Below are positions 1 through 64,000 of a stretch of DNA of 64,000 nucleotides, one piece after another. Each line of letters opens with the position of its first letter. Position 1 is the stretch's first letter. The DNA is from Desulfomonilia bacterium (GTDB lineage Bacteria > Desulfobacterota > Desulfomonilia > UBA1062), in assembly GCA_963664325.2 (NCBI GenBank), contig CAXXDQ010000003.1:960001-1024000 (forward strand), in the 5' to 3' direction. The translations under genes and the position numbers were made by a program. The notes under the pieces were generated by a model that searched no databases, was not told the DNA's origin, and saw only the letters and a program-made list of their open reading frames with translations.

Positions 1-1
1 C

Positions 2-1021
2 ATGCATGCCTATCTGAACAGGAACAAGAAGTCACTTTCGCTAGATCTGAAAAAGCCTGCCGCACTCACAATTATTCAAAAACTCGTAACTGAGCAGGGA
101 TATGATATTGTTGTTGAACAGTTCAGGCCAGGTGTTATGGCGAGGCTCGGACTCGGATATGAAGCTCTGAAAAAAATCAAGCCTGACATTATTTATTGCT
201 CTATTACCGGCTATGGACAATCGGGACCGTTAAGAAACAGGGCGGGGCACGATATAAATTACCTGAGTCTTTCAGGTGTAATGGGTTATTCGGGGAATAA
301 GGAGACAGGTCCTGCACTCATGGGCATCCAGGTTGCCGACGTAACCGGTTCGCATGCCACGGTCATAGGCATCCTGTCGGCTGTCCTTGACAGGAAGAAT
401 TCAGGCCGGGGCCGGCATGTCGATATTTCCATGACAGACTGCATGTTCCCGTTTCATGCCGTGACCGGGCTTAAGGGCTTATATGAAGATAAAGAGCCAT
501 GTTTCGGGAGCGATGCATTGAACGGAGGCTCTTTATACGGTTTTTATGAAACCTCTGACGGGCGGTATCTTTCGTTCGGGGGCATCGAGCCGCAGTTTTT
601 AAAGGCATTTTTAACGGAACTCGGAATTGCCGATCTGATTGAGGGCGGAATCATGTCCGAGAGTGAAGTCGGGGAACTCCGCAAAAAGGTGGCCGGGATA
701 ATCATGACAAAGCCACTCTCCTGCTGGAAAGAACGTTTTGAAAAAATTGACGCCTGCGTCGAGCCTGTTCTGACCGTCAGTGAAGCGATTAATACTCCTC
801 ATGCAAAAGACAGGGGTCTTATTGTTGATGTGCCTATGAATTCAGGCGGAAAATTTCCTCAGCCGGCCCTGCCTATAAAATGCAGCGGTTTTGTTGCCCG
901 TTACAACTGGGCAGGCTGTGAACTCGGGAGGGATAATGAAAGCATCCTGACTTCTCTCGGCTACACCAAGGCAAATATTGCTGAATTAAGAGCACTCGGG
1001 CTCTTCGGAATAGAAACATAA
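2..1021 (+). CDS. CaiB/BaiF family (class III) CoA-transferase, 5' end cut by window edge
   Basis: Family motifs LNRNKKSLSLDLK, VEQFRPGVMARLGLGYE, ITGYGQSGP, GHDINY; the N-terminal region is missing. Confidence 0.9.
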   Translation: MHAYLNRNKKSLSLDLKKPAALTIIQKLVTEQGYDIVVEQFRPGVMARLGLGYEALKKIKPDIIYCSITGYGQSGPLRNRAGHDINYLSLSGVMGYSGNKETGPALMGIQVADVTGSHATVIGILSAVLDRKNSGRGRHVDISMTDCMFPFHAVTGLKGLYEDKEPCFGSDALNGGSLYGFYETSDGRYLSFGGIEPQFLKAFLTELGIADLIEGGIMSESEVGELRKKVAGIIMTKPLSCWKERFEKIDACVEPVLTVSEAINTPHAKDRGLIVDVPMNSGGKFPQPALPIKCSGFVARYNWAGCELGRDNESILTSLGYTKANIAELRALGLFGIET

Positions 1022-1038
1022 TAATAAGGAGGAGTAAG

Positions 1039-2502
1039 ATGGGAGGGATTGTTTCATTCGGCGGATATATTCCGCGTTACCGGATCACTAGGATGAACAT
1101 TGTCCAGAATATGGCATGGTATTTCCCGGTGATAATGGCGGTTGCAGGCGGCGAAAAGGCTGTAGCCAACTGGGACGAGGATGCCATCAGCATGGCTGTT
1201 GCAGCCGGCTGGGACTGTATGGGAGGCAAGGACAGGAAGAAGATTGACTCTGTTTATCTGGCGTCAACGACGCTGCCTTTTTCCGACAGGCTCAATGCAG
1301 GCATAGTAGCGGCAGCGCTGAATGTGCGGGAAGAGGGCTCTATGCATGCCGATTTCGGTTCATGCATAAAGGCCGGCACTACCGCCATGATAGCAGGGTT
1401 GGAAGCGGTAGGATCAGGCAAGCGAGGGAATGTCCTTGTTGCGGCTTCTGACCTCCGCCGAACGAAAATGGCTACAATGCTTGAAATGTTCTACGGCGAC
1501 GGTGCAGCAGCCGTACTGCTGGGCAATAAAGATGTTGTTGCAGAGTTCATAGACAGTTATTCCATCAGCTGCGACTTTATTGACCACTATAAAGGTTACG
1601 GCAAGGAATTTGACTATAACTGGGAAGAACGATGGGTGCGGGACGAAGGCTACGGCAAGATAATCCCCGAGGCAGTCAAAGGCTTTCTCAAAAAAGCGAA
1701 TCTGGCGATAGGCGATTTCGCAAAAGTCATTTATCCGTGCTATTTTACAGGCACACACAAGCAGATTGCCAAGGAGCTTGGAATAGAGCCGGCAAAGCTT
1801 CAAAACAACCTGCATGACGGCATCGGAGATACGGGAACGGCGCATCCGCTCCTGATGCTTGTTGCCGCACTTGAAGATGCGAAACCCGGAGAAAAGATAC
1901 TGCTTGCAGGCTTCGGCCAGGGATGCGACGTGCTGGGTTTTACGGTAACCGACAAGATACTTGCATTGCAGGGTTCACGCGGGATCAAGAAGTGCATTGC
2001 CGGAAAGGTCGACATCGGCAGCTATCAGAAATTCATCAAATTCAGGGATCTCATCGAGGCCGATCTCGGGATCAGGGGAGAGGCGAATCCGAATACGTCG
2101 CTCACCGTTCTCTGGAGGAAGCACAAGATGATTCTGGGCATGGAAGGAAGCAAGTGCAAAAAATGCAGCACCGTACAATTCCCGTCACAGCCCATCTGCG
2201 TAAAGCCCGACTGCGGCAGCACCGAGTTTGATCCATGCGAGTTTGCAGACAAATCCGGCAGTGTAGCAATGTTCACAGGCGACCTCCTGTCGCCATCAGT
2301 TGATCCGCCGGCAGTTTATGGCATGGTCGAATTCGATGGAGGCGGCAGGACAATGCTCGATTTCACAGATTGCAACCTCAACCAGGTCAAGGTCGGCATG
2401 AAGGTGAAGATGTCTTTCAGGAGAAGGTATACTGACAATATGAGGGGTTTCACAGGCTATTTCTGGAAGGCCTTGCCCCAGGTGGAAGGGCAGGAGGTGT
2501 AG
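1039..2502 (+). CDS. HMG-CoA-synthase-like domain fused to DUF35 (Zn-ribbon + OB-fold)
   Basis: N-terminal GYIPRYRI, DEDAISMA, GDGAAA, IGDTGTA; C-terminal CKKC...C(x4)C ribbon and OB-fold ending GYFWKA; AAGGAGG RBS. Confidence 0.85.
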   Translation: MGGIVSFGGYIPRYRITRMNIVQNMAWYFPVIMAVAGGEKAVANWDEDAISMAVAAGWDCMGGKDRKKIDSVYLASTTLPFSDRLNAGIVAAALNVREEGSMHADFGSCIKAGTTAMIAGLEAVGSGKRGNVLVAASDLRRTKMATMLEMFYGDGAAAVLLGNKDVVAEFIDSYSISCDFIDHYKGYGKEFDYNWEERWVRDEGYGKIIPEAVKGFLKKANLAIGDFAKVIYPCYFTGTHKQIAKELGIEPAKLQNNLHDGIGDTGTAHPLLMLVAALEDAKPGEKILLAGFGQGCDVLGFTVTDKILALQGSRGIKKCIAGKVDIGSYQKFIKFRDLIEADLGIRGEANPNTSLTVLWRKHKMILGMEGSKCKKCSTVQFPSQPICVKPDCGSTEFDPCEFADKSGSVAMFTGDLLSPSVDPPAVYGMVEFDGGGRTMLDFTDCNLNQVKVGMKVKMSFRRRYTDNMRGFTGYFWKALPQVEGQEV

Positions 2503-2503
2503 G

Positions 2504-3709
2504 ATGGCAAGCGGAATAAGAGATAAGGTTGCCATTATCGGAATGGGTTGTACAAAATTCGGAGAGCGCTGGAATTCAAGCCCCGAAGACCTTATGGTAG
2601 AGGCATTCAGCGAGGCGATAGCCGATGCGGGCATTGAAAAGAAAGAAATTCAGGCGGCATGGTTTGCAACATGTTTTGACGAGGCTAGCGTCGGCAAGAG
2701 CGCACTTCCGCTTTCTATGGCGCTGAGATTGCCCAATATTGCCGTAACAAGGGTGGAAAATTTCTGTGCCAGCGGGACTGAGGCCTTCCGCGGTGCGGTT
2801 TATGCCGTGGCCTCGGGCGCATATGATATCGTTCTGGCTCAGGGAGCGGAAAAACTTAAGGACATCGGTTATGGCGGCCTTCCAGAGTTCAGCTCGGCAA
2901 TGGGCACGACAAACGCACTGTGGTTCCCGAATGTGACCGCACCGGGCAGTTTCGCCATGCTGGCAAGCAGTTATGCAGCGAAATACGGTCTGGACATGCA
3001 GGATATAAAACGCGCCATGGCCCACATCTCCGTCAAGAGCCATGCAAACGGCGCACTTAATCCCAAGGCCCACCTCCGCAAACCTGTAAGTGAAGATCAG
3101 GTGCTTGCAGCGCCGATGATTGCCTATCCTCTCGGGCTGTTTGACTGCTGCGGGGTCAGCGACGGCAGCGCATGTGCCATCGTGACCACTCCCGAAATAG
3201 CAAAATCTCTCGGTAAAAAAGATATAGTTACAGTCAAAGCGCTTCAGCTTTCGCTTTCCAACGGTACTGAAATCGCCTATGGCTGGGACGGCGCACACTT
3301 CGTCACAACCACCAAAGCCAGTAAGGAAGCCTATGCCGAGGCAGGCATAAAGAAGCCACGCGAAGAACTCAGTATGATAGAGGTCCATGACTGCTTTTCC
3401 ATCACGGAGCTCGTTACCATGGAGGACCTTCATATATCCGAGCGCGGTAAAGGCCCTAAAGACATCCTCGACGGGTTCTACGATGCGGCCGGAAAAGTGC
3501 CGTGCCAGATCGACGGAGGCCTCAAATGCTTCGGCCACCCGATCGGCGCATCCGGGCTTCGTATGGTCTATGAAATGTATCTGCAGTTCCAGGGTAAAGC
3601 GGGCCAGCGCCAGCTCAAAAACCCTAAATTCGGCCTGACTCACAACCTGGGCGGACTGCCGGTCATGAACGTCTGCTCGATATCTATTTTGGGCAGGTAT
3701 GAAAAATAG
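2504..3709 (+). CDS. SCP2-type thiolase / acetyl-CoA acetyltransferase
   Basis: ENFCASG (catalytic Cys), EVHDCF, GHPIGASG, THNLGG. Confidence 0.9.
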   Translation: MASGIRDKVAIIGMGCTKFGERWNSSPEDLMVEAFSEAIADAGIEKKEIQAAWFATCFDEASVGKSALPLSMALRLPNIAVTRVENFCASGTEAFRGAVYAVASGAYDIVLAQGAEKLKDIGYGGLPEFSSAMGTTNALWFPNVTAPGSFAMLASSYAAKYGLDMQDIKRAMAHISVKSHANGALNPKAHLRKPVSEDQVLAAPMIAYPLGLFDCCGVSDGSACAIVTTPEIAKSLGKKDIVTVKALQLSLSNGTEIAYGWDGAHFVTTTKASKEAYAEAGIKKPREELSMIEVHDCFSITELVTMEDLHISERGKGPKDILDGFYDAAGKVPCQIDGGLKCFGHPIGASGLRMVYEMYLQFQGKAGQRQLKNPKFGLTHNLGGLPVMNVCSISILGRYEK

Positions 3710-3711
3710 AT

Positions 3712-3819
3712 GATAAGCTGTTGGGTGGATCGGAAAAAGTTATTAAGCTGATTGTTGATTAGTAAACGCCAAAATGACTTTGAATCTGCTCAACAGCTTA
3801 TCGGTTCAACAGCTTAATA
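3712..3819. repeat. Interleaved inverted repeats in an intra-operon spacer
   Basis: gataagctgttg (3712-3723) pairs with caacagcttatc (3791-3802); tattaagctg (3741-3750) pairs with cagcttaata (3810-3819). Confidence 0.6.
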
Positions 3820-3836
3820 TCTGATTTGGAGGAAAA

Positions 3837-4286
3837 ATGGCTGATAAAACTAAAGTCGGTAAAGAATATCCGCCTGTAATCTGGGAGGTGGAAAAGGGCA
3901 AGATCAGGGAGCTTGCAAGGGCGATAGGCGACCCGAACCCTGTTTATGCTGACAGGAAAGCAGCGGTAGCGCAAGGATATAAGGATGTGGCTGCAAGCCC
4001 GACATTTCTGACTGTGCCTGCAATGTGGTGCAATATACTCGCAACTGTTCTGTTAGATGCCGGGGTTAATGTCGCGATGGTGCTTCACGGGGAGGAGGAA
4101 TACGAGTATCTGGCGGAGATTTATCCCGGTGATGTGCTGACCGGCGTGCCAAGGCTGGCGGCTGTCGAGGAAAAGCAGAGCAAATCGGGAAGGACAATGG
4201 ATATGGTGACGATAGAAGTCGATTACACGAACCAGCGCGGCGAGAAAGCGGCCCGGGCCAGGACGCTGATAGTCGAGCGGAAATAG
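3837..4286 (+). CDS. MaoC-like dehydratase N-terminal-type (hot-dog fold) subunit
   Basis: VEKGKIRELARAIGDPNP, ASPTF, VLHGEEEYEY...PGD. Confidence 0.85.
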   Translation: MADKTKVGKEYPPVIWEVEKGKIRELARAIGDPNPVYADRKAAVAQGYKDVAASPTFLTVPAMWCNILATVLLDAGVNVAMVLHGEEEYEYLAEIYPGDVLTGVPRLAAVEEKQSKSGRTMDMVTIEVDYTNQRGEKAARARTLIVERK

Positions 4287-4298
4287 GGGGAGCATGCC

Positions 4299-4721
4299 AT
4301 GGCGCTTTATTTTGAAGATGTGAATATCGGCCAGGATATGCCAGAACTGGTGAAGGGGCCTGTGCAGAAGCTGCAGCATGTCATTTACGCAGGGGCCTCC
4401 GGAGATTTCAATCCGCTTCATACCGACGATGACTTTGCAAAGGCTGTCGGCATGAAGGATGGTGTTATAACACACGGCATGTTCATAATGGGGACCATCG
4501 GACAGGCGATAACTTCGTGGGTCGAGAAAAAAGACCTGAAAAAATTCGGAGTAAGGTTTCAGGGCATGACAAGACCAGGCAATACGATAACGGTTACCGG
4601 AAAGGTTATTGACAAAGTGATGGATGGAAATATTATTATCTGTGAAGTTCAGGCCGCTGACGAATCTGGCGATATCAAGGCAACAGGCCGGTTCACTGCA
4701 AAGCTTCCCAATAAGGGATAA
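4299..4721 (+). CDS. MaoC family (R)-specific hydratase/dehydratase
   Basis: Hydratase-2 motif YAGASGDFNPLH...HGM. Confidence 0.9.
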   Translation: MALYFEDVNIGQDMPELVKGPVQKLQHVIYAGASGDFNPLHTDDDFAKAVGMKDGVITHGMFIMGTIGQAITSWVEKKDLKKFGVRFQGMTRPGNTITVTGKVIDKVMDGNIIICEVQAADESGDIKATGRFTAKLPNKG

Positions 4722-4741
4722 ATAAATCGAGGAGGATTGGC

Positions 4742-5650
4742 ATGTCAAAAATTGATTTAGCAGGAAGGGTTGCAATAGTAACGGGCGCGGGTGCGGGGCT
4801 TGGCAAGTCTCATGCGCTGGAGCTTGCAAAACACGGGGCCAAGATCGTTGTCAATGACCTGGGCGGCTCACGCGACGGTCAGGGCGGAAGCCATACCGCT
4901 GCAGAGCAGGTTTGCGCTGAAATCAAAGCCCTTGGCGGTCAGGCTGTCCCGAATTTCGACAGTGTTGCAACAGTAGCCGGAGGCGAAAACATAGTGAAAA
5001 CGGCAGTGGATGCATTCGGCAAGATCGATATAGTCGTTAACAATGCAGGCATACTTCGCGACAAGTCATTCGGCAAGATGGATGAAGAAAGCTGGGATCT
5101 GGTTAATTCGGTTCATCTGAGGGGCGCTTTCTGCGTCACGAAACCTGCATTCAATTTAATGAAGGAGCAGGGCTATGGCAGGATAGTCATGACGACATCC
5201 GGTGCGGGCCTTTTCGGCAATTTCGGCCAGACAAACTATGCGGCTGCAAAGACAGGTCTTATAGGGCTTACGAATGTCCTCAAGCTGGAAGGTGCAAAAT
5301 ACAATATCAAGACAAATGTTATCGCCCCTATTGCCGCATCACGTCTCACCGAAGATGTCATGCCCCCGCAGCTGCTTGAGAAGATGAAGCCTGAATTCAT
5401 TACCGCGCTCGTCGTATACCTGTGCTCCGAGCAATGCCAGGATTCGGGTGCCATAATCAATTGTGCCGTGGGCTATTACAGCCGCACTGCGCTTGTAACA
5501 GGCAAGGGCGCAATCCTGTCAGACGGCAAGAGAATACCGGCTCCAGAGGAGATAATGGAGAACTGGGACAAGATAATGAATCTTGACGGAGCCAAGACCC
5601 TGGGCCAGCTCAACGAAATCTTCGGCGAATTCAGCCAGCTCCTGCAGTAA
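4742..5650 (+). CDS. SDR oxidoreductase, MFE-2/HSD17B4-like 3-hydroxyacyl-CoA dehydrogenase
   Basis: TGAGAGLG, VVNDLGG, NNAGILRD, NFGQTNYAAAK (YxxxK). Confidence 0.9.
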   Translation: MSKIDLAGRVAIVTGAGAGLGKSHALELAKHGAKIVVNDLGGSRDGQGGSHTAAEQVCAEIKALGGQAVPNFDSVATVAGGENIVKTAVDAFGKIDIVVNNAGILRDKSFGKMDEESWDLVNSVHLRGAFCVTKPAFNLMKEQGYGRIVMTTSGAGLFGNFGQTNYAAAKTGLIGLTNVLKLEGAKYNIKTNVIAPIAASRLTEDVMPPQLLEKMKPEFITALVVYLCSEQCQDSGAIINCAVGYYSRTALVTGKGAILSDGKRIPAPEEIMENWDKIMNLDGAKTLGQLNEIFGEFSQLLQ

Positions 5651-5666
5651 TTTATCGTAAAAGAAT

Positions 5667-5707
5667 GTGGCAGCCCTCTTTCTGAGAAACTGAGGGCTGC
5701 CGCTTTT
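5667..5707 (+). terminator. Intrinsic terminator of the acyl-CoA operon
   Basis: Stem gtggcagccctc / gagggctgccgc followed by tttt, 17 nt after the SDR stop. Confidence 0.7.
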
Positions 5708-6056
5708 ACCCTGGTTTATATCAGATTGCCCTGTATTATAAAGTATCGGCTTCATGCCGGGAATTTCCGTCTGCAAATCAGCTCCATTAGTGCATATGTC
5801 AAATGGAGATTATTGCCATTGAAATTACATAAGTGATGGTCTGACACCATACCATATTCTGCAGTGATATTATCTCTTGCGTTGAACTGGCATCCCTGAT
5901 CTCTTTGCGGCTTCTTATTAAAGGAGAAAACAGATGGATTTAAAAGTCTAAAGAAAAAAGCGTTAAAACCCGAATAGATTATCAGGCCGATGGGGCAAAG
6001 ACCCCATTACAGCTCTGTTGTTGCAGACAAATAAGCTTATGATCAGAAGGCTTGAT

Positions 6057-7490
6057 ATGGATAAGGAAAAGATACTTAAAAATGCATCTTTCACAACTCG
6101 GGAAAATGTGAAGATCCTGAAGATAAAAGGATCACCCTATGAAATGGGCTACCAGCACGGCTTTCTGCTGGCGGATAAAATCAAGCTTATGGTTGAAAGA
6201 ACCCTTCTTGCCACGACGGCATATGTCGCAGCCCAGACAGGTGAGAACCTGAAAACCGCTGAAGACCTTATGCTGCTTGGCCAGAAAGCCGCCGAACCAT
6301 TTTTACCTCAGGAATTCATGTATGAGATGCAGGGTATTACGGATGGAGCCAACGATTCGGGCAGAACTGAAATCACCTTAAAACAGGTACTCCTCTGGAA
6401 TACCAATTATGATCAATGGTGCATATATTGCCATCCGCATTACTGGCAAGCCGATGGGAAGGCGCAGAAAAGAAGCTTAAGCAGAATCATGACCGGCTCT
6501 GGCGGTTGCAGCAGCTTCAGTGCCTGGGACGAATGGGCCGGCGGCGATGGCAAACTGATTTTCTGTAAGGATGAAGACAATTTTAATATGCCGTTCCAGC
6601 TGGAAAACCGCATGATGGTCATAGCTGATCCGGATGAGGGATACTCCCACATGTTTATGACCTACCCCGGAATGATAGGACTGGATGGCGGGTTCAGCGA
6701 CGCCGGACTCGAAATGATGACGCAACTCAACAGCATGAAAGATGAAACCATGGAGGGCTGCGGCATAGGTGTTTTTACACGCCTGCTGCTTACTCGTGCA
6801 GGCACGCTTGATGATGCGGTCAACATATTCAGGACTCATCCCAGATGTACCGGCATCGCTTATCATGTCGCTGATGCAAAAGAAAAAAAGGCTGCCATAA
6901 TAGAGACTTCATCTAAAATGGTTTGCGTTCGTTATCCTATGCAGAACACAAAAGCAATATGGCAAACCAATCACTCCAATTGTTATCCCGGCTGGATGGG
7001 TTACTCGGGATACAATATGGTTGCCGATCAGGCGCCGGTTAATGAATTGAAAGATATTTCAACAATTGAGAACTGGCAGAACGGCTTGAAGGATCCGTAT
7101 AATTTTTATGTACAGGCGCCCAGCCGCTTTGAACGTTACAGGCAACTGATTCACGACTATTATGGAAACATCACACCTGAGAATGCCATCAGAATCATGA
7201 GCGATCGGTTTGACCCCTATACAAATATGGAGCGGGCCAGGGAAATGCCTTCATGGACAAACAACATCCTTTGCACTATTTGCGCCGATTATCCCGATTT
7301 TTCATTTCAAGCCGCAGAACCTGTCGGAAAATTCAAGGCTCATATAGCCAACATGTGGAGTTTAATTGCCTACCCGGAAACAGGGGATTTCTGGCTGGCC
7401 ATAAATGATTTTCCTGCGCAATACGGCGGATATGTTAAATTCAACCTGAAAGAACTTCTGGCCTCTCTTAATAATTCGCCTGCTGCCTGA
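6057..7490 (+). CDS. C45 family autoproteolytic acyltransferase/hydrolase (Ntn fold)
   Basis: GSPYEMGYQHG N-terminus, GGCSSF autocleavage Cys, QTNH; start moved to ATG 6057. Confidence 0.75.
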   Translation: MDKEKILKNASFTTRENVKILKIKGSPYEMGYQHGFLLADKIKLMVERTLLATTAYVAAQTGENLKTAEDLMLLGQKAAEPFLPQEFMYEMQGITDGANDSGRTEITLKQVLLWNTNYDQWCIYCHPHYWQADGKAQKRSLSRIMTGSGGCSSFSAWDEWAGGDGKLIFCKDEDNFNMPFQLENRMMVIADPDEGYSHMFMTYPGMIGLDGGFSDAGLEMMTQLNSMKDETMEGCGIGVFTRLLLTRAGTLDDAVNIFRTHPRCTGIAYHVADAKEKKAAIIETSSKMVCVRYPMQNTKAIWQTNHSNCYPGWMGYSGYNMVADQAPVNELKDISTIENWQNGLKDPYNFYVQAPSRFERYRQLIHDYYGNITPENAIRIMSDRFDPYTNMERAREMPSWTNNILCTICADYPDFSFQAAEPVGKFKAHIANMWSLIAYPETGDFWLAINDFPAQYGGYVKFNLKELLASLNNSPAA

Positions 7491-7608
7491 AGCAAACCGG
7501 CATGACAGATGCAAGGAATTGAATATCCTTTCAAGGGAGCTGCTGCGGTTGGTGTTATTTGCATGAAGCGGCAGTGGTTCTGATCATATCTGAACTTGTT
7601 ATGAATCA

Positions 7609-9219
7609 TCAGACCGAGAATATCTGTTCATAGGTTTCTCTTTTCTTGAGGTATTCGATTGAGCCGTTTTCCATGACAAGAACCCTGGACGGCCTGGGAA
7701 AGGAATTCGTATTGGCGGCAAAAAACTGGGAATTGTAGGCCCCGGTGCAGCAGACAATCAAGATATCCCCCTTCTTCGGCCTGTGCTGAAGTTCCACTTT
7801 GCATTTTGCCAGCATGTCGCTTGAAAAGCAGAGCTGTCCGGCGATGAAGGTTTCGAAAGGCTGCTCATCCCTTGTGTTCAACTCGGTGGCCATCAGCCAG
7901 CGGTTGAATGGAATACCGGACATGGCTGCAGCAAAGTTTGTCTCTCCCATGTTAACGGTCGTCATATTATGCAGGCCGCCGATTTTTCTGATTCTGAGGA
8001 CTTTAGATAGTGTAACGCCGCTTTCTTCGGCTATGCTTCGTCCGGGTTCAATGACAAGGACCGGTTCGCCGATCTCCTTAAGTGCCGAAACCGTGTTGAT
8101 GCTCCGGCCTTCAATATTTATATTGCCGGAAAGGATGGCCTTCAGCATGCTTTCTTTGGCATACTCGCAGTAATATTCCTTTCCGGTGAAGTTCAGCTCT
8201 TTCTCCTTATCCTTTCTGGAGACGCTGAACCCGCCAAGCCCGCCGGCCCATGTCCAGATTGCGGACCTGTCGCCTTCAAGAGATTTGGAGTATCCGTACC
8301 TGATTTTATCAAGGACATGTTCCCATTGCTCCTTTGTCAGGTAGCTCACAGGATAGCCTCCGCCGATATTGATCATGCTGCATTTATGTCCGTTTGAAAT
8401 AAGGGCTTTGCTCAGTTCAACCAGTTTTCCCATTGCAAACAGGAACGGTTCAGGTCTGGTGACCTGCGAGCCGATATGTACGTGGAACCCCATGAACCTG
8501 ATATTTTCCCTCTTTTTAAGGGTTTCGAAGAACTCCGGGATGTCATTAATACTGCACCCGAATTTTGTCCATGATCCGGCTGTCGTAATGTGCGCGTTAA
8601 TTGTACCTCCTCCGTTAAGCCCGCTGATCCTGAGCATCACCCTGGGGAATTTCCCGAGGGAGGAAGCCATTTCGGAAACCATATGAAATTCTTCAATATC
8701 GTTTGCAATAATGAGCATGTCATTGGCGATGGCTGCAGCGATAAGCTCATCGGATTTTGCATTGCCGTTCACATCGATGCGTTCAGGACTGATGCCGCCG
8801 TCAAGGGCGCATCTGGCCTCATTATCTGAGGCGACATCGGCGCCCGCCCCTTCCTGCTTGAGAATCCTGAAGACACCCGGATGGGAGCAGGCCTTGGCCG
8901 CATAGCGTATTTCCGCATTTTTATACAGTTCCCTGAAGACCTGCTGGTAGGCCCTGATATTGCTCCTGATCTGTCCGGCATACTGGACATGCAGGGGCAT
9001 ACCATAATACTGGTCCCACCATGATACGGGATAGCCGGCGACATATGCCTGGGATTCCGACAGGTTTACAAAACCGGGACCGCCCGCAAAATCTGGACGA
9101 AAAAATTCGCTGTCTTTTTCGGCCGCCTGCACGGTGAAAATATCAGTTCCGATAAACCCGGAAGCCAGTGCTGCCGAGGCGGTCAGTTTGATAAAGTCAC
9201 GGCGTTTTATTTCCATCAT
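7609..9219 (-). CDS. PLP fold-III (diaminopimelate decarboxylase-like) enzyme with a Tat signal
   Basis: YAAKAC (PLP Lys), HVHIGSQ, NIGGGYP, EPGR, GQLCFSSD, GAY; N-terminus KRRDFIK...VQA; GGAGG RBS before ATG 9219. Confidence 0.8.
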   Translation of the reverse strand: MMEIKRRDFIKLTASAALASGFIGTDIFTVQAAEKDSEFFRPDFAGGPGFVNLSESQAYVAGYPVSWWDQYYGMPLHVQYAGQIRSNIRAYQQVFRELYKNAEIRYAAKACSHPGVFRILKQEGAGADVASDNEARCALDGGISPERIDVNGNAKSDELIAAAIANDMLIIANDIEEFHMVSEMASSLGKFPRVMLRISGLNGGGTINAHITTAGSWTKFGCSINDIPEFFETLKKRENIRFMGFHVHIGSQVTRPEPFLFAMGKLVELSKALISNGHKCSMINIGGGYPVSYLTKEQWEHVLDKIRYGYSKSLEGDRSAIWTWAGGLGGFSVSRKDKEKELNFTGKEYYCEYAKESMLKAILSGNINIEGRSINTVSALKEIGEPVLVIEPGRSIAEESGVTLSKVLRIRKIGGLHNMTTVNMGETNFAAAMSGIPFNRWLMATELNTRDEQPFETFIAGQLCFSSDMLAKCKVELQHRPKKGDILIVCCTGAYNSQFFAANTNSFPRPSRVLVMENGSIEYLKKRETYEQIFSV

Positions 9220-9414
9220 CAGTATCCCCTCCGCATACAATAAAAGCTATCTTAAGCCCGAGATGCAATCCTTTTTTTACCATATCCGGTTTTTCCTGGT
9301 GAAGGAAACAATATACTTGCAAGCAGTATTTAAATTATATTATTTTGATCCCCGTATTGTTTAACTGTCTGAGTTTTAATGTATGCAAAATATCTTACAT
9401 ATGAGGAGCAGCTC

Positions 9415-11679
9415 ATGAAAAGGTTTGTTGGCGGGGAAATTTTTATTCTGGCGTTGATTTTTTTCATGGCCGTTTCAGCCGGGTGTTCGAGCAGCTCATC
9501 TGATGATCTGAATGCCGGGGCCGATGGCAATACGACAAATCAGCCGGGTAACACAAACCCGGATGACGGTTCGAAAGCCCTTGTCCAGATAGAATCATAC
9601 CTGTCGCAGCTTGTATTTCCATATGATGAGACCAATTCGGAGCTTCTCGACGGCATATCGGATAAACTCGGCCGGATAAACATCGAGGATGAAACGCTTG
9701 TTAAGAACCTTGAATCGGAACTGGGGAAGCTTGTAGAAACGGAATATGAGGAAGGCTCGGCGGATTCCGCCAACCATGTGCTGGCAAGGTTTGAGGGCCT
9801 GCTTGATGAATCCCTGTTGCCTGATCCCGGTATTAATCCTGAACCTGTTCCGGTTGAAGGGCTTGATCCGGAAAAGGTGAGGGTCCTTCTTTCGGACGGC
9901 GTCACAAAAAAAGGCGCAACAGGTCCTGAACAGGAGATTATCCCGTATGCGGTCGTTTATGCCGTTTCAAATCCTGAATCAGATGATGCGCTAAGTTATC
10001 TCCTTGCAAAAAAGGTGAAAGGGGCGCTGGTACAGTTTTCATACAAAAATCCCGAGCTTGGTATCTTTGCCCGCTGGCACAAAATGGGCGAGCCTCTTCT
10101 GACAGACGGCGACGGCAAGGCCGTACAGACAGGCCTCTCAGCCTATCTTAACGATTCATGTTTTCCGACACTCCTTTTCCCAGGGCAGAAAGACATCCTG
10201 CTCAAGGCCGACGTAATCCTGCCTGAAAAGACTGTTACCGATCAAAATGCATTTATACGGGTGTTGAGCACATATGAGGATGGCAATCATGATGCTATAC
10301 TGACGGACCATGACAACACGCTTCATGAAACGGGCGGATCAAACACGGTAAACGATATAATAGATGCCGCCCACGTGCTTAAAAAGGAATGGCCCCTGAC
10401 GGACGCCTATGTGGAGAGTGAAGTAAAAGAATGGATAGCGGGGCACAATGACCTTGTAATAGTCTCAGGGCTTCCTCACCAGTTAAGGGGCAAGGCCAGG
10501 GAACAGATGGCGCTTCACTTTGGTGACAACCCGCGCCGCATTCCCATGATTCTTGAAAAGGACACTCCTTATAATGACATGAGAATGTTCAAAGCCGGAA
10601 TACTGAAAATCCTGAAAGGCCTGTACGGCTCCGCGCATATAAAGGCTATGGTCGGAGATACGGTAAGCCAGGACGGATACGGTGCTTTGGCAAACAGCGT
10701 GTTTTATGTGCCCTACAAAGTTAACTACAAGGCAAACCCGGACAGGCTCGATACTGACAGCTACGGGAAAATCGATCCCAATACGATTGCAATGAACTGG
10801 TCCGAGGTAATGGAAATGATAGAGACCGGGAGCATATCAAAAAAGAATTTCTGGATCCGCAGCAATGCATTCCTCAACATAGCGCACAGAGGAGGCGGTG
10901 AGCTTGCACCCGAAGACACGCTTACGGCTTACAGGAATGCCGTATCTGTTGGTGCTGATGCAATCGAGGGAGACTGCCACAGGACAAAGGACGGGGTCAT
11001 GGTTGTTTCGCATGATGCCACCGTCGACAGGTGTACTGACGGAACAGGTGCGATTGAAGACCTGACTTTTGCCGAGATACGTTTGCTTGATGCCGGTTAC
11101 CGGTATACGCCTGATAACGGTGCGACATATCCTTTCAGGGGCAAGGGCGTAAAAATACCGACGGTTGAAGAAGTCTTTCAGATGCTTACAACCGACCTTT
11201 CGGATGTGCCGATGATCCTTGAGATAAAGACGGAAAAGAACAGGGCGGAAGCTGTAGAATTTGTGCTTGATCTGATCCTGGAATATGACAAAGGAACGGG
11301 AGACCTTATCAACCGCCTTCAGATGGGAGCCTTCAATCAGGAGGCCCTTGATTATGTATACCAGATGGGTAAAGAGCGTAATATGGACCTTGTCAGGTGC
11401 TATTCAACGGAAGGCGTACTTCAATTTTTGACCAGACCCGTAAAGGAACTTCTCAGTCCTGATTATGTATCCCCGGGAGATGTCCTTGCACTGCCGTGGG
11501 CGCTTGTGACCCCGTCCGTGATGCAGAAGGCGCGCGAGACGGGCACCAATGCAAACGTCTGGACAGTGAATGATAAATTCCACATGAAATGGCTCAAGGA
11601 TGTCATGAAGGTCGACGGCATAATGACGGACAATCCGAGGCTTCTCGAAGAAGTGATAAGGGAAGACGCAGCAAAGTAA
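9415..11679 (+). CDS. Lipoprotein with a HAD-like phosphatase domain and a C-terminal glycerophosphodiester phosphodiesterase
   Basis: Lipobox VSAGC; DHDNT, IVSG and GDTVSQD HAD motifs; IAHRGG, PEDT, EGDCHRTKDG, SHD, WTVN, GIMTDNP GDPD motifs. Confidence 0.8.
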   Translation: MKRFVGGEIFILALIFFMAVSAGCSSSSSDDLNAGADGNTTNQPGNTNPDDGSKALVQIESYLSQLVFPYDETNSELLDGISDKLGRINIEDETLVKNLESELGKLVETEYEEGSADSANHVLARFEGLLDESLLPDPGINPEPVPVEGLDPEKVRVLLSDGVTKKGATGPEQEIIPYAVVYAVSNPESDDALSYLLAKKVKGALVQFSYKNPELGIFARWHKMGEPLLTDGDGKAVQTGLSAYLNDSCFPTLLFPGQKDILLKADVILPEKTVTDQNAFIRVLSTYEDGNHDAILTDHDNTLHETGGSNTVNDIIDAAHVLKKEWPLTDAYVESEVKEWIAGHNDLVIVSGLPHQLRGKAREQMALHFGDNPRRIPMILEKDTPYNDMRMFKAGILKILKGLYGSAHIKAMVGDTVSQDGYGALANSVFYVPYKVNYKANPDRLDTDSYGKIDPNTIAMNWSEVMEMIETGSISKKNFWIRSNAFLNIAHRGGGELAPEDTLTAYRNAVSVGADAIEGDCHRTKDGVMVVSHDATVDRCTDGTGAIEDLTFAEIRLLDAGYRYTPDNGATYPFRGKGVKIPTVEEVFQMLTTDLSDVPMILEIKTEKNRAEAVEFVLDLILEYDKGTGDLINRLQMGAFNQEALDYVYQMGKERNMDLVRCYSTEGVLQFLTRPVKELLSPDYVSPGDVLALPWALVTPSVMQKARETGTNANVWTVNDKFHMKWLKDVMKVDGIMTDNPRLLEEVIREDAAK

Positions 11680-11692
11680 GAATGGAGGGAAA

Positions 11693-12097
11693 ATGAAATA
11701 TTTTACCGCCGAAGAGGCGAGGGCGTTCGCCGGGAAATGGCTCCCCGCATGGACGGGAAACAATCCCGGGCTGCTTGCCGGTTTCTATTCGGATGACGCC
11801 TTCTACCTCGACCCTGCAATCCCGCAGGGCATCAAGGGAAAAGAGGCCCTGATAAAATATTTCACTAAGCTCCTGCGCATAAACCCGGACTGGATATGGA
11901 CGCAGCTGGAGGGCATTCCGCTGAAGGACGGCTTTCTGAACAAGTGGCTCGCAAAAATTCCGGCAGGCGATAAGGTGCTGGAGATTGTCGGAGTTTGTTT
12001 TGTCCAGATAAACGATGAGGGGAAAATCTACAGGAATGAGGTCTATTTCGACAGATCGCCGCTTCTGGCCGAGCTTTCAAAACAGAGGGACAAATAG
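11693..12097 (+). CDS. NTF2/SnoaL-like protein
   Basis: WLPAW...FYSDDAFYLDP...GKIYRNEVYFD pattern; RBS present. Confidence 0.75.
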   Translation: MKYFTAEEARAFAGKWLPAWTGNNPGLLAGFYSDDAFYLDPAIPQGIKGKEALIKYFTKLLRINPDWIWTQLEGIPLKDGFLNKWLAKIPAGDKVLEIVGVCFVQINDEGKIYRNEVYFDRSPLLAELSKQRDK

Positions 12098-12136
12098 AAA
12101 AAAGTCTTCACCTGAATTTTATAATCAGGGCGGCTT

Positions 12137-13849
12137 TTATCCGGAAAGCCACCTTCCGACATCATCAAAAAACTTGTCCGGCTGGGCCAGCGTGACCATG
12201 TGGCCCGATGCCCTGTAGCGAGGGAAGTATATCGGGCGCATGTCTGGTGTCTCCATATCCGGCAGTGATCCCGGCCTGTAGTAGACGTATATGTATCCGT
12301 CGTCTGTAGCGTCATCCCACACGACGTCTTCCACGATGTCCGTATATTCCTTTATGGAGTCCGGGAGAACTGCTGCGTATATGACGAGGTCCAGATCGCA
12401 GTCGCTGATGAAGGTATCGACAAGCGGCAGGTTTTCTAAGAAAAGCCTGCCATAGGTTTCATCCATCGGGTCTATCGGGTAGCCTGCATCTATCGCCCTG
12501 TTGTTATAGTATGTATTGTTGACGGCATCGTTGCAGCCGACAACGTAAGCGTCCCACGGATTAAGTGAGCCCAGCAGCATTTCGAGCGTATCCGTTGCCT
12601 CTTTCGGTCTTATTCCTTCGCTTCCCAGGGCCTTCAGCATTACCGTTTTTCTTATCCTCATCCTTTCCGCCGCAGGCAGCCTCTCAAACCCGACACTCTC
12701 AAGGACCGCCATTGCATCCCGGGATTCGCTTTCGATGTATCTGTACGCGTTGTTCCTCACCGAAGGTTTGAGAAGACGTATCGACAGGGCATCACGTCCC
12801 CATATATCGGAGAGGATGGATCCCCTGTCGACCATACCCCGGTTGTAGTCCGATATCCCCATCGTATAGCCATCATCCATGTCATACTGGTAGACGTCCC
12901 TTTTCGCAGTGTCCTCCACATAATCGAGCGCATTGTCGAAGGCGGTGCAGTCCGGCCTTCCATTGCACGGCGTGTACGTCGTGCCGGTGGCCTGTGCTAT
13001 GCCGAATATTAAGGAACCTTCTTTCTCGTATGCCTCGCCTGCAAGATCGTCCTGGTAATGCCCTGTGAGCAGCGGCTCGATCAGTATCTGGCTGCCGAAC
13101 TGTGAGGCGACGGCTTCAGGCGGGACGGTCCGGCCCTTACAGGAGGGGTCGATCTTCTCGAAGTGATTCTGTATCTCGGCTGAGAGCGCATCGTCTCTGT
13201 ATATCCTGCTCCCGTCGCCGTAACGGGTGTAGAAAAGCAGGAGGTTCAGCATGGTTTCGGCCCTTGTACCACCATAGCTTTCGCCGACGATTATCACCGG
13301 GTTGCTTTCGATTGCCGGGCGGTCGGCGAGAAATCGCAGCAGGACACGTGTCACCTGCGCTGCGTCAATGAACGGGTTGAAATTCCGGGCCTCGAATTCC
13401 GCTGTCCTCACATCCTTATTGTCTGCATATTTTACCAGGTTATATGAGAACCCGGTATTGGGCGCATCGATGTACAGCAGATTGCCGAGCCGGGTAAAGC
13501 TGTAGGGATTGGCTTTGATGCTGTCTGTCCGGTTTTTGTCAAGCGTGAAGGGGGCGGTATTGAGGCTCAGGAGCCCTGTGCATGTGGCGCAACCCGGCCC
13601 GCCGTTGAAGAACACGAAAAGGGGTTTTGTATCAGGCGTTTCATCAGCCGGGAAGAATGAATATGAAACCCGTATTCTCGAAGATGTGTAAGACAGCGTC
13701 GGGCCGTAGTTCTGAAAGCTGAAGTTTATCGGCCCGATCTCATAGAAACCGTTGTTTTGTGTGGCGGGCTGATTGTCAGAGCTGTCGCTGCAGGCGTACG
13801 AGATAAAGGAAACAGCAATCAAAAGGAAAACGAGCCTTACATATTTCAT
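12137..13849 (-). CDS. S10 family serine carboxypeptidase, lipoprotein
   Basis: FNGGPGC, YIDAPNTGFSY, GESYGG nucleophile elbow, GHMV; lipobox SYAC. Confidence 0.85.
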   Translation of the reverse strand: MKYVRLVFLLIAVSFISYACSDSSDNQPATQNNGFYEIGPINFSFQNYGPTLSYTSSRIRVSYSFFPADETPDTKPLFVFFNGGPGCATCTGLLSLNTAPFTLDKNRTDSIKANPYSFTRLGNLLYIDAPNTGFSYNLVKYADNKDVRTAEFEARNFNPFIDAAQVTRVLLRFLADRPAIESNPVIIVGESYGGTRAETMLNLLLFYTRYGDGSRIYRDDALSAEIQNHFEKIDPSCKGRTVPPEAVASQFGSQILIEPLLTGHYQDDLAGEAYEKEGSLIFGIAQATGTTYTPCNGRPDCTAFDNALDYVEDTAKRDVYQYDMDDGYTMGISDYNRGMVDRGSILSDIWGRDALSIRLLKPSVRNNAYRYIESESRDAMAVLESVGFERLPAAERMRIRKTVMLKALGSEGIRPKEATDTLEMLLGSLNPWDAYVVGCNDAVNNTYYNNRAIDAGYPIDPMDETYGRLFLENLPLVDTFISDCDLDLVIYAAVLPDSIKEYTDIVEDVVWDDATDDGYIYVYYRPGSLPDMETPDMRPIYFPRYRASGHMVTLAQPDKFFDDVGRWLSG

Positions 13850-13879
13850 TTACGCACCCCCATTACCGATTGAACCGGA

Positions 13880-14683
13880 CTAATGCCTGTAAAGTCCGGA
13901 AAAGCTTATGCCGTTTTTCCCGGCGTTCACTTTTCCCAGAAGCTCTATGTGATCCCAGTATCTGCTGTCGGATGCCTGCATTTCCCAGCCTGAAAGCATA
14001 TCCGGATAGTGCCTCTTCATGACCTGTTTTACGCCAAGAAGACATGCGCCTCTCATGTTGAACGCCTCTATTGCCGTTTCATCGGCTATCCTGCTCAGTT
14101 TCATGAACAGTTTCTCCACGTCCGATATGCCCGGAAGGTACGGGCTTATAAAAGCCCATGTGCCGATGCCGCTGTCTTTCAGCCTTGCCAGAGCAGCAAG
14201 CCTTTTCGAAGGCAACGGCGCACAAGGCTCGAAATGCCTTCCAGCCCTGTCGTTAGTTGTCATGATGCTGAGACCGACACTGGCGTTTCTGAATCTTTTC
14301 AGGAGGTCGATATCACGGGTAACGAGATCGGATTTGGTCAGTATCTCGATGTTCACATCGTGGTCGAGAAGTATTTCAAGAAGCCTTCTGGTAATCCTGT
14401 ATTTCGCCTCTGCATACTGGTAGGCGTCAGTAACGCTTGAAAGCATGACGGTTCCCGTAACGGTTTTGCGTTTCAGTTTTTTTTCCAGAAGTTCAGGCGC
14501 GTTGATTTTAATGTCCAGGAACCTGCCCCAGGGCTCCGAATGGCCGGTGAACCTTCTCATGAAAGTCGCATAGCAGTAGACACAAGAATGCAGACACCCC
14601 GTGTACGGATTGATTGCCCAGGATATGCCCGGTATCCCTGATTTGTTCAAAATGGAAGAGGCAGACCTTTCAGTGATTGTCAT
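13880..14683 (-). CDS. Radical SAM protein, spore-photoproduct-lyase-like family
   Basis: NPYTGCLHSCVYCYA (CxxxCxxC), SSVTDAYQ, LTKSDLVTRDID. Confidence 0.85.
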   Translation of the reverse strand: MTITERSASSILNKSGIPGISWAINPYTGCLHSCVYCYATFMRRFTGHSEPWGRFLDIKINAPELLEKKLKRKTVTGTVMLSSVTDAYQYAEAKYRITRRLLEILLDHDVNIEILTKSDLVTRDIDLLKRFRNASVGLSIMTTNDRAGRHFEPCAPLPSKRLAALARLKDSGIGTWAFISPYLPGISDVEKLFMKLSRIADETAIEAFNMRGACLLGVKQVMKRHYPDMLSGWEMQASDSRYWDHIELLGKVNAGKNGISFSGLYRH

Positions 14684-14793
14684 GCTTCTGTAAGGGTATC
14701 ATAGTTCTGCAGGCGAAACACCTTGTTAATGGATGAAAAATTGTATAGAAAGACAGTATATAATTTATTTCATTTGAATAAGGAGGGATCAAA

Positions 14794-15648
14794 ATGGGAA
14801 GGCTTCTGGGTATCATACTCCAGATATTAATTGTTCTTGTCATAACGGAGGCACCTTGTGCAGCCCCGGCCGAAACCGAAAACTCCGAGGCAAAAGAACT
14901 CATAGAGACCAAAATGACCCCTGAAACATGGATGATCACTGCAACCGAGATCATAGGCATGCAGTGGGTTCCCGCTTATGACTCTTCCACAAACAGTGTG
15001 AAGAACCTTTACATGTCGTACAGGGTCGATGAGAAGGGCTATATTATTTATTCAAAGCTTGCATACACTACCGGTGATATTGTATTGGACAAGGCCCTTG
15101 AGGAATCGTTCAAGAAGATAGTGAAACTGCCTCCGCCTCCGAAAGAGCTGATGAAAAACAGGGCATATCGCGACTTTACGTTCACGAAGGGTGAATCCGT
15201 CAAGCAGAGAGGAACAGGGGTAGTCCATAAGAAGGAAACCTCAATGAATTATGAAAAAATCCAGTATTCGTCCGGGGGAAGAACACCTTTCTATTATAAG
15301 ACCGACAGATTCATGATGGCCATTTCCATAATCGAAGCGAATGAAGTAGTAAAGGTGGAGAGCATCAAAAGTGCGGATCTTAACATATGGAGCATGTCTG
15401 TCTTTGACAGCCTGGGAAAGGCGCTGCCGCCTTTGAATGACAACGGCAAAAAAAAGAAGGTGTCGGTTGTATATGAGTTCAACATTTCGGGATACGGCAT
15501 TATTACAGAAAGCAAAATGATAAAGGCAACGGACATGGCGAATGTTGACGTCATCCTTGACAGGATGCTCGGAAACGGCGGCAGGCTCAGTCCGCCTCCT
15601 GTAGCCGGGAAATATTATATAATGCTGGAGATGATTCTTAATTCCTGA
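14794..15648 (+). CDS. Exported protein with two TonB/TolA C-terminal-like domains
   Basis: Signal peptide; two repeats of the type (VDEKG/ISGYG)...(LDKALE/VDVILD)...LPPPP/LSPPP. Confidence 0.5.
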   Translation: MGRLLGIILQILIVLVITEAPCAAPAETENSEAKELIETKMTPETWMITATEIIGMQWVPAYDSSTNSVKNLYMSYRVDEKGYIIYSKLAYTTGDIVLDKALEESFKKIVKLPPPPKELMKNRAYRDFTFTKGESVKQRGTGVVHKKETSMNYEKIQYSSGGRTPFYYKTDRFMMAISIIEANEVVKVESIKSADLNIWSMSVFDSLGKALPPLNDNGKKKKVSVVYEFNISGYGIITESKMIKATDMANVDVILDRMLGNGGRLSPPPVAGKYYIMLEMILNS

Positions 15649-15847
15649 AGACAGCCGGACCGTCCCGGCCGTCTGCTGCAATTATTAGGGGCGGCGGTTT
15701 ACCGGCCGGATTAAATCCCTGCGGCTTTAATTATATCCTCCGGTATTTTTGTGATAGTGAAACAGTCACCGGAGCCTGGATTGTTTAATGGCCGTTTTAT
15801 ATAATGGCCCTGAAAATCCGGCTGGTTCAGATGAAAGGGGAAAGAAG

Positions 15848-16330
15848 ATGGAGGCAGGTTTCAGAACAGCAGGGCATGCGGACGCCGATCAAATCCTTAC
15901 TTATATGAAGATTTTCTATGCAGAGGACGGGTACGTCTATCGTCACGATGAGGCGGAATATAACCTGAGAAAATTCATCGACACTCCCGACTGGGGCCGG
16001 GTGTTTGTACTTGAAGCCGGTGAAGGCGGGATCGCCGGTTACATGGTGATCGTGTTCATCTGCAGTATGGAGCACCAGGGCCGGGACGCCTATATTGACG
16101 AATTGTACATATCCGAAGAGTTCAGGGGAAAGGGCTATGGAAGTGAAGGCCTTGACCTGGCCGAAAAGTTCTGCGCCGAGACCGGTATAAAGGCCTTGCA
16201 CCTTGAGGTGGAGAGGTACAAGGACCGGGCGGTCAGGCTTTATAAATCACGGGGTTTCTTTGACCGCGGCAGATTCCTGCTGACAAAATGGATCAGGAGG
16301 GAAGGCCGTTCAAATATTGTCGGCGGTTGA
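15848..16330 (+). CDS. GNAT family N-acetyltransferase
   Basis: IDELYISEEFRGKGYG, LHLEVER...AVRLYKSRGF. Confidence 0.85.
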   Translation: MEAGFRTAGHADADQILTYMKIFYAEDGYVYRHDEAEYNLRKFIDTPDWGRVFVLEAGEGGIAGYMVIVFICSMEHQGRDAYIDELYISEEFRGKGYGSEGLDLAEKFCAETGIKALHLEVERYKDRAVRLYKSRGFFDRGRFLLTKWIRREGRSNIVGG

Positions 16331-17992
16331 GCTTCTTGAATATTCCCAGCCGGTAAGGGCATCATAGGCCTCTTCGGGAGTTCGGGATCCAGATAGTTTT
16401 TCAGTGAGCTGCTTGTCCTTAAGCGCTCTTGCCGTGAGTCCAAGCAGTCTGATCTGCATGTCGGGGTTTTCAAGAGGGGACAAAATAAGAAAAACAAATT
16501 GAATTGGTCTGTCTGTCACCACATCTGAAACACCTTTGCGTGTCAGTCCAAGGGCCACGGATGTTTTTTTCAGGGCGCTTATCCTTGCATGCGGGAAAGC
16601 GGCCCCTTCATTATAAAATGTCGAACCCTGGCCCTCCCTTTCAAGAACGGCCCTCAAAACACCGTCTTTATGTTCCGTTCCCGAGATAGTTGCAGCGGTT
16701 TCGCACAGTTTCTTCAGAAGGATATCCTTCGGGACGGCATCTTCAAAAATCAGAATGCCTTCAGGCGACATGAACCTGCTCAGGAGGTTGCCCTGGCCGT
16801 CATGCTTTGTTCTTCTTGATTCGGTCAGGGTTTCGGTTTTGCCGTTTTCAAGAGCCTTGCCGCCCGCCGTCTTCGTGTCATGGATTATGATGGTGATGTC
16901 TTTCGCCTTCTTAATCAGACGGCCTGCAATATCCTGTTTGCCGGTCAGCTTTTTCCACCAGGGAATATCCGCCGGACTCCCTATTATCACATGTCCGACC
17001 CTGTATTCCTTGGCGAACTGAAGGATCGCCTCGGCAATATTTTCACCCTTGAATGTAAATACCAGCGCTCCCAGCTGTTTGGCCAGGGTCAGGGTATCGG
17101 AGAGGAGCCTCTGGGTAAGCGAATCTATAAAGCCCGGTTCTTCGGACGGGGTCTGGATATAAACTGCGTACCAGTTTCTGTTCAGCCTTCCCGCCAGCCG
17201 GGACGCATATCTCAGCAGCCTCTCGCTGTTGGGTCCTTTAGATGAGAGACAGACCATTATCTGGTCAGGGGTTGCGGCGAGGCTGTCCTCGTTCAGGTCC
17301 CGGGCCTTCAGGTCGATCTGCGAAGCAAGTTCCCGCAGAGTGAGTTCCCTTAACTGTTCAAGGTTTGTCTTCTTGAAGAAATTACTCAGCGCCGTTTCAA
17401 CCCTTTCCCTGGGGTATATCTTGCCTTGCCTGAGCCTCTCGTTGAGATCTTCCGTGGTCAGATCGACATTTACTATCTCGTCTGCGTCGGCCAGCACGGA
17501 ATCGGGTATGCGTTCGAAGACCCTGACATTGGAAGCCTTTTCTACAATATTATATAAACTTTCGATGTGCTGTATATTGAGCGTGGTAATGACATGGATA
17601 CCCTCGGCAAGTATGTCCTGGACGTCCTCATAGCGCTTGGCGTTCCTTCCGCCCGGGACGTTCGTATGCGCAAGCTCGTCGATAAGTACGACCTGGGGCC
17701 TTCTGGCTATTATTGCTTCGGTATCCATTTCCTCGAGTACGATGCCCCGGTACTCATGGCGCTTCCTCGGGATGATCTCAAGACCTTCAAGCAGCGCTGC
17801 GGTTTCCCTGCGGCCGTGAGTCTCGACAAGACCGACTGCGGCGTCCACCCCGGCTGAGACCATCCTGTGGGCCTCTTCGAGCATTTCATAGGTCTTGCCC
17901 ACGCCTGCGGCATAACCCAGGTAAACCTTCAGACGCCCCCGCTTTGAGCCCCGGATCATTTTAAGAAATGAATCAGCCCTGTTATCTTCCAT
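16310..17992 (-). CDS. kdpD: Split KdpD: KdpD N-terminal sensor + USP domain + PTS EIIA domain, without TM or kinase domains
   Basis: GRLKVYLGYAAGVGKTY, VETHGR, IDELAHTN, TLNIQHIESL; USP segment; C-terminal REGQGST...AFPHAR EIIA signature. Confidence 0.85.
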   Translation of the reverse strand: MEDNRADSFLKMIRGSKRGRLKVYLGYAAGVGKTYEMLEEAHRMVSAGVDAAVGLVETHGRRETAALLEGLEIIPRKRHEYRGIVLEEMDTEAIIARRPQVVLIDELAHTNVPGGRNAKRYEDVQDILAEGIHVITTLNIQHIESLYNIVEKASNVRVFERIPDSVLADADEIVNVDLTTEDLNERLRQGKIYPRERVETALSNFFKKTNLEQLRELTLRELASQIDLKARDLNEDSLAATPDQIMVCLSSKGPNSERLLRYASRLAGRLNRNWYAVYIQTPSEEPGFIDSLTQRLLSDTLTLAKQLGALVFTFKGENIAEAILQFAKEYRVGHVIIGSPADIPWWKKLTGKQDIAGRLIKKAKDITIIIHDTKTAGGKALENGKTETLTESRRTKHDGQGNLLSRFMSPEGILIFEDAVPKDILLKKLCETAATISGTEHKDGVLRAVLEREGQGSTFYNEGAAFPHARISALKKTSVALGLTRKGVSDVVTDRPIQFVFLILSPLENPDMQIRLLGLTARALKDKQLTEKLSGSRTPEEAYDALTGWEYSRSSTADNI

Positions 17993-18578
17993 CAGAGGAC
18001 CTTTCCCTGTTCAGCCCGTAATTTAGCATGAGCACATTAACGCCCGGCTCTCCCAGAAAGCCCAGGCCCCTTCCTTCAAGATATTTCATGACCATATGCC
18101 TTATGTGATTTTCATTCAACTTTCTTGCCCTTGCCACCCTTGGAACCTGAAGGAGGGCGTTATCGAGGCTTATATGGGGGTCGAGTCCGCTTGCCGAGGC
18201 TGTTACTGCATCAGCAGGTATTAATGCATTTCTCGCCAGGCCGTTGATCCTCCTGTATGACCCGGTTCTCATTTTCAGAGTATCCGCAAATTTCCTTGAT
18301 AAGGGACCGAGATTGGAGCCGCCCGAACCTGCTGCGTCATAGCCCTGACCAGCCGCTGACGGCCTCGGGTGAAAATATTCATCACCGGAAAACCCCTGTG
18401 GAATCAGCCTTGAGCCGGCAAGCCTCCCATTGTCATAAAAAAGGGAGCCGTTTGCCTTTTCATTAAAGAAAGTCTGGGCAATTCCAAAGACAATTGCAGG
18501 ATAAATGCCGCAGGCAAGCACTCCGATAACTGCAGTAAGAATAAGGGCAGTTCTGATCTCTCTGATTATCGCTTTCAT
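17982..18578 (-). CDS. kdpC: K+-transporting ATPase subunit C
   Basis: ANGSL, YFHPRPSA, SGGSNLGP, VTASASGLDPHIS, GEPGVNVL. Confidence 0.95.
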   Translation of the reverse strand: MKAIIREIRTALILTAVIGVLACGIYPAIVFGIAQTFFNEKANGSLFYDNGRLAGSRLIPQGFSGDEYFHPRPSAAGQGYDAAGSGGSNLGPLSRKFADTLKMRTGSYRRINGLARNALIPADAVTASASGLDPHISLDNALLQVPRVARARKLNENHIRHMVMKYLEGRGLGFLGEPGVNVLMLNYGLNRERSSDGR

Positions 18579-18590
18579 GATCTGGGCCGC

Positions 18591-20615
18591 CTACACGATG
18601 CCAAGGCCTGTCAATATCATGTCTATGAGCTTGATGCCGGGAAACGGGGCTATTATGCCGCCCAGGCCGTATATCATCAGGTTCCTCTTGAGCAGACTGG
18701 CGGCGCCTGCCGGCCTGAACCTTACCCCGCGCAAAGCCAGCGGTATGAGGGCGATTATAATGAGCGCATTGAAAACGACCGCGCTCAGTATGGCGCTCTC
18801 GGGGGAGTTCAGACGCATGACGTTGAGCGGGGCTACTACCGGGAATACATTCACGAGCATGGCCGGTATGATGGCGAAATATTTTGCGGCGTCGTTTGCA
18901 ATGCTGAAGGTGGTCAGAGCCCCCCTTGTGATGAGCATCTGCTTGCCTGTCTCGACAATCTCGATGAGCTTTGTGGGGTTCGAGTCCAGGTCTATCATGT
19001 TGCCGGCCTCCTTGGCCGCCTGCGTTCCAGTATTCATTGCCACGCCCACATCGGCCTGGGCAAGGGCCGGAGCGTCGTTCGTCCCGTCGCCGGTCATGGC
19101 GACCATATGCCCTGCCGCCTGCTCCCTCCTGATAAGGGACAGTTTGTCTTCGGGCCTCGCCTCGGCCACAAAGTCGTCAACCCCCGCTTCATTGGCGATC
19201 GCCGAGGCCGTGAGCGGATTATCCCCTGTGATCATGACCGTCTTTATGCCCATTTTACGGAAAAGTTCGAACCGGTCCCTGAGACCTCCCTTGACAATAT
19301 CCTTCAGGTGTATGGCTCCCAGCACACGCTTGTTTTCCGCAACGACAAGCGGCGTGCCTCCCGAGCCAGCTATTGACTCGACAGAGAGCCCAACCTCTTT
19401 GGGAAGGGTGCTGCCGGTGAAATTTTTTATGACGTCGGCGGAGCCTTTTCGGATGCTTTTGCCGTCGATATCGACGCCGCTCATGCGGGTCTGCGCCGTG
19501 AAATTCATGAATACGGCATGCGGCATCTCAGTTATTGAGCGGCCCCTCAGCCCGTACTCTTTGGCGAGAATCACTATGCTCCGGCCCTCCGGGGTTTCGT
19601 CAGCCAGCGAAGAGAGCTGGGCGGCGCTTGCAAGTTCTTCCACACTTACCCCGTTCGCCGGAATGAACCCGGTGGCCTGCCGGTCGCCCAGGGTTATCGT
19701 GCCGGTCTTGTCCAGCAGCAGCACATCGACATCGCCTGCGGCTTCAACCGCGCGGCCGCTCATTGCAAGCACATTCTTCTGCACCATCCGGTCAATGCCG
19801 GCAATGCCGACGGCGCTTAAAAGCCCGCCTATCGTTGTGGGAATGAGGCAGACCAGCAGCGCAGCCAGCACGGTTATCGACAGGTTGACTCCCGAATAGA
19901 TTCCGAAGAATTTCAAGCTTATGATAACCACGAGAAATATGATCGTGAGCGCCGACAGGAGTATGGTCAGCGCTATTTCGTTGGGAGTCTTCTGCCTTTT
20001 GGCGCCTTCGACCAGAGATATCATGTGATCGAGAAAACTTTCTCCCGGGTTTGTTGAAACCTTTACGATTATGAAATCGGTCAGCACCTTTGTGCCGCCC
20101 ACTACCGAACTTCTGTCGCCGCCCGCTTCCCTTACCACCGGGGCGGACTCGCCGGTTATGGCCGATTCGTCCACCATGGCCACACCCTCGATTATCTCGC
20201 CGTCGGCCGGGATGATTTCGCCGGCCGAGACCATTACGATGTCGCTTTTCCTCAATACGTCGGAAACGACCCTTTCGCTCGAACCGTCCTGCCTCAGGCG
20301 GTTGGCATATGTTTGTCTCCGTGTCTTTCTCAGGTTGTCGGCCTGGGCCTTGCCCCTGCCTTCGGCCAGGGCCTCTGCGAAGTTGGCGAAGAGGACCGTG
20401 AACCACAGCCAGATAGCTATCTGCAGGTTGAATCCTGTATTCCCTCCCTCCGGCTTTATGAAAAGCTCGATCGTTGAAACGGCGGCTCCGACTTCGGTGA
20501 CGAAAATGACCGGATTTTTCAGAAGGTTTATCGGACTGAGCTTTTTTACCGACTCCCGCATCGCAGGGAATATTATCTCCTTTTCGATGAGGGTGCTTTT
20601 TTTCGTGGCCGGCAT
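18591..20615 (-). CDS. kdpB: K+-transporting ATPase subunit B
   Basis: DKTGT phosphorylation site, [26 protein letters not shown]. Confidence 0.97.
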
Positions 20616-20625
20616 ATATATCCTC

Positions 20626-22356
20626 CTAGAATAGTGCGCCTGACTTCAGCATGAGCAGGTGCTCGACAACAGGTCCGATAGAGAGCGCGGGGAAAAAAGT
20701 GAGCGCACCCACGATGAGGATGACTCCCGCCAGCATTGAAGCAAACAGGAGGCCTTCGACAGGGAACGTCCCTGAACTTTCCGTTGAGCGCTTTTTTCCT
20801 GCCAGGTTCCCTGCAAGCGCCAGAACCGGAGCGATCATGAGAAAACGGCCGGCGAGCATGGCAATGCCTAGCGTGATGTTATAGAAGGGCGTATTGGCGT
20901 TCAGCCCGGCAAAGGCGCTGCCGTTGTTACCGGCGGCCGAAGAGAAGGCATAGAGCATCTCGGACAGGCCGTGGGGCCCTGAATTGCCAAGGCCTGCCAG
21001 CCCTGATCTGCTGACGGCCGCCCAGGCCGTGAACCCGAGGATTGTCAGCACGGGAACCATGATGTAAAGGACGCCGGCCTTGATGTCGTAGGCCTCGATC
21101 TTCTTGCCCAGATACTCAGGTGTGCGTCCTATCATAAGGCCTGCAATAAATACTGTCATGACTACAAAGATCAGCATGCCGTAAAGCCCGGACCCGACGC
21201 CACCGAAGATCAATTCGCCAAGCTGGATATTGAGCATCGGCACGAATCCGCCGAGCGGGGTATATGAATCCAGCATGGAATTCACGGCCCCGCAGGATGC
21301 GTCCGTCGTAACGGCCGTGAACAGGGCTGAGCCTGCAATGCCGAACCTGGTTTCCTTGCCCTCCATGTTGCCTCCTAAAGGGTCTATGCCGAGCGTCGCA
21401 TAAGACGGGTTGCCCTGGATTTCCGCATGCCAGCACACGATCATAAGGCTTAAGAAAATCGCCAGCATGACCCCGAAGAGCGTCCATCCATGGCGGCTGT
21501 TTTTTGCAACGCATCCGAAATAATAGGTAAGGCCTGCAGGGATCAGGAATATTGAAAGCATCTGGACGAAATTGGTCAGGGGCGTAGGGTTTTCAAAGGG
21601 ATGGGCGGAGTTGGCGTTAAAGAAGCCGCCGCCGTTTGTCCCGAGCATTTTTATCGCCTCCTGCGAGGCGACGGGACCCTGTGCTATCGTTTGCGTATTC
21701 GCCGTGCCGGGTTCGAGCAGGTGCGCGATATCATAAGGTCTGAAATTATCTATCACACCCTGCGACACCAGGAACACGGCATAAACAAGGCAGGCCGGGA
21801 TGAGCAGGTAGAGGTTTATTCTGATTATGTCCGTCCAGAAATTTCCGACCGTTCTGGCCTTGCTGGCCGCAATACCCCTTGCAAGTGCGGCGGCAACGGC
21901 TATACCGGCTGCGGCCGAAACAAAGTTCTGAAAGGTAAGGGCCGTCATCTGCGAAAGGTATGACATTGTCGTTTCGCCCGCATAGCTCTGCCAGTTCGTG
22001 TTTGATGTGAAACTGGCAGCGGTGTTGAACGCAAGGTCCGTGCTCAATGATGGGAACCTCTGCGGATTGAGAGGCAGGATATCCTGGAGCTTCAGTATCG
22101 TGAAGGTCATAATAAAACCGGCCAGGCTGAATATGAGAAGGGAGGCGAGATAGCCTTTCCATGACTGGCCCTTTAACGGGTCAACCCCTGCAATCCTGTA
22201 AATAAGCCTTTCAACAGGCTTGAACAGGCGGTCAAGAAAGGTCTTGCCGGAAGGGTCAAGCACCGCCGTGAGATAGATGCCGGCCGGTTTCGTGAGCAGG
22301 AACAATATCAGGACGAAGAGGAGAATCTGAATCGAACTGTGAGCATCGTTTAACAT
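20626..22356 (-). CDS. kdpA: K+-transporting ATPase subunit A
   Basis: [43 protein letters not shown]. Confidence 0.97.
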
Positions 22357-22370
22357 ATATGTCCGCCGCC

Positions 22371-22454
22371 TTAAAATTTTTCCGGGTTGGTAATGCTCAG
22401 AAAGAGATAGGCGATCAGCACCAGCGCTACGATAAGGATTATTCCTTCAAACAT
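22371..22454 (-). CDS. kdpF: KdpF small membrane subunit (not in ORF track)
   Basis: Hand translation MFEGIILIVALVLIAYLFLSITNPEKF*: hydrophobic helix ending in YL...PEKF, directly upstream of kdpA. Confidence 0.9.
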   Translation of the reverse strand: MFEGIILIVALVLIAYLFLSITNPEKF

Positions 22455-22457
22455 GCC

Positions 22458-24299
22458 TTACACCCGGCCCCGGCTTTCCTGCTTTTCGGCTATGGGTAAG
22501 GAGAAGGTGAATACGCTGCCTTCCCCTTCGGCGCTTTCCGCTTTGACGGTGCCTCCGTGAGCCTCGACGATCTCCTTTACTATCGCAAGCCCCAGGCCTG
22601 TTCCGGGCTCGTTTTCCTGCCTCGGCACACGGAAAAAGCGGTTGAATATCTCCGGGATATACTGCGCGGGGATGCCTGAACCCGTGTCAGTTACGATAAA
22701 CCATACGTGATCGAACAGCGTCTCTGCATGAAGAGTTATATTTCCTCCGGAAGGCGTGTATTTCAGGGCATTGGAGATCAGGTTCGCAAAGACGTGATCG
22801 ATCTGCGACGCATCGGCCATGACATCGGGCAGATCATCGGGTATATCGGTAACGAGTTCAACCCCCTTGTCGCGCGCCGCGCTGTTGAAGCGTTTGGCGG
22901 AGTCCGCCATCATCTTGGACGGTGAAACCCATTCAACCTTAAGGACGGTACTGCCAGACTCCAGCCTGCTTATATCGAGAAGGTTCTCGATAATATCATT
23001 AAGCCTGTCGCTTTCCTCACGCGCCGTCACCAGCAGGTCGGCCTGCCCGGTGGTCAGCGGACCCTGCCTTTCATTCAACAGTATGTAAATCGCCATGCGC
23101 AATGACGTCAGCGGCGTCTTCAGCTGGTGGGAAACCGCCGATATGAGGTCTGTCCTGAGTTCGTCGTGTTCAATCCGTCCGGTTATGTCGTTTGCTATAA
23201 GTATTGCGCCTGTGGTCTGTTTGAAATTATCCAGTATGGGTACAACCATCGGCTGGAAGTAATATTCCTTTGCATTATCGAAATGCTGAACGACATTTAT
23301 GCCCTTTTGAAAAGCCTCCTGACCGGGCCGCTTTGTAACTGAACTGACAACATCTCCCATCCATTTGTACGGCAGGTCATGGATATTGACGTTTTCATTC
23401 AGGCCGAATATCTCCCTTGCGGGCTTCGAGGACATCTCGACCACGCCGTCATTGTCAAGGATGGCCACGACATCAGGCAGGCTGTCAAATGTCTGCTGCG
23501 CAGACTGTTTAAGCCTTATCATCTTGACCTCATCGCTGCGCCTGAAATCTCTCAGGCTTGCGGCCATTTCGTTAAAGGCCTCAGAAAGCCGCCCTATCTC
23601 GTCTCTTGAGCCGGCTGAGATTACGAGGTCCAGGTTGCCCTTCCTTATCTCATCAACCGAAGAGGTGAGCCTCATTATCGGTTCGAGTATCCACCGGCCT
23701 ATCAGAAAGGAGTAGACAGCCGTTATTGCGGCGCCGATGAGGAGAAACACGTACATCATCGTGCGTGAGGCCACCGCCTTGTGCTTTGCGTTTGCATCAG
23801 CCTGATGCATGTTCTGCTGATTCATCGTCAGGATTTCGTCCGCCGTATTCCTGATCAGGTTTACGAGCGGAAGAGAGTCGTGAAAATAGATTTTCTCTGC
23901 TTCTTCCTTTTTTACAGTGCCCGTGTTGATGCTGTTGATTATGGTCATGTAGCTTCTGAAAAGGCTCTTGATCTTCATCGCGGACTCATGTTCGCCCGGG
24001 AGCGTTATATTGTTAAGTTCCACGTCCAGGGCTTTTTCAAAGAGTGCGGAGTTTCTTTGAATGGCGCCTGAGCCTTTTTCAGGATAGCCGAGGATCATAT
24101 ACATTTCACCGTCGTCAATTCTTTCCACCGCCTCCTTCATTTCCTGGCACGCGCGGACGCTCCTGTAGTTCTCTTTCATTATAGAGCCTATTGCGCCGCC
24201 CAGAGAAGTAATCTGTATGATGCTGATTGTCCCGATGACTGCGGTAATGAGCAGAAGCCCCGATAATCCTATCAGCATTTTTTGCTTCAGACTGAGCAT
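22458..24299 (-). CDS. Membrane sensor histidine kinase (periplasmic helical sensor, HAMP, PAS, HisKA, HATPase), KinB-like
   Basis: Two TMs, DEIGRLSEAFNEM HAMP, SHQLKTPLT H-box, NLISNALKY, DTGSGI, GTGLGL. Confidence 0.9.
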   Translation of the reverse strand: MLSLKQKMLIGLSGLLLITAVIGTISIIQITSLGGAIGSIMKENYRSVRACQEMKEAVERIDDGEMYMILGYPEKGSGAIQRNSALFEKALDVELNNITLPGEHESAMKIKSLFRSYMTIINSINTGTVKKEEAEKIYFHDSLPLVNLIRNTADEILTMNQQNMHQADANAKHKAVASRTMMYVFLLIGAAITAVYSFLIGRWILEPIMRLTSSVDEIRKGNLDLVISAGSRDEIGRLSEAFNEMAASLRDFRRSDEVKMIRLKQSAQQTFDSLPDVVAILDNDGVVEMSSKPAREIFGLNENVNIHDLPYKWMGDVVSSVTKRPGQEAFQKGINVVQHFDNAKEYYFQPMVVPILDNFKQTTGAILIANDITGRIEHDELRTDLISAVSHQLKTPLTSLRMAIYILLNERQGPLTTGQADLLVTAREESDRLNDIIENLLDISRLESGSTVLKVEWVSPSKMMADSAKRFNSAARDKGVELVTDIPDDLPDVMADASQIDHVFANLISNALKYTPSGGNITLHAETLFDHVWFIVTDTGSGIPAQYIPEIFNRFFRVPRQENEPGTGLGLAIVKEIVEAHGGTVKAESAEGEGSVFTFSLPIAEKQESRGRV

Positions 24300-24327
24300 G
24301 TACGGCCACTCCTTTCAAAAACAACAA

Positions 24328-24343
24328 AGCAATCGCCGTGCCA
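24328..24343 (-). promoter_or_regulatory. Sigma-54 (-24/-12) promoter of the kinase-kdpFABC-kdpD operon
   Basis: Minus strand TGGCACggcgaTTGCT matches TGGCAC-N5-TTGC(A/T), about 30 nt upstream of the kinase ATG with an AAGGAG RBS. Confidence 0.8.
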
Positions 24344-24395
24344 GTGCATGGACTCCATAATTACAATAAGTTGGAAAGATTGACATTGAAAAGGT

Positions 24396-24442
24396 ATTGC
24401 ATAAAGCAAGATCGGGCTCCGGGCCGAATTGCAAAATGCAAG
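24396..24442. promoter_or_regulatory. Two imperfect palindromes, candidate enhancer (UAS) sites
   Basis: aTTGCataaaGCAAg (24396-24410) and aTTGCAaaaTGCAAg (24428-24442), 32 bp apart, upstream of the sigma-54 promoter. Confidence 0.55.
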
Positions 24443-24483
24443 GCGCTGCAGCGATCTTCGGCAAAGGCTAAACGGCAGTAAGC

Positions 24484-25827
24484 CTAGATGTTATACCGCT
24501 TTCGCTTGCGCCAGAGCGTGGCCTGGTCGACGCCCAGGATATCGGAGGCCTCCTGCAGGGACCTGGCGGATGAAAGGACGCTTCGTATATGCATCTCTTC
24601 GATCTTGTCCAGGGATACCCTGTCTCCGGGCCTTATCGTATTCCTTGCGCCCGTGAGCTTTTCCGGCAGATATTCGATCCCCACGGTCTCTGACTTGCAC
24701 AGGATGGAAGCCCTTTCCACGGCATTTCTCAATTCCCTGATATTGCCCGGCCACGAGTATCTTTCGAGCGCTTCGAGCGCTTCGTCCGAGAAATACTGAG
24801 AGGAGCGGTGGTTGTTCCGGGCAAAGAATGCAAGCAGCCTTGAGGCGATGGGCGCGATATCCTCGACGCGCTCCCTCAAGGGCGGCAACTCTATCTGGAT
24901 GACGTTCAGCCTGTAAAAAAGGTCCTCCCTGAAACGCCGCTCTTTCACCGCCAGCTCAAGGTCGGCATTGGTCGCCGTGACAAGCCTGATGTCCGCTTTT
25001 TTAGTGATGTTCTCCCCGAGCCTTTCATAAGACTTTTCCTGGATGAACCTCAGGAGCTTGGGCTGGATTGAAGCCGGGAGATCGCCGATTTCGTCAAGGA
25101 AGAGCGTTCCGCCCTCGCAGGCGGCGATGCGGCCCGGCGTGTCTTTTACCGCACCGGTGAAAGATCCCCTTAAATGGCCGAAAAGCTCGCTCTCGATAAG
25201 TTCAGCCGACAGGCTGGGGCAGGATATCTCGGCGAACGGCCTGCCGGCCCTCGGGCTCATGGAATGGATGGCCCGGGCCAATACGCTCTTGCCTGAGCCG
25301 TTCTCGCCTGTCAGGAGCACGGTCGAGTCCGTCCCTGCAACCTGTTTTGCGGTCTCGATCGTCTTCAGCATGACCGGACTTTCTGAGAACAAGTCCAGTT
25401 CCGGGCTCAACTTCCCCAGGTCTTTTTTCAGGCCTTCTATGCGCTGTTCGAGCGTGCGCAGGTTGGCGATCTTATCCACGGCCAGTTTTACCTGGGCCGG
25501 CGTGAACGGCTTTGGTATGTAGTCGGCTGCGCCCCGCCTGATGGCCTCGACGGCGGTGTCGATTGAGGCATAGGCGGTTATCACCACTATCTTGAGCCAG
25601 GGCGAGGCCGCAAGCAGTGCAGGGATGAGGTCCAGGCCAGAGTCAGTACCGAGTCTCAGGTCCACAAACGCCATGTCGAACGCCTGCGTCTGATTTGCGC
25701 TCAGCGCGTCATCGAAACCGCCTGATGACCTGACCTTGTGCCCCTCGCTTTCCAGGAACAGGGTAAGAGTCTTGCGGATGTTCTGTTCGTCATCGACTAT
25801 GAGAATGTTGAGGGTGGGTTCGGGCAT
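24484..25827 (-). CDS. Sigma-54-dependent response regulator (REC-AAA+-Fis HTH), AlgB-like
   Basis: IVDDE...VDLRLG REC; GENGSGKS Walker A; ESELFGH.RGSFTGA; FLDEIG; FREDLFYRL; WPGNIRELRN; TLWRK HTH. Confidence 0.9.
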   Translation of the reverse strand: MPEPTLNILIVDDEQNIRKTLTLFLESEGHKVRSSGGFDDALSANQTQAFDMAFVDLRLGTDSGLDLIPALLAASPWLKIVVITAYASIDTAVEAIRRGAADYIPKPFTPAQVKLAVDKIANLRTLEQRIEGLKKDLGKLSPELDLFSESPVMLKTIETAKQVAGTDSTVLLTGENGSGKSVLARAIHSMSPRAGRPFAEISCPSLSAELIESELFGHLRGSFTGAVKDTPGRIAACEGGTLFLDEIGDLPASIQPKLLRFIQEKSYERLGENITKKADIRLVTATNADLELAVKERRFREDLFYRLNVIQIELPPLRERVEDIAPIASRLLAFFARNNHRSSQYFSDEALEALERYSWPGNIRELRNAVERASILCKSETVGIEYLPEKLTGARNTIRPGDRVSLDKIEEMHIRSVLSSARSLQEASDILGVDQATLWRKRKRYNI

Positions 25828-25894
25828 ATATATAAAACGGCATATTCCTTTTTGTGGCAGCATTCAATGTCATTGTTGCTTAGAGATCGTGGAG

Positions 25895-26032
25895 GGCCTC
25901 GGTCTTTTCGCGCCTTGCTTTGTCGCGCTGCGGGCTGTGACGCTCCGACGTACGTCAATGTACGCCTGCGCGCCTCAACCCTTGCTCTTCGCGCAATCCA
26001 TCGAAAATTCCATCGGCCATAACTAGTTAACT
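25895..26032. repeat. GC-rich self-complementary intergenic element (REP/MITE-like) at the island boundary
   Basis: Palindrome gacgtacgtc (25947-25956), repeated ccttgct, ttttcg...cgaaaa flanks; abrupt switch to AT-rich sequence at about 26020. Confidence 0.35.
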
Positions 26033-29000
26033 TATAGAAATACCAAGATCATGAAAGAAAGAGTCTTAAAAGCATTTCATATAAATGGAAGAATTTGCCC
26101 TCTGTCATATTTCAGAGTTAAGAAATGATCGTTTAACTCTTTTTCATTATCTTTGATTGCACTTTCAATTTGATCATTATTCGTAAGTCGAAATTTTATC
26201 CGATTCTCATTTATCCGAACATCTTCTTGAACTCTTTTATCAATTTCATCCATCCAGAGGAAGCACCTTCTATCTACTGATTTTAGGAATAGCTGAAAAC
26301 AGGCGAAAGCTTCGTCATTATCGGAGACAATCAAGAAGCGATTATACCAATGTCTGGCCCATTGATTTCTGTAATGATAATATTTTATTTGTGGAAGTAA
26401 TTTTTCTACCCATGTGCCATCAAGATCAGAAGATTTTACAAAGCTGTCAATTCCAAATTCGATGTCAGCAAGAGAAATAAGCATAAGACCTTTTGCTCGA
26501 ATCCATAATTGCGGTTTGCCAATTAAATCATGCGTAATTTCCATTATCCACGATTGTTGCCTGTATGCGCAAGCAGCATTTGCTAGTTCTAAAAGTTCAA
26601 TATCGCTATAGCTGTTTTCAATCATTTCAACTGCAGCATTACGTGCATCTAAAAAATGTATCGCTGAGAAGGGTAGATAAGTCATCCAATCAGTTCCTAT
26701 ATGCTTATTATTGAAGTTTACTCGATGTGGATTTTCACGGATTTTTTTCCAAAGAATAAAGCTTAAAGGATGTTCGATTTTAACCAGAGCTGAGCATAAA
26801 GATTGATAAAAGCCATTGCATCTAAAAAGGAGGTCATTCTTTGAAGATCCTTCTAATACTTTGTTAATCCATTTTTCAACCATTTGAGGATTATCTCTGT
26901 AGACACAGACCAAAACGTCTGTGCTTAATTGACAATATCGTAATTGTGTTCCGTCTTTTTGCATTAAGGCTTCAATTTGCCTTTGGAAAGCTTGCTGCCG
27001 AGAAGTAAAATCTTCAGGGGATTCATGAAATAAATGTTTATGGATTTCAATTTTCTCTTCTTGTTTATTGCTGCGCCAAGACAGAAAGGGAGAGATTATG
27101 CGAATTGCACGATTATATGAAGGTTCTTTGTAGTAAACAAAGGTTGCCCCTGTCTTTTGATAGCTTTCCACTTGTGGAGATGTAAAGGTATTATCATCCT
27201 TGTTTTCTTGCTGCGATACATGTTGCCATACTGAATCGAGAAGATTGGCAAAAAGTTGAACATCATCGGGACGGCATGAATTATTATAAATAACCTTACT
27301 AATCCATTTAAGTGGAAGATATTTGATCAGTGTATGAAGAGACAGGTCATTAACATATCTGCAATAGATGTTTGCAATCCAAGCGTCAATTCTACTTGTT
27401 TCTGGTTTTAATAGCTCAGAATCTTTTTGAATAATATGATCAATAAGGTATCGGTCACCAGATGACCATACAAATTTAATCGTGCAATATTTAAGGGTAG
27501 TGTTGTTGCTCTCCATCCATTCAATCAGCTTTTGCCTATGGTCGTTTGAAAGAATAGGTTTTGAATCACATAGTAACCATAAGATCCTGTACTGAGAGAT
27601 GGGAGAAGATTCTGTTAGAAGTCTTTCAAGATAATCACAAGTGATTTTTTCTGGCAAAGGTTGGAACCATGTCTCAAGTGATTCTAAATCAAGAACTTTA
27701 TCTGGCCTGTTCAAGATGAATTCTGCGATTTCATCAACATTCAAATGCATTATACGTGCAAGTGTTCCGCGAGACACTGCATATACTTTTCGGTCAGTAT
27801 ATCCACCATCGGCATGTTTTGGCCATATGCAAGCTTTTGAATAGTATGTACCCAAGATATTGTCGAGAATTTCAAGCTCTGGTTCATGAAGAACAATCCC
27901 CATCTTGGGAAGAAAGATTAAGAGTTGGTTTACACCCTCTTCATTCCTTTTATCCAAGGTATGTACAGCCCTTCGTATTATCTCGCCTAATTTTTGAAAA
28001 GTAAAACGTGCCAGGACAGGCATAAAAGTATCAATTATATGATCATCATGCGTATGGTCTAAGGATGCACGATATTCCTCAACGGGAAGTGATTGAGTTT
28101 CTTCGCATAATCGTATGATAAAACTTTCAGGCGCTACAATATCCGGATCAGCAAGGTATTTATCTAACTTCATTACAATATGCCATAGCTTTAAATCATC
28201 TCTTGCCATGCATGGTTTATAGTCTTCGCGAGAAGATAAGGCAAAAATACTGGCGTATGGATCTTTTTCATATTCGATTTGAAATTCTGATGCTGGATAA
28301 AGATCATGAAGATATCTTTCAAGCAGTTCATTTGCAGAGCGATTACCGATGCAATTTGAGAGAAGGTGAGCTGCTTCTTTAAGTGTTTCATTATCGGACA
28401 TTGCCATTTGTGTTAGATTCAGTTCAAATTCATGCCAAATGTCTTCTTCTGTAAGACGTAGAATCCATGATGCTTCCTCAAACTCTGAATGTCTCCCCAT
28501 CAGACGCCTAGAAATGGCCCATTGTAAGAAAGACTCAATAAAGGAAATTCTATCACCAGCAGATATAATTAACATTGCGAATCTAGCCATGCGCAACATG
28601 TTATCGTCTTCAGTAATAAAAAAATGGCGACCTTGAAATTCAACTTTGTCACCAGTAGTAACCTCGCGGCCTAATCGTCTGAATAATTTCTGTCTGAGCT
28701 CGATGGTATTCGCTTCTTTTAATGATCGGTCAAAAGGGTGCCCGTTGATATTAATGTAGCTCATCCATCGTTTGCAGGCATCAATTAATACTGGTTTAAC
28801 CTTTAAATCATCCCGGTGTTTGAGAAAGGCCATCGCTAATCTCTCTTGAGCTAGACCATTGTCTTGCAGATTGCTCCAAAAAAAATCGGCAACCTCTACG
28901 ATATCATTAATAGAATCAGGCAAGTAAGCACTTATTGCCCTTTCCTGTAAGTCCGTCATATTTCGCGAACCTATCCAAATTCGTAATAATGCTTGCCTAG

Positions 29001-31085
29001 CATTAGTGTGATAATCAATATTCATGATACTAAAGAAAACAGCCGCACCAACAATGGAAACTTTCAACTCCATATCCGGATGTGGTTCCAGCCATATTTC
29101 TATAGCATTAGTATATTCATCAATAGTTTTAACTGGTTCACTGATTAAATAATCAGCAAGAAGCATCCCAAGACCATAAACAAGTTTTTGTTTTTCTACG
29201 CGATAGGGAGTTGATTGTAAGCCAGTCCTTTCTAAGAGGCCACCATCGATAATTTCCTGTAAAATGGCATTAGTATTATCTATTCTAGGAAGGGTTTTCA
29301 CAATATCTGCTTTTCCAAAAGAACGTAATCCGGTTATGTATTTATTTGCTAGATTACATAGGATTTGATTAAAGTCCTCATCCGTAATTGGCTGACTAAG
29401 ATTCTTAGCCGTTCTTTCCTTGTAGTCCTGATATATCAGGCGTTCGATTGTAAGATCGCCACTTATCAAAAGAGGCTGGAAGTGTCGTAATGCTAAATCA
29501 CAATAACGTGGTTTTCTAATTAATATAAGTAGTTCTTCTGGAATTGAGATTGAATTTTGAATACCTACCAAGGCTAATTCCTGTCTCAATTCATTGGCAT
29601 CGTAACCAGTTGTTTCGATTACTTTAATACTTAATGTATTAAAATCTAAATTTGACTGAAAAAAATCATTTCTACTGCTCATAAAAATAGCAACATGTTT
29701 ATGCCAATAATCTGAGTTTGATTCTAGAATCAAATGGCGCCATAAAAAATTGGGTTTTTCATTCAAGCCATCCAGATAAAGAAGAAATAGTGGTTCGTCT
29801 GTCTCATGATGCTTCAACCATCCTTCCAAACGTTTCTTCCAGAATGTTTCCGTTTTTCCGCAACGCTTTATCAATATATCAATAATTAATTCATGAAGGT
29901 CTGTTGTCCCTGATAATTGAGCCGATGTGACAGGTAGGAGAATTGGACCGGTATTGTCGTCGAAACTGCTTGCCAACCAGGCCATGCACGCCCATGTTTT
30001 GCCTGTTCCTTCCTCTCCTAAAAGAACAACATGATCAAATTCTGATTTTCTATTTTTATACCAAGAATTGAATTGTTCATTCAGATTACTTCGGATTATT
30101 GGCAAGCGCCGGTCTTTATCGTGTAATCCAATATCTTGATGAAATCCTGCCATCGATTTTACTTGGTTATCAATATGCCCTTGAAACCATTGGCATGATC
30201 TTTTACGTGCATTCTTGAAACCAAATACCGCAGCATCCAGTATTTCACAAAGTTGATCTACAAATCTGTCATAATTTACGTTTTGTTGGATAGAACTGAT
30301 GCTTATTTCTAAATCTTCCATTTTAATATCTTGACTATTTTTGCTGCAGAAATCCTTAATTATATCTGGAAATCTAGCACAAAAAACCTCAAAGTACCCG
30401 CAACCATCAATCCTCGAATCTAAGATTAGACTCTCAATGCCCATACTCTCTGAGAAATTTTTAATTCCCTGCATTTCCTTATCGCCAATTTCTGTTGTTG
30501 TTGCTAAAACCCAGAGATCAAGGTCCGGTAGGGCTTGTATAACTTCAGCGAGTTCGCCTAAAAGTTCTCGTCTACTGATGCTTGATCCTTGCTTATAACG
30601 TTTCATTTCTACTGCTAAAGTGATTCCAGACGGAGAATCTGAAGTAACATCTTTACCTGTCTGGCTACCGGCGCGAGCTAACCGGAATAATTCACTTGTC
30701 CACCTTTCTAATAATTCTCGGATCAACCCTTCAAAACCTGTTAGTCCTATTGGTTTAAGAGTTGTGAGAATTGAAACAAGGGAATTTTCTCTATTATTTG
30801 TAGGATTCAATTTCTTTTTCATTTTATTGCGGTATGTCGATCTCCAATTTTATGAATCATAATTTCAATATAGGAAGTTTCTTACTTGTGTGGCCAATGA
30901 GTTATTCTTCAATAACTCAATATCTCTACGCTAACGATTAAAAAATACTTTGCCGAATTTGATAGATCATTGTTCCTCCTCACAAATAAATTGCACGTGA
31001 TGTTTGAGATAATCGAATCAAGGTTGAATGCTTTATTTTCGTATTTTTGACGAATGATTGCAAATGGTTTTTACAGCAAATCGTA
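26020..31085. mobile_element. Low-GC horizontally acquired segment; no integrase or transposase visible
   Basis: Visibly AT-rich with different codon usage from the flanks; holds one giant ORF. Confidence 0.55.
26077..30822 (-). CDS. Mrr-like PD-(D/E)xK nuclease + STAND/NACHT NTPase + long helical C-terminus (Avs-like antiphage candidate)
   Basis: N-terminal GFEGLIRELL...GKDV...AVEMKRY; Walker A GEEGTGKT; Walker B LLYLDGLNE; MSSR; 1581 aa. Confidence 0.7.
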   Translation of the reverse strand: MKKKLNPTNNRENSLVSILTTLKPIGLTGFEGLIRELLERWTSELFRLARAGSQTGKDVTSDSPSGITLAVEMKRYKQGSSISRRELLGELAEVIQALPDLDLWVLATTTEIGDKEMQGIKNFSESMGIESLILDSRIDGCGYFEVFCARFPDIIKDFCSKNSQDIKMEDLEISISSIQQNVNYDRFVDQLCEILDAAVFGFKNARKRSCQWFQGHIDNQVKSMAGFHQDIGLHDKDRRLPIIRSNLNEQFNSWYKNRKSEFDHVVLLGEEGTGKTWACMAWLASSFDDNTGPILLPVTSAQLSGTTDLHELIIDILIKRCGKTETFWKKRLEGWLKHHETDEPLFLLYLDGLNEKPNFLWRHLILESNSDYWHKHVAIFMSSRNDFFQSNLDFNTLSIKVIETTGYDANELRQELALVGIQNSISIPEELLILIRKPRYCDLALRHFQPLLISGDLTIERLIYQDYKERTAKNLSQPITDEDFNQILCNLANKYITGLRSFGKADIVKTLPRIDNTNAILQEIIDGGLLERTGLQSTPYRVEKQKLVYGLGMLLADYLISEPVKTIDEYTNAIEIWLEPHPDMELKVSIVGAAVFFSIMNIDYHTNARQALLRIWIGSRNMTDLQERAISAYLPDSINDIVEVADFFWSNLQDNGLAQERLAMAFLKHRDDLKVKPVLIDACKRWMSYININGHPFDRSLKEANTIELRQKLFRRLGREVTTGDKVEFQGRHFFITEDDNMLRMARFAMLIISAGDRISFIESFLQWAISRRLMGRHSEFEEASWILRLTEEDIWHEFELNLTQMAMSDNETLKEAAHLLSNCIGNRSANELLERYLHDLYPASEFQIEYEKDPYASIFALSSREDYKPCMARDDLKLWHIVMKLDKYLADPDIVAPESFIIRLCEETQSLPVEEYRASLDHTHDDHIIDTFMPVLARFTFQKLGEIIRRAVHTLDKRNEEGVNQLLIFLPKMGIVLHEPELEILDNILGTYYSKACIWPKHADGGYTDRKVYAVSRGTLARIMHLNVDEIAEFILNRPDKVLDLESLETWFQPLPEKITCDYLERLLTESSPISQYRILWLLCDSKPILSNDHRQKLIEWMESNNTTLKYCTIKFVWSSGDRYLIDHIIQKDSELLKPETSRIDAWIANIYCRYVNDLSLHTLIKYLPLKWISKVIYNNSCRPDDVQLFANLLDSVWQHVSQQENKDDNTFTSPQVESYQKTGATFVYYKEPSYNRAIRIISPFLSWRSNKQEEKIEIHKHLFHESPEDFTSRQQAFQRQIEALMQKDGTQLRYCQLSTDVLVCVYRDNPQMVEKWINKVLEGSSKNDLLFRCNGFYQSLCSALVKIEHPLSFILWKKIRENPHRVNFNNKHIGTDWMTYLPFSAIHFLDARNAAVEMIENSYSDIELLELANAACAYRQQSWIMEITHDLIGKPQLWIRAKGLMLISLADIEFGIDSFVKSSDLDGTWVEKLLPQIKYYHYRNQWARHWYNRFLIVSDNDEAFACFQLFLKSVDRRCFLWMDEIDKRVQEDVRINENRIKFRLTNNDQIESAIKDNEKELNDHFLTLKYDRGQILPFI

Positions 31086-31214
31086 TCAAAAATTATTGCC
31101 CGGCTGTTTTTGAATGAGTCTCAGGGTTTCCTGATAGATGGTCTTTCTCGGGCAGATGGTGATCAGGGTGATTTCGTTGTCGAAATGTTTGCAGATAATC
31201 CTGAATCTGCCTAC
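31086..31214 (-). pseudogene. C-terminal fragment of a RelE/ParE-type toxin
   Basis: Hand translation VGRFRIICKHFDNEITLITICPRKTIYQETLRLIQKQPGNNF* resembles the RelE tail RVGxxRIIY...IGPRxxIY; in-frame TAA at 31266-31268 upstream and no N-terminal half. Confidence 0.55.
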
Positions 31215-31407
31215 GTCGTCGGGGCTTATCACATATGCGATAGCGGAGCCGTCCTTATTGGACGGTTAAGGGAAGGGGACATGGACAAGACGAAAAAAAC
31301 CTGCCGGTTTTATCAGGAGCCGCCGGCGCTATTGTTTGTTGTGAGATCGATCAGGAATGTGTTAGGAAATTTATAGATTCATATCTCAATATTGTCGGGA
31401 GATTGTT

Positions 31408-31626
31408 ATGCCAAAACATGGAAAAGGGGATGCCGGAAAGCCGTTATACGAATCGCCGAAAGTAATGAATCTGGATGCAAGCGACAAGGCATTGGGCGAC
31501 TGCATTTCTATGGGTTCGGGGGACGAGACCTGTTTTCAAAGCGGCTCGTCGGCACTGTTTGTGTGTGACGGCAACGGATCATCAGCGGGTGCATGCAAAG
31601 GAGCAGGCTCGTCCCCGGAGTCCTAG
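31408..31626 (+). CDS. Putative RiPP precursor peptide (YxxPxV leader, four C-x3-GS repeats)
   Basis: GGGAG RBS; YESPKVMNL leader; Cys at residues 32, 42, 53, 63 in CISMGS, CFQSGS, CDGNGS, CKGAGS. Confidence 0.7.
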   Translation: MPKHGKGDAGKPLYESPKVMNLDASDKALGDCISMGSGDETCFQSGSSALFVCDGNGSSAGACKGAGSSPES

Positions 31627-31655
31627 CGCCGCGGAATATTGGCGGAACTGTCATA

Positions 31656-32252
31656 TTGAAGGAAAAGAGGCGTACTCCGGTCAGGTTTATCCGCTCTTAC
31701 CGAGCCGGATTCCTGAGGTCATCTGAAAAACTTTTTGCGATGGTGCAGTCCATTCCCCGATACCGTTCGTTCATGAGAAGGCATGTGCCGGTCACCGGAA
31801 CCTCTGATTATGATGATCTTCCGTATAAGGCCGTTATCCGTCTCCAAAATGAATATAAGGATATCGGCTGGCTGAAAGGCAATAAGGAAAGGACCTTCAT
31901 TTTCGTCCTGATCGGAAACCGGTATGCGGGCTTTGCAAGACTTGACCGGTATGAGAACAGACCGGAATTCGGGAAAGGCGTGTGGCTTATGGACTGCTGG
32001 ATCAGGCCGGTTTTCCGGGGGCTTGGCGCAGGAGAAAGGCTTATTGATAGGGTAATCGGGCATGCCCGTGAAACTGGTTCCGGCGAGGTCTCCCTTTTCG
32101 TTTTCAGGGACAACCAAAGGGCTATCAGTTTTTATAGAAAACTCGGGTTTAAAGAAATAGAGATACCTGAACTCAAGGATAAAATCCTGAAGGGCTATAA
32201 AAGGCCGTTTAATTTCATGAGAATCAGTCTCGACTCTTTTTTACCGTTATGA
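31656..32252 (+). CDS. GNAT family N-acetyltransferase (start uncertain: 31593, 31656 or 31740)
   Basis: WIRPVFRGLGAGERLI, VFRDNQRAISFYRKLGF. Confidence 0.8.
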   Translation: MKEKRRTPVRFIRSYRAGFLRSSEKLFAMVQSIPRYRSFMRRHVPVTGTSDYDDLPYKAVIRLQNEYKDIGWLKGNKERTFIFVLIGNRYAGFARLDRYENRPEFGKGVWLMDCWIRPVFRGLGAGERLIDRVIGHARETGSGEVSLFVFRDNQRAISFYRKLGFKEIEIPELKDKILKGYKRPFNFMRISLDSFLPL

Positions 32253-32390
32253 ACCTGTGCGAAATCGGGCGGAAAAATAATTGACATACAAAATTAACCG
32301 CCACATATTTCCATCAGGAAAGAAGTCCTGAAAAACCAATAAAGACTCGCGGGACATTCTGCAGTTTCTCCCGCACAGGATGGTGCAGAC

Positions 32391-34286
32391 ATGAAAAAAG
32401 GCCGTCTCCGCAGTATTCTCAAATGGGCCGGTTCGATAATAGCCGGCATAGTCCTTATCCTTGTCGTCATCTATCTGCTCCTGCCGAAAGGGCCGAGGGA
32501 GAGCATGGCCTTCGACGATCCGCACCTTAAAGACCGCCCGGCGGTGACGTCGCAGCATTATATGGCGGCAGCCGGGACGCCCTGGGCGACCAGAGCCGCC
32601 ATGGATACGATGGCGAACGGCGGCAACGCCGTGGACGCCGCCGTGGCTGCGCTGCTGGCGCTCAACGTCACTTACGGGGAGGCCGCCAGCTTCCCTGGTG
32701 TAGCGCCTATACTCATCTATGATGCCGTAAACGGGACGATCGAAAGCTATACCGGAGCTGGAAAGGCCCCGGCCAGGGCTACCATCGAGCTGTTCAAGTC
32801 CAAAGGCTGGAAGACTATTCCCAAAATGGATATCTTCTCACAATTGCTTCCGGCCTCTCCTGACGTCATAATCTCCATACTCAGGAAATACGGCACAAAG
32901 TCGTTCACCGAGCTGAGCAGACCGGCGATAAAACTGGCGCGGGAAGGCTTCCCCGTGCATGATACGATGCTCAAGAACCTTAACCTCAGCCTTGTCGAAA
33001 GGCTCGGCTTCACCGTGCTGATGCCGTACAATTCAAAGGTGTATCTGGGAGGGCAGTGGTGGCGTCCTCTGCATCACGGTGAAATCTTCAAGCGTCCCGA
33101 GCTGGCGGACACGTTTGAATCGATGGCAAAGGCCGAACAGGATGTGCTGGCCAGGGGCGGCACGCGTGATGCCGGTCTGCAGGCGGTAAGGGACATGTTT
33201 TATAAAGGCGATATCGCCCGGAAGATCGTGGCTTTCCACAAGAAAAAGGGCGGCCTCTTCACCGCGGAAGACCTCGCCGGCTACAGCGGCTACTGGGAGG
33301 CGCCTCTAACCGGCCGCTTCAGGGAATATACCATCTATGCCAACGATACCTGGAACCAGGGCGCGGTAACACCAATCGTGCTGCAGATACTCAACGGGAT
33401 CGACCTGAAAGCCATGGGTCACAATTCGCCTGAATATGTGCACACGGTCCTGCAGGCCATCGAGCTGGCCATGGCGGACCGTGAGGCTTATATGGGCGAC
33501 CCCAAATTCGTGAAAGTTCCCATCAAGGGGCTGCTCGATACTGCCTACGCCGATGAGCGCGGCAGGCTGATGACGCCGGGCCGGGCCTTCGGCAGGATGC
33601 CGCCTCCGGGCGATCCCTGGAAATACCAGGATGGGTCTTCTTCCCGGCCTGCGCCAGTCTTAGCGGCAGAACCAGGGGCAGGCGCTCCCGGCATGCAGGC
33701 TGGCAAGGACACTAGTTATATAACTGTGGTCGATGCGAACGGCAATGCCGTTTCGCTGACGCCCAGCGATTTTCCGCAGACGCCCATGGTGCCGGGCACG
33801 GGTCTGACGCTGGGCAGCCGCATGAACCAGTTCCGGCTCGACCCCGGGAACCCGGACGCACTTGAGCCCGGCAAAAGGCCGCGCATCACCCCCAACGCAG
33901 CCATGGCGACCAAAAACGGAAAGCTTTTCATGAGCTTCGGAACGCCTGGCGGAGATACGCAGACGCAGACCAATGTCCAGGTGTTCCTGAATATAGTCGT
34001 GTTCGGCATGGACCCGCAGGCCGCCATCAACGCGCCGCGCTTCCAGTCCTACAACTTCCCCGACTCCTTCGCCCCGAATGTCTACAAGCCCGGAACGATC
34101 GGGCTTGAGCTCCCGCTCTACCGGAGCATCGGCAAAGAGCTTGAAGCCATGGGCTACAGGGTTCAAGCCGGCGGCAAATGGGACAACAAGTACGGCGCCG
34201 AGAACGTGATCATGAAAGATCCGGTTTCGGGCAACATCATCGGCGGCTCTGACCCCAGGGAAGAGAACTGGGCCGAGGGCCGGTAG
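32391..34286 (+). CDS. ggt: Gamma-glutamyltransferase family protein, N-terminal membrane anchor
   Basis: GGNAVDAAVA, AMADRE, DTSYITVVD (Thr nucleophile), PGKRP, GTPGGD, GGSDPR. Confidence 0.9.
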   Translation: MKKGRLRSILKWAGSIIAGIVLILVVIYLLLPKGPRESMAFDDPHLKDRPAVTSQHYMAAAGTPWATRAAMDTMANGGNAVDAAVAALLALNVTYGEAASFPGVAPILIYDAVNGTIESYTGAGKAPARATIELFKSKGWKTIPKMDIFSQLLPASPDVIISILRKYGTKSFTELSRPAIKLAREGFPVHDTMLKNLNLSLVERLGFTVLMPYNSKVYLGGQWWRPLHHGEIFKRPELADTFESMAKAEQDVLARGGTRDAGLQAVRDMFYKGDIARKIVAFHKKKGGLFTAEDLAGYSGYWEAPLTGRFREYTIYANDTWNQGAVTPIVLQILNGIDLKAMGHNSPEYVHTVLQAIELAMADREAYMGDPKFVKVPIKGLLDTAYADERGRLMTPGRAFGRMPPPGDPWKYQDGSSSRPAPVLAAEPGAGAPGMQAGKDTSYITVVDANGNAVSLTPSDFPQTPMVPGTGLTLGSRMNQFRLDPGNPDALEPGKRPRITPNAAMATKNGKLFMSFGTPGGDTQTQTNVQVFLNIVVFGMDPQAAINAPRFQSYNFPDSFAPNVYKPGTIGLELPLYRSIGKELEAMGYRVQAGGKWDNKYGAENVIMKDPVSGNIIGGSDPREENWAEGR

Positions 34287-34598
34287 ATCATTTCAAATGA
34301 TGCCTGCGGCATCCGACTGAAGCATTCTGGTTGGATGTTTTTGCCGGATGACTGCAAACGGTTTTACAGAGGCTGCCTCAGGACAGCCAAGCTTATAATG
34401 AGCCGGATTTGACAGCGGGGTTTACAATTTCATGGACGTAAGGCCTTATCATGTGTCAGACAAAGACATGGATGGCGGGCATTCAGGCCGGCTGTCCTGG
34501 CGCTTTAAAAAAGGCCGCATGGACCGGGATGAAGTGTTTCCCCAGGCGGAAAGCCGGTAAGAAAACAGTACGATTGATTTAACTGAGGGGTTAATCGA

Positions 34599-35315
34599 AT
34601 GAATTTAAATATGATAAAAACAAATATCCTTATGGCTGCTGTATTTCTGATGTTTGCAGCGGGATGCAGCAGTATAACAACGGATGAAGACGGCGGACTG
34701 CTCAGGGTCGATGCAGGCAACGACCAGACGGTCTTTGTCGGCGATACTGTGAATTTTGACGGCACCTGCGCTGTCAAAGGGGGCCTGTTTCAAAGGGAAG
34801 CCAGCTGGGATTTCGGCGACGGGACGGGTGAAGACGGCATGACGGCGATACATGTTTATACGCAGCCGGGCGACTATACTGCGGAGTTTACCGTCAGCGT
34901 CATTTACATCGTAACCATAAAGGTTTCAGACGATATCCATATCACTGTCAATCCCCTGCCGCTGGAGGCATTTCTCCCGGCTGAAGACCAATCTGCCGGA
35001 GATTCGGCTCAGACGGCGCTGAAGAACCAGACGGCGGCTGTTCTTCCGGACGGCAGGGTGGTTCTTGCAGGGACCACGGATGAGCAAGACCCTTCCGAAA
35101 TAGCAGTGGCGGTTGAGACTGCGCCGGGCAGCCGTTTGTTCAAACGCTCGGCCTGCTTCGTTCAGAACGAGACGGACAGTCTGCCGGACAGCATCAAGGT
35201 GCTTGACGATGAAAACGTTGAGATAGGCGCGGGCGGTGTCGGTTTCGATGTCTGCCTCGATGGCGGTAAGGTCATTGCGGCGCGGGGCGGGGCGTCAAAA
35301 CGAAACACGCCGTAA
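34599..35315 (+). CDS. PKD-domain lipoprotein
   Basis: Lipobox FAAGC; DAGNDQ, WDFGDG, HVYTQPGDY. Confidence 0.8.
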   Translation: MNLNMIKTNILMAAVFLMFAAGCSSITTDEDGGLLRVDAGNDQTVFVGDTVNFDGTCAVKGGLFQREASWDFGDGTGEDGMTAIHVYTQPGDYTAEFTVSVIYIVTIKVSDDIHITVNPLPLEAFLPAEDQSAGDSAQTALKNQTAAVLPDGRVVLAGTTDEQDPSEIAVAVETAPGSRLFKRSACFVQNETDSLPDSIKVLDDENVEIGAGGVGFDVCLDGGKVIAARGGASKRNTP

Positions 35316-35461
35316 AGGTCCTGACGGGTAGCTTTGCGGGCATTGATCCGGGAGCGTGGTTCTGTCTGCATGGAAGACGGTTTCACAAGGCAGAACCCGG
35401 TTTCCTCGATCTGCGGCCGGGTGATGTTAAAAAGCACGCCGGCCGGCCGGAAGACTGAAGG

Positions 35462-37042
35462 CTACTTTTTAAGCCATCCTCGCGGGTTTGAGCCGAGATC
35501 CTTTTCCCATTTCACCATGTCCGATTCCATCCTGCGGCATATTTCGGGGTATTTGGCCGCCTGATTGTAGCACTCGCCTTCGTCCACATCCAGGCTGTAG
35601 AGATTAGGCCAGTCTGCAAAGTGGCCTTTCTTCGCGGTCTTTCCCATGAAGGTGGTCGGCTTGTCCACTGGCTGCGGCCATGTATAGTGGTTGATGTTGC
35701 GGAAGTATTTCCAGTTTTTCTCGCGTATGCCTTCGAGTTCCTCGTAGTGGTAGAAATAAAGCGTGTCGTGGGGAGAATGTTCGTCCTTGCCTGAAACGAG
35801 CCCCTCTATGTTTTTGCCGTCGATGATGCGGTCGGAAGGAAGCGTGAGCCCTGCGGCAGCGGTAAGAGTGGGGAAGAGGTCGATGTTCATGGCAGGCTCT
35901 GTACACACTGTCCCTGCATTTGCATGGCCGGGCCACCTGACGATGAACGGCACTCGGTATCCGCCTTCGTAGCTCTGCCCTTTCCTTCCTCTGAATTCGC
36001 CCGGGCTTCCGTTGTACCAGGGGCCATTGTCGCTGGTGAACATTACGATGGTATTGTCCCCGATGCCGTTCCTTTCGAGGCATTTCATGATCTCTCCAAC
36101 GTTCCAGTCGATTTCTTCCACTGCATCGCCGAATATGCCGACCCTGGATTTGTCCTTGAATTTCTCCGATGCGTACAGGGGCTGGTGCGGGAAGGTATTG
36201 GCCAGATAGAGGAAGAAAGGCCCGTCTTTCGATTTGTTGATAAAGTCTATCGCCTCTTTCGTATACATGCCCGTGAGCCTGGCCTGATTGTCTTTGATGT
36301 CCGGCTCCAGCATGGTCTCGTCGCGGTAAAGCGCGCAGGGCGGCATGTCGTTGCTGTGCGGCACGCCGAAGAAGCTGTCGAAGCCGTGTCGCCTGGGATT
36401 GTACTGCGGATTCACGCTGAAATCTCCCAGGTGCCACTTGCCGACCATGCCGGTGCGGTATCCCGCCACCTTCAGCGCCCCGGCCAGGGTGATCTCGTCT
36501 TCGGGCAGGCCCTTGACCCAGCAGTCCTCCTGGACGTCGACGGCGCCCAGGCTGCCGAACCAGCGGCCGAGCCTCCTTATCGTATTCTGCATGAAAGATT
36601 CATTGGAGGCGGGCATGACGAAAATGAGCCCGGAACGGACCGCATAGCGGCCGGTCAAAAGGCCGTAGCGAGACGGGGTGCATACCGAGCATGACGAATA
36701 GAAGTCGGTGAAGCGTACCCCGTCTTTTGCAAGGCCGTCGATGTTAGGTGTCCTGATAGCCTCGTTGCCGTAGCATCCCAGGTCGCCCCATCCCAGGTCG
36801 TCGCAAAGGATAACGATGATATTAGGTTTTTTACCGGCATACCCGGGGAGTTCAGAGATCACCTGTCCGGGGATGACCCGGCCCCTTTCCGAGGCCGAAT
36901 AGACATCCGCATCGAATACGGCGCCGTGCTCCTTATCGCCCACGATCTTTCTGCAGCCCCAGAGACCCCCGCCCGCGATAGCGGCAGCGGTCAGGGCGCT
37001 CATCCTGACAAATGAACGTCTTGTCATAAGGTCTTTTGCCAT
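35462..37042 (-). CDS. Cys-type sulfatase with a Tat (lipo)protein signal
   Basis: DDLGWGD, CTPSR...LLTGR, GKWHLG, SDNG; N-terminus TRRSFV...LWGC. Confidence 0.9.
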   Translation of the reverse strand: MAKDLMTRRSFVRMSALTAAAIAGGGLWGCRKIVGDKEHGAVFDADVYSASERGRVIPGQVISELPGYAGKKPNIIVILCDDLGWGDLGCYGNEAIRTPNIDGLAKDGVRFTDFYSSCSVCTPSRYGLLTGRYAVRSGLIFVMPASNESFMQNTIRRLGRWFGSLGAVDVQEDCWVKGLPEDEITLAGALKVAGYRTGMVGKWHLGDFSVNPQYNPRRHGFDSFFGVPHSNDMPPCALYRDETMLEPDIKDNQARLTGMYTKEAIDFINKSKDGPFFLYLANTFPHQPLYASEKFKDKSRVGIFGDAVEEIDWNVGEIMKCLERNGIGDNTIVMFTSDNGPWYNGSPGEFRGRKGQSYEGGYRVPFIVRWPGHANAGTVCTEPAMNIDLFPTLTAAAGLTLPSDRIIDGKNIEGLVSGKDEHSPHDTLYFYHYEELEGIREKNWKYFRNINHYTWPQPVDKPTTFMGKTAKKGHFADWPNLYSLDVDEGECYNQAAKYPEICRRMESDMVKWEKDLGSNPRGWLKK

Positions 37043-37199
37043 AATTGCCTCCTTCCAGCAGGATAATACGTTATCCGCCTATACCCTGGTTATGCCTGAA
37101 ACATGATAAAACACCGATGAGGAAACAGCGTGGATGATGTGTTCATAAACTGCCGGATGCGAGGTTTCTGCCTTGGAATATAGGCAATATGAGAACTTC

Positions 37200-37257
37200 A
37201 TGTCAAGCTGATAAACCCAGGCAAACTGCTTGACATAAAACCTTCAATCTCTATACT
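37200..37257 (+). promoter_or_regulatory. Sigma-70 promoter with an inverted repeat overlapping the -35 box
   Basis: TTGACA (37230-37235)-16 bp-TATACT (37252-37257); atgtcaagc (37200-37208) / gcttgacat (37228-37236). Confidence 0.55.
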
Positions 37258-37279
37258 GCCAACTACAAAAGGAGTATCT

Positions 37280-39946
37280 ATGACAACGAAATATCTGATG
37301 GCAATCGATATTGGAGGAGGCTCCGGACGGTGCCTTCTTCTCGATCCGGAAACCGGAGCTGTAAAGACGGCAAAGCGGAACTGGACGCATCCGGTGGCGC
37401 CGGGCACCAGCGGTCTCGGGTACTCGATGGACACCGGCGATATCCTTGGAAAGCTTGGCGAGGCGTCTTGTGAGGTGCTGGCAAAGGCCGGGGCGGAGCC
37501 GGGCCGGATCGCCGGCATTTCCGTAAGCGGCATGAGGAACACCGTTGTTGTCCTGGACGCCCGGCACGATGTTCTGCTGGCCACGCCCAACCGGGACGCC
37601 AGAGCGCTGGGTGAAGGGTTGATGCTCGGGTTTGAACGGGGAGCGGAGGTTCATGCCATAACCGGCCACTGGCCGACGCCCCTGTTCCTAGGCACACGTC
37701 TCATCTGGATGAAGAACAACGCCCCAGACCTTTTCAAGCGCGCGGCGACCGCCTTGTCCGTCACGGACTGGCTTGCATTCGTTCTTACCGGAAATGCCGC
37801 TTCCGAAAACTCCCAGGCGGGCGAATCGCTCCTCTTTGACATAAAAAAGCGTGAATGGGCATTTGACCTGATCGATTCTCTCGGAATCCCCAGACAGCTT
37901 TTCCCCGCACCTGTGGCCTCGGGCGCGCCTCTCGGCACCCTTACCAGGGAAGCAGCCGGCCTGCTGGGGCTTGTCCCGGGCATACCCGTTGCCGCGGGCG
38001 GGGCAGACACCCAGTGCGGTCTGCTCGGGGCCGGTGCCGTAATGGACTGCGACCTTGCCGTAATAGCGGGTACAACCATGCCTCTGCAGCTGGTGACGGA
38101 TGACCTTGTACTTGATGAATCGGGCAAGCTCTGGAGCGGACTGCATGTTGTCCCGGGGAAATATTTCCTTGAGAGCAACGGTCTTGTCACAGGAGATACG
38201 ATTGACTGGTTCGCTCGCATGCTCTATCCCGATTCGCCGGACCCGTCGCTCAGCCTTTTTGCCGAAGCGGAAAAGTCGCTTCCCGGCGCGGCCGGAATAT
38301 ATTCCACCTTCGGTGCCGCCCTGTTCGACGGAAGGGTGGTGGGCCTTCCCATTGGGAACCTTACCCTTTCCCATATGGTGACGGGCGATCCGTCGCGCGG
38401 CCGCAGGCACATGGTACGCGCCCTTGTCGAAGGGATAGCGTTCTCGGTGCGCGCCAATCTCGAACAGATAACCACGGTCTCGGGCAGAAAGATACCGGCG
38501 GTAAAGCTCGCGGGAGGCATGTCCAGGAGCGGGCTCTTTGCGCAGATCATTTCCGACGTGACCGGATGCGCCGTGGACGTCCCGGCAACAGCAGAGGTCT
38601 CATCCGTGGGCGCGGCCATACTGGCGGGCGTCGGGGCCGGGATATTTGAAAATCCCTCATCCGGCGTGAAGGCCGCAGCCGGGGCCTTCGATGAATGCCG
38701 TCCGGGGAAAGCCGCGGAAAAATATCAGAACCTTTATACCGGCTGGAGGCAGGCCTTCGACAAGCGTGCCGAGACTGATGCGCACATCGGCAATCTCCTT
38801 ACAACCGCCATGCTCGAGGCTTCGCCTGACGCGGGCCGGGCGGCGGACGCATCTTTTTCACCGAAAATATTTATAACCGCATCTCTGGAGAAGAATGCGA
38901 TCGGCGAATTTAAAAATATCGGCGAGGTGTCTTACGCCGGCTGGCGGGAGACCATGAAGCTGTACGACGGAGGAGAGGAGCTTGCCGGAGCGCTTTCCGG
39001 CGTACAGATTCTGATAACGGAAATGGATGTGGTGGACTTTCAGGCCATCCGCGATGCCAAAGACCTCAGGGCGATCGTAACCTGCCGCGGAAATGCCGTG
39101 AACGTTGACATCAAGGCCGCGACCGCCTACGGCATCCCGGTGATGAACACGCCCGGACGTAACGCGGACGCGGTCGCCGACCTGACGGTCGCCTTCATGG
39201 TGATGCTCGCCCGGAAGATGCCCGGGTCTCTGGACTTCCTCAAGCACGGAGACGTGAAATCGGGCGATATGGCCAGGATGGGAGAGGCCTATCTCAAATA
39301 TCAGGGCAGGGAGCTCTGGAGAAAGACTATAGGCCTTGTAGGCATGGGAAGTGTCGGGGCCGGCGTGGCTGCCAGACTGTCCCGTTTCGGTGCCAGGGTT
39401 ATCTTCTGTGATCCGATGGTGACCGAAGGCGCCGGTTCCCTGCTTTCGGCGCAAAAGGTTTGCCTCGAAGAGCTTCTTGCCGAAAGCGATTTCATAAGCA
39501 TTCATGCCCCTGCAATCGAGGCGACCAGAGGGATGATAAACCGCGGGGCTTTCGAGCGGATGAAGACCGGGGCGTATTTTATAAACACCGCAAGGGCGTC
39601 CCTTGTCGATGATGAGGCGCTTCTGTGGGCCCTTACAACAGGGAAGATCGCGGGCGCGGCGCTGGATGTGTTCTCTGCCGAACCCCCCGCATCGGACGAT
39701 GCAATAGTCTCGCACCCTAATGTTCTAGCCACCCCGCACCTGGGAGGAAACACGGAGGAGACCGCTTCTCATCAGGGGGTGATCGCTGTAGACCAGGTCA
39801 GGAAGCTTATGGCCGGGGAGAAACCGGAATACATCCTGAATCCCGGGGTGCTTGAAACCTTCACATGGTCAGGCCCCCGCCCGGAGCCGGACGGGAAGAA
39901 AAAGGACGAGCTTTCTAAAAACAAGCGGCCTACAATCGCGTCATGA
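37280..39946 (+). CDS. FGGY carbohydrate kinase fused to a D-2-hydroxyacid dehydrogenase
   Basis: AIDIGGGSGR, GGADTQCG, EGIAF, AGGMSRS; then NTPGRNADAVAD, GMGSVG, INTARA, LDVF.EP, TPHLGG. Confidence 0.85.
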   Translation: MTTKYLMAIDIGGGSGRCLLLDPETGAVKTAKRNWTHPVAPGTSGLGYSMDTGDILGKLGEASCEVLAKAGAEPGRIAGISVSGMRNTVVVLDARHDVLLATPNRDARALGEGLMLGFERGAEVHAITGHWPTPLFLGTRLIWMKNNAPDLFKRAATALSVTDWLAFVLTGNAASENSQAGESLLFDIKKREWAFDLIDSLGIPRQLFPAPVASGAPLGTLTREAAGLLGLVPGIPVAAGGADTQCGLLGAGAVMDCDLAVIAGTTMPLQLVTDDLVLDESGKLWSGLHVVPGKYFLESNGLVTGDTIDWFARMLYPDSPDPSLSLFAEAEKSLPGAAGIYSTFGAALFDGRVVGLPIGNLTLSHMVTGDPSRGRRHMVRALVEGIAFSVRANLEQITTVSGRKIPAVKLAGGMSRSGLFAQIISDVTGCAVDVPATAEVSSVGAAILAGVGAGIFENPSSGVKAAAGAFDECRPGKAAEKYQNLYTGWRQAFDKRAETDAHIGNLLTTAMLEASPDAGRAADASFSPKIFITASLEKNAIGEFKNIGEVSYAGWRETMKLYDGGEELAGALSGVQILITEMDVVDFQAIRDAKDLRAIVTCRGNAVNVDIKAATAYGIPVMNTPGRNADAVADLTVAFMVMLARKMPGSLDFLKHGDVKSGDMARMGEAYLKYQGRELWRKTIGLVGMGSVGAGVAARLSRFGARVIFCDPMVTEGAGSLLSAQKVCLEELLAESDFISIHAPAIEATRGMINRGAFERMKTGAYFINTARASLVDDEALLWALTTGKIAGAALDVFSAEPPASDDAIVSHPNVLATPHLGGNTEETASHQGVIAVDQVRKLMAGEKPEYILNPGVLETFTWSGPRPEPDGKKKDELSKNKRPTIAS

Positions 39947-39990
39947 TTAAAGCCGCAGGCATAAAAGTTTGAAAGGAGAGGAAAGAGTAT

Positions 39991-40674
39991 ATGGGTACAT
40001 ATGACAAATACAAGAATGAAGTGCTTCAGGCGAGCCTCTGGCTGTCGGACAACGGTTATTTCGGTTCTCTGCGAGGCACGGGAGGCAACGTTTCAGTAAG
40101 GATCGACGGCGAGGACCTGATGGCTGTTACCCCGTCTTCGGTGAAATACCACGAGATTGCCACGGAAGACATATGCATATGCAATCTTTCCGGTGCAGTG
40201 GTGGAAGGGGCCCGCGCCCCGTCGGTGGAGGCCGGGATGCATGCCTCTGTCTACCGTGAGCGGCCGGATGCAAATGCAGTCGTGCATACGCATCAGATAT
40301 ACGGCAGCGTATTCGCCCTGCTGAACAAGTCTATCCCTGCGCTTTTCGACGAGGTGGCTTTCACGCTCGGCGAATCGGTCGAGGTCGCTCCCTACGCCAT
40401 CTCCGGCAGCCCCGAACTGGCGGCTAATGTTGCGGGTAAACTCGGCAACAACGCAAATGCGTACATCATCCAGAATCACGGGATAATCACGCTGGGCAAG
40501 AATATGGACAAGGCGCTTCTTGCGGCCGAACTTCTTGAGAAGATCGCCCACATATACTGTCTGGCCCTTTCCACCGGACTGCCGGTAACGATGCTTCCCA
40601 AGGAAATCGGCGATATGGCGAAAGGCATGAGGGAATACGAGGTGGGCGAGGCGAAGAAGAAGGCGGCAAAATAG
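39991..40674 (+). CDS. Class II aldolase/adducin family (fuculose-1-phosphate aldolase-like)
   Basis: GNVSVR, TPS, PSVEAGMH, VHTH, NHG. Confidence 0.9.
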   Translation: MGTYDKYKNEVLQASLWLSDNGYFGSLRGTGGNVSVRIDGEDLMAVTPSSVKYHEIATEDICICNLSGAVVEGARAPSVEAGMHASVYRERPDANAVVHTHQIYGSVFALLNKSIPALFDEVAFTLGESVEVAPYAISGSPELAANVAGKLGNNANAYIIQNHGIITLGKNMDKALLAAELLEKIAHIYCLALSTGLPVTMLPKEIGDMAKGMREYEVGEAKKKAAK

Positions 40675-40966
40675 CGGGAGTCCGGGTTTACTTCGCGCCT
40701 TGCTCTGTTGTCATCATCGCTGCGGGTCTTCTCATACAGTAATGCATGCTCCGGCCCGCTCCTCTTTGACGCGCCGTCACGCACAGATGATTCCCCTGGC
40801 CGGAAGAGATTTTCAGTATTCCCTGAGCGTGTCCTGTAACTGAAAACAAGCAATGGGGAACATCAACCGGGATATTCATTTCCGGGAGAATTTCCGGGAG
40901 AAATAATCCGGCTGTTACAGGATCGCATTCTACATTCTTTTCTTTAATGGATCGGGATGAATGCTT

Positions 40967-41587
40967 TTACAAGGGACTTCCCTGAAAGCCCTGGATTGCC
41001 AGGAACCTGACTTCATTTTTGGCCGGGTCAAAGAGGGCGATCGTACCGTTTCCCGCCGCGCCTACCGTGATGATGTAGCGCAGATCCTGACCAAGAACCA
41101 CTGTCCCTGTTGCCGGGATTTGCATCTCATGAGGTATTCCCTCTTTTACCTCGACAACGGACGGAGTGTGCGAATGCCCGCGGAATATAAGCCTGTGCTT
41201 TTCCGGATGAAGGCTGTGTATGAACTCGCCGATGGGCCTTCTCGTGGCAGCAGGCCATTCGAAAGGGGATGAGTGCGTGAAGGTGAGTCCGCCGGATCTG
41301 ATCGTATAGGGAAGAGCTTTCATGTAATCTATGGTTTCTTTCTTTAGCCCTTCGGTCAGGCTGTCGGCAATAACAATATAGTCGTTGTTTCCCAGGACCG
41401 CTGAGACGTTGTTTTCTTTAAGTATGCGCACCGCCCCGTCAAGCGCGCCGGGATCGAGCGAATCGCATATGTCTCCCAGGTGGATTATCTTTACAGCGCC
41501 CAGAGACCTGAGCTTTACAATTGCCTTTTCAAGCAGCCTGTTGTTGCTGTGTGTGTCTGCAAGCAATCCTGTAAGGCTTTTGTTCAT
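40967..41587 (-). CDS. Calcineurin-like metallophosphoesterase (YfcE-like)
   Basis: DTH, GDICD, GNND, TH, GHSH motifs; ATGA overlap with the upstream ThiF gene. Confidence 0.85.
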   Translation of the reverse strand: MNKSLTGLLADTHSNNRLLEKAIVKLRSLGAVKIIHLGDICDSLDPGALDGAVRILKENNVSAVLGNNDYIVIADSLTEGLKKETIDYMKALPYTIRSGGLTFTHSSPFEWPAATRRPIGEFIHSLHPEKHRLIFRGHSHTPSVVEVKEGIPHEMQIPATGTVVLGQDLRYIITVGAAGNGTIALFDPAKNEVRFLAIQGFQGSPL

Positions 41588-42513
41588 GACGGCCTGTCTT
41601 GCCTGATCTTAAGGAATTTAAAAACCTTCCTCCAGAACCAGAATGCCTGGCGGTGGAAGTGCTGGCCGCGGCCGTTGCCGAAAAGCTTCCAGCCTAATTC
41701 CCTGTGATATTTTATGAACAGGCTGAAGCGGCTCAGCCTGACACTGCCTTTGCTTATATACCAGCACCGGGGAGCTTTTACTGGTTCCCATCTGCCGGAT
41801 GCAAGTTTTACGGTCTCCAGCGCAGCCAGACTTGCAGCCAGCCATGAAACCGGACAGATGAGCGCAAGCTGTCTGTTGCCAAGGAAATAATCCCAGTACC
41901 AGCCCACGCGCCAGTCGCCGGATGTTATGAAATTATACTGCGCGCAGCGATAGGCCCTTGTATGCATGACGGTCCTCAGGCCTTTATAGCCGAGCTTAGG
42001 TATGCCGAAGACATCCTCGATGGAAGGTGTTGATTCATCCATGACGCTCACCCAGGCCATGGCCCCTGAAGGCATGCAGAGGACGGCGGGCTTGCCATGC
42101 TTTTTCGCGGCGCGGAAAACAAGGATGCTGTAGGACAGGTCATCGACGGCAGGGATGATGATGTCGGCGGATTGAACCAGGGTCTCGATCCCGGCTTCAT
42201 CAGGGAGGTGCTCCAGGCCTGTTATGCTTATGCCGGGATTGATCGCCCTGAGCGAATCGCGGATCACGCTGATTTTGTTCTTGCCGATAGTGTCCGTACT
42301 GCAAAAAGGCTGGCGGTTTGCATCCTGGCTGGCATAGGTGTCGGCCCCGGCAATCGTGATGTTTTCAAAACCGCTTCTTGCCAGCACGGCCGCGATTGTT
42401 TCGCCGGCGCCGCTGTCGCCCACAATGAGTATCCTGGAATTACGGACTTTTTCCTGTTCGGCCTCCGTGAGGACACCGTAGTTGCGCTTGAACAGTTCTT
42501 TATAATCAGACAT
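41584..42513 (-). CDS. ThiF/E1-like protein, paralogue 2 (degenerate ATP-binding motifs)
   Basis: FKRNYG..EQEK, GDSGAG in place of GxGGxG, SQDANRQ in place of SNxNRQ, ALICP; start at 42513 overlaps the upstream stop. Confidence 0.8.
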   Translation of the reverse strand: MSDYKELFKRNYGVLTEAEQEKVRNSRILIVGDSGAGETIAAVLARSGFENITIAGADTYASQDANRQPFCSTDTIGKNKISVIRDSLRAINPGISITGLEHLPDEAGIETLVQSADIIIPAVDDLSYSILVFRAAKKHGKPAVLCMPSGAMAWVSVMDESTPSIEDVFGIPKLGYKGLRTVMHTRAYRCAQYNFITSGDWRVGWYWDYFLGNRQLALICPVSWLAASLAALETVKLASGRWEPVKAPRCWYISKGSVRLSRFSLFIKYHRELGWKLFGNGRGQHFHRQAFWFWRKVFKFLKIRQDRPS

Positions 42514-43456
42514 TTCTTTTTCTTTCGATAAAGCCGTAAAGCTTCCTGAAGGCCGCCCACCATATCTTCTGTCCCAGTTCAAGGGCAGGCGCAAAGGGCG
42601 TCTGGAACAGTCTGTACATCAGCTTTCTCTGCCACACCAGGAGCGAGGTGATGCTCAGGCCGTTTACCCTCTGAACTTTAATGCGGTTGTGCGTTATTGA
42701 GTAATACCTGGGCGAGGAGACGGCTTCCCATTTGCCGGATATGGTCTTGACGATTTCCATGGCGCCTATTGACGAGCAGATCCAGACAATTGGACAGAGC
42801 TGTGTCGGCGGGGCCCCGTCGAACACAAAGGATTTGTAATAGTCGATTTTCCAGCTTGCCATCGGCACATAGAAGTATGTCCCGAACTTGTATCTGGGGG
42901 TAATAAACATCTCATGCAGCTCTTCATAAGTCTTGAGCCAGGGCACCCCCTCTATATCCTCTACCGGCGGACTGTCCGGCATAATCATGCTGACATGCGC
43001 CCAGGTGCCTGACGGTACGACGAACAGGGCCGGTTTCTCAAGTCTTTGCGCATCCCTGAAGACGATCAGGCTGAATGCGAAATCATCGGCTGCAGGGAAA
43101 ACGACATCGACTTTTTTTATAAGCTCTTCGATCTCCCGGTGATTCATTCTTGTTGCATTAACCTCGACTTTTGCATCGGGGTTTATCTTCCTGATATATT
43201 CTGCAACAGCTTCCGCCTTGTTTATGCCCAGGGTATTTTCAAAGCAGCATATCTGGCGGTTCATGTTGGAGGGCTCATATTTGTCCGGCTCAATAAGGAT
43301 GAAATTTTCAACGCCCGAGCGGGCAAGGATTATTGCCACAGTCCCGCCTATGCCGCCGCATCCGATAATAAGGATTTTGGCCGCCTTCAGCAGCGACTGC
43401 TCCCTTTCGGTAAATATACCGTAATTCCTTTCAAACAGTTTCCGGTAATTATCCAC
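42506..43456 (-). CDS. ThiF/E1-like adenylyltransferase, paralogue 1
   Basis: FERNYG..EQSLL, IGCGGIGG, D..EPSNMNRQ, GINKAE, AADD, QLCP; GGGAGG RBS. Confidence 0.9.
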   Translation of the reverse strand: MDNYRKLFERNYGIFTEREQSLLKAAKILIIGCGGIGGTVAIILARSGVENFILIEPDKYEPSNMNRQICCFENTLGINKAEAVAEYIRKINPDAKVEVNATRMNHREIEELIKKVDVVFPAADDFAFSLIVFRDAQRLEKPALFVVPSGTWAHVSMIMPDSPPVEDIEGVPWLKTYEELHEMFITPRYKFGTYFYVPMASWKIDYYKSFVFDGAPPTQLCPIVWICSSIGAMEIVKTISGKWEAVSSPRYYSITHNRIKVQRVNGLSITSLLVWQRKLMYRLFQTPFAPALELGQKIWWAAFRKLYGFIERKRNV

Positions 43457-43550
43457 GGCCTCCTCCCTGAAGACGTGAGATTATACTAACATAAAAAAAT
43501 ATCAACACAGAAGGTGGAATTGAATCGGTGTTTCATGTAATATCCGGGAA

Positions 43551-44570
43551 ATGGAAGCACCTGACATGCAAGACGCGAACAATGATAAACCGGCAATCAA
43601 AAAGCAGATACTCATAATGATTGCGGCTTTCTGCGCCCTTTGCCTTTACTTTGTCCTGAGCTGGATGATCGATATCAGGTATGCCTCGAAAGAGGAGGAA
43701 AGGTATTCAAAAGAGCTGGTATCGAAAGCCCAGACAGCGGGCGATATTCTCTCTGCCAGGGTTAAAAATCTGGCCGATGCCCTTGACATTTTCCGAAGGA
43801 TCTACCTGACCGAGTTTGCCGGGGAAAAAAGAGGCATCGGCTCGGTGATCGACCTTTTCGAGGAAGAGCTCAATTCGTTTCCGGAGCTGGTCAGCCTCTC
43901 GTACATGAATGCGACATCAGAGCTTGTTTATGCCAGAGGCATAGAAGGCGATGAAGGCGAGGCTGCCGTCAACGCCGCCATTGACTGGTCAAAGGAATAC
44001 TGGTCCAGGCTAGGCCCGGATGATGAAAAGCCTTTTTACACACCGGTAAAAAAAGCGGACAGGTATTACTTGCAGGGCGTTATATTTCCTGTAACGCTGG
44101 ATGAAAAGATCGCAGGCGGCCTCATCGCGGTGACAGATATGGGAACAGCAATGTCAAAGACCTTTGAACTCGCAGATATCCAGGAAGGCACAACCATCTT
44201 CCTGATCGATACGACAGGTGAGGTAATCTCTTCTTCGGGCAACGGTGAATCAATGAAATCACCCGACGCTTCCTTTATCACAAAAGATTTCATGAAAAAG
44301 GTCCTGTTGTCTCAAAACGGGTGTCTGACTACGGTGGTTAAACCAAAGGGAACGGGAAAGACAAGGCTGTCAGGCCAGCTTATTACGGCATGGCAGCAGG
44401 TAAGGCTCGGCTCGAAGGATGCCGTTGTCGTTATGACTTCACCCGCTGAAAACGCTGTCATGATATTTAAAAAAGCCAGGTTTACCCACATGATACTTGA
44501 GTTTGTTTTTGCAGTCCTTGTGGCCATGATTCTGGCCGTGTTTTTATTGAAGAACCGCAGTTCCTGCTGA
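43551..44570 (+). CDS. Two-TM membrane protein with a Cache-like extracytoplasmic domain and no output domain
   Basis: N- and C-terminal TMs; PVTLDEKIAGGLIA and IFLIDTTGEVI Cache-like strands. Confidence 0.55.
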   Translation: MEAPDMQDANNDKPAIKKQILIMIAAFCALCLYFVLSWMIDIRYASKEEERYSKELVSKAQTAGDILSARVKNLADALDIFRRIYLTEFAGEKRGIGSVIDLFEEELNSFPELVSLSYMNATSELVYARGIEGDEGEAAVNAAIDWSKEYWSRLGPDDEKPFYTPVKKADRYYLQGVIFPVTLDEKIAGGLIAVTDMGTAMSKTFELADIQEGTTIFLIDTTGEVISSSGNGESMKSPDASFITKDFMKKVLLSQNGCLTTVVKPKGTGKTRLSGQLITAWQQVRLGSKDAVVVMTSPAENAVMIFKKARFTHMILEFVFAVLVAMILAVFLLKNRSSC

Positions 44571-44682
44571 TGCATCAGAACTGGAGATTTTCCCTGTCGC
44601 GCTTTTCATGATGTGCGCTTGATGCAGGCCGGCCGGTGTGTTAATCACTCGTTATTGTCATAAATTAAATATGGAGGAAATT

Positions 44683-46260
44683 ATGCAGGGCAGGATACCG
44701 AACGGAATAACCAGGCGTGAATTCATTGCATGGACAATTGCGGCGGCCGCAGTGTCCGCGCTTCCGGTAAAGGGCCATGCAGAAGAAAAGCCCTTAACCT
44801 CCCTGCCCAATATAGATAAAAACCGCGATGTGCTGCTTTATAACTGCAATGTAATAGATGTCCGCACGGGAAAACTCGTTCCGAATGCGCACATCCTTTA
44901 TCAGAAGGGAAAGATTGTTTCCGTCTCTGCGGGTGAGGCCGGTCCCGGCCATGCGCAGAAGATAAACCTTGAAGGGGCCTATGTAATACCGGGGCTGATT
45001 GACGGGCATTGCCATACGACCGCTTCCCCTGTTTTCGGTTCAAGCATCTGGGGACTTGCCAAGCTTATAAAGGAGCAGAGAAAGCATTTTCCGGCCTGCA
45101 TCAACGGCGGCGTGACAACCGTGAGGGACCTGGGCGCCTTCCCGCCGATTCTGCACGGATACATCGAAGATATTGACAAGGGAAAGCTCACAGGTCCGAG
45201 GATCGCTTACTGCAATTCAATAATAAATATTAACGGCGGGCATCCCGATATAAAACCGACCGATATAACCATATTTGCCGACCTGGCCAAACCTTTTATC
45301 GGAATGCTCCAGGCAAACTTCAAAAACGATAAGGAATTGAAGGAGGCGCTTGAGGAAAATACCCGTGATGCATCGTTCATCAAGCTCACCATGGACAACC
45401 TCTCGATATTCGCGGGCAAAGGAGAGATACCTGTTTACAGCGACGGGCAGCTTAAAATGATATTTGACTACGCCGATAAAAAAGGCCTGCCTGTTTCATG
45501 CCACAACCACCGGAAATGGGGCTATGACCGCGCGATGAAATATCCCTTCAATTCGATCGAGCACATGGTAGGGGATGCTTATCTCAGTGATGATGAAGTG
45601 GAACTGATGGTCAAGAAGAATGTTTCCATCGTGCCGACTCTGACCATTGCCCAGTGCTTTTTGATTGAAGATGCATATGACACTGTCCCGGCGCAGTTCA
45701 GGAATGATTTTATAGATAATGAAGTGAGGATCAGAAACGAATACGTCAATAACGATGCGTACAGGGATTTCGACCCTAAACTGCACCAGACAAACATGGA
45801 CTGCATGAAGCTCTATAAAACCATGGGCAAGGACAATCTCTATAAGAATAAAAAATTCCTGGTCGACCCGGACCTCTATTACGGGATTATGCTGCATGCC
45901 CCTCGGAACATCGGGAAGATGAAGGACGCAGGCGTGAACATCGGTGTGGGAATCGACGCCGGGATGCCGTTTGCATATTTCGGCGGATATCACCGTGAAC
46001 TCGAACTGCTCACCAGGGTGGGATTCACGAACGCCGAGGTGTTGAGATGCGCCACTCTGAACAATGCCAGGATCCTTTGCATGGAGGATAAGATCGGCTC
46101 GCTCGAACCGGGCAAATGCGCCGACATGGCCGTATATTCGGAGAACCCTCTTCAGAAGATCGAGGTATGCAGGACACCGAAAATAGTATTCAGGGATGGA
46201 GATATCCTTTTAAGTTCCGGCACGCTGAAGATTGATGATGCGGGAAAAGGGCCTGCCTGA
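44683..46260 (+). CDS. Amidohydrolase superfamily enzyme with a Tat signal
   Basis: TRREFI signal; PGLIDGHCH, GVTTVRDLG, IEH, GIDAG, GSLEPGKCAD. Confidence 0.85.
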   Translation: MQGRIPNGITRREFIAWTIAAAAVSALPVKGHAEEKPLTSLPNIDKNRDVLLYNCNVIDVRTGKLVPNAHILYQKGKIVSVSAGEAGPGHAQKINLEGAYVIPGLIDGHCHTTASPVFGSSIWGLAKLIKEQRKHFPACINGGVTTVRDLGAFPPILHGYIEDIDKGKLTGPRIAYCNSIININGGHPDIKPTDITIFADLAKPFIGMLQANFKNDKELKEALEENTRDASFIKLTMDNLSIFAGKGEIPVYSDGQLKMIFDYADKKGLPVSCHNHRKWGYDRAMKYPFNSIEHMVGDAYLSDDEVELMVKKNVSIVPTLTIAQCFLIEDAYDTVPAQFRNDFIDNEVRIRNEYVNNDAYRDFDPKLHQTNMDCMKLYKTMGKDNLYKNKKFLVDPDLYYGIMLHAPRNIGKMKDAGVNIGVGIDAGMPFAYFGGYHRELELLTRVGFTNAEVLRCATLNNARILCMEDKIGSLEPGKCADMAVYSENPLQKIEVCRTPKIVFRDGDILLSSGTLKIDDAGKGPA

Positions 46261-46393
46261 TAAAAAGCCTGGGAAATGATGGTCTGTAAAGAATTCAGAG
46301 ACTGTTCCGATTCATGGTGAACCAGGGTTTGTTTAAGAGTTTTTCTGTTTAATGTACTCCTGATTCAAGCTGGTTTTTCTTCAGGATTTCATC

Positions 46394-46444
46394 TTGCCAA
46401 CATAAGGCAACCATGATATAAGCCTGCTGTTAAAAAATTAACAG
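46394..46444 (+). promoter_or_regulatory. Sigma-70 promoter followed by a Rex-like operator
   Basis: TTGCCA-17 bp-TATAAG (46394-46422); palindrome CTGTTAAaaaaTTAACAG (46427-46444). Confidence 0.55.
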
Positions 46445-46470
46445 GCAAACAAAAATTCCAGGAGGCAAAC

Positions 46471-46974
46471 ATGTCAGCAGTTAAAGAAGCAAATCTCAGC
46501 GGCCTCGAGGAGTTCACATCCGAGCAGATAGCAAAAATGGATGCTATCATTAAAAGCTACAAGGGCAAACCGGGCGCACTTATCCCGGTGCTCGAACAGG
46601 TTCAGGAAGAGCTCGGATTTCTCCCGATGGCGGTTCAGCAAAGGGTGGCAAACGGTCTTAATCTCCCGGTTGCCAATGTCTACGGCGTCGTAACATTCTA
46701 TTCATTCTTCACAATGGTCCCGAGGGGCAAGCACAATATCCGCGTATGCCTTGGGACGGCTTGTTATGTCAGAGGTTCGCAGAGGCTTCTGGAAACCATT
46801 ACAAACATTCTCGGCATAGAGCCGGGCGGCTGCACGGAGGATAGACAGTTTTCACTTGAAACGGTCCGCTGCCTCGGTGCCTGCGGTCTGGCGCCTGTCG
46901 TTGTCGTCGATAACGACACGCATGGCCAGATGAAGGCTGCAAAGCTGGAAAGCTTGCTGGCACAGTACAAATAG
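46471..46974 (+). CDS. NuoE/HndA/HydC-like [2Fe-2S] subunit
   Basis: GVVTFYSFF, CLGTAC, CLGAC. Confidence 0.9.
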   Translation: MSAVKEANLSGLEEFTSEQIAKMDAIIKSYKGKPGALIPVLEQVQEELGFLPMAVQQRVANGLNLPVANVYGVVTFYSFFTMVPRGKHNIRVCLGTACYVRGSQRLLETITNILGIEPGGCTEDRQFSLETVRCLGACGLAPVVVVDNDTHGQMKAAKLESLLAQYK

Positions 46975-46986
46975 GAGGCTTACGTT

Positions 46987-47373
46987 ATGGCAAAACTGAC
47001 AATAGAAGATCTCAAGAAGATAAAGGAAAAGGTTGAAAAGGAAGACCAGTTCCGTTCTGGCCAGAAGAGGGTGAAAATCAACGTACACATGGGGACATGC
47101 GGGATTGCATCCGGCGCCAAGGAAGTCCTTGACACGGTCATGGAAGAGCTGAACGAGAACAAGTCAAACGATGTCCTTGTCACGACATCCGGCTGCATAG
47201 GAATCTGCAGCAGGGAGCCACTGGTCACGATAGAAGAGCAGGGCAAGGAAGCAACCGTTTATGAATATGTAAACAAGAACAAGATGAGACAGATATTCAA
47301 GCGTCATGTCATGGGCGGCGAGATACAGTCCGATTTCGTAATGGCCCGCGGCAAAGAGCAGGATGGGAGGTAG
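46987..47373 (+). CDS. Thioredoxin-like [2Fe-2S] ferredoxin subunit (HndB/HydD-like)
   Basis: MGTCGIASGA, GCIGICSREP. Confidence 0.85.
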   Translation: MAKLTIEDLKKIKEKVEKEDQFRSGQKRVKINVHMGTCGIASGAKEVLDTVMEELNENKSNDVLVTTSGCIGICSREPLVTIEEQGKEATVYEYVNKNKMRQIFKRHVMGGEIQSDFVMARGKEQDGR

Positions 47374-47376
47374 GTC

Positions 47377-50300
47377 ATGGCAGCCAGAGTTTTCAGGGCA
47401 CACATACTTGTCTGCGGCGGAACAGGCTGCAGGGCGACGGGCAGCGAGGCGATCCTGAGCGATGTCGTAAAGGAGCTTGCTAAAAAAGGGCTGACGAATG
47501 AAGTGAGCGTGGTGGAAACCGGATGCAACGGTTTCTGCGCAGCAGGCCCGATCATGGTCATATATCCGGAAGGCACGTTCTATCAGTACGTCAAGGCCGC
47601 TGATGTTCCGGAGATAATTGAAGAGCATATCATCAAGGGACGCCCGGTTCAAAGGCTCATGTACAAAGAGCCTTTAACCGAGAAGCCAATCCCGCACATG
47701 CAGGAGATACCGTTCTTCGGCAAGCAGATGCTGATCGCACTTAAGAACAGGGGCCTTATCGATGCTGAAAAGATCGATGAATATATAGCCCGGGACGGGT
47801 ACATGGCGGCGGCGAAAGCGCTTAGCGAAATGGGTCCTGATGAGGTAATCGAGCAGGTCAAGAAATCAGGTCTTCGTGGCCGTGGGGGCGGTGGATTCCC
47901 TACAGGTATGAAGTGGTCTTTTGCCCGCAAGAGCGCCGGCACTGAGAAGTACATCCTCTGCAATGCGGATGAAGGCGACCCGGGCGCATTCATGGACCGT
48001 TCGGTACTTGAGGCAGACCCGCACGCGGTCCTCGAAGGCATGATAATCGCCGGCTTCTCAATCGGCGCAAGCCAGGGTTACATATACTGCCGCGCTGAAT
48101 ATCCGCTGGCCATCAAGAGACTGAACCTTGCAATCGAACAGGCCCGCGAATACGGTCTGCTGGGTAAAAATATCCTCGGCACCAACTACAGCCTTGATAT
48201 CGAAGTCTACCAGGGCGCGGGCGCATTCGTATGCGGCGAAGAGACCGCTTTGATGGCATCCATAGAAGGCCGCCGCGGCATGCCCAGGCCGAGGCCTCCG
48301 TTCCCCGCAACGTCGGGACTCTGGAACAAGCCCTCGGTGCTCAACAACGTCGAGACGTTTGCAAACATCCCGCAGATTATTTTAAAGGGCGGAGACTGGT
48401 ATGCATCCATCGGTACGCAGGGTTCAAAGGGTACGAAGGTTTTCGCTCTGACCGGTGCGGTCAATAATGTCGGTCTGGTCGAGGTCCCCATGGGGACGCC
48501 GATCGGCGATATCATATTCGACATTGGCGGCGGAATCCCTAACGGCAAGAACTTCAAGGCGGCACAGCTGGGCGGCCCGTCCGGCGGATGTATTCCGGCC
48601 CAGGCCTTGAACACGCCTACGGACTATGAAGAGATCGTAAAGCTCGGTGCAATCATGGGTTCGGGCGGTCTTATCGTCATGGACGAGGACACCTGCATGG
48701 TCGATACCGCACGCTTCTTCATGGAATTCTGCCAGGAAGAGTCCTGCGGAAAATGCACCCCGTGCCGTGAAGGCACCAAGCGCATGCTCGAAATACTGGA
48801 AAAGATATGCAAGGGCAAAGGGGAGGATGGCGATATAGAACTTCTCGAAGACCTTGCCTATGTCATCAAGGACTCGGCCCTTTGCGGACTCGGCCAGACA
48901 GCCCCGAACCCGGTTCTTTCGACGCTGAAATACTTCCGGGAAGAATACGAAGCCCATATCTATGACAAGAAGTGTCCGGCGGCCGTATGCTCGGCGCTCT
49001 TTAAATCTCCGTGCCAGCATGCATGCCCGATCGAAATGGATATTCCCGCCTACATAGCGCTGATAAGGGCGGGCAGGCTCGATGACGGCTACAAGCTCAT
49101 GAAGCAGACCAACCCGTTCCCCGGCGTATGCGGCCGCGTATGCCCGCAGTTCTGCGCTTCGAAATGCCGCAGAGGCCAGCTCGACGAGCCGATGGCCATC
49201 GCATGGCTCAAGAGATACATCGCAGACAACGCCAAGCGCCCTGAAGTAAAACCGGCTGAAGTAACCAGAAAACAGAAAATAGCCATAATCGGCGCAGGCC
49301 CGGCCGGCCTTACGGCAGCGCAGGACCTTGCAAAGCGCGGCTACAAGGTAACGGTGTTCGAAAGCCTTCCAATGGCTGGCGGCATGATGAGATACGCCAT
49401 TCCGGAATACAGGATGCCTCGAAACATAATCGACATTGAGGTCGCAGACATCGAAGCGCTCGGCGTAGAGATCAGGACAAACTGCAAGATCGGCAAGGAC
49501 ATCAGCTTCGACAAGTTGAAGAAGGATTATGACATAGTCCTTCTTGCAATCGGCGCCCAGAAGAGCTGGACGCTCGACATCGAAGGCGAGGATTCAAAGG
49601 GCGTTTACGGCGCGGTCGAATTCCTCCGCGAAGTCAACCTCGGCAAAAAGATCAAGGTCGGCACCAAGGTGGCGGTCATAGGCGGCGGGAACTCAGCAAT
49701 CGACGCAGCCAGGACAGCCCTCAGGCTCGGCGCAAAAGATGTGACGATCCTTTACCGCCGCGAAAGAAAAGACATGCCTGCATGGGAAAACGAGATAGTT
49801 GCGGCTGAGCATGAAGGTGTGAGGATCGAGTACCTGGTTGCTCCGACCAAGGTCATAAGCAAGGCCGGAAAGGTAACAGGCATCGAATGTGAGCGCATGA
49901 AGCTGGCCGAATTCGACAAGTCGGGCAGACGCCGTCCCAAGGCGATAGAAGGCAGCAGGTACGTGATATCGGTTGACACAATCATACCCGCAATTTCTCA
50001 GGCCCTTGATGCCGACTGGATCAATGCGGATTCAGGTGTCACTGTTACAAGGGGCGGCACTGTTGCAGTTGCTGGCCGTACCAAGACGGCAACTACGGCT
50101 GACGGCATATTCGTGGCCGGCGATGCGGCAAAAGGCCCGGCAACCGTCGTGGAGGCAATAGCGATGGGACATCAGTCTGCAGCTGAGATAGACAGCTATA
50201 TCAGGAAGCTTAACGGTGAACCCGAATACAAGATCCCTGAGAGCGAGAAAATAGACATCCCGTTCGAGGTTGATGAGGAGGTCGTCGAGACCCCGAAGGC

Positions 50301-50424
50301 CGAGATGCCGGAAATAACCCTGAAAGCCAGGGCAGGCAACTTCAATGAGGTTGAAACCGGCTACAACAAGAAGCTTGCATACAAGGAGGCTTGCCGCTGC
50401 CTGAGGTGCGATGCCGAGCTTTAA
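47377..50424 (+). CDS. NuoF/HydB-like FMN/NADH subunit fused to a GltD/NfnB-like FAD/NADPH domain
   Basis: GRGGGGFP, NADEGDPGAFMDR, CGEET, CGKCTPCREG; then PCQHACP, CGRVCP, GAGPAGL, GGGNSA, YRR, AGD, RCLRC. Confidence 0.9.
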   Translation: MAARVFRAHILVCGGTGCRATGSEAILSDVVKELAKKGLTNEVSVVETGCNGFCAAGPIMVIYPEGTFYQYVKAADVPEIIEEHIIKGRPVQRLMYKEPLTEKPIPHMQEIPFFGKQMLIALKNRGLIDAEKIDEYIARDGYMAAAKALSEMGPDEVIEQVKKSGLRGRGGGGFPTGMKWSFARKSAGTEKYILCNADEGDPGAFMDRSVLEADPHAVLEGMIIAGFSIGASQGYIYCRAEYPLAIKRLNLAIEQAREYGLLGKNILGTNYSLDIEVYQGAGAFVCGEETALMASIEGRRGMPRPRPPFPATSGLWNKPSVLNNVETFANIPQIILKGGDWYASIGTQGSKGTKVFALTGAVNNVGLVEVPMGTPIGDIIFDIGGGIPNGKNFKAAQLGGPSGGCIPAQALNTPTDYEEIVKLGAIMGSGGLIVMDEDTCMVDTARFFMEFCQEESCGKCTPCREGTKRMLEILEKICKGKGEDGDIELLEDLAYVIKDSALCGLGQTAPNPVLSTLKYFREEYEAHIYDKKCPAAVCSALFKSPCQHACPIEMDIPAYIALIRAGRLDDGYKLMKQTNPFPGVCGRVCPQFCASKCRRGQLDEPMAIAWLKRYIADNAKRPEVKPAEVTRKQKIAIIGAGPAGLTAAQDLAKRGYKVTVFESLPMAGGMMRYAIPEYRMPRNIIDIEVADIEALGVEIRTNCKIGKDISFDKLKKDYDIVLLAIGAQKSWTLDIEGEDSKGVYGAVEFLREVNLGKKIKVGTKVAVIGGGNSAIDAARTALRLGAKDVTILYRRERKDMPAWENEIVAAEHEGVRIEYLVAPTKVISKAGKVTGIECERMKLAEFDKSGRRRPKAIEGSRYVISVDTIIPAISQALDADWINADSGVTVTRGGTVAVAGRTKTATTADGIFVAGDAAKGPATVVEAIAMGHQSAAEIDSYIRKLNGEPEYKIPESEKIDIPFEVDEEVVETPKAEMPEITLKARAGNFNEVETGYNKKLAYKEACRCLRCDAEL

Positions 50425-50455
50425 TACCTGATTCAAACGTTAATCATCAACACCG

Positions 50456-50493
50456 GCGGTCAGGACCCGATAAAAGTCCTGACCGCTTTTTTT
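50456..50493 (+). terminator. Intrinsic terminator
   Basis: gcggtcaggac / gtcctgaccgc stem followed by T7. Confidence 0.8.
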
Positions 50494-50546
50494 CTTAAAG
50501 CCTACAGCCCGTAAGGAACCTGATAATGCCTGTCCCCTGTCTGTTG

Positions 50547-50575
50547 TTGACAGATATCGGGTGTTAACCTATATA
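50547..50575 (+). promoter_or_regulatory. Candidate sigma-70 promoter of the formate dehydrogenase gene
   Basis: TTGACA-17 bp-TATATA. Confidence 0.4.
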
Positions 50576-50798
50576 ACATCTCGGAATATTTATATATTAT
50601 GCAGATTCCAGCATAATAATATTTCAATAAGGGAACATTATGAAAATCAAACGTACATCTTTCAGGGAATCATGGTTACTCATGATCTGTTTTTGAAAAC
50701 ACAGGGAATGAGCCTCTTGCCTTGAGCAGCGGTCAGGCCGTTTGGTATTTTGTTCCAATATTCCAATACAGCAACCGGGCATTCACGGGAGGAATTTA

Positions 50799-53483
50799 AT
50801 GAAGCTCAGCATTAATGGAAGGGAAGTTGAATTTGAGGCCGGTAAGACGGTCTATGAGGTGGCCAGGGCCAACGGTATATACATCCCCGTCCTATGCCAC
50901 CATGAACTTGTGAAACCTGTCGGCGCCTGCAGAGTGTGCGTGGTTGAGATCATGGGCGCCAGAAACCTTGTCGCATCGTGCGCCATGCCTGCGGAAGACA
51001 ACATGAAGATATTTACCGGCACGGACAGGGTGCTCAAGGCGAGGAAGCTCGTTGTTGAACTGCTCATGACCCAGGGCCAGCACAACTGCATTACATGCGA
51101 ATCGAGCGGGGATTGCGTGTTGCAGGACCTGGCATATTCGCTGGGGGTTGAGAGTCCGAGATTTACGGAGCCTGAAAAGCTGCCCGCAATCGAACAGGGC
51201 AACGAGATGATAGTTCGTGACATGAAAAAATGCGTGCTGTGCGGCCTGTGCGTGCGCGCATGCAACGAGGTTCAGGTAAACCAGGTGCTTGATTATACGG
51301 GCCGGGGCCCGAGCGCAAAGGTAGGACCTCCGTTCAAGAGGCTTTACGAAGAATCAGACTGCGTATTCTGCGGGGAATGTGTCAGGGTCTGCCCGGTCGG
51401 CGCTCTCTATGAAAAGCAGGGCAGGTTCAGGGGCAGGGGAAAGGAACTGGAAAAAGTAAGGACCACCTGTTCATACTGCGGTGTCGGCTGTCAGATGGAC
51501 GTGTGCGTCAATGACGGCCAGATTGCCAAGGTCACAACTGCAAGAGAAGGGATGCCTTTGCCGAACAACGGCAGTCTCTGTATAAAAGGGCGCTTCGGGT
51601 ATGACTATGTCGGGCATCCCGACAGGCTTAAAACCCCGCTTATCAAGGTTGACGGCGAATTTAAAGAGGCCTCGTGGGACGAGGCGATTGGCTTTATTGC
51701 AGAGAAGCTTCTCAGGGTAAAGCAAACAGCAGGTGCAGAGGCCGTTGCGGGGTTTTCCTCCGCACGCTGCACGAATGAAGAGAACTATCTGTTTCAGAAG
51801 TTTTTCCGTGCAGTGATCGGCAGCAACAATGTCGACCATTGCGCCCGGCTCTGACACAGCTCGACCGTGGCCGGTCTGGCCACTGCCTTCGGTTCTGGGG
51901 CAATGACAAATTCGATAGCAGACCTTGAAGAGAGCAGATGCTTCCTGATCACCGGATCAAATACGACCGAAAACCACCCGGTCATCTCGACGTTTATAAA
52001 AAGGGCAGTAATGCAAAGGGGCGCAAAGCTCATACTGGCCGACCCGCGTAATATCGAGCTTTCGAAATTTGCCACCATACATCTCAGGCAGAAACCGGGC
52101 AGCGACATCGCCTGGATCAACGGCATGATCAACATCATCATTAAAGAAGGGCTCTTAGATGAAAAGTTTATCGAAGAAAGGACCGAGAACTTCGATGCCC
52201 TGAAAGAGGCTGTTTCAAAATATACGCCCGAGTATGTTGAAGAAATATCGGGCATTCCGAAAGACGAGCTTATCACGGCTGCAAGAATCTATGCAAAATC
52301 CGGCGCCTCGGCCATAGTTTATGCAATGGGCATTACCCAGCACATTACAGGAACCGATGCCGTCAAATCCCTGGCCAACCTGGCGATGGTCACCGGCAAT
52401 ATCGGCAGGCCCGGAACCGGCGTGAATCCCCTGCGCGGGCAGAACAATGTCCAGGGGGCCTGCGACATGGGCTGCCTTCCGGGAAATTTTCCGGCCTACA
52501 TGCAGGTCGCGAATGACGAACACAGGGCCAAATTCGAGGCGGCGTGGGGCTGCAAGCTTAACCCGAAACCGGGGCTTACTATCCCCAAGATAATCGAAGG
52601 GGCCGACAAGGGGACGATCAAGGCGCTTATCATAATGGGTGAAAACCCGATGATGTCCGATCCTGATATCGCACATGTGGAGCATGCGCTTGGAAAGCTT
52701 GACCTGCTGGTTTGTATGGACATCTTTTTAAATGAAACGACGGCACTGGCCGATGTCGTACTTCCGGGCGCCTCATGGCCTGAAAAGGACGGAACTTTCA
52801 CGAACACGGAAAGAAGGGTTCAGCGTGTCAGGAAGGCTGTAAATGCCCCCGGACTGGCCCTGCCGGACTGGAAGGCCCTTGAGATGCTGGCCAACAGGAT
52901 GGGTGCATCATGGGGCTATGCCGATGCAAATGCCATAATGGAGGAAATAAGGGGCGTGACCCCGTCATACAAGGGCATAAGCTATCAGAGGCTTGAAACA
53001 GAGGGTTTGCAGTGGCCGTGCCTGAACGACGAACACCCCGGCACAAAAATCCTCCATTCTGCGGCTTTCACGAGAGGCAAGGGGCTTTTCACGGTGAACC
53101 ATTATCTGCCGCCCGCCGAAGTCACCGACGACAAGTATCCGTTCATCCTGACCACTGGGCGGATCCTTCAGCAGTATCATACGGCGACCATGACCAGGCG
53201 CTCGAAGGGCCTCGTGTCAAGAACGCCGGATGCCTTTGTCGAAATAAACCCCTCAGATGCAAAAGCGCTTGGAATCTCAGCAGGCGACAAGATAGAAATT
53301 TCATCCCGCCGGGGGAAGATTGTTGTAAATGCGGACGTAACTGACAGTGTCGCCAGGGGGGTTATATTCGTACCGTTCCACTATCACGAGGCGGCTGTCA
53401 ACCGGCTCACGATTGCAGCCATTGACCCTGTCGCCAACATACCGGAATATAAGGTCTGTGCGGTAAATCTGAAAAAGGCCTGA
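50799..53483 (+). CDS. fdhF: Selenocysteine-containing formate dehydrogenase alpha subunit with an N-terminal NuoG-like Fe-S region (one gene, UGA at 51852-51854)
   Basis: ORFs 50742-51854 and 51867-53483 are in frame: DHCARL-TGA-HSSTVAGLA; CSYCGVGC, LCIKG, LRGQNNVQG, EKDGTFTNTERR; GGAGG RBS. Confidence 0.93.
51852..51883 (+). other. UGA(Sec) codon plus bacterial SECIS hairpin
   Basis: gtggcc-ggtct-ggccac stem-loop starting 12 nt after UGA; GGUCU apical sequence as in the E. coli fdhF SECIS. Confidence 0.85.
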
Positions 53484-53495
53484 ACATTTAAAACA

Positions 53496-53541
53496 ATAGA
53501 GACCCCTATTGCCCCAAAAATAGGGGTCTCTATCTTTCTTT
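53496..53541 (+). terminator. Intrinsic terminator after the fdh gene
   Basis: 15-bp stem atagagacccctatt / aataggggtctctat plus a T-rich tail. Confidence 0.8.
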
Positions 53542-53878
53542 AAAAATATTCAATTTAGATCAATTCAAAATATACACTTAAGACTTTTCAGCATCAATGA
53601 TGTCCTGGCGTAAAGCAAACCTGCGAGTTCATGTGGATTGTTTGCTCAGATATTCGATGTCTCAAGTCCATTGGTGAAAAGACAGTTTTAGAAGCATAGG
53701 ACCGGGAAAACTCAGGGAGATATTCGACATCTGATGCCCTGCTTGTTTCCCGACTCGCCTCCTGCTATATTTGCCGGAAGAAGGGATGAAATATTATAGA
53801 TTGTGTAATTTGATACGAAGATAAGGTGTCTGACTGAATCATGAAAAACTTGCACAGAAACCGGTTAATATAAACAGG

Positions 53879-55057
53879 ATGGACAAGAGCCCATTGCGAA
53901 CTTTGTCAAGGTTATCGGTAAAGCCAGGACTTTTACCATCGCTCCTGCTCTGTATGGCACTGACCATTGCATTCCTGCCCCTGTGCTCGGAAGTGTATGC
54001 GGCGGGAGGAGAGTCCGACCATGCAGCAAAATCCTTCCGCATCGAGACTCAACGCTGGATTGAAGCCGAGAAGATCTTCCGCTCCGACCCGCATTGGCTG
54101 GGGGGTGACGGGGCGGCATCGATTGACCTGGGGAAAGGCCGGGTGCTCTGGTTATTCGGTGACAGTTTTATTGATCTTTCCGGTACCGGCTCCCGGCGGT
54201 CATCCACCCTGGTACGCAACAGCCTAGCCATCCAGACCGGGTATGACCCCTGCAACGCCTCAATGAAGTTCTATTGGAACATGCATGACGGTACACCATC
54301 GGCCTTTTTCGCCTATAATGGTAGAAACTGGTACTGGCCGGCCTCCGGAATCAAGCTCGGCAAACATTTAATTGTTTTCCTCATGGAAATCAAAACAGCC
54401 GGGAATGAACTCGGCTTCGAAGCCTGCGGCTGGAAGGCCGTCTGGATCGACAACCCGCAGGAGGAACCGGACCAATGGAATTTGACCTGTCTCATCAGCC
54501 CTCAGCGGCATGGTCTGATTGTCGGCTCCGGCAATCCGCTTTTAGAGAAAGGCTTCCTTACCGTATGCGCCACTGATGGCAATGATCGGGCGGTATATCT
54601 TGTGCGCTGGCCGGAACGCTCGGCCGGCAACGGAACACTCACCAGCCCGGAGTGGTGGACCGGTCATAAAACAGGCTGGGTGAGAGGCCGGAATGACAAA
54701 CTTGAGCCCATAATTTCAGACGGCCAGATGGAATTCACAGTGGAGTACCAGCCCCGGCTTGAACGTTATCTCCAGATTCAGACATTGAGTGTCATGAATC
54801 CCTGCCTGGCCGTGGCATCCTCTGCCTCTGTGACAGGACCCTGGTCCGCACAGGCCTGCTTTTTTACTTCACACGAGCAGGGTAGCCCGGAGCTCCTGAT
54901 CTATGCCGGCAAGTCGCATCCAGCGCTCAAGGGAGCGGACATGGTCTTCACCTATGTGGTGAATACGACAAAGGAAGACCGTCTTTTAAATGATATGTCC
55001 ATATATTATCCCGCCATGCTCAAGGGGCGTATCGTTTCCGATCGCAATGTCCCATAA
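53879..55057 (+). CDS. Exported DUF4185/DUF5005-like (beta-propeller hydrolase-like) protein
   Basis: Signal peptide; WLGGDGAAS.DLG.GRVLWLFGDSF, VRNS, WYWP, YAGKSHP. Confidence 0.55.
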   Translation: MDKSPLRTLSRLSVKPGLLPSLLLCMALTIAFLPLCSEVYAAGGESDHAAKSFRIETQRWIEAEKIFRSDPHWLGGDGAASIDLGKGRVLWLFGDSFIDLSGTGSRRSSTLVRNSLAIQTGYDPCNASMKFYWNMHDGTPSAFFAYNGRNWYWPASGIKLGKHLIVFLMEIKTAGNELGFEACGWKAVWIDNPQEEPDQWNLTCLISPQRHGLIVGSGNPLLEKGFLTVCATDGNDRAVYLVRWPERSAGNGTLTSPEWWTGHKTGWVRGRNDKLEPIISDGQMEFTVEYQPRLERYLQIQTLSVMNPCLAVASSASVTGPWSAQACFFTSHEQGSPELLIYAGKSHPALKGADMVFTYVVNTTKEDRLLNDMSIYYPAMLKGRIVSDRNVP

Positions 55058-55246
55058 GGGTGCAAGCGAATCAACTCGGGCACTCAGCGTAGGATGTTAA
55101 CGCTCTGTGGATTTTAAAATGTGTTCTATCCTTCAGGTCCGGATGCAGAGCTTGTTGATCATGAACAGATGAGATTTGTACCGGCTTGACTTCCAATAAT
55201 TAACCGGATAAACCCCTGACAAAGGCTTAGACATAATTGAAACCAG

Positions 55247-55717
55247 ATGATGGAAATAAATAAAATCAGCTTGGGAGCCACGTCGGCAATTGTTACAAGT
55301 ATGGGTCTGATCGCAGGGTTAACCCATGGGGATAATGCCAAAACAGCTATAATTGGCGGTCTGCTGGTTGTCGGCATTGCAGATAATATTTCCGATTCGT
55401 TAGGCATACATATTTATAAAGAGTCGGAAGGCGTCAACAAACAGGAAATCAAATCGTCAACCCTTGGCAATTTCATTGTCAGATTGATAATAACACTTCT
55501 CTTTGTAACGGTTGTTCTCCTCTTTCCTCCACACATTGCATACATTGTTTCTTCTGTCCTTGGAATGGTTCTGCTCTCTGCAATGAGTTATCTGATAGCA
55601 AGAATAAAGATGACGCATCCCTTGAGGGAAGTGGTCAATCATCTGGCTATCGCATTAATAGTAATTATTGGTTGTAAATTTCTAGGAGATTTCATTTCAC
55701 ACCATATCAACGGGTAA
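55247..55717 (+). CDS. VIT1/CCC1-like membrane protein
   Basis: GATSAIVTSMGLIAG, IADNISDSLGIH; about five TMs. Confidence 0.6.
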   Translation: MMEINKISLGATSAIVTSMGLIAGLTHGDNAKTAIIGGLLVVGIADNISDSLGIHIYKESEGVNKQEIKSSTLGNFIVRLIITLLFVTVVLLFPPHIAYIVSSVLGMVLLSAMSYLIARIKMTHPLREVVNHLAIALIVIIGCKFLGDFISHHING

Positions 55718-55988
55718 TGAATATCTGCGGTTCCTTTTAAGCCTGCCCGGCTTAAAGATATGGCCGGAGGAGGTTTGAAGGAAATATAGAGAAGGTCTGC
55801 GGGCAGCACAGTAAAATCAGCAATAGCAAATTGATTATCACGGTACCGGACTACGCCGCCTGTGTCGAATGCAGGCTCAACATGACTGTAGTTAATTAGC
55901 GGTAGTCGGCGCAATCATAAATCTGTTAGATTGATATATTCATTATTTCTTCTCGACCAAAAAGAATATCAATTATATATTCTGCCAT

Positions 55989-56930
55989 ATGCAGATATTA
56001 AGTGTTACATTTACCGGTGTCGCCACTCTGTTAATAATAGGTCTTCTAGGCTTCTGGCTGCTTAGAAGAAATATAATTACCGGAAGCATTCTGCCACCTC
56101 TGTCTTTTCTTGCAATAGATATTGCCTTGCCCTGCTTTATTTTTGTCAATATCACGACAAAATTCAAACCTTCGGCCAGCCCTTTATGGTGGACGCTGCC
56201 TTTATGGTGGGCGGGATTTACAGTTATCGCGGCAATAATTTCTTATCTGAGTTCATTTGCGGTTAAAAGAGGGATAAGAAGGGAATTCATAGCCTGCATG
56301 TTTTTTCAGAACGGGATATTTTTCCCGCTGGCAATCATTTCTTCCATGTTCGGTTTAAATTCAACTTACCTGGTTGACCTGTTTCTGTTTACGTTGTTTT
56401 ATCCGGCCTTTTTCTTCAACTTCGCCCCATATGTGGTCAAAAGAAAAAACTTCATGACTAATGTTAAAAGGATCTTTAACCCCGTTCTGATTGTAACAAT
56501 GATTGCTGTATTAACCAAGATTACCGGTGTCGATTCATATATCCCTCAATTTATAATATCAGGTATAAACCTCACCGGTCAGATGGCAGTTCCCTTGCTC
56601 ATGATTGTTCTTGGCGGAAATATATTTCTCGATTTCAAAAATACAGAAAAAGTCTTTATTATGGAAACCTTTAAATTTGTGGCAGTTAAAAACTTTATTT
56701 TACCCGGGATTGTTCTCGGCCTGCTGTCTTTAATTAAACCCGGATATTCTATTGCCCTGATTATTATTTTGCAAAGTGCCGTCCCTCCAGTTACAGCGGT
56801 GCCAATAATTGTCGAGCGCGAAGAAGGGAACCGTGCAATCGCAAACCAGTTCCTTGTTGCCAGTTTTATTGCCAGTCTTATCAGCCTGCCTGTTGTTGTC
56901 ATGCTGTTCAGCATGTTGTTTGGCAGGTGA
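55989..56930 (+). CDS. AEC (auxin efflux carrier) family transporter
   Basis: About 10 TMs; IALPCFIF, FQNGIFFPL, NPVL, PLLMIVLG, QSAVPP. Confidence 0.85.
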   Translation: MQILSVTFTGVATLLIIGLLGFWLLRRNIITGSILPPLSFLAIDIALPCFIFVNITTKFKPSASPLWWTLPLWWAGFTVIAAIISYLSSFAVKRGIRREFIACMFFQNGIFFPLAIISSMFGLNSTYLVDLFLFTLFYPAFFFNFAPYVVKRKNFMTNVKRIFNPVLIVTMIAVLTKITGVDSYIPQFIISGINLTGQMAVPLLMIVLGGNIFLDFKNTEKVFIMETFKFVAVKNFILPGIVLGLLSLIKPGYSIALIIILQSAVPPVTAVPIIVEREEGNRAIANQFLVASFIASLISLPVVVMLFSMLFGR

Positions 56931-57196
56931 AGGGAGTCTGCCGGGTAACAAGCGGTGGTCTCTTCCAAACAGGTTGAATTCCGGGCCTTCCGGTCCTGTA
57001 TTGCTCGCTGCCTTTTGAATGTCCAGGAGCTCAGAGCATAGAAAGAACCTTGTGGTTAAAAGAATAAATCTGAGAAACTTTAAAGGTATATTTGATACAT
57101 GAAGCTTGCTTGTTTACTTCCTCCACACTCCTTTTTCCAATGTTATCAAAGTGCGCAAGCCGGCATGTAACCGGTGCATCCGGGTTTTTCCCCGTC

Positions 57197-59692
57197 CTAT
57201 TCGCTCAATTCCAGTGTCGAGATGGTTTGCGCCGCAATATCTGCTTCGCTGAACGGCAGGTCGATCCACTCCTTGTTGCTGTACATGTGTGTCTGATCCT
57301 TATACCAGGGTGAATTCACGTTCTGTGACAGCGAATAGGTTGTGACGGTGCTCATGCGCGGGAATTCCTTGCCTTCGAAACTCACGACCTGGATGTATGT
57401 ATTGCCGTGATATGGATTGACATAGGCCTTCTTTGCGGAATCCCATTCACTCTCGATAACACTGTACAGACCCAGTGCATCCGGTCCGCCGTGCAGGGGG
57501 ATGTTTTCACCGCCGCGCTCCACGTACTGGTGATCCCGTAGCGTCGCATCAAGGGGCAGGTCCAGATCGTGGAATTCCTGCAGCGTATCATTAACGGCTG
57601 TCCATACCCGCGGATTCAGTATGTTCAATCCCCTGGGGGTGTCGATGGGGTCCGCGGAATTGAAGGGATATAGAAAACAGGAGGTCAGCGGTATGGGGGG
57701 CGAATATGTTGTCCCGGCCGGCAATGAAGTTCCCAGCAGCTGTCTGGCAATGCGGCGGAACAGAAGGGCCCCGGGGGAATCAAGATTATCGGTGCGGTCC
57801 CAGGCTGCAAGCACATCAATGGCCGGCTTTATGCTGTCATCACCGATGGCCATTAATTTTAACAGCTGGACCAGATCGTCCACCCAAAGCTCGGCCAGCT
57901 TGTTGCGCGCGTTAAAAACGATCTCCCGCATATTTTCATGGGTGAATTTGGTGCCTGCAAGCCCGTCTTTGCCTGAGAGCCTGTCGGCGATGATTGTCTG
58001 CCCCATTCGAGTGCGCAGGCTTAATTGCGAATTTTCCGTGCCTATGATGCGGGCATAGCCCGTAAGGGGCTCTGACGGGTTGACCAGCCAGTAGCTGTCG
58101 TTGCTGTTCATCACATAGTCATACCTGAAAATCGATGGTAATTGCGATATGCCCATAATGCCTGGAACTATGGCATCCGCAGCTGCCTCAGGCATGCACT
58201 CGGAGCGGCTTCCGTCAAGGATGGGCAAGCCCAAAAGCCTGAAAGTCAGCTGCCCCAGAGACGATCCGCAAGCGGTTGCCTTCTTGTCGGGGATGTTTGC
58301 AACTACGGTAATGTCAGCATAGAAGGCCTCTCCGTAAGCATCGGCGGCAATCGTATTGGCCCAGGGGATCGCCTGGAACTTTTCCAGTACCTGCTTTACA
58401 TCGTGCACATTCTTTGCCTTGCCTATTTCCACGAAATGATTGAGGGCCCGCAGGTTCTCGGCATTCGGGTCCAGAAGGGCAAAGCCGCTGGAAGACGTCC
58501 AGGATAGAATTTCCAGATTGGTCAAGGCTGTGCACATAGGGCCGAATCGAGTTGTGTAGAGGGTGCGCTGCATCTTGCCGATCGTGCCGTCATCGTTAAG
58601 CGTTTCGATCTCCAATGGCCAGGCCTTCATCTGTTCGACCTTGCCGTCAACCTGGTAACTGTAGGTGTTTGCAATATCAAGCTGAACAGGCACGAAACGG
58701 AATGCGGTTGAAACTGTGTGCGACCATGCCACGCTGCTGTTGGCGCCGATGGCGATCACAGGTATTCCCAGAAAGCTAATGCCGTTGACGTCATATTCCC
58801 CCGGGATGGTCATGTGAACCTGGTAGAAACTCCCTGAGTCTAGCCAACCCATATGCGGATTGCCCAGCAGCAGGCCGCGGCCGTTCTGGGTGGCATCTTT
58901 CCCGGCTGCAATGGCATTGCTACCCATGCTGAGCTTCAGGCGTGCCTTCAATTGGGATATGGACTGCTCGCCTGAATTCAGTATATCGGCCAGCTGTTCG
59001 GTTGACTGGGATTTTTTTGGTCTGGCATTGCCGATTCCGCTTACTGAAGTGGCCGATCCCGCCATGATGTGAATCATATAGCACACCCGGTAAACGTCGA
59101 GTTCCGTGATTTCTTTGACCCATTTCTCATTCCGGCAGGCCGGGTCGGTAAGTATCTCTGCCGGGTGATCCCGAAGAAAGCGGTTGTATCCGGCCACATA
59201 ACCCCTGATCAATTCCTTTACTTCAGGTCCCATCCCGACCGGGTAGGGAGTAGCCATTATCTTTTCCACAAGACCCCGTGCCTTAATCAATTTGAAGAAG
59301 AAATCACTGTCGGAGTTTTTGAATACCATCTCGTTCCCCGGGAAATGGAAGGTGTTATCCGGGCCGAAGTACTTCGAGCGTTCGCCGTTGGCCGTCACAT
59401 AGGCATCGGCCAGCCTGCAGATATTATCCTCCGCCGCGGCATAAGCATAACCGTAGCCCAGGCCCGCCCAGTCGGCGGCCTTGATGTGAGGTATCCCGTG
59501 GGTTGTACGGCGGATGGTCGCATGCAGCCCGTTCTCTTCGGGGATCTGGGGCGTGCTGTTTGCTGAGCTGACATCGGAGTTGTCGCCGCTGTCGCTGCAA
59601 CTGGCGATGAAGATGACAATAAATGCCACAAGCAGAAGCCGAATGATTGATTGAAAATACATCTTGCGGATTATCGCTGAATTTCTTTTCAT
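57197..59692 (-). CDS. Penicillin acylase family (PvdQ/aculeacin acylase-like) Ntn hydrolase, probable lipoprotein
   Basis: RTTHGIPHI, GSNA (Ser nucleophile), LLGNPH, WSHTVS, NSNDS; FIASC lipobox. Confidence 0.88.
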   Translation of the reverse strand: MKRNSAIIRKMYFQSIIRLLLVAFIVIFIASCSDSGDNSDVSSANSTPQIPEENGLHATIRRTTHGIPHIKAADWAGLGYGYAYAAAEDNICRLADAYVTANGERSKYFGPDNTFHFPGNEMVFKNSDSDFFFKLIKARGLVEKIMATPYPVGMGPEVKELIRGYVAGYNRFLRDHPAEILTDPACRNEKWVKEITELDVYRVCYMIHIMAGSATSVSGIGNARPKKSQSTEQLADILNSGEQSISQLKARLKLSMGSNAIAAGKDATQNGRGLLLGNPHMGWLDSGSFYQVHMTIPGEYDVNGISFLGIPVIAIGANSSVAWSHTVSTAFRFVPVQLDIANTYSYQVDGKVEQMKAWPLEIETLNDDGTIGKMQRTLYTTRFGPMCTALTNLEILSWTSSSGFALLDPNAENLRALNHFVEIGKAKNVHDVKQVLEKFQAIPWANTIAADAYGEAFYADITVVANIPDKKATACGSSLGQLTFRLLGLPILDGSRSECMPEAAADAIVPGIMGISQLPSIFRYDYVMNSNDSYWLVNPSEPLTGYARIIGTENSQLSLRTRMGQTIIADRLSGKDGLAGTKFTHENMREIVFNARNKLAELWVDDLVQLLKLMAIGDDSIKPAIDVLAAWDRTDNLDSPGALLFRRIARQLLGTSLPAGTTYSPPIPLTSCFLYPFNSADPIDTPRGLNILNPRVWTAVNDTLQEFHDLDLPLDATLRDHQYVERGGENIPLHGGPDALGLYSVIESEWDSAKKAYVNPYHGNTYIQVVSFEGKEFPRMSTVTTYSLSQNVNSPWYKDQTHMYSNKEWIDLPFSEADIAAQTISTLELSE

Positions 59693-60738
59693 CTGAACGC
59701 CTCCTCATAAAAATTATTTCCGGGCTGAACAATGACCTGCATGAAGCAAAGTAATGCCCCATATGAACCGTACTGCAGGTTTTAAAACTGATAAAAAAAC
59801 AATCCCCTTCTTGGAGAAACAGTTCAATAAACAGTTTACACCAATTTCAGAAAAATTGAAAGAGAGGATCGCCCCATAAAGGCATCCAACATGCAATCGG
59901 ACTTCAGCTTCATCACATATATGGGGCGCCGTTTAAGCATTAATGGAAAGCAAGCTCAATTATCCGTTATCGGCACCTAAGATAATATGATCTGCATAAC
60001 AGTGATTCTCATTATCCATAATAATGTCCCTGCCATAAACCGGAAAGCAATTCGAGTATCAGCAATAAGTATACATAATAAACTGTTGACACATAATATG
60101 AAAAAGAATAATGGTATGCATATTGAATAATTAATTTCATATGTTTTGGAGGTCTGTGGTTCATTCCTGAGTTTCATGAAGGGGGTTTCTTCATGTTGCT
60201 TCATGTATTGTAATGATTCCGTCTGTGTGCAAACCCCCGGAGTGATTTCTGCGGCGGAGGATAACATCAGCGAATCCATGAAGGATTGTTGTTTGCTTGA
60301 AATATATTCAGAAAAACCTTTCGCCATATCATAATTGGGAAGAAGGGGAATGAAATAATCATCAGGCAGGAATTTGTCTGCGGCAAATGGCAGGTACACA
60401 AGGCCGGATACCGATTGTGCTAAATATCTGAAGATCCGAATGCTTTATTTATTTGCATCATTAATGAGGGTTTAGGAGCATCTTATAAGCCACAGGATAT
60501 TTCCAGTTGGAGTTTATTGTACTTTGCCTTTCTGAATATTGTATTTATATATTCGAGAAGGATCTTTAATACCGGTTGACTGAATACGGTCAAAAAAATA
60601 TAAAAACTTCCTGGCAGGCCGATATGTGAAAACCCTCACTTCAACCCGGCAATTTCCCGGCTGGTACAAATGGCAATTTCATTGTTCCATGTGTGGTTAT
60701 GTAATGCTTCAGGATGCCTATTATTCAATGGATTATGC

Positions 60739-60766
60739 TTGACATATTTCAATTCGCGGCTATTAT
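60739..60766 (+). promoter_or_regulatory. Candidate sigma-70 promoter
   Basis: TTGACA-16 bp-TATTAT upstream of the vWA gene. Confidence 0.4.
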
Positions 60767-60841
60767 TTACATCATATCTGGTACGGTCTGCAAAGTATTC
60801 AAATATGAATTCAGGGAATTTAAATTATTGAGGGGGCTACA

Positions 60842-61720
60842 ATGAAGAGATCACTGTTATTCCTGGCACTAACTTTGTCCGCAATCATGCTGAACGGGTG
60901 TATCGTTTCAATGTCACCCAAAGGGGATCAATCCCTGTGTCCCGGCGAGTCCATGACATTCTCTGTCGGTGATATGGCGGAAGGCTCCAAGGTCTACGAA
61001 TGGACACTCGACGGGGTTCCCATTCTCGGTGCCACAGCCGGCATTTATACCTATACCCCAACCCCGAGCGAAGTGGGTTTGCACAAACTTAAGGTTCAGA
61101 TTCTGTGGGACTCCCGTTCCTGGAATGTTGAAGTTAAGAACTGCGGAACCGTGGGCTTTGAAAAGGTGCTTTTCTGTGTCGACACGTCCGGAAATATGAT
61201 CTATAGCGATCCGCTCAACAAGCGTGTCAATGCCGTAAAAGAGACTATCGACAAATTCTACGATAACGAAAAGGTCAGCTTCGGGATCATTGATTTCGAC
61301 GATACAGCCAAGATACTCACAGGCTTTTCCCGCGACCGGACCCTCCTCGAAGGTTATGCCGATGCCCTGGGGGATGATTGCGGCTGGACAACATATCTGG
61401 CCGGTGGAATATATACCTCCGGCGCCCTCGATGCTGTAGACCAGGTCGTTGACGAAACCGAGACCGGAAATCATTTTACGGTCATCTTCATCGGTGACGG
61501 AGAACCGACGCAGGGTACTACCGGCCACGACCAGATCGTGGACAAGGTGGCCTCTATCGCCGCACCTGAAAATGTCAAGCTCTACACCATCTACCTGGAC
61601 GGCGACCCTCTGCCTGCAGCAGAGCAGCTGCTTGATGACATGGCTATCGCCGGGAAAACAACCGAGACCCATATTTATACCGATCCGGACTCCCTTTCTT
61701 TCATTGAACTGGAATTCTAG
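60842..61720 (+). CDS. Lipoprotein with Ig-like and vWA domains
   Basis: Lipobox MLNGC; YEWTLDG Ig-like strand; VDTSGN (MIDAS variant), IFIGDGEP. Confidence 0.75.
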   Translation: MKRSLLFLALTLSAIMLNGCIVSMSPKGDQSLCPGESMTFSVGDMAEGSKVYEWTLDGVPILGATAGIYTYTPTPSEVGLHKLKVQILWDSRSWNVEVKNCGTVGFEKVLFCVDTSGNMIYSDPLNKRVNAVKETIDKFYDNEKVSFGIIDFDDTAKILTGFSRDRTLLEGYADALGDDCGWTTYLAGGIYTSGALDAVDQVVDETETGNHFTVIFIGDGEPTQGTTGHDQIVDKVASIAAPENVKLYTIYLDGDPLPAAEQLLDDMAIAGKTTETHIYTDPDSLSFIELEF

Positions 61721-61739
61721 GTTTATATGATAGTATGAG

Positions 61740-61777
61740 ACTGTTCCCATCCGTCTGCAGCAACGGATGGGAACAGT
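61740..61777. terminator. 15-bp hairpin after the vWA gene (terminator or stability element)
   Basis: actgttcccatccgt / acggatgggaacagt; no clear U-tract. Confidence 0.5.
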
Positions 61778-62185
61778 TCCATGTCCTGACGGCTGCATCT
61801 CATTGAGAAAAAATCCCTGCATAAAATCGGGCTGGCTCAGAATGGTATCAGTACAGGAACAGCCATGTTGCGTTCATTCTGGTGATTGTCCTGATGAGAA
61901 CATACGAAATCACACCCTTAATTTAATGATATGTCAAAATGGCAGGAGTATCCCTGAGGGTATACAGCTTTGCATGATGATAATATTCGTTTAGACCTCG
62001 GGTGTGCTCGAATCAAATACTGGAAGCATACTCCTGTTAGTACGGTTCTCAAGCTTGCTTAAAAATAGCCGGTGCAAATGAACTGGTTTGTTTTACATGA
62101 CAGCCGTATTTTAAATACTTATTAAGTGAAAGAATAGTATGATATAAGAATATGCATCATGCTGAGTTGCAGCATAGGGGGTTAT

Positions 62186-63622
62186 ATGAAACCGTTCTAT
62201 GATTTCCGCAAGTCCCTGGTTGAAACCGAACTTATAGAAGCCCTTGGCCCGGATCGGGTATCGACATCGCCCATCGACCGCTTGTCTTATTCCCGCGACA
62301 TGATCGTGGAATGGAACTGCCAGCAGCCCGAGGGTGAATTCGAACCTCCCCAGGCTGACTTCATTGTCTGGCCGAAAACAGCACAGGAAGTCTCAGAGAT
62401 AATAAAGATCGCTAATGTCCACAAGGTGCCGGTCACCCCCGAGTGCGGCGGTGCGCAGGGAAGCGGCAGCACCCTGCCCCTTTTTGGGGGAATAATCATC
62501 GACACCAAATCGCTCGATAAGGTGATCGACATTGATACTGAAAACCATACCGTGACCACGCAGACAGGGCTAATCTGCCAGGAGCTTGAAAGCAGGCTCA
62601 ACGCCGTGGGCTTCACCCTTAACCACCTGCCGCAGTCGCAGCATGTAAGCGGCATCGGCGGGTTCCTGGCCGCCCGCAGCGCGGGCGTCGTTTCCACCAA
62701 GTATGGCAAGATATCCGAGATGGTGCTGGGCATGGAGGTCGTACTGCCGACCGGCGATATCATGCGCACCAAGGCCGTACCGAATTCGGCGGCGGGACCC
62801 AACTTCAACCATCTGTTCATGGGGTCCGAGGGAACGCTCGGGGTTATCACAGAGACCACTTTCAAGATAAGGCCTCTTCCGGAAACCAGAAAATTTCTGG
62901 GGCTTTTGTTTGCCGACCTTCCCACAGCAATGAACGGGGCGCGCCTGATCATGCGGCGCGGCCTGTGGCCTGCAGCCATGCGCATCTCGGATGAACTCGA
63001 AACGCAATACTTTCACCACCACGATGCCGGTTCTGAAATGATCCTGATGTTCGACGGGTTTGAAGACCTTTGCAAACTTGAGCATCGGGAGGTTATGAAG
63101 ATAGCAAAAAAGCTCAAGGCGGAAGATCTCGGCGAAGGACCTGCAAAGAACTGGTGGGAGAACAAGCGGTTTTCGGTTGCCTTCCCTTCCAGCACTCACC
63201 CGCTCTTCGGCATTCCTACGCCAGGGTTCGTTAGGGTGTCGGGCTGCATCGATTCGGCGGGCACGTTCGACTATCTGGTGAAGGTCCAGCGCGGGCTAAA
63301 GGAGATCGTCGAGGGCATGCAGATGTTCCTGGCCGCGCACTTCTCACATTTCTATACATCAGGAGGCATGATTTACCCGACCTTCGTAGGCCAGCTGATA
63401 AAGGGCAGACAGGCAGCGCGAACGTATAACGAGGTCTGGCGCAGGGGCATAGAGCTGTCTCACAGTCTGGGCGGCACCATCAACCACCATCACGGGATAG
63501 GGATCAACCTGGGGCGTTTCATGAAGCTGGAGCTTGGCGAAACAGGGCTTGAGAATTTCCGCCGCATAAAAAAGGCCATGGACCCCAATAATATCATGAA
63601 TCCCGGAAAACTCGGGCTGTAA
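62186..63622 (+). CDS. FAD-binding oxidoreductase (GlcD/alkyl-DHAP-synthase-like, VAO fold)
   Basis: HLPQS...IGGFLA, STKYG, GSEGTLGVIT, HFSH, NHHHGIG, DPNNIMNPGK. Confidence 0.85.
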   Translation: MKPFYDFRKSLVETELIEALGPDRVSTSPIDRLSYSRDMIVEWNCQQPEGEFEPPQADFIVWPKTAQEVSEIIKIANVHKVPVTPECGGAQGSGSTLPLFGGIIIDTKSLDKVIDIDTENHTVTTQTGLICQELESRLNAVGFTLNHLPQSQHVSGIGGFLAARSAGVVSTKYGKISEMVLGMEVVLPTGDIMRTKAVPNSAAGPNFNHLFMGSEGTLGVITETTFKIRPLPETRKFLGLLFADLPTAMNGARLIMRRGLWPAAMRISDELETQYFHHHDAGSEMILMFDGFEDLCKLEHREVMKIAKKLKAEDLGEGPAKNWWENKRFSVAFPSSTHPLFGIPTPGFVRVSGCIDSAGTFDYLVKVQRGLKEIVEGMQMFLAAHFSHFYTSGGMIYPTFVGQLIKGRQAARTYNEVWRRGIELSHSLGGTINHHHGIGINLGRFMKLELGETGLENFRRIKKAMDPNNIMNPGKLGL

Positions 63623-63658
63623 ATATGGTGAGAAATTCACTCTAAAGGAGATGAACGC

Positions 63659-64000
63659 ATGAGCGACCTGATAGAAAACACCCGGCTTTGTTCCGTCTGC
63701 TTCAAGATGTGCCGTGACGCCTGTTCCGTTGCCGCAGCAACCCGGCGTGAAGCCGATTCCCCGCACAACCGCGGGTTTTTCGCCTATCGTATCATGCAGG
63801 GGAAGGCCGACCTGAATGCCGATATCGTGGATTATTTCTACCGCTGCTCCATGTGCAAGGCCTGCAGGGAAGCCTGCGAAACCGGCATCGACACCGGCGA
63901 GATCATGCTGAGCGCGAGAAGCGGGCTTGAAGATTCCCTGATGCCGCCGGCGGTGCTGGCGAAAAAAGCTGATATCATTTCAGGCAGAATCAACCCGGCG
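63659..64000 (+). CDS. (Fe-S)-binding GlpC/HdrD-like oxidoreductase subunit, 3' end cut by window edge (not in ORF track)
   Basis: Hand translation MSDLIENTRLCSVCFKMCRDAC...RCSMCKACREAC, two 4Fe-4S motifs; AAGGAG RBS. Confidence 0.8.
   Translation, partial: MSDLIENTRLCSVCFKMCRDACSVAAATRREADSPHNRGFFAYRIMQGKADLNADIVDYFYRCSMCKACREACETGIDTGEIMLSARSGLEDSLMPPAVLAKKADIISGRINPA

Follow-up and report, generated by a model that had tools for sequence, protein, structure and literature searches.

A tandem pair of ThiF/E1-like paralogs in a Desulfomonilia bacterium, one with a degenerate nucleotide site, is very probably an active/inactive heterodimer

We find that two ThiF/E1-like genes lying in tandem in a Desulfomonilia genome, one with an intact and the other with a degenerate nucleotide site, very probably encode one working unit, an active/inactive heterodimer. 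To the fuller reading, in which this heterodimer would act on a small or lipid-like carboxylic acid and the metallophosphoesterase gene behind it would be a local neighbor peculiar to the genus, we give a probability of about 0.5. The three genes lie on the minus strand of the window, by which we mean the whole stretch of 64,000 nucleotides analyzed (contig CAXXDQ010000003.1), and their stop and start codons overlap, as the first-pass annotation of this DNA had reported and as both the ORFs and the sequence confirm. The features are as follows.

42506..43456, minus strand: ThiF1, intact ThiF/E1-like adenylation subunit (316 aa, GTG start)
41584..42513, minus strand: ThiF2, paralog whose nucleotide site is degenerate (309 aa; its ATG start lies within the 3' end of ThiF1)
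40967..41587, minus strand: MPE, YfcE/Metallophos_2-type metallophosphoesterase (206 aa, ATGA overlap with ThiF2)
43457..43550, no strand: divergent intergenic region of 94 bp, containing the ThiF1 ribosome-binding site
43551..44570, plus strand: divergent neighbor (context entry), its middle part weakly dCache-like, with two hydrophobic segments

The GTG start of ThiF1 has GGGAGGAGG seven bases upstream. ThiF1 and ThiF2 overlap by 8 nt (42506-42513), made by ATGTCTGA, and ThiF2 and MPE by 4 nt (41584-41587), made by ATGA; a 336-aa reading of ThiF2 from TTG is an upstream extension of the 309-aa ATG form. No sigma-70-like promoter was called in the 94-bp intergenic region. The divergent neighbor scores 20.1 bits on dCache_1, below the cut-off of 45, lacks an output domain, is 64-66% identical to its counterparts in three related sequences, and adjoins the pair only within the genus.

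An intact and a degenerate ThiF protein kept together

The Pfam ThiF model matches the whole core of both proteins (137.2 bits for ThiF1 and 113.3 bits for ThiF2, cut-off 28.1) and is the sole domain of each, with no rhodanese domain in the Pfam scan of either. The two align end to end with 102 of 315 residues identical (32%, E 2e-68) and differ, as had been described, in the nucleotide loop (GCGGIGG in ThiF1, GDSGAGE in ThiF2) and around the NRQ motif (SNMNRQ against QDANRQ). The nucleotide site of ThiF1 is complete, comprising the GxGxxG loop (GCGGIGG), the acidic residue that ends strand 2 (E56/D58), N64-x-NRQ with its arginine, the lysine K80 and the Mg-binding aspartate (D124-D125), and R10, G32/G34/G35/G37, D58, N64, N66-R67-Q68, K80 and D124-D125 are invariant across 28 aligned relatives. 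In ThiF2, Gly56 replaces the acidic residue and Asp64 the asparagine; R10, NRQ (R67), K80 and D125 are retained. ThiF2 also has five invariant single cysteines, namely the ThiF2-specific Cys146, Cys190 and Cys250, together with Cys71 and Cys220. Other details of the earlier description could be read directly in both sequences: neither contains a CxxC pair, each has a cysteine in QLCP/LICP, and each ends in a basic tail (pI 11.4 in ThiF1 and 11.7 in ThiF2) in which aromatic residues make up 9 of 54 positions in ThiF1 (residues about 263-316) and 12 of 47 in ThiF2, the ThiF2 tail being strongly amphipathic with a helical hydrophobic moment up to 0.66.

Seen from one genome alone, the lost glycine-rich loop and acidic ribose-binding residue make ThiF2 look decayed, and one might suppose either that it is a failing duplicate or that the two proteins are separate, ordinary homodimers. 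The comparative evidence points the other way. A ThiF1-type gene is directly followed by a ThiF2-type gene in 27 of 80 related loci, separated by anything from a 14-nt overlap to +37 nt (with starts chosen by us), and none of the 80 has a ThiF2-type gene without a ThiF1-type gene in front. Four loci carry the two as a single fused ORF of 637-674 aa with linkers of 10-45 aa, and in a fifth they are also joined and then interrupted by a frame change. The fusions occupy at least three separate positions in the tree, and a database search for longer proteins returned 18 clusters of 611-689 aa, all of them double ThiF proteins. The ThiF2 orthologs form one clade (26 rows, SH-aLRT 100) that lies outside a 55-row clade of ThiF1 plus the single genes; across the same 26 genomes the pairwise identities of ThiF1 and ThiF2 are correlated (r = 0.91) and average 63.0% in ThiF1 and 57.6% in ThiF2, and 73 of 311 and 60 of 307 columns, respectively, are invariant. 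The altered site is itself conserved, with Gly-Asp at 32-33 in 25 of 26 rows and Glu38, Gly56 and Asp64 in all 26. Relaxed selection on ThiF2, the expected mark of decay, was not found, dN/dS among the four genomes of the genus being 0.10-0.13 (about 0.06 for ThiF1).

Because the ThiF2 orthologs are one clade, keep the altered site at low dN/dS, always stand behind ThiF1 and have been fused to it, the heterodimer proposed in the first-pass annotation is well supported. As far as sequence data reach, the decaying-duplicate reading is refuted, and we regard it, with its homodimer variant, as scarcely credible. Of the 43 genomes of the order only 8 have the pair, and a library of 1.84 billion representative proteins yields 46 matching representatives with E values up to 1e-30.

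A metallophosphoesterase with a distribution of its own

Like the YfcE/MJ0936-type metallophosphoesterases, MPE scores above the cut-off of Pfam Metallophos_2 (PF12850, 49.8 bits against 27) and retains, read by eye, the metal-binding metallophosphoesterase motifs DxH, GD, GNxD and GHxH; it differs from them in falling below the cut-off of TIGR00040 (24.1 bits against 56.25) and in a distribution independent of the ThiF pair. It had been cast as a dedicated phosphoesterase, erasing or processing the product of the heterodimer in a three-protein system. The ATGA coupling to ThiF2, the ThiF1-ThiF2-MPE order that all four genus genomes share and purifying selection on MPE (dN/dS 0.11-0.13 in the genus genomes) are in keeping with such a system. 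However, among the 25 paired loci with at least 700 bp of downstream sequence MPE stands behind the pair in only one. Orthologs occur in 19 of 24 family-level relatives, with or without the pair (16 of these are outside the genus, at 39-54% identity), six ThiF-less genomes have one, and in three further genomes MPE and the pair are on different contigs. What was thought to be a three-gene cassette is thus conserved across genomes in its ThiF1-ThiF2 part and not in its third gene. By its distribution MPE is a genus-specific neighbor and no conserved part of the ThiF unit, probably a housekeeping-type gene that came to stand behind the pair in this genus; the three-protein system is largely refuted, and we consider it very unlikely.

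Relatives, partners and neighbors of the pair

Among NCBIfam models PRK08223 matches both proteins best, at 114.7 and 102.2 bits against a cut-off of 266, spanning residues 3-262 of ThiF1 and only 2-171 of ThiF2; PRK14851 (85.6 bits against 1170) and the Rv1355c family (44.9 against 476) score lower. In hhalign comparisons with six PRK08223/PRK14851-type domains ThiF1 scored 339.5 and ThiF2 302.4, with ThiF2 columns 2-299 aligned, whereas against ten MoeB/ThiF-type proteins from relatives the scores were 207.6 and 161.0, and an alignment shows the N-terminal F-x-R-N-x-G motif to be common to the pair and the PRK08223/PRK14851-type relatives. On the curated MoeB/ThiF models ThiF1 reaches 76.3 against 376.55 (TIGR02355), 97.1 against 275.25 (TIGR02356) and 109.5 against 159 (PRK08644), ThiF2 scores lower on all three, and the models span only about residues 15-160 of the pair. 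By these profiles ThiF1 and ThiF2 are closest to the PRK08223/PRK14851 branch and less like MoeB/ThiF. Relatives of the former type are fused to FeeM N-acyl amino acid synthase, PlsC-type acyltransferase, methyltransferase, glycosyltransferase or nitroreductase/FDO domains. According to PMC10404671 and PMC12856293, TyzB, OxzB and TrzS use ATP to cyclize N-acyl amino acids, and the ThiF-like cyclases of this branch convert such substrates into oxazolone lipids. To call the pair an undescribed system, as had been done, is right only in part, because the enzymes stand beside this recently characterized branch and BilD is already an active/inactive pair in bacteria (PMC10557695).

The first-pass annotation had noted that no ThiS/MoaD, E2 or JAB gene is nearby. 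For ThiS/MoaD this extends to the whole genome: PF02597 had no match in its 4.31 Mb (95.6% complete) or in the three other genomes of the genus. A purpose-built ThiS/MoaD profile, made from relatives' proteins and recovering as its positive control a MoaD beside a MoeB-type gene outside the building set (E 3e-13), found nothing credible in the genome and, in 9,261 ORFs of the 80 loci, one weak match (E 0.033) on the strand of neighboring AOR genes. Neither E2 nor JAB appeared in Pfam scans of the 27 window ORFs between 12 and 60 kb. In seven relatives other ThiF genes do adjoin a ThiS/MoaD gene. The PADLOC matches to Cap2 are partial, covering the Rossmann region only.

We propose that ThiF1 would bind Mg-ATP and adenylate a carboxylate. 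ThiF2, with its nucleotide pocket presumably closed by the conserved Asp33, Glu38, Gly56 and Asp64, would be an obligatory partner that probably gives Arg10 of F-x-R-N-x-G in trans to the ThiF1 site; its conserved surface, its four or five invariant cysteines and its basic amphipathic tail would be further contributions. Most likely the pair does not act on a ubiquitin-like protein; its substrate is more likely a small or lipid-like carboxylic acid, which may be handled as in the nearest characterized relatives, TyzB, OxzB and TrzS, by adenylation and cyclization of an N-acyl amino acid. Several observations sit uneasily with this proposal. ThiF1's own Arg10 is invariant too in paired genomes, and would be superfluous if it only faced a dead site; ThiF2 may still bind a ligand because it keeps R67, K80 and D125; and the PRK08223 cut-off is far off for both proteins. 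The partners that define the oxazolone pathway are also missing, with no FeeM or Acetyltransf_5 (PF21926, PF13444) in the genome, no acyltransferase or nitroreductase cluster among the conserved neighbors of the 80 loci, and, among those neighbors, neither adjacent nor fused genes for an N-acyl amino acid synthase and a flavin-dependent oxidase.

Could the acid instead be carried on a tRNA? TcdA is E1-like, has no CxxC and no ubiquitin-like partner, and adenylates and then cyclizes an N-acylated amino acid moiety, which is the same kind of chemistry; the pair might accordingly be a TcdA-like enzyme that converts t6A37 to ct6A, its very basic tails binding tRNA rather than membrane. One source names some database copies tRNA A37 threonylcarbamoyladenosine dehydratase, the solved relatives include TcdA chains (83 bits, family profile), and the genome has no other TcdA candidate. 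Against this, the NCBIfam TcdA model (PRK15116) gives 58.4 and 39.2 bits with a cut-off of 304 and does not reach beyond the N-terminal third to two-fifths of the proteins (residues 2-114 and 20-130), PRK08223-type profiles score higher, and the repeated association with a membrane protein and with AOR/alcohol dehydrogenase genes does not fit a tRNA role, so that we hold this alternative to be highly improbable.

The neighbors of the pair suggest tungsten/molybdenum enzymes, which also speaks against our preferred reading. Of the 27 paired loci, 14 have an AOR-family gene within 6 kb, as do 27 of all 80 loci, whereas a random 13-kb stretch would include one in about 5% of cases at most (2-14 AOR matches per genome of 2.1-6.9 Mb). 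Eleven Chloroflexota-labelled loci have the order AOR-ThiF-membrane protein in an operon with NuoE/NuoF-like and Fe-S subunits, and in the window a selenocysteine formate dehydrogenase cluster lies 3 kb from the pair. In other lineages the unit is linked with gene clusters for tungsten aldehyde oxidoreductases. Next to the ThiF gene, 25-28 of the 80 loci encode a membrane protein that has several hydrophobic segments; with the basic amphipathic tails it makes the membrane association that had been proposed plausible, although this protein is absent from the pair's own genome.

One might then ask whether the pair serves tungsten/molybdenum pyranopterin cofactor synthesis or AOR-family maturation, either as a MoeB-like activator of a hidden or non-MoaD sulfur carrier or as an AOR-complex assembly factor. 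Such a role is favored because the pair is the sole ThiF-family match in a genome with MoaC, MoeA, MoaE and six AORs, and the frequency of nearby AOR genes and the Chloroflexota-labelled operons count toward it, as does a MOSC domain in 2 of 104 neighbors of unpaired relatives. AOR-linked ThiF/MoaD genes are read as cofactor genes in PMC1779556, PMC13328260 and PMC6365974, the first two covering ThiS-like WorX and thiF beside AOR/WOR. Yet a ThiS/MoaD gene was found neither in the genome nor next to the pair, the proteins have neither a Zn CxxC site nor a rhodanese domain, both are nearer the cyclase branch than MoeB/ThiF, few genomes of the order have the pair, and one that does (G011) holds a canonical MoeB (213.5 bits) as well. 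Moreover, 8 of 24 family-level relatives have 2-11 AOR matches and no real ThiF-family match, two of them rated 100% complete, so an E1-like enzyme would not be needed for AORs in this family. On balance we consider a cofactor or maturation role rather unlikely. Also unlikely, in our estimate, is the bolder reading that the two proteins are an independent E1-like active/pseudo-enzyme pair that works with no ubiquitin-like protein, performs a new ATP-dependent step for the tungsten AOR systems of anaerobes and has a new cysteine-based metal site in ThiF2; candidates for that step would be activation of an acid substrate or product at the membrane, or MoaD-independent making or repair of the tungsten cofactor.

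Many genomes of the family have AORs and MoaE with no detectable MoeB or MoaD (MoaE is present in six of the eight ThiF-less relatives above), an observation that may matter for cofactor biosynthesis. Most tungsten aldehyde oxidoreductases are still without a known physiological role, according to PMC13328260, and the present work flags an uncharacterized clade that appears tied to their gene clusters in syntrophic and other anaerobes.

Comparison with known systems

MoeB and ThiF, including the thiF that accompanies ThiS-like worX beside tungsten oxidoreductases, share with the pair their superfamily, the ATP-site residues of ThiF1 and a frequent place beside AOR-family genes. They differ in that the pair has no ThiS/MoaD partner and no Zn CxxC pairs, matches them in its N-terminal half only, misses their curated cut-offs widely, and would be a heteromer where MoeB/ThiF are homodimers. 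TcdA is alike in lacking both CxxC and a ubiquitin-like partner and is among the solved relatives; the difference lies in its low, N-terminal match (58.4 bits for ThiF1) and in a neighborhood that does not suggest tRNA work.

The oxazolone cyclases (TyzB, OxzB, TrzS; PRK08223, PRK14851, Rv1355c) are the nearest. They give the best curated score with the whole ThiF1 core aligned and a profile-profile score above that of MoeB/ThiF, and they share F-x-R-N-x-G, the lack of CxxC and a stand-alone length of about 300-320 aa (TyzB has 318 aa; PMC10404671). As described in PMC10404671 and PMC12856293, they act on the carboxylate of a non-protein substrate with no ubiquitin-like protein. The pair nevertheless falls far under their family cut-offs (114.7 against 266), lacks an N-acyl amino acid synthase and a flavin oxidase, both in its neighborhood and in the genome as a whole, and consists of two paralogs, one with a putative dead site, where the cyclases are single ThiF proteins or ThiF-oxidase fusions. 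The oxazolone pathway, according to these sources, uses O2, whereas the organisms here are apparently anaerobes rich in AOR and Fe-S enzymes.

The SUMO and NEDD8 E1 heterodimers and BilD, whose pseudo-dimer is a bacterial active/inactive E1 arrangement (PMC10557695), resemble the pair in combining one intact and one degenerate domain in two genes or one chain, the two being kept together here in tandem in 27 loci and as fusions in 4 ORFs and 18 database clusters. In contrast to them, the pair showed neither a catalytic-Cys insertion domain nor a ubiquitin-fold domain, and no E2, ubiquitin-like protein or JAB peptidase was seen; the fusions put the intact domain first and the degenerate one second, the reverse of the BilD order given in that paper. 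Because the duplication lies inside the cyclase-related branch, its origin is independent of the SUMO, NEDD8 and BilD E1s. Bacterial E1-like enzymes are generally taken as homodimers, and all those known before BilD were homodimers according to PMC10557695; the pair would be a second, independent active/inactive arrangement, in a branch of which the known members have lipids and not proteins as substrates. It may represent a clean natural case of how a pseudo-enzyme subunit becomes fixed, the gene being duplicated, its ATP site lost, invariant cysteines gained and the two genes fused repeatedly.

The ThiF1-ThiF2 pair and its phosphoesterase neighbour

The locus consists of three overlapping genes:

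43456..42506, minus strand: ThiF1, the intact ThiF/E1-like adenylation protein; 316 aa, GTG start with GGGAGGAGG ahead of it
42513..41584, minus strand: ThiF2, the paralogue with an altered nucleotide site; 309 aa
41587..40967, minus strand: MPE, a Metallophos_2 enzyme; 206 aa

The first-pass annotation described the gene overlaps correctly (ATGTCTGA is the 8-nt ThiF1/ThiF2 overlap and ATGA the 4-nt ThiF2/MPE overlap), and the end-to-end alignment it reported for the two ThiF proteins is borne out at 32% identity (E 2e-68). Both proteins lack a CxxC pair, as it had said, and each ends in a basic, aromatic tail (pI 11.4 and 11.7) whose helical hydrophobic moment goes no higher than 0.66. Pfam ThiF spans the entire core of each (ThiF1 137.2 bits, ThiF2 113.3 bits). 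The ThiF1 site comprises GCGGIGG, acidic residues 56/58, SNMNRQ, K80 and D124-D125; that of ThiF2 has GDSGAGE, Gly56 and QDANRQ. An Rfam scan of 38-54 kb of the window found no family, and in 40.6-43.7 kb there were no sigma-70-like promoters (2.4 expected) and no convincing terminator. The gene divergent from ThiF1 (43551-44570, plus strand) encodes a protein that has two TM segments and a periplasmic part weakly resembling dCache but lacks a cytoplasmic output domain; its position beside ThiF1 is kept within the genus only. On the other side, a class II aldolase gene (39991-40674), convergent with the ThiF operon, follows an 888-aa FGGY carbohydrate kinase/D-2-hydroxyacid dehydrogenase fusion (37280-39946, plus strand). 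Further off, 26001-32000 is low in G+C (0.36-0.42 against about 0.5-0.58 around it) and holds one 1581-aa ORF (26077-30822, minus strand).

An alignment of 28 ThiF1 relatives was used to fetch 80 loci from one-genome-per-species contigs. With ORFs called crudely, as the longest non-overlapping ones, a ThiF1-type gene is followed directly by a ThiF2-type gene in 27 of the 80, which come from MAGs with labels such as Syntrophales, Syntrophaceae and Smithella. The remaining loci have a single ThiF gene or reach a contig edge (L002, L017, L030 and others), and the labels of the unpaired ones include Chloroflexota, other Thermodesulfobacteriota, Spirochaetota and, once, a Hadarchaeales archaeon. 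The pair is fused through a short linker into a single ORF of 637-674 aa at four loci (L014, L015, L029, L031), and at L020 the two are also joined but then frame-broken; a search for longer proteins gave 18 clusters of 611-689 aa, every one a double ThiF.

Is the phosphoesterase part of the same unit? The first-pass annotation had proposed a three-gene cassette, and the same three genes do occur in the same order in the three other genomes of the genus. Of the paired loci, 25 extend at least 700 bp downstream, and the MPE stands behind the pair at just one of them, L001. An MPE orthologue (39-54% identical) is present in 19 of the 24 relatives at family level; six of these 19 lack a ThiF gene, and in G006, G011 and G024 the pair and the MPE orthologue lie on separate contigs. 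The three-gene cassette is therefore a genus feature and the conserved unit is ThiF1-ThiF2; a three-protein system of pair and phosphoesterase is very improbable.

An altered ThiF2 and a predicted heteromer

The first-pass annotation had named decay of a duplicate as the alternative for ThiF2, and its clade, dN/dS, co-divergence and fixed site changes show that it is not decaying. ThiF2 orthologues form one clade (26 rows, SH-aLRT 100) outside that of ThiF1 and the unpaired relatives, with branching that mirrors ThiF1's, and the pairwise identities of the two proteins, taken over one set of 26 genomes, are correlated at r = 0.91. Conservation of ThiF2 in these genomes comes close to that of ThiF1: mean identity is 57.6% versus 63.0%, with 60/307 versus 73/311 invariant columns. 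Estimates of dN/dS within the genus are about 0.06 for ThiF1, 0.10-0.13 for ThiF2 and 0.11-0.13 for MPE. The changes in the ThiF2 site are fixed (G-D at 32-33 in 25 of 26 rows; Glu38, Gly56 and Asp64 in all 26), while Arg10, Asn66-Arg67-Gln68, Lys80 and Asp125 are retained. Cys146, Cys190 and Cys250 are invariant in ThiF2 and missing from ThiF1, Cys71 and Cys220 are common to both, and a tail motif, HRKLGW..FG...H, is conserved in ThiF2. The invariant cysteines of ThiF2 may constitute a metal site. When 1.84 billion representative proteins were searched with the ThiF2 profile, two of the ThiF2 type came out (808 and 549 bits), after which the score falls to 296 bits for ThiF1-type proteins; 46 representatives reached E 1e-30.

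With two acids beside the phosphate loop and the ribose-binding acid lost, we argue from established Rossmann/E1 knowledge that ThiF2 probably no longer binds ATP. E1-like dimers such as MoeB and the E1s donate an arginine across their interface, and the N-terminal Arg of F-x-R-N-x-G, invariant in ThiF2, would fit this role by analogy. The unvarying tandem order, translational coupling, co-divergence and conserved dead site, together with fusions that arose independently at least three times on the tree, form the pattern of active/inactive E1 pairs. From them we infer that ThiF1 and ThiF2 interact physically as a heteromer, with a probability of roughly 0.8. At the level of sequence the finding is real and beyond chance: a conserved, selected and sometimes fused pair of E1-like adenylation domains, one predicted active and the other inactive.

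Kinship with ThiF-like cyclases and the possible substrate

Neither ThiF1 nor ThiF2 reached a curated family cut-off. PRK08223 was the top NCBIfam model for both (114.7 and 102.2 bits; cut-off 266), aligning with residues 3-262 of ThiF1 and 2-171 of ThiF2, and the MoeB, ThiF, UbaA and TcdA models reached only about the first 110-160 residues. The PDB gave no close solved relative; the MccB, MoeB, ThiF and TcdA structures, like the models, align with the N-terminal half only. PADLOC had no match for the MPE, the Cache-like protein or the membrane protein that neighbours ThiF genes in related loci, and for the ThiF proteins it returned only partial Cap2 E1 Rossmann matches. We regard a tRNA role of the pair as remote.

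Outside its own family, the full-length matches of the ThiF2 profile were PRK08223/PRK14851-type ThiF domains, which have the F-x-R-N-x-G motif in common with ThiF1 and ThiF2. Such domains occur fused to FeeM N-acyl amino acid synthase (P0167, P0181), a PlsC-type acyltransferase (P0201), methyltransferases (P0191, P0228), a glycosyltransferase (P0255), a nitroreductase/FDO domain (P0268) and a WbuX-like amidotransferase (P0184). In profile-profile comparison with six of these domains the ThiF1 and ThiF2 families scored 339.5 and 302.4, as against 207.6 and 161.0 with ten MoeB/ThiF-type proteins from relatives. The name of the "Rv1355c family" model and the domain fusions suggest a connection between these NCBIfam models and TyzB (318 aa, formerly annotated MoeW), OxzB and TrzS (Rv1355c), ThiF-like cyclases that, according to PMC10404671 and PMC12856293, use ATP to convert N-acyl amino acids to oxazolone lipids and are encoded beside an acyltransferase and a flavin oxidase. 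By sequence, the pair belongs beside the ThiF-like cyclases.

What might the pair act on? A non-protein carboxylate has, in our estimate, close to an even chance of being its substrate. That no ubiquitin-like partner was found counts for cyclase-like chemistry. The first-pass annotation saw no ThiS/MoaD gene nearby, and this holds for the whole genome (95.6% complete), where PF02597 found none, as in its genus, and where a profile built from relatives' ThiS/MoaD proteins, which detected an independent MoaD as control, had no credible match. Relatives' other ThiF genes do adjoin a ThiS/MoaD gene. In the 80 loci, with their 9,261 ORFs, the profile of relatives' ThiS/MoaD proteins gave one weak match, beside tungsten aldehyde oxidoreductase (AOR) genes: a 105-aa ORF at L016:7930-8247 (minus strand, E 0.033), between ThiF2 and two AOR genes and on the AOR strand, which may be a WorX-type gene belonging to the AORs.

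A lipid-like substrate would fit the basic, amphipathic tails and the neighbouring membrane protein. All 25 copies of this neighbour (cluster c2, or 4-TM protein) carry a PWW motif, and most have 3-5 hydrophobic segments; it has no Pfam family, and the ESM Atlas returned unnamed clusters only. Several results count against the same chemistry: no FeeM or Acetyltransf_5 gene was found in the genome, no acyltransferase or nitroreductase is among the conserved neighbours, and neither a single-protein search nor a 25-sequence profile found the membrane protein in the genome. Among the neighbours of 31 unpaired relatives (104 ORFs scanned) no family occurs in more than five.

Tungsten enzymes and comparison with known systems

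The conserved neighbours include AOR-family proteins (29 proteins, 27/80 loci), Fe-S subunits, NuoE/NuoF-like proteins and Fe-alcohol dehydrogenases. At paired loci an AOR-type gene lies within 6 kb in 14 of 27, and 14 of 27 have the membrane protein. In three of the loci fetched, that protein was counted by way of an antisense ORF covering it. Eleven Chloroflexota-labelled loci have the order AOR-ThiF-membrane protein within a long operon. In eight Chloroflexota-labelled loci (L054, L060, L064, L066, L067, L068, L071, L078) the AOR-ThiF operon has, next to the 4-TM protein and ahead of or behind the Fe-S/NuoEF-like genes so as to separate the two, a small lipoprotein-like protein (about 98 aa) that carries a CxxCH haem motif, and a histidine kinase and LuxR-type response regulator lie upstream; the arrangement resembles a membrane-spanning AOR electron-transfer complex.

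In the window the pair is 3 kb from a cluster of NuoE-like (46471-46974), small 2Fe-2S (46987-47373) and 1015-aa NuoF-GltD fusion (47377-50424) genes ahead of a formate dehydrogenase catalytic subunit (50742-53483, plus strand). The latter is split into ORFs 50742-51854 and 51867-53483 by an in-frame TGA, which, taken as selenocysteine, gives CARLUHSST. The cluster is probably an NAD(P)-linked selenocysteine formate dehydrogenase, and possibly a bifurcating one.

Could the pair instead serve the tungsten cofactor or AOR maturation? The best argument is that six AORs, MoaC, MoeA and MoaE (beside an AOR) are encoded in the genome, yet no ThiF-family gene was found there besides the pair; AOR-linked thiF and ThiS-like genes are also treated as cofactor genes in PMC1779556 and PMC13328260. 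The distribution of AOR, MoaE and ThiF in relatives weakens this argument. AORs occur in all 41 genomes searched. Of the 24 family-level relatives, 8 have no real ThiF-family match; two of these 8 are rated 100% complete, six have MoaE and none has a ThiS match. G011 carries the pair plus a canonical MoeB, and of the order's 43 genomes only 8 have a ThiF2 orthologue. We consider a tungsten-cofactor or AOR-maturation role unlikely; the pair is an accessory, patchily distributed function and not the family's MoeB. The aorD and aorE of the Aromatoleum AOR operon were ruled out as relatives, both being MoaD-like and not ThiF-like according to PMC6365974.

Two further observations concern AORs in the family. 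Its genomes (G005, G008, G009, G013, G017, G022, others and the window's own) often have 2-14 AOR-family genes and MoaE, and in many, two rated 100% complete, ThiF/MoeB-family and ThiS/MoaD genes are undetectable; a very divergent MoaD or another route for molybdopterin sulphuration is possible there. Outside the window, in the same genome (G000:C2:47175-51117), a 70-aa Cys-rich ORF lies directly upstream of an AOR; behind the AOR come a four-cluster polyferredoxin and a DUF763 protein (414 bits), and after these a convergent 125-aa MoaE.

No description of a two-gene ThiF pair was found in the literature searched; the supplementary ThiF-superfamily network of PMC12856293 may include the clade. 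The active/inactive E1 architecture is itself known in bacteria from BilD (PMC10557695). Relative to BilD, as that paper describes it, the ThiF1-ThiF2 pair is independent, without ubiquitin-like machinery, and has the reverse domain order.
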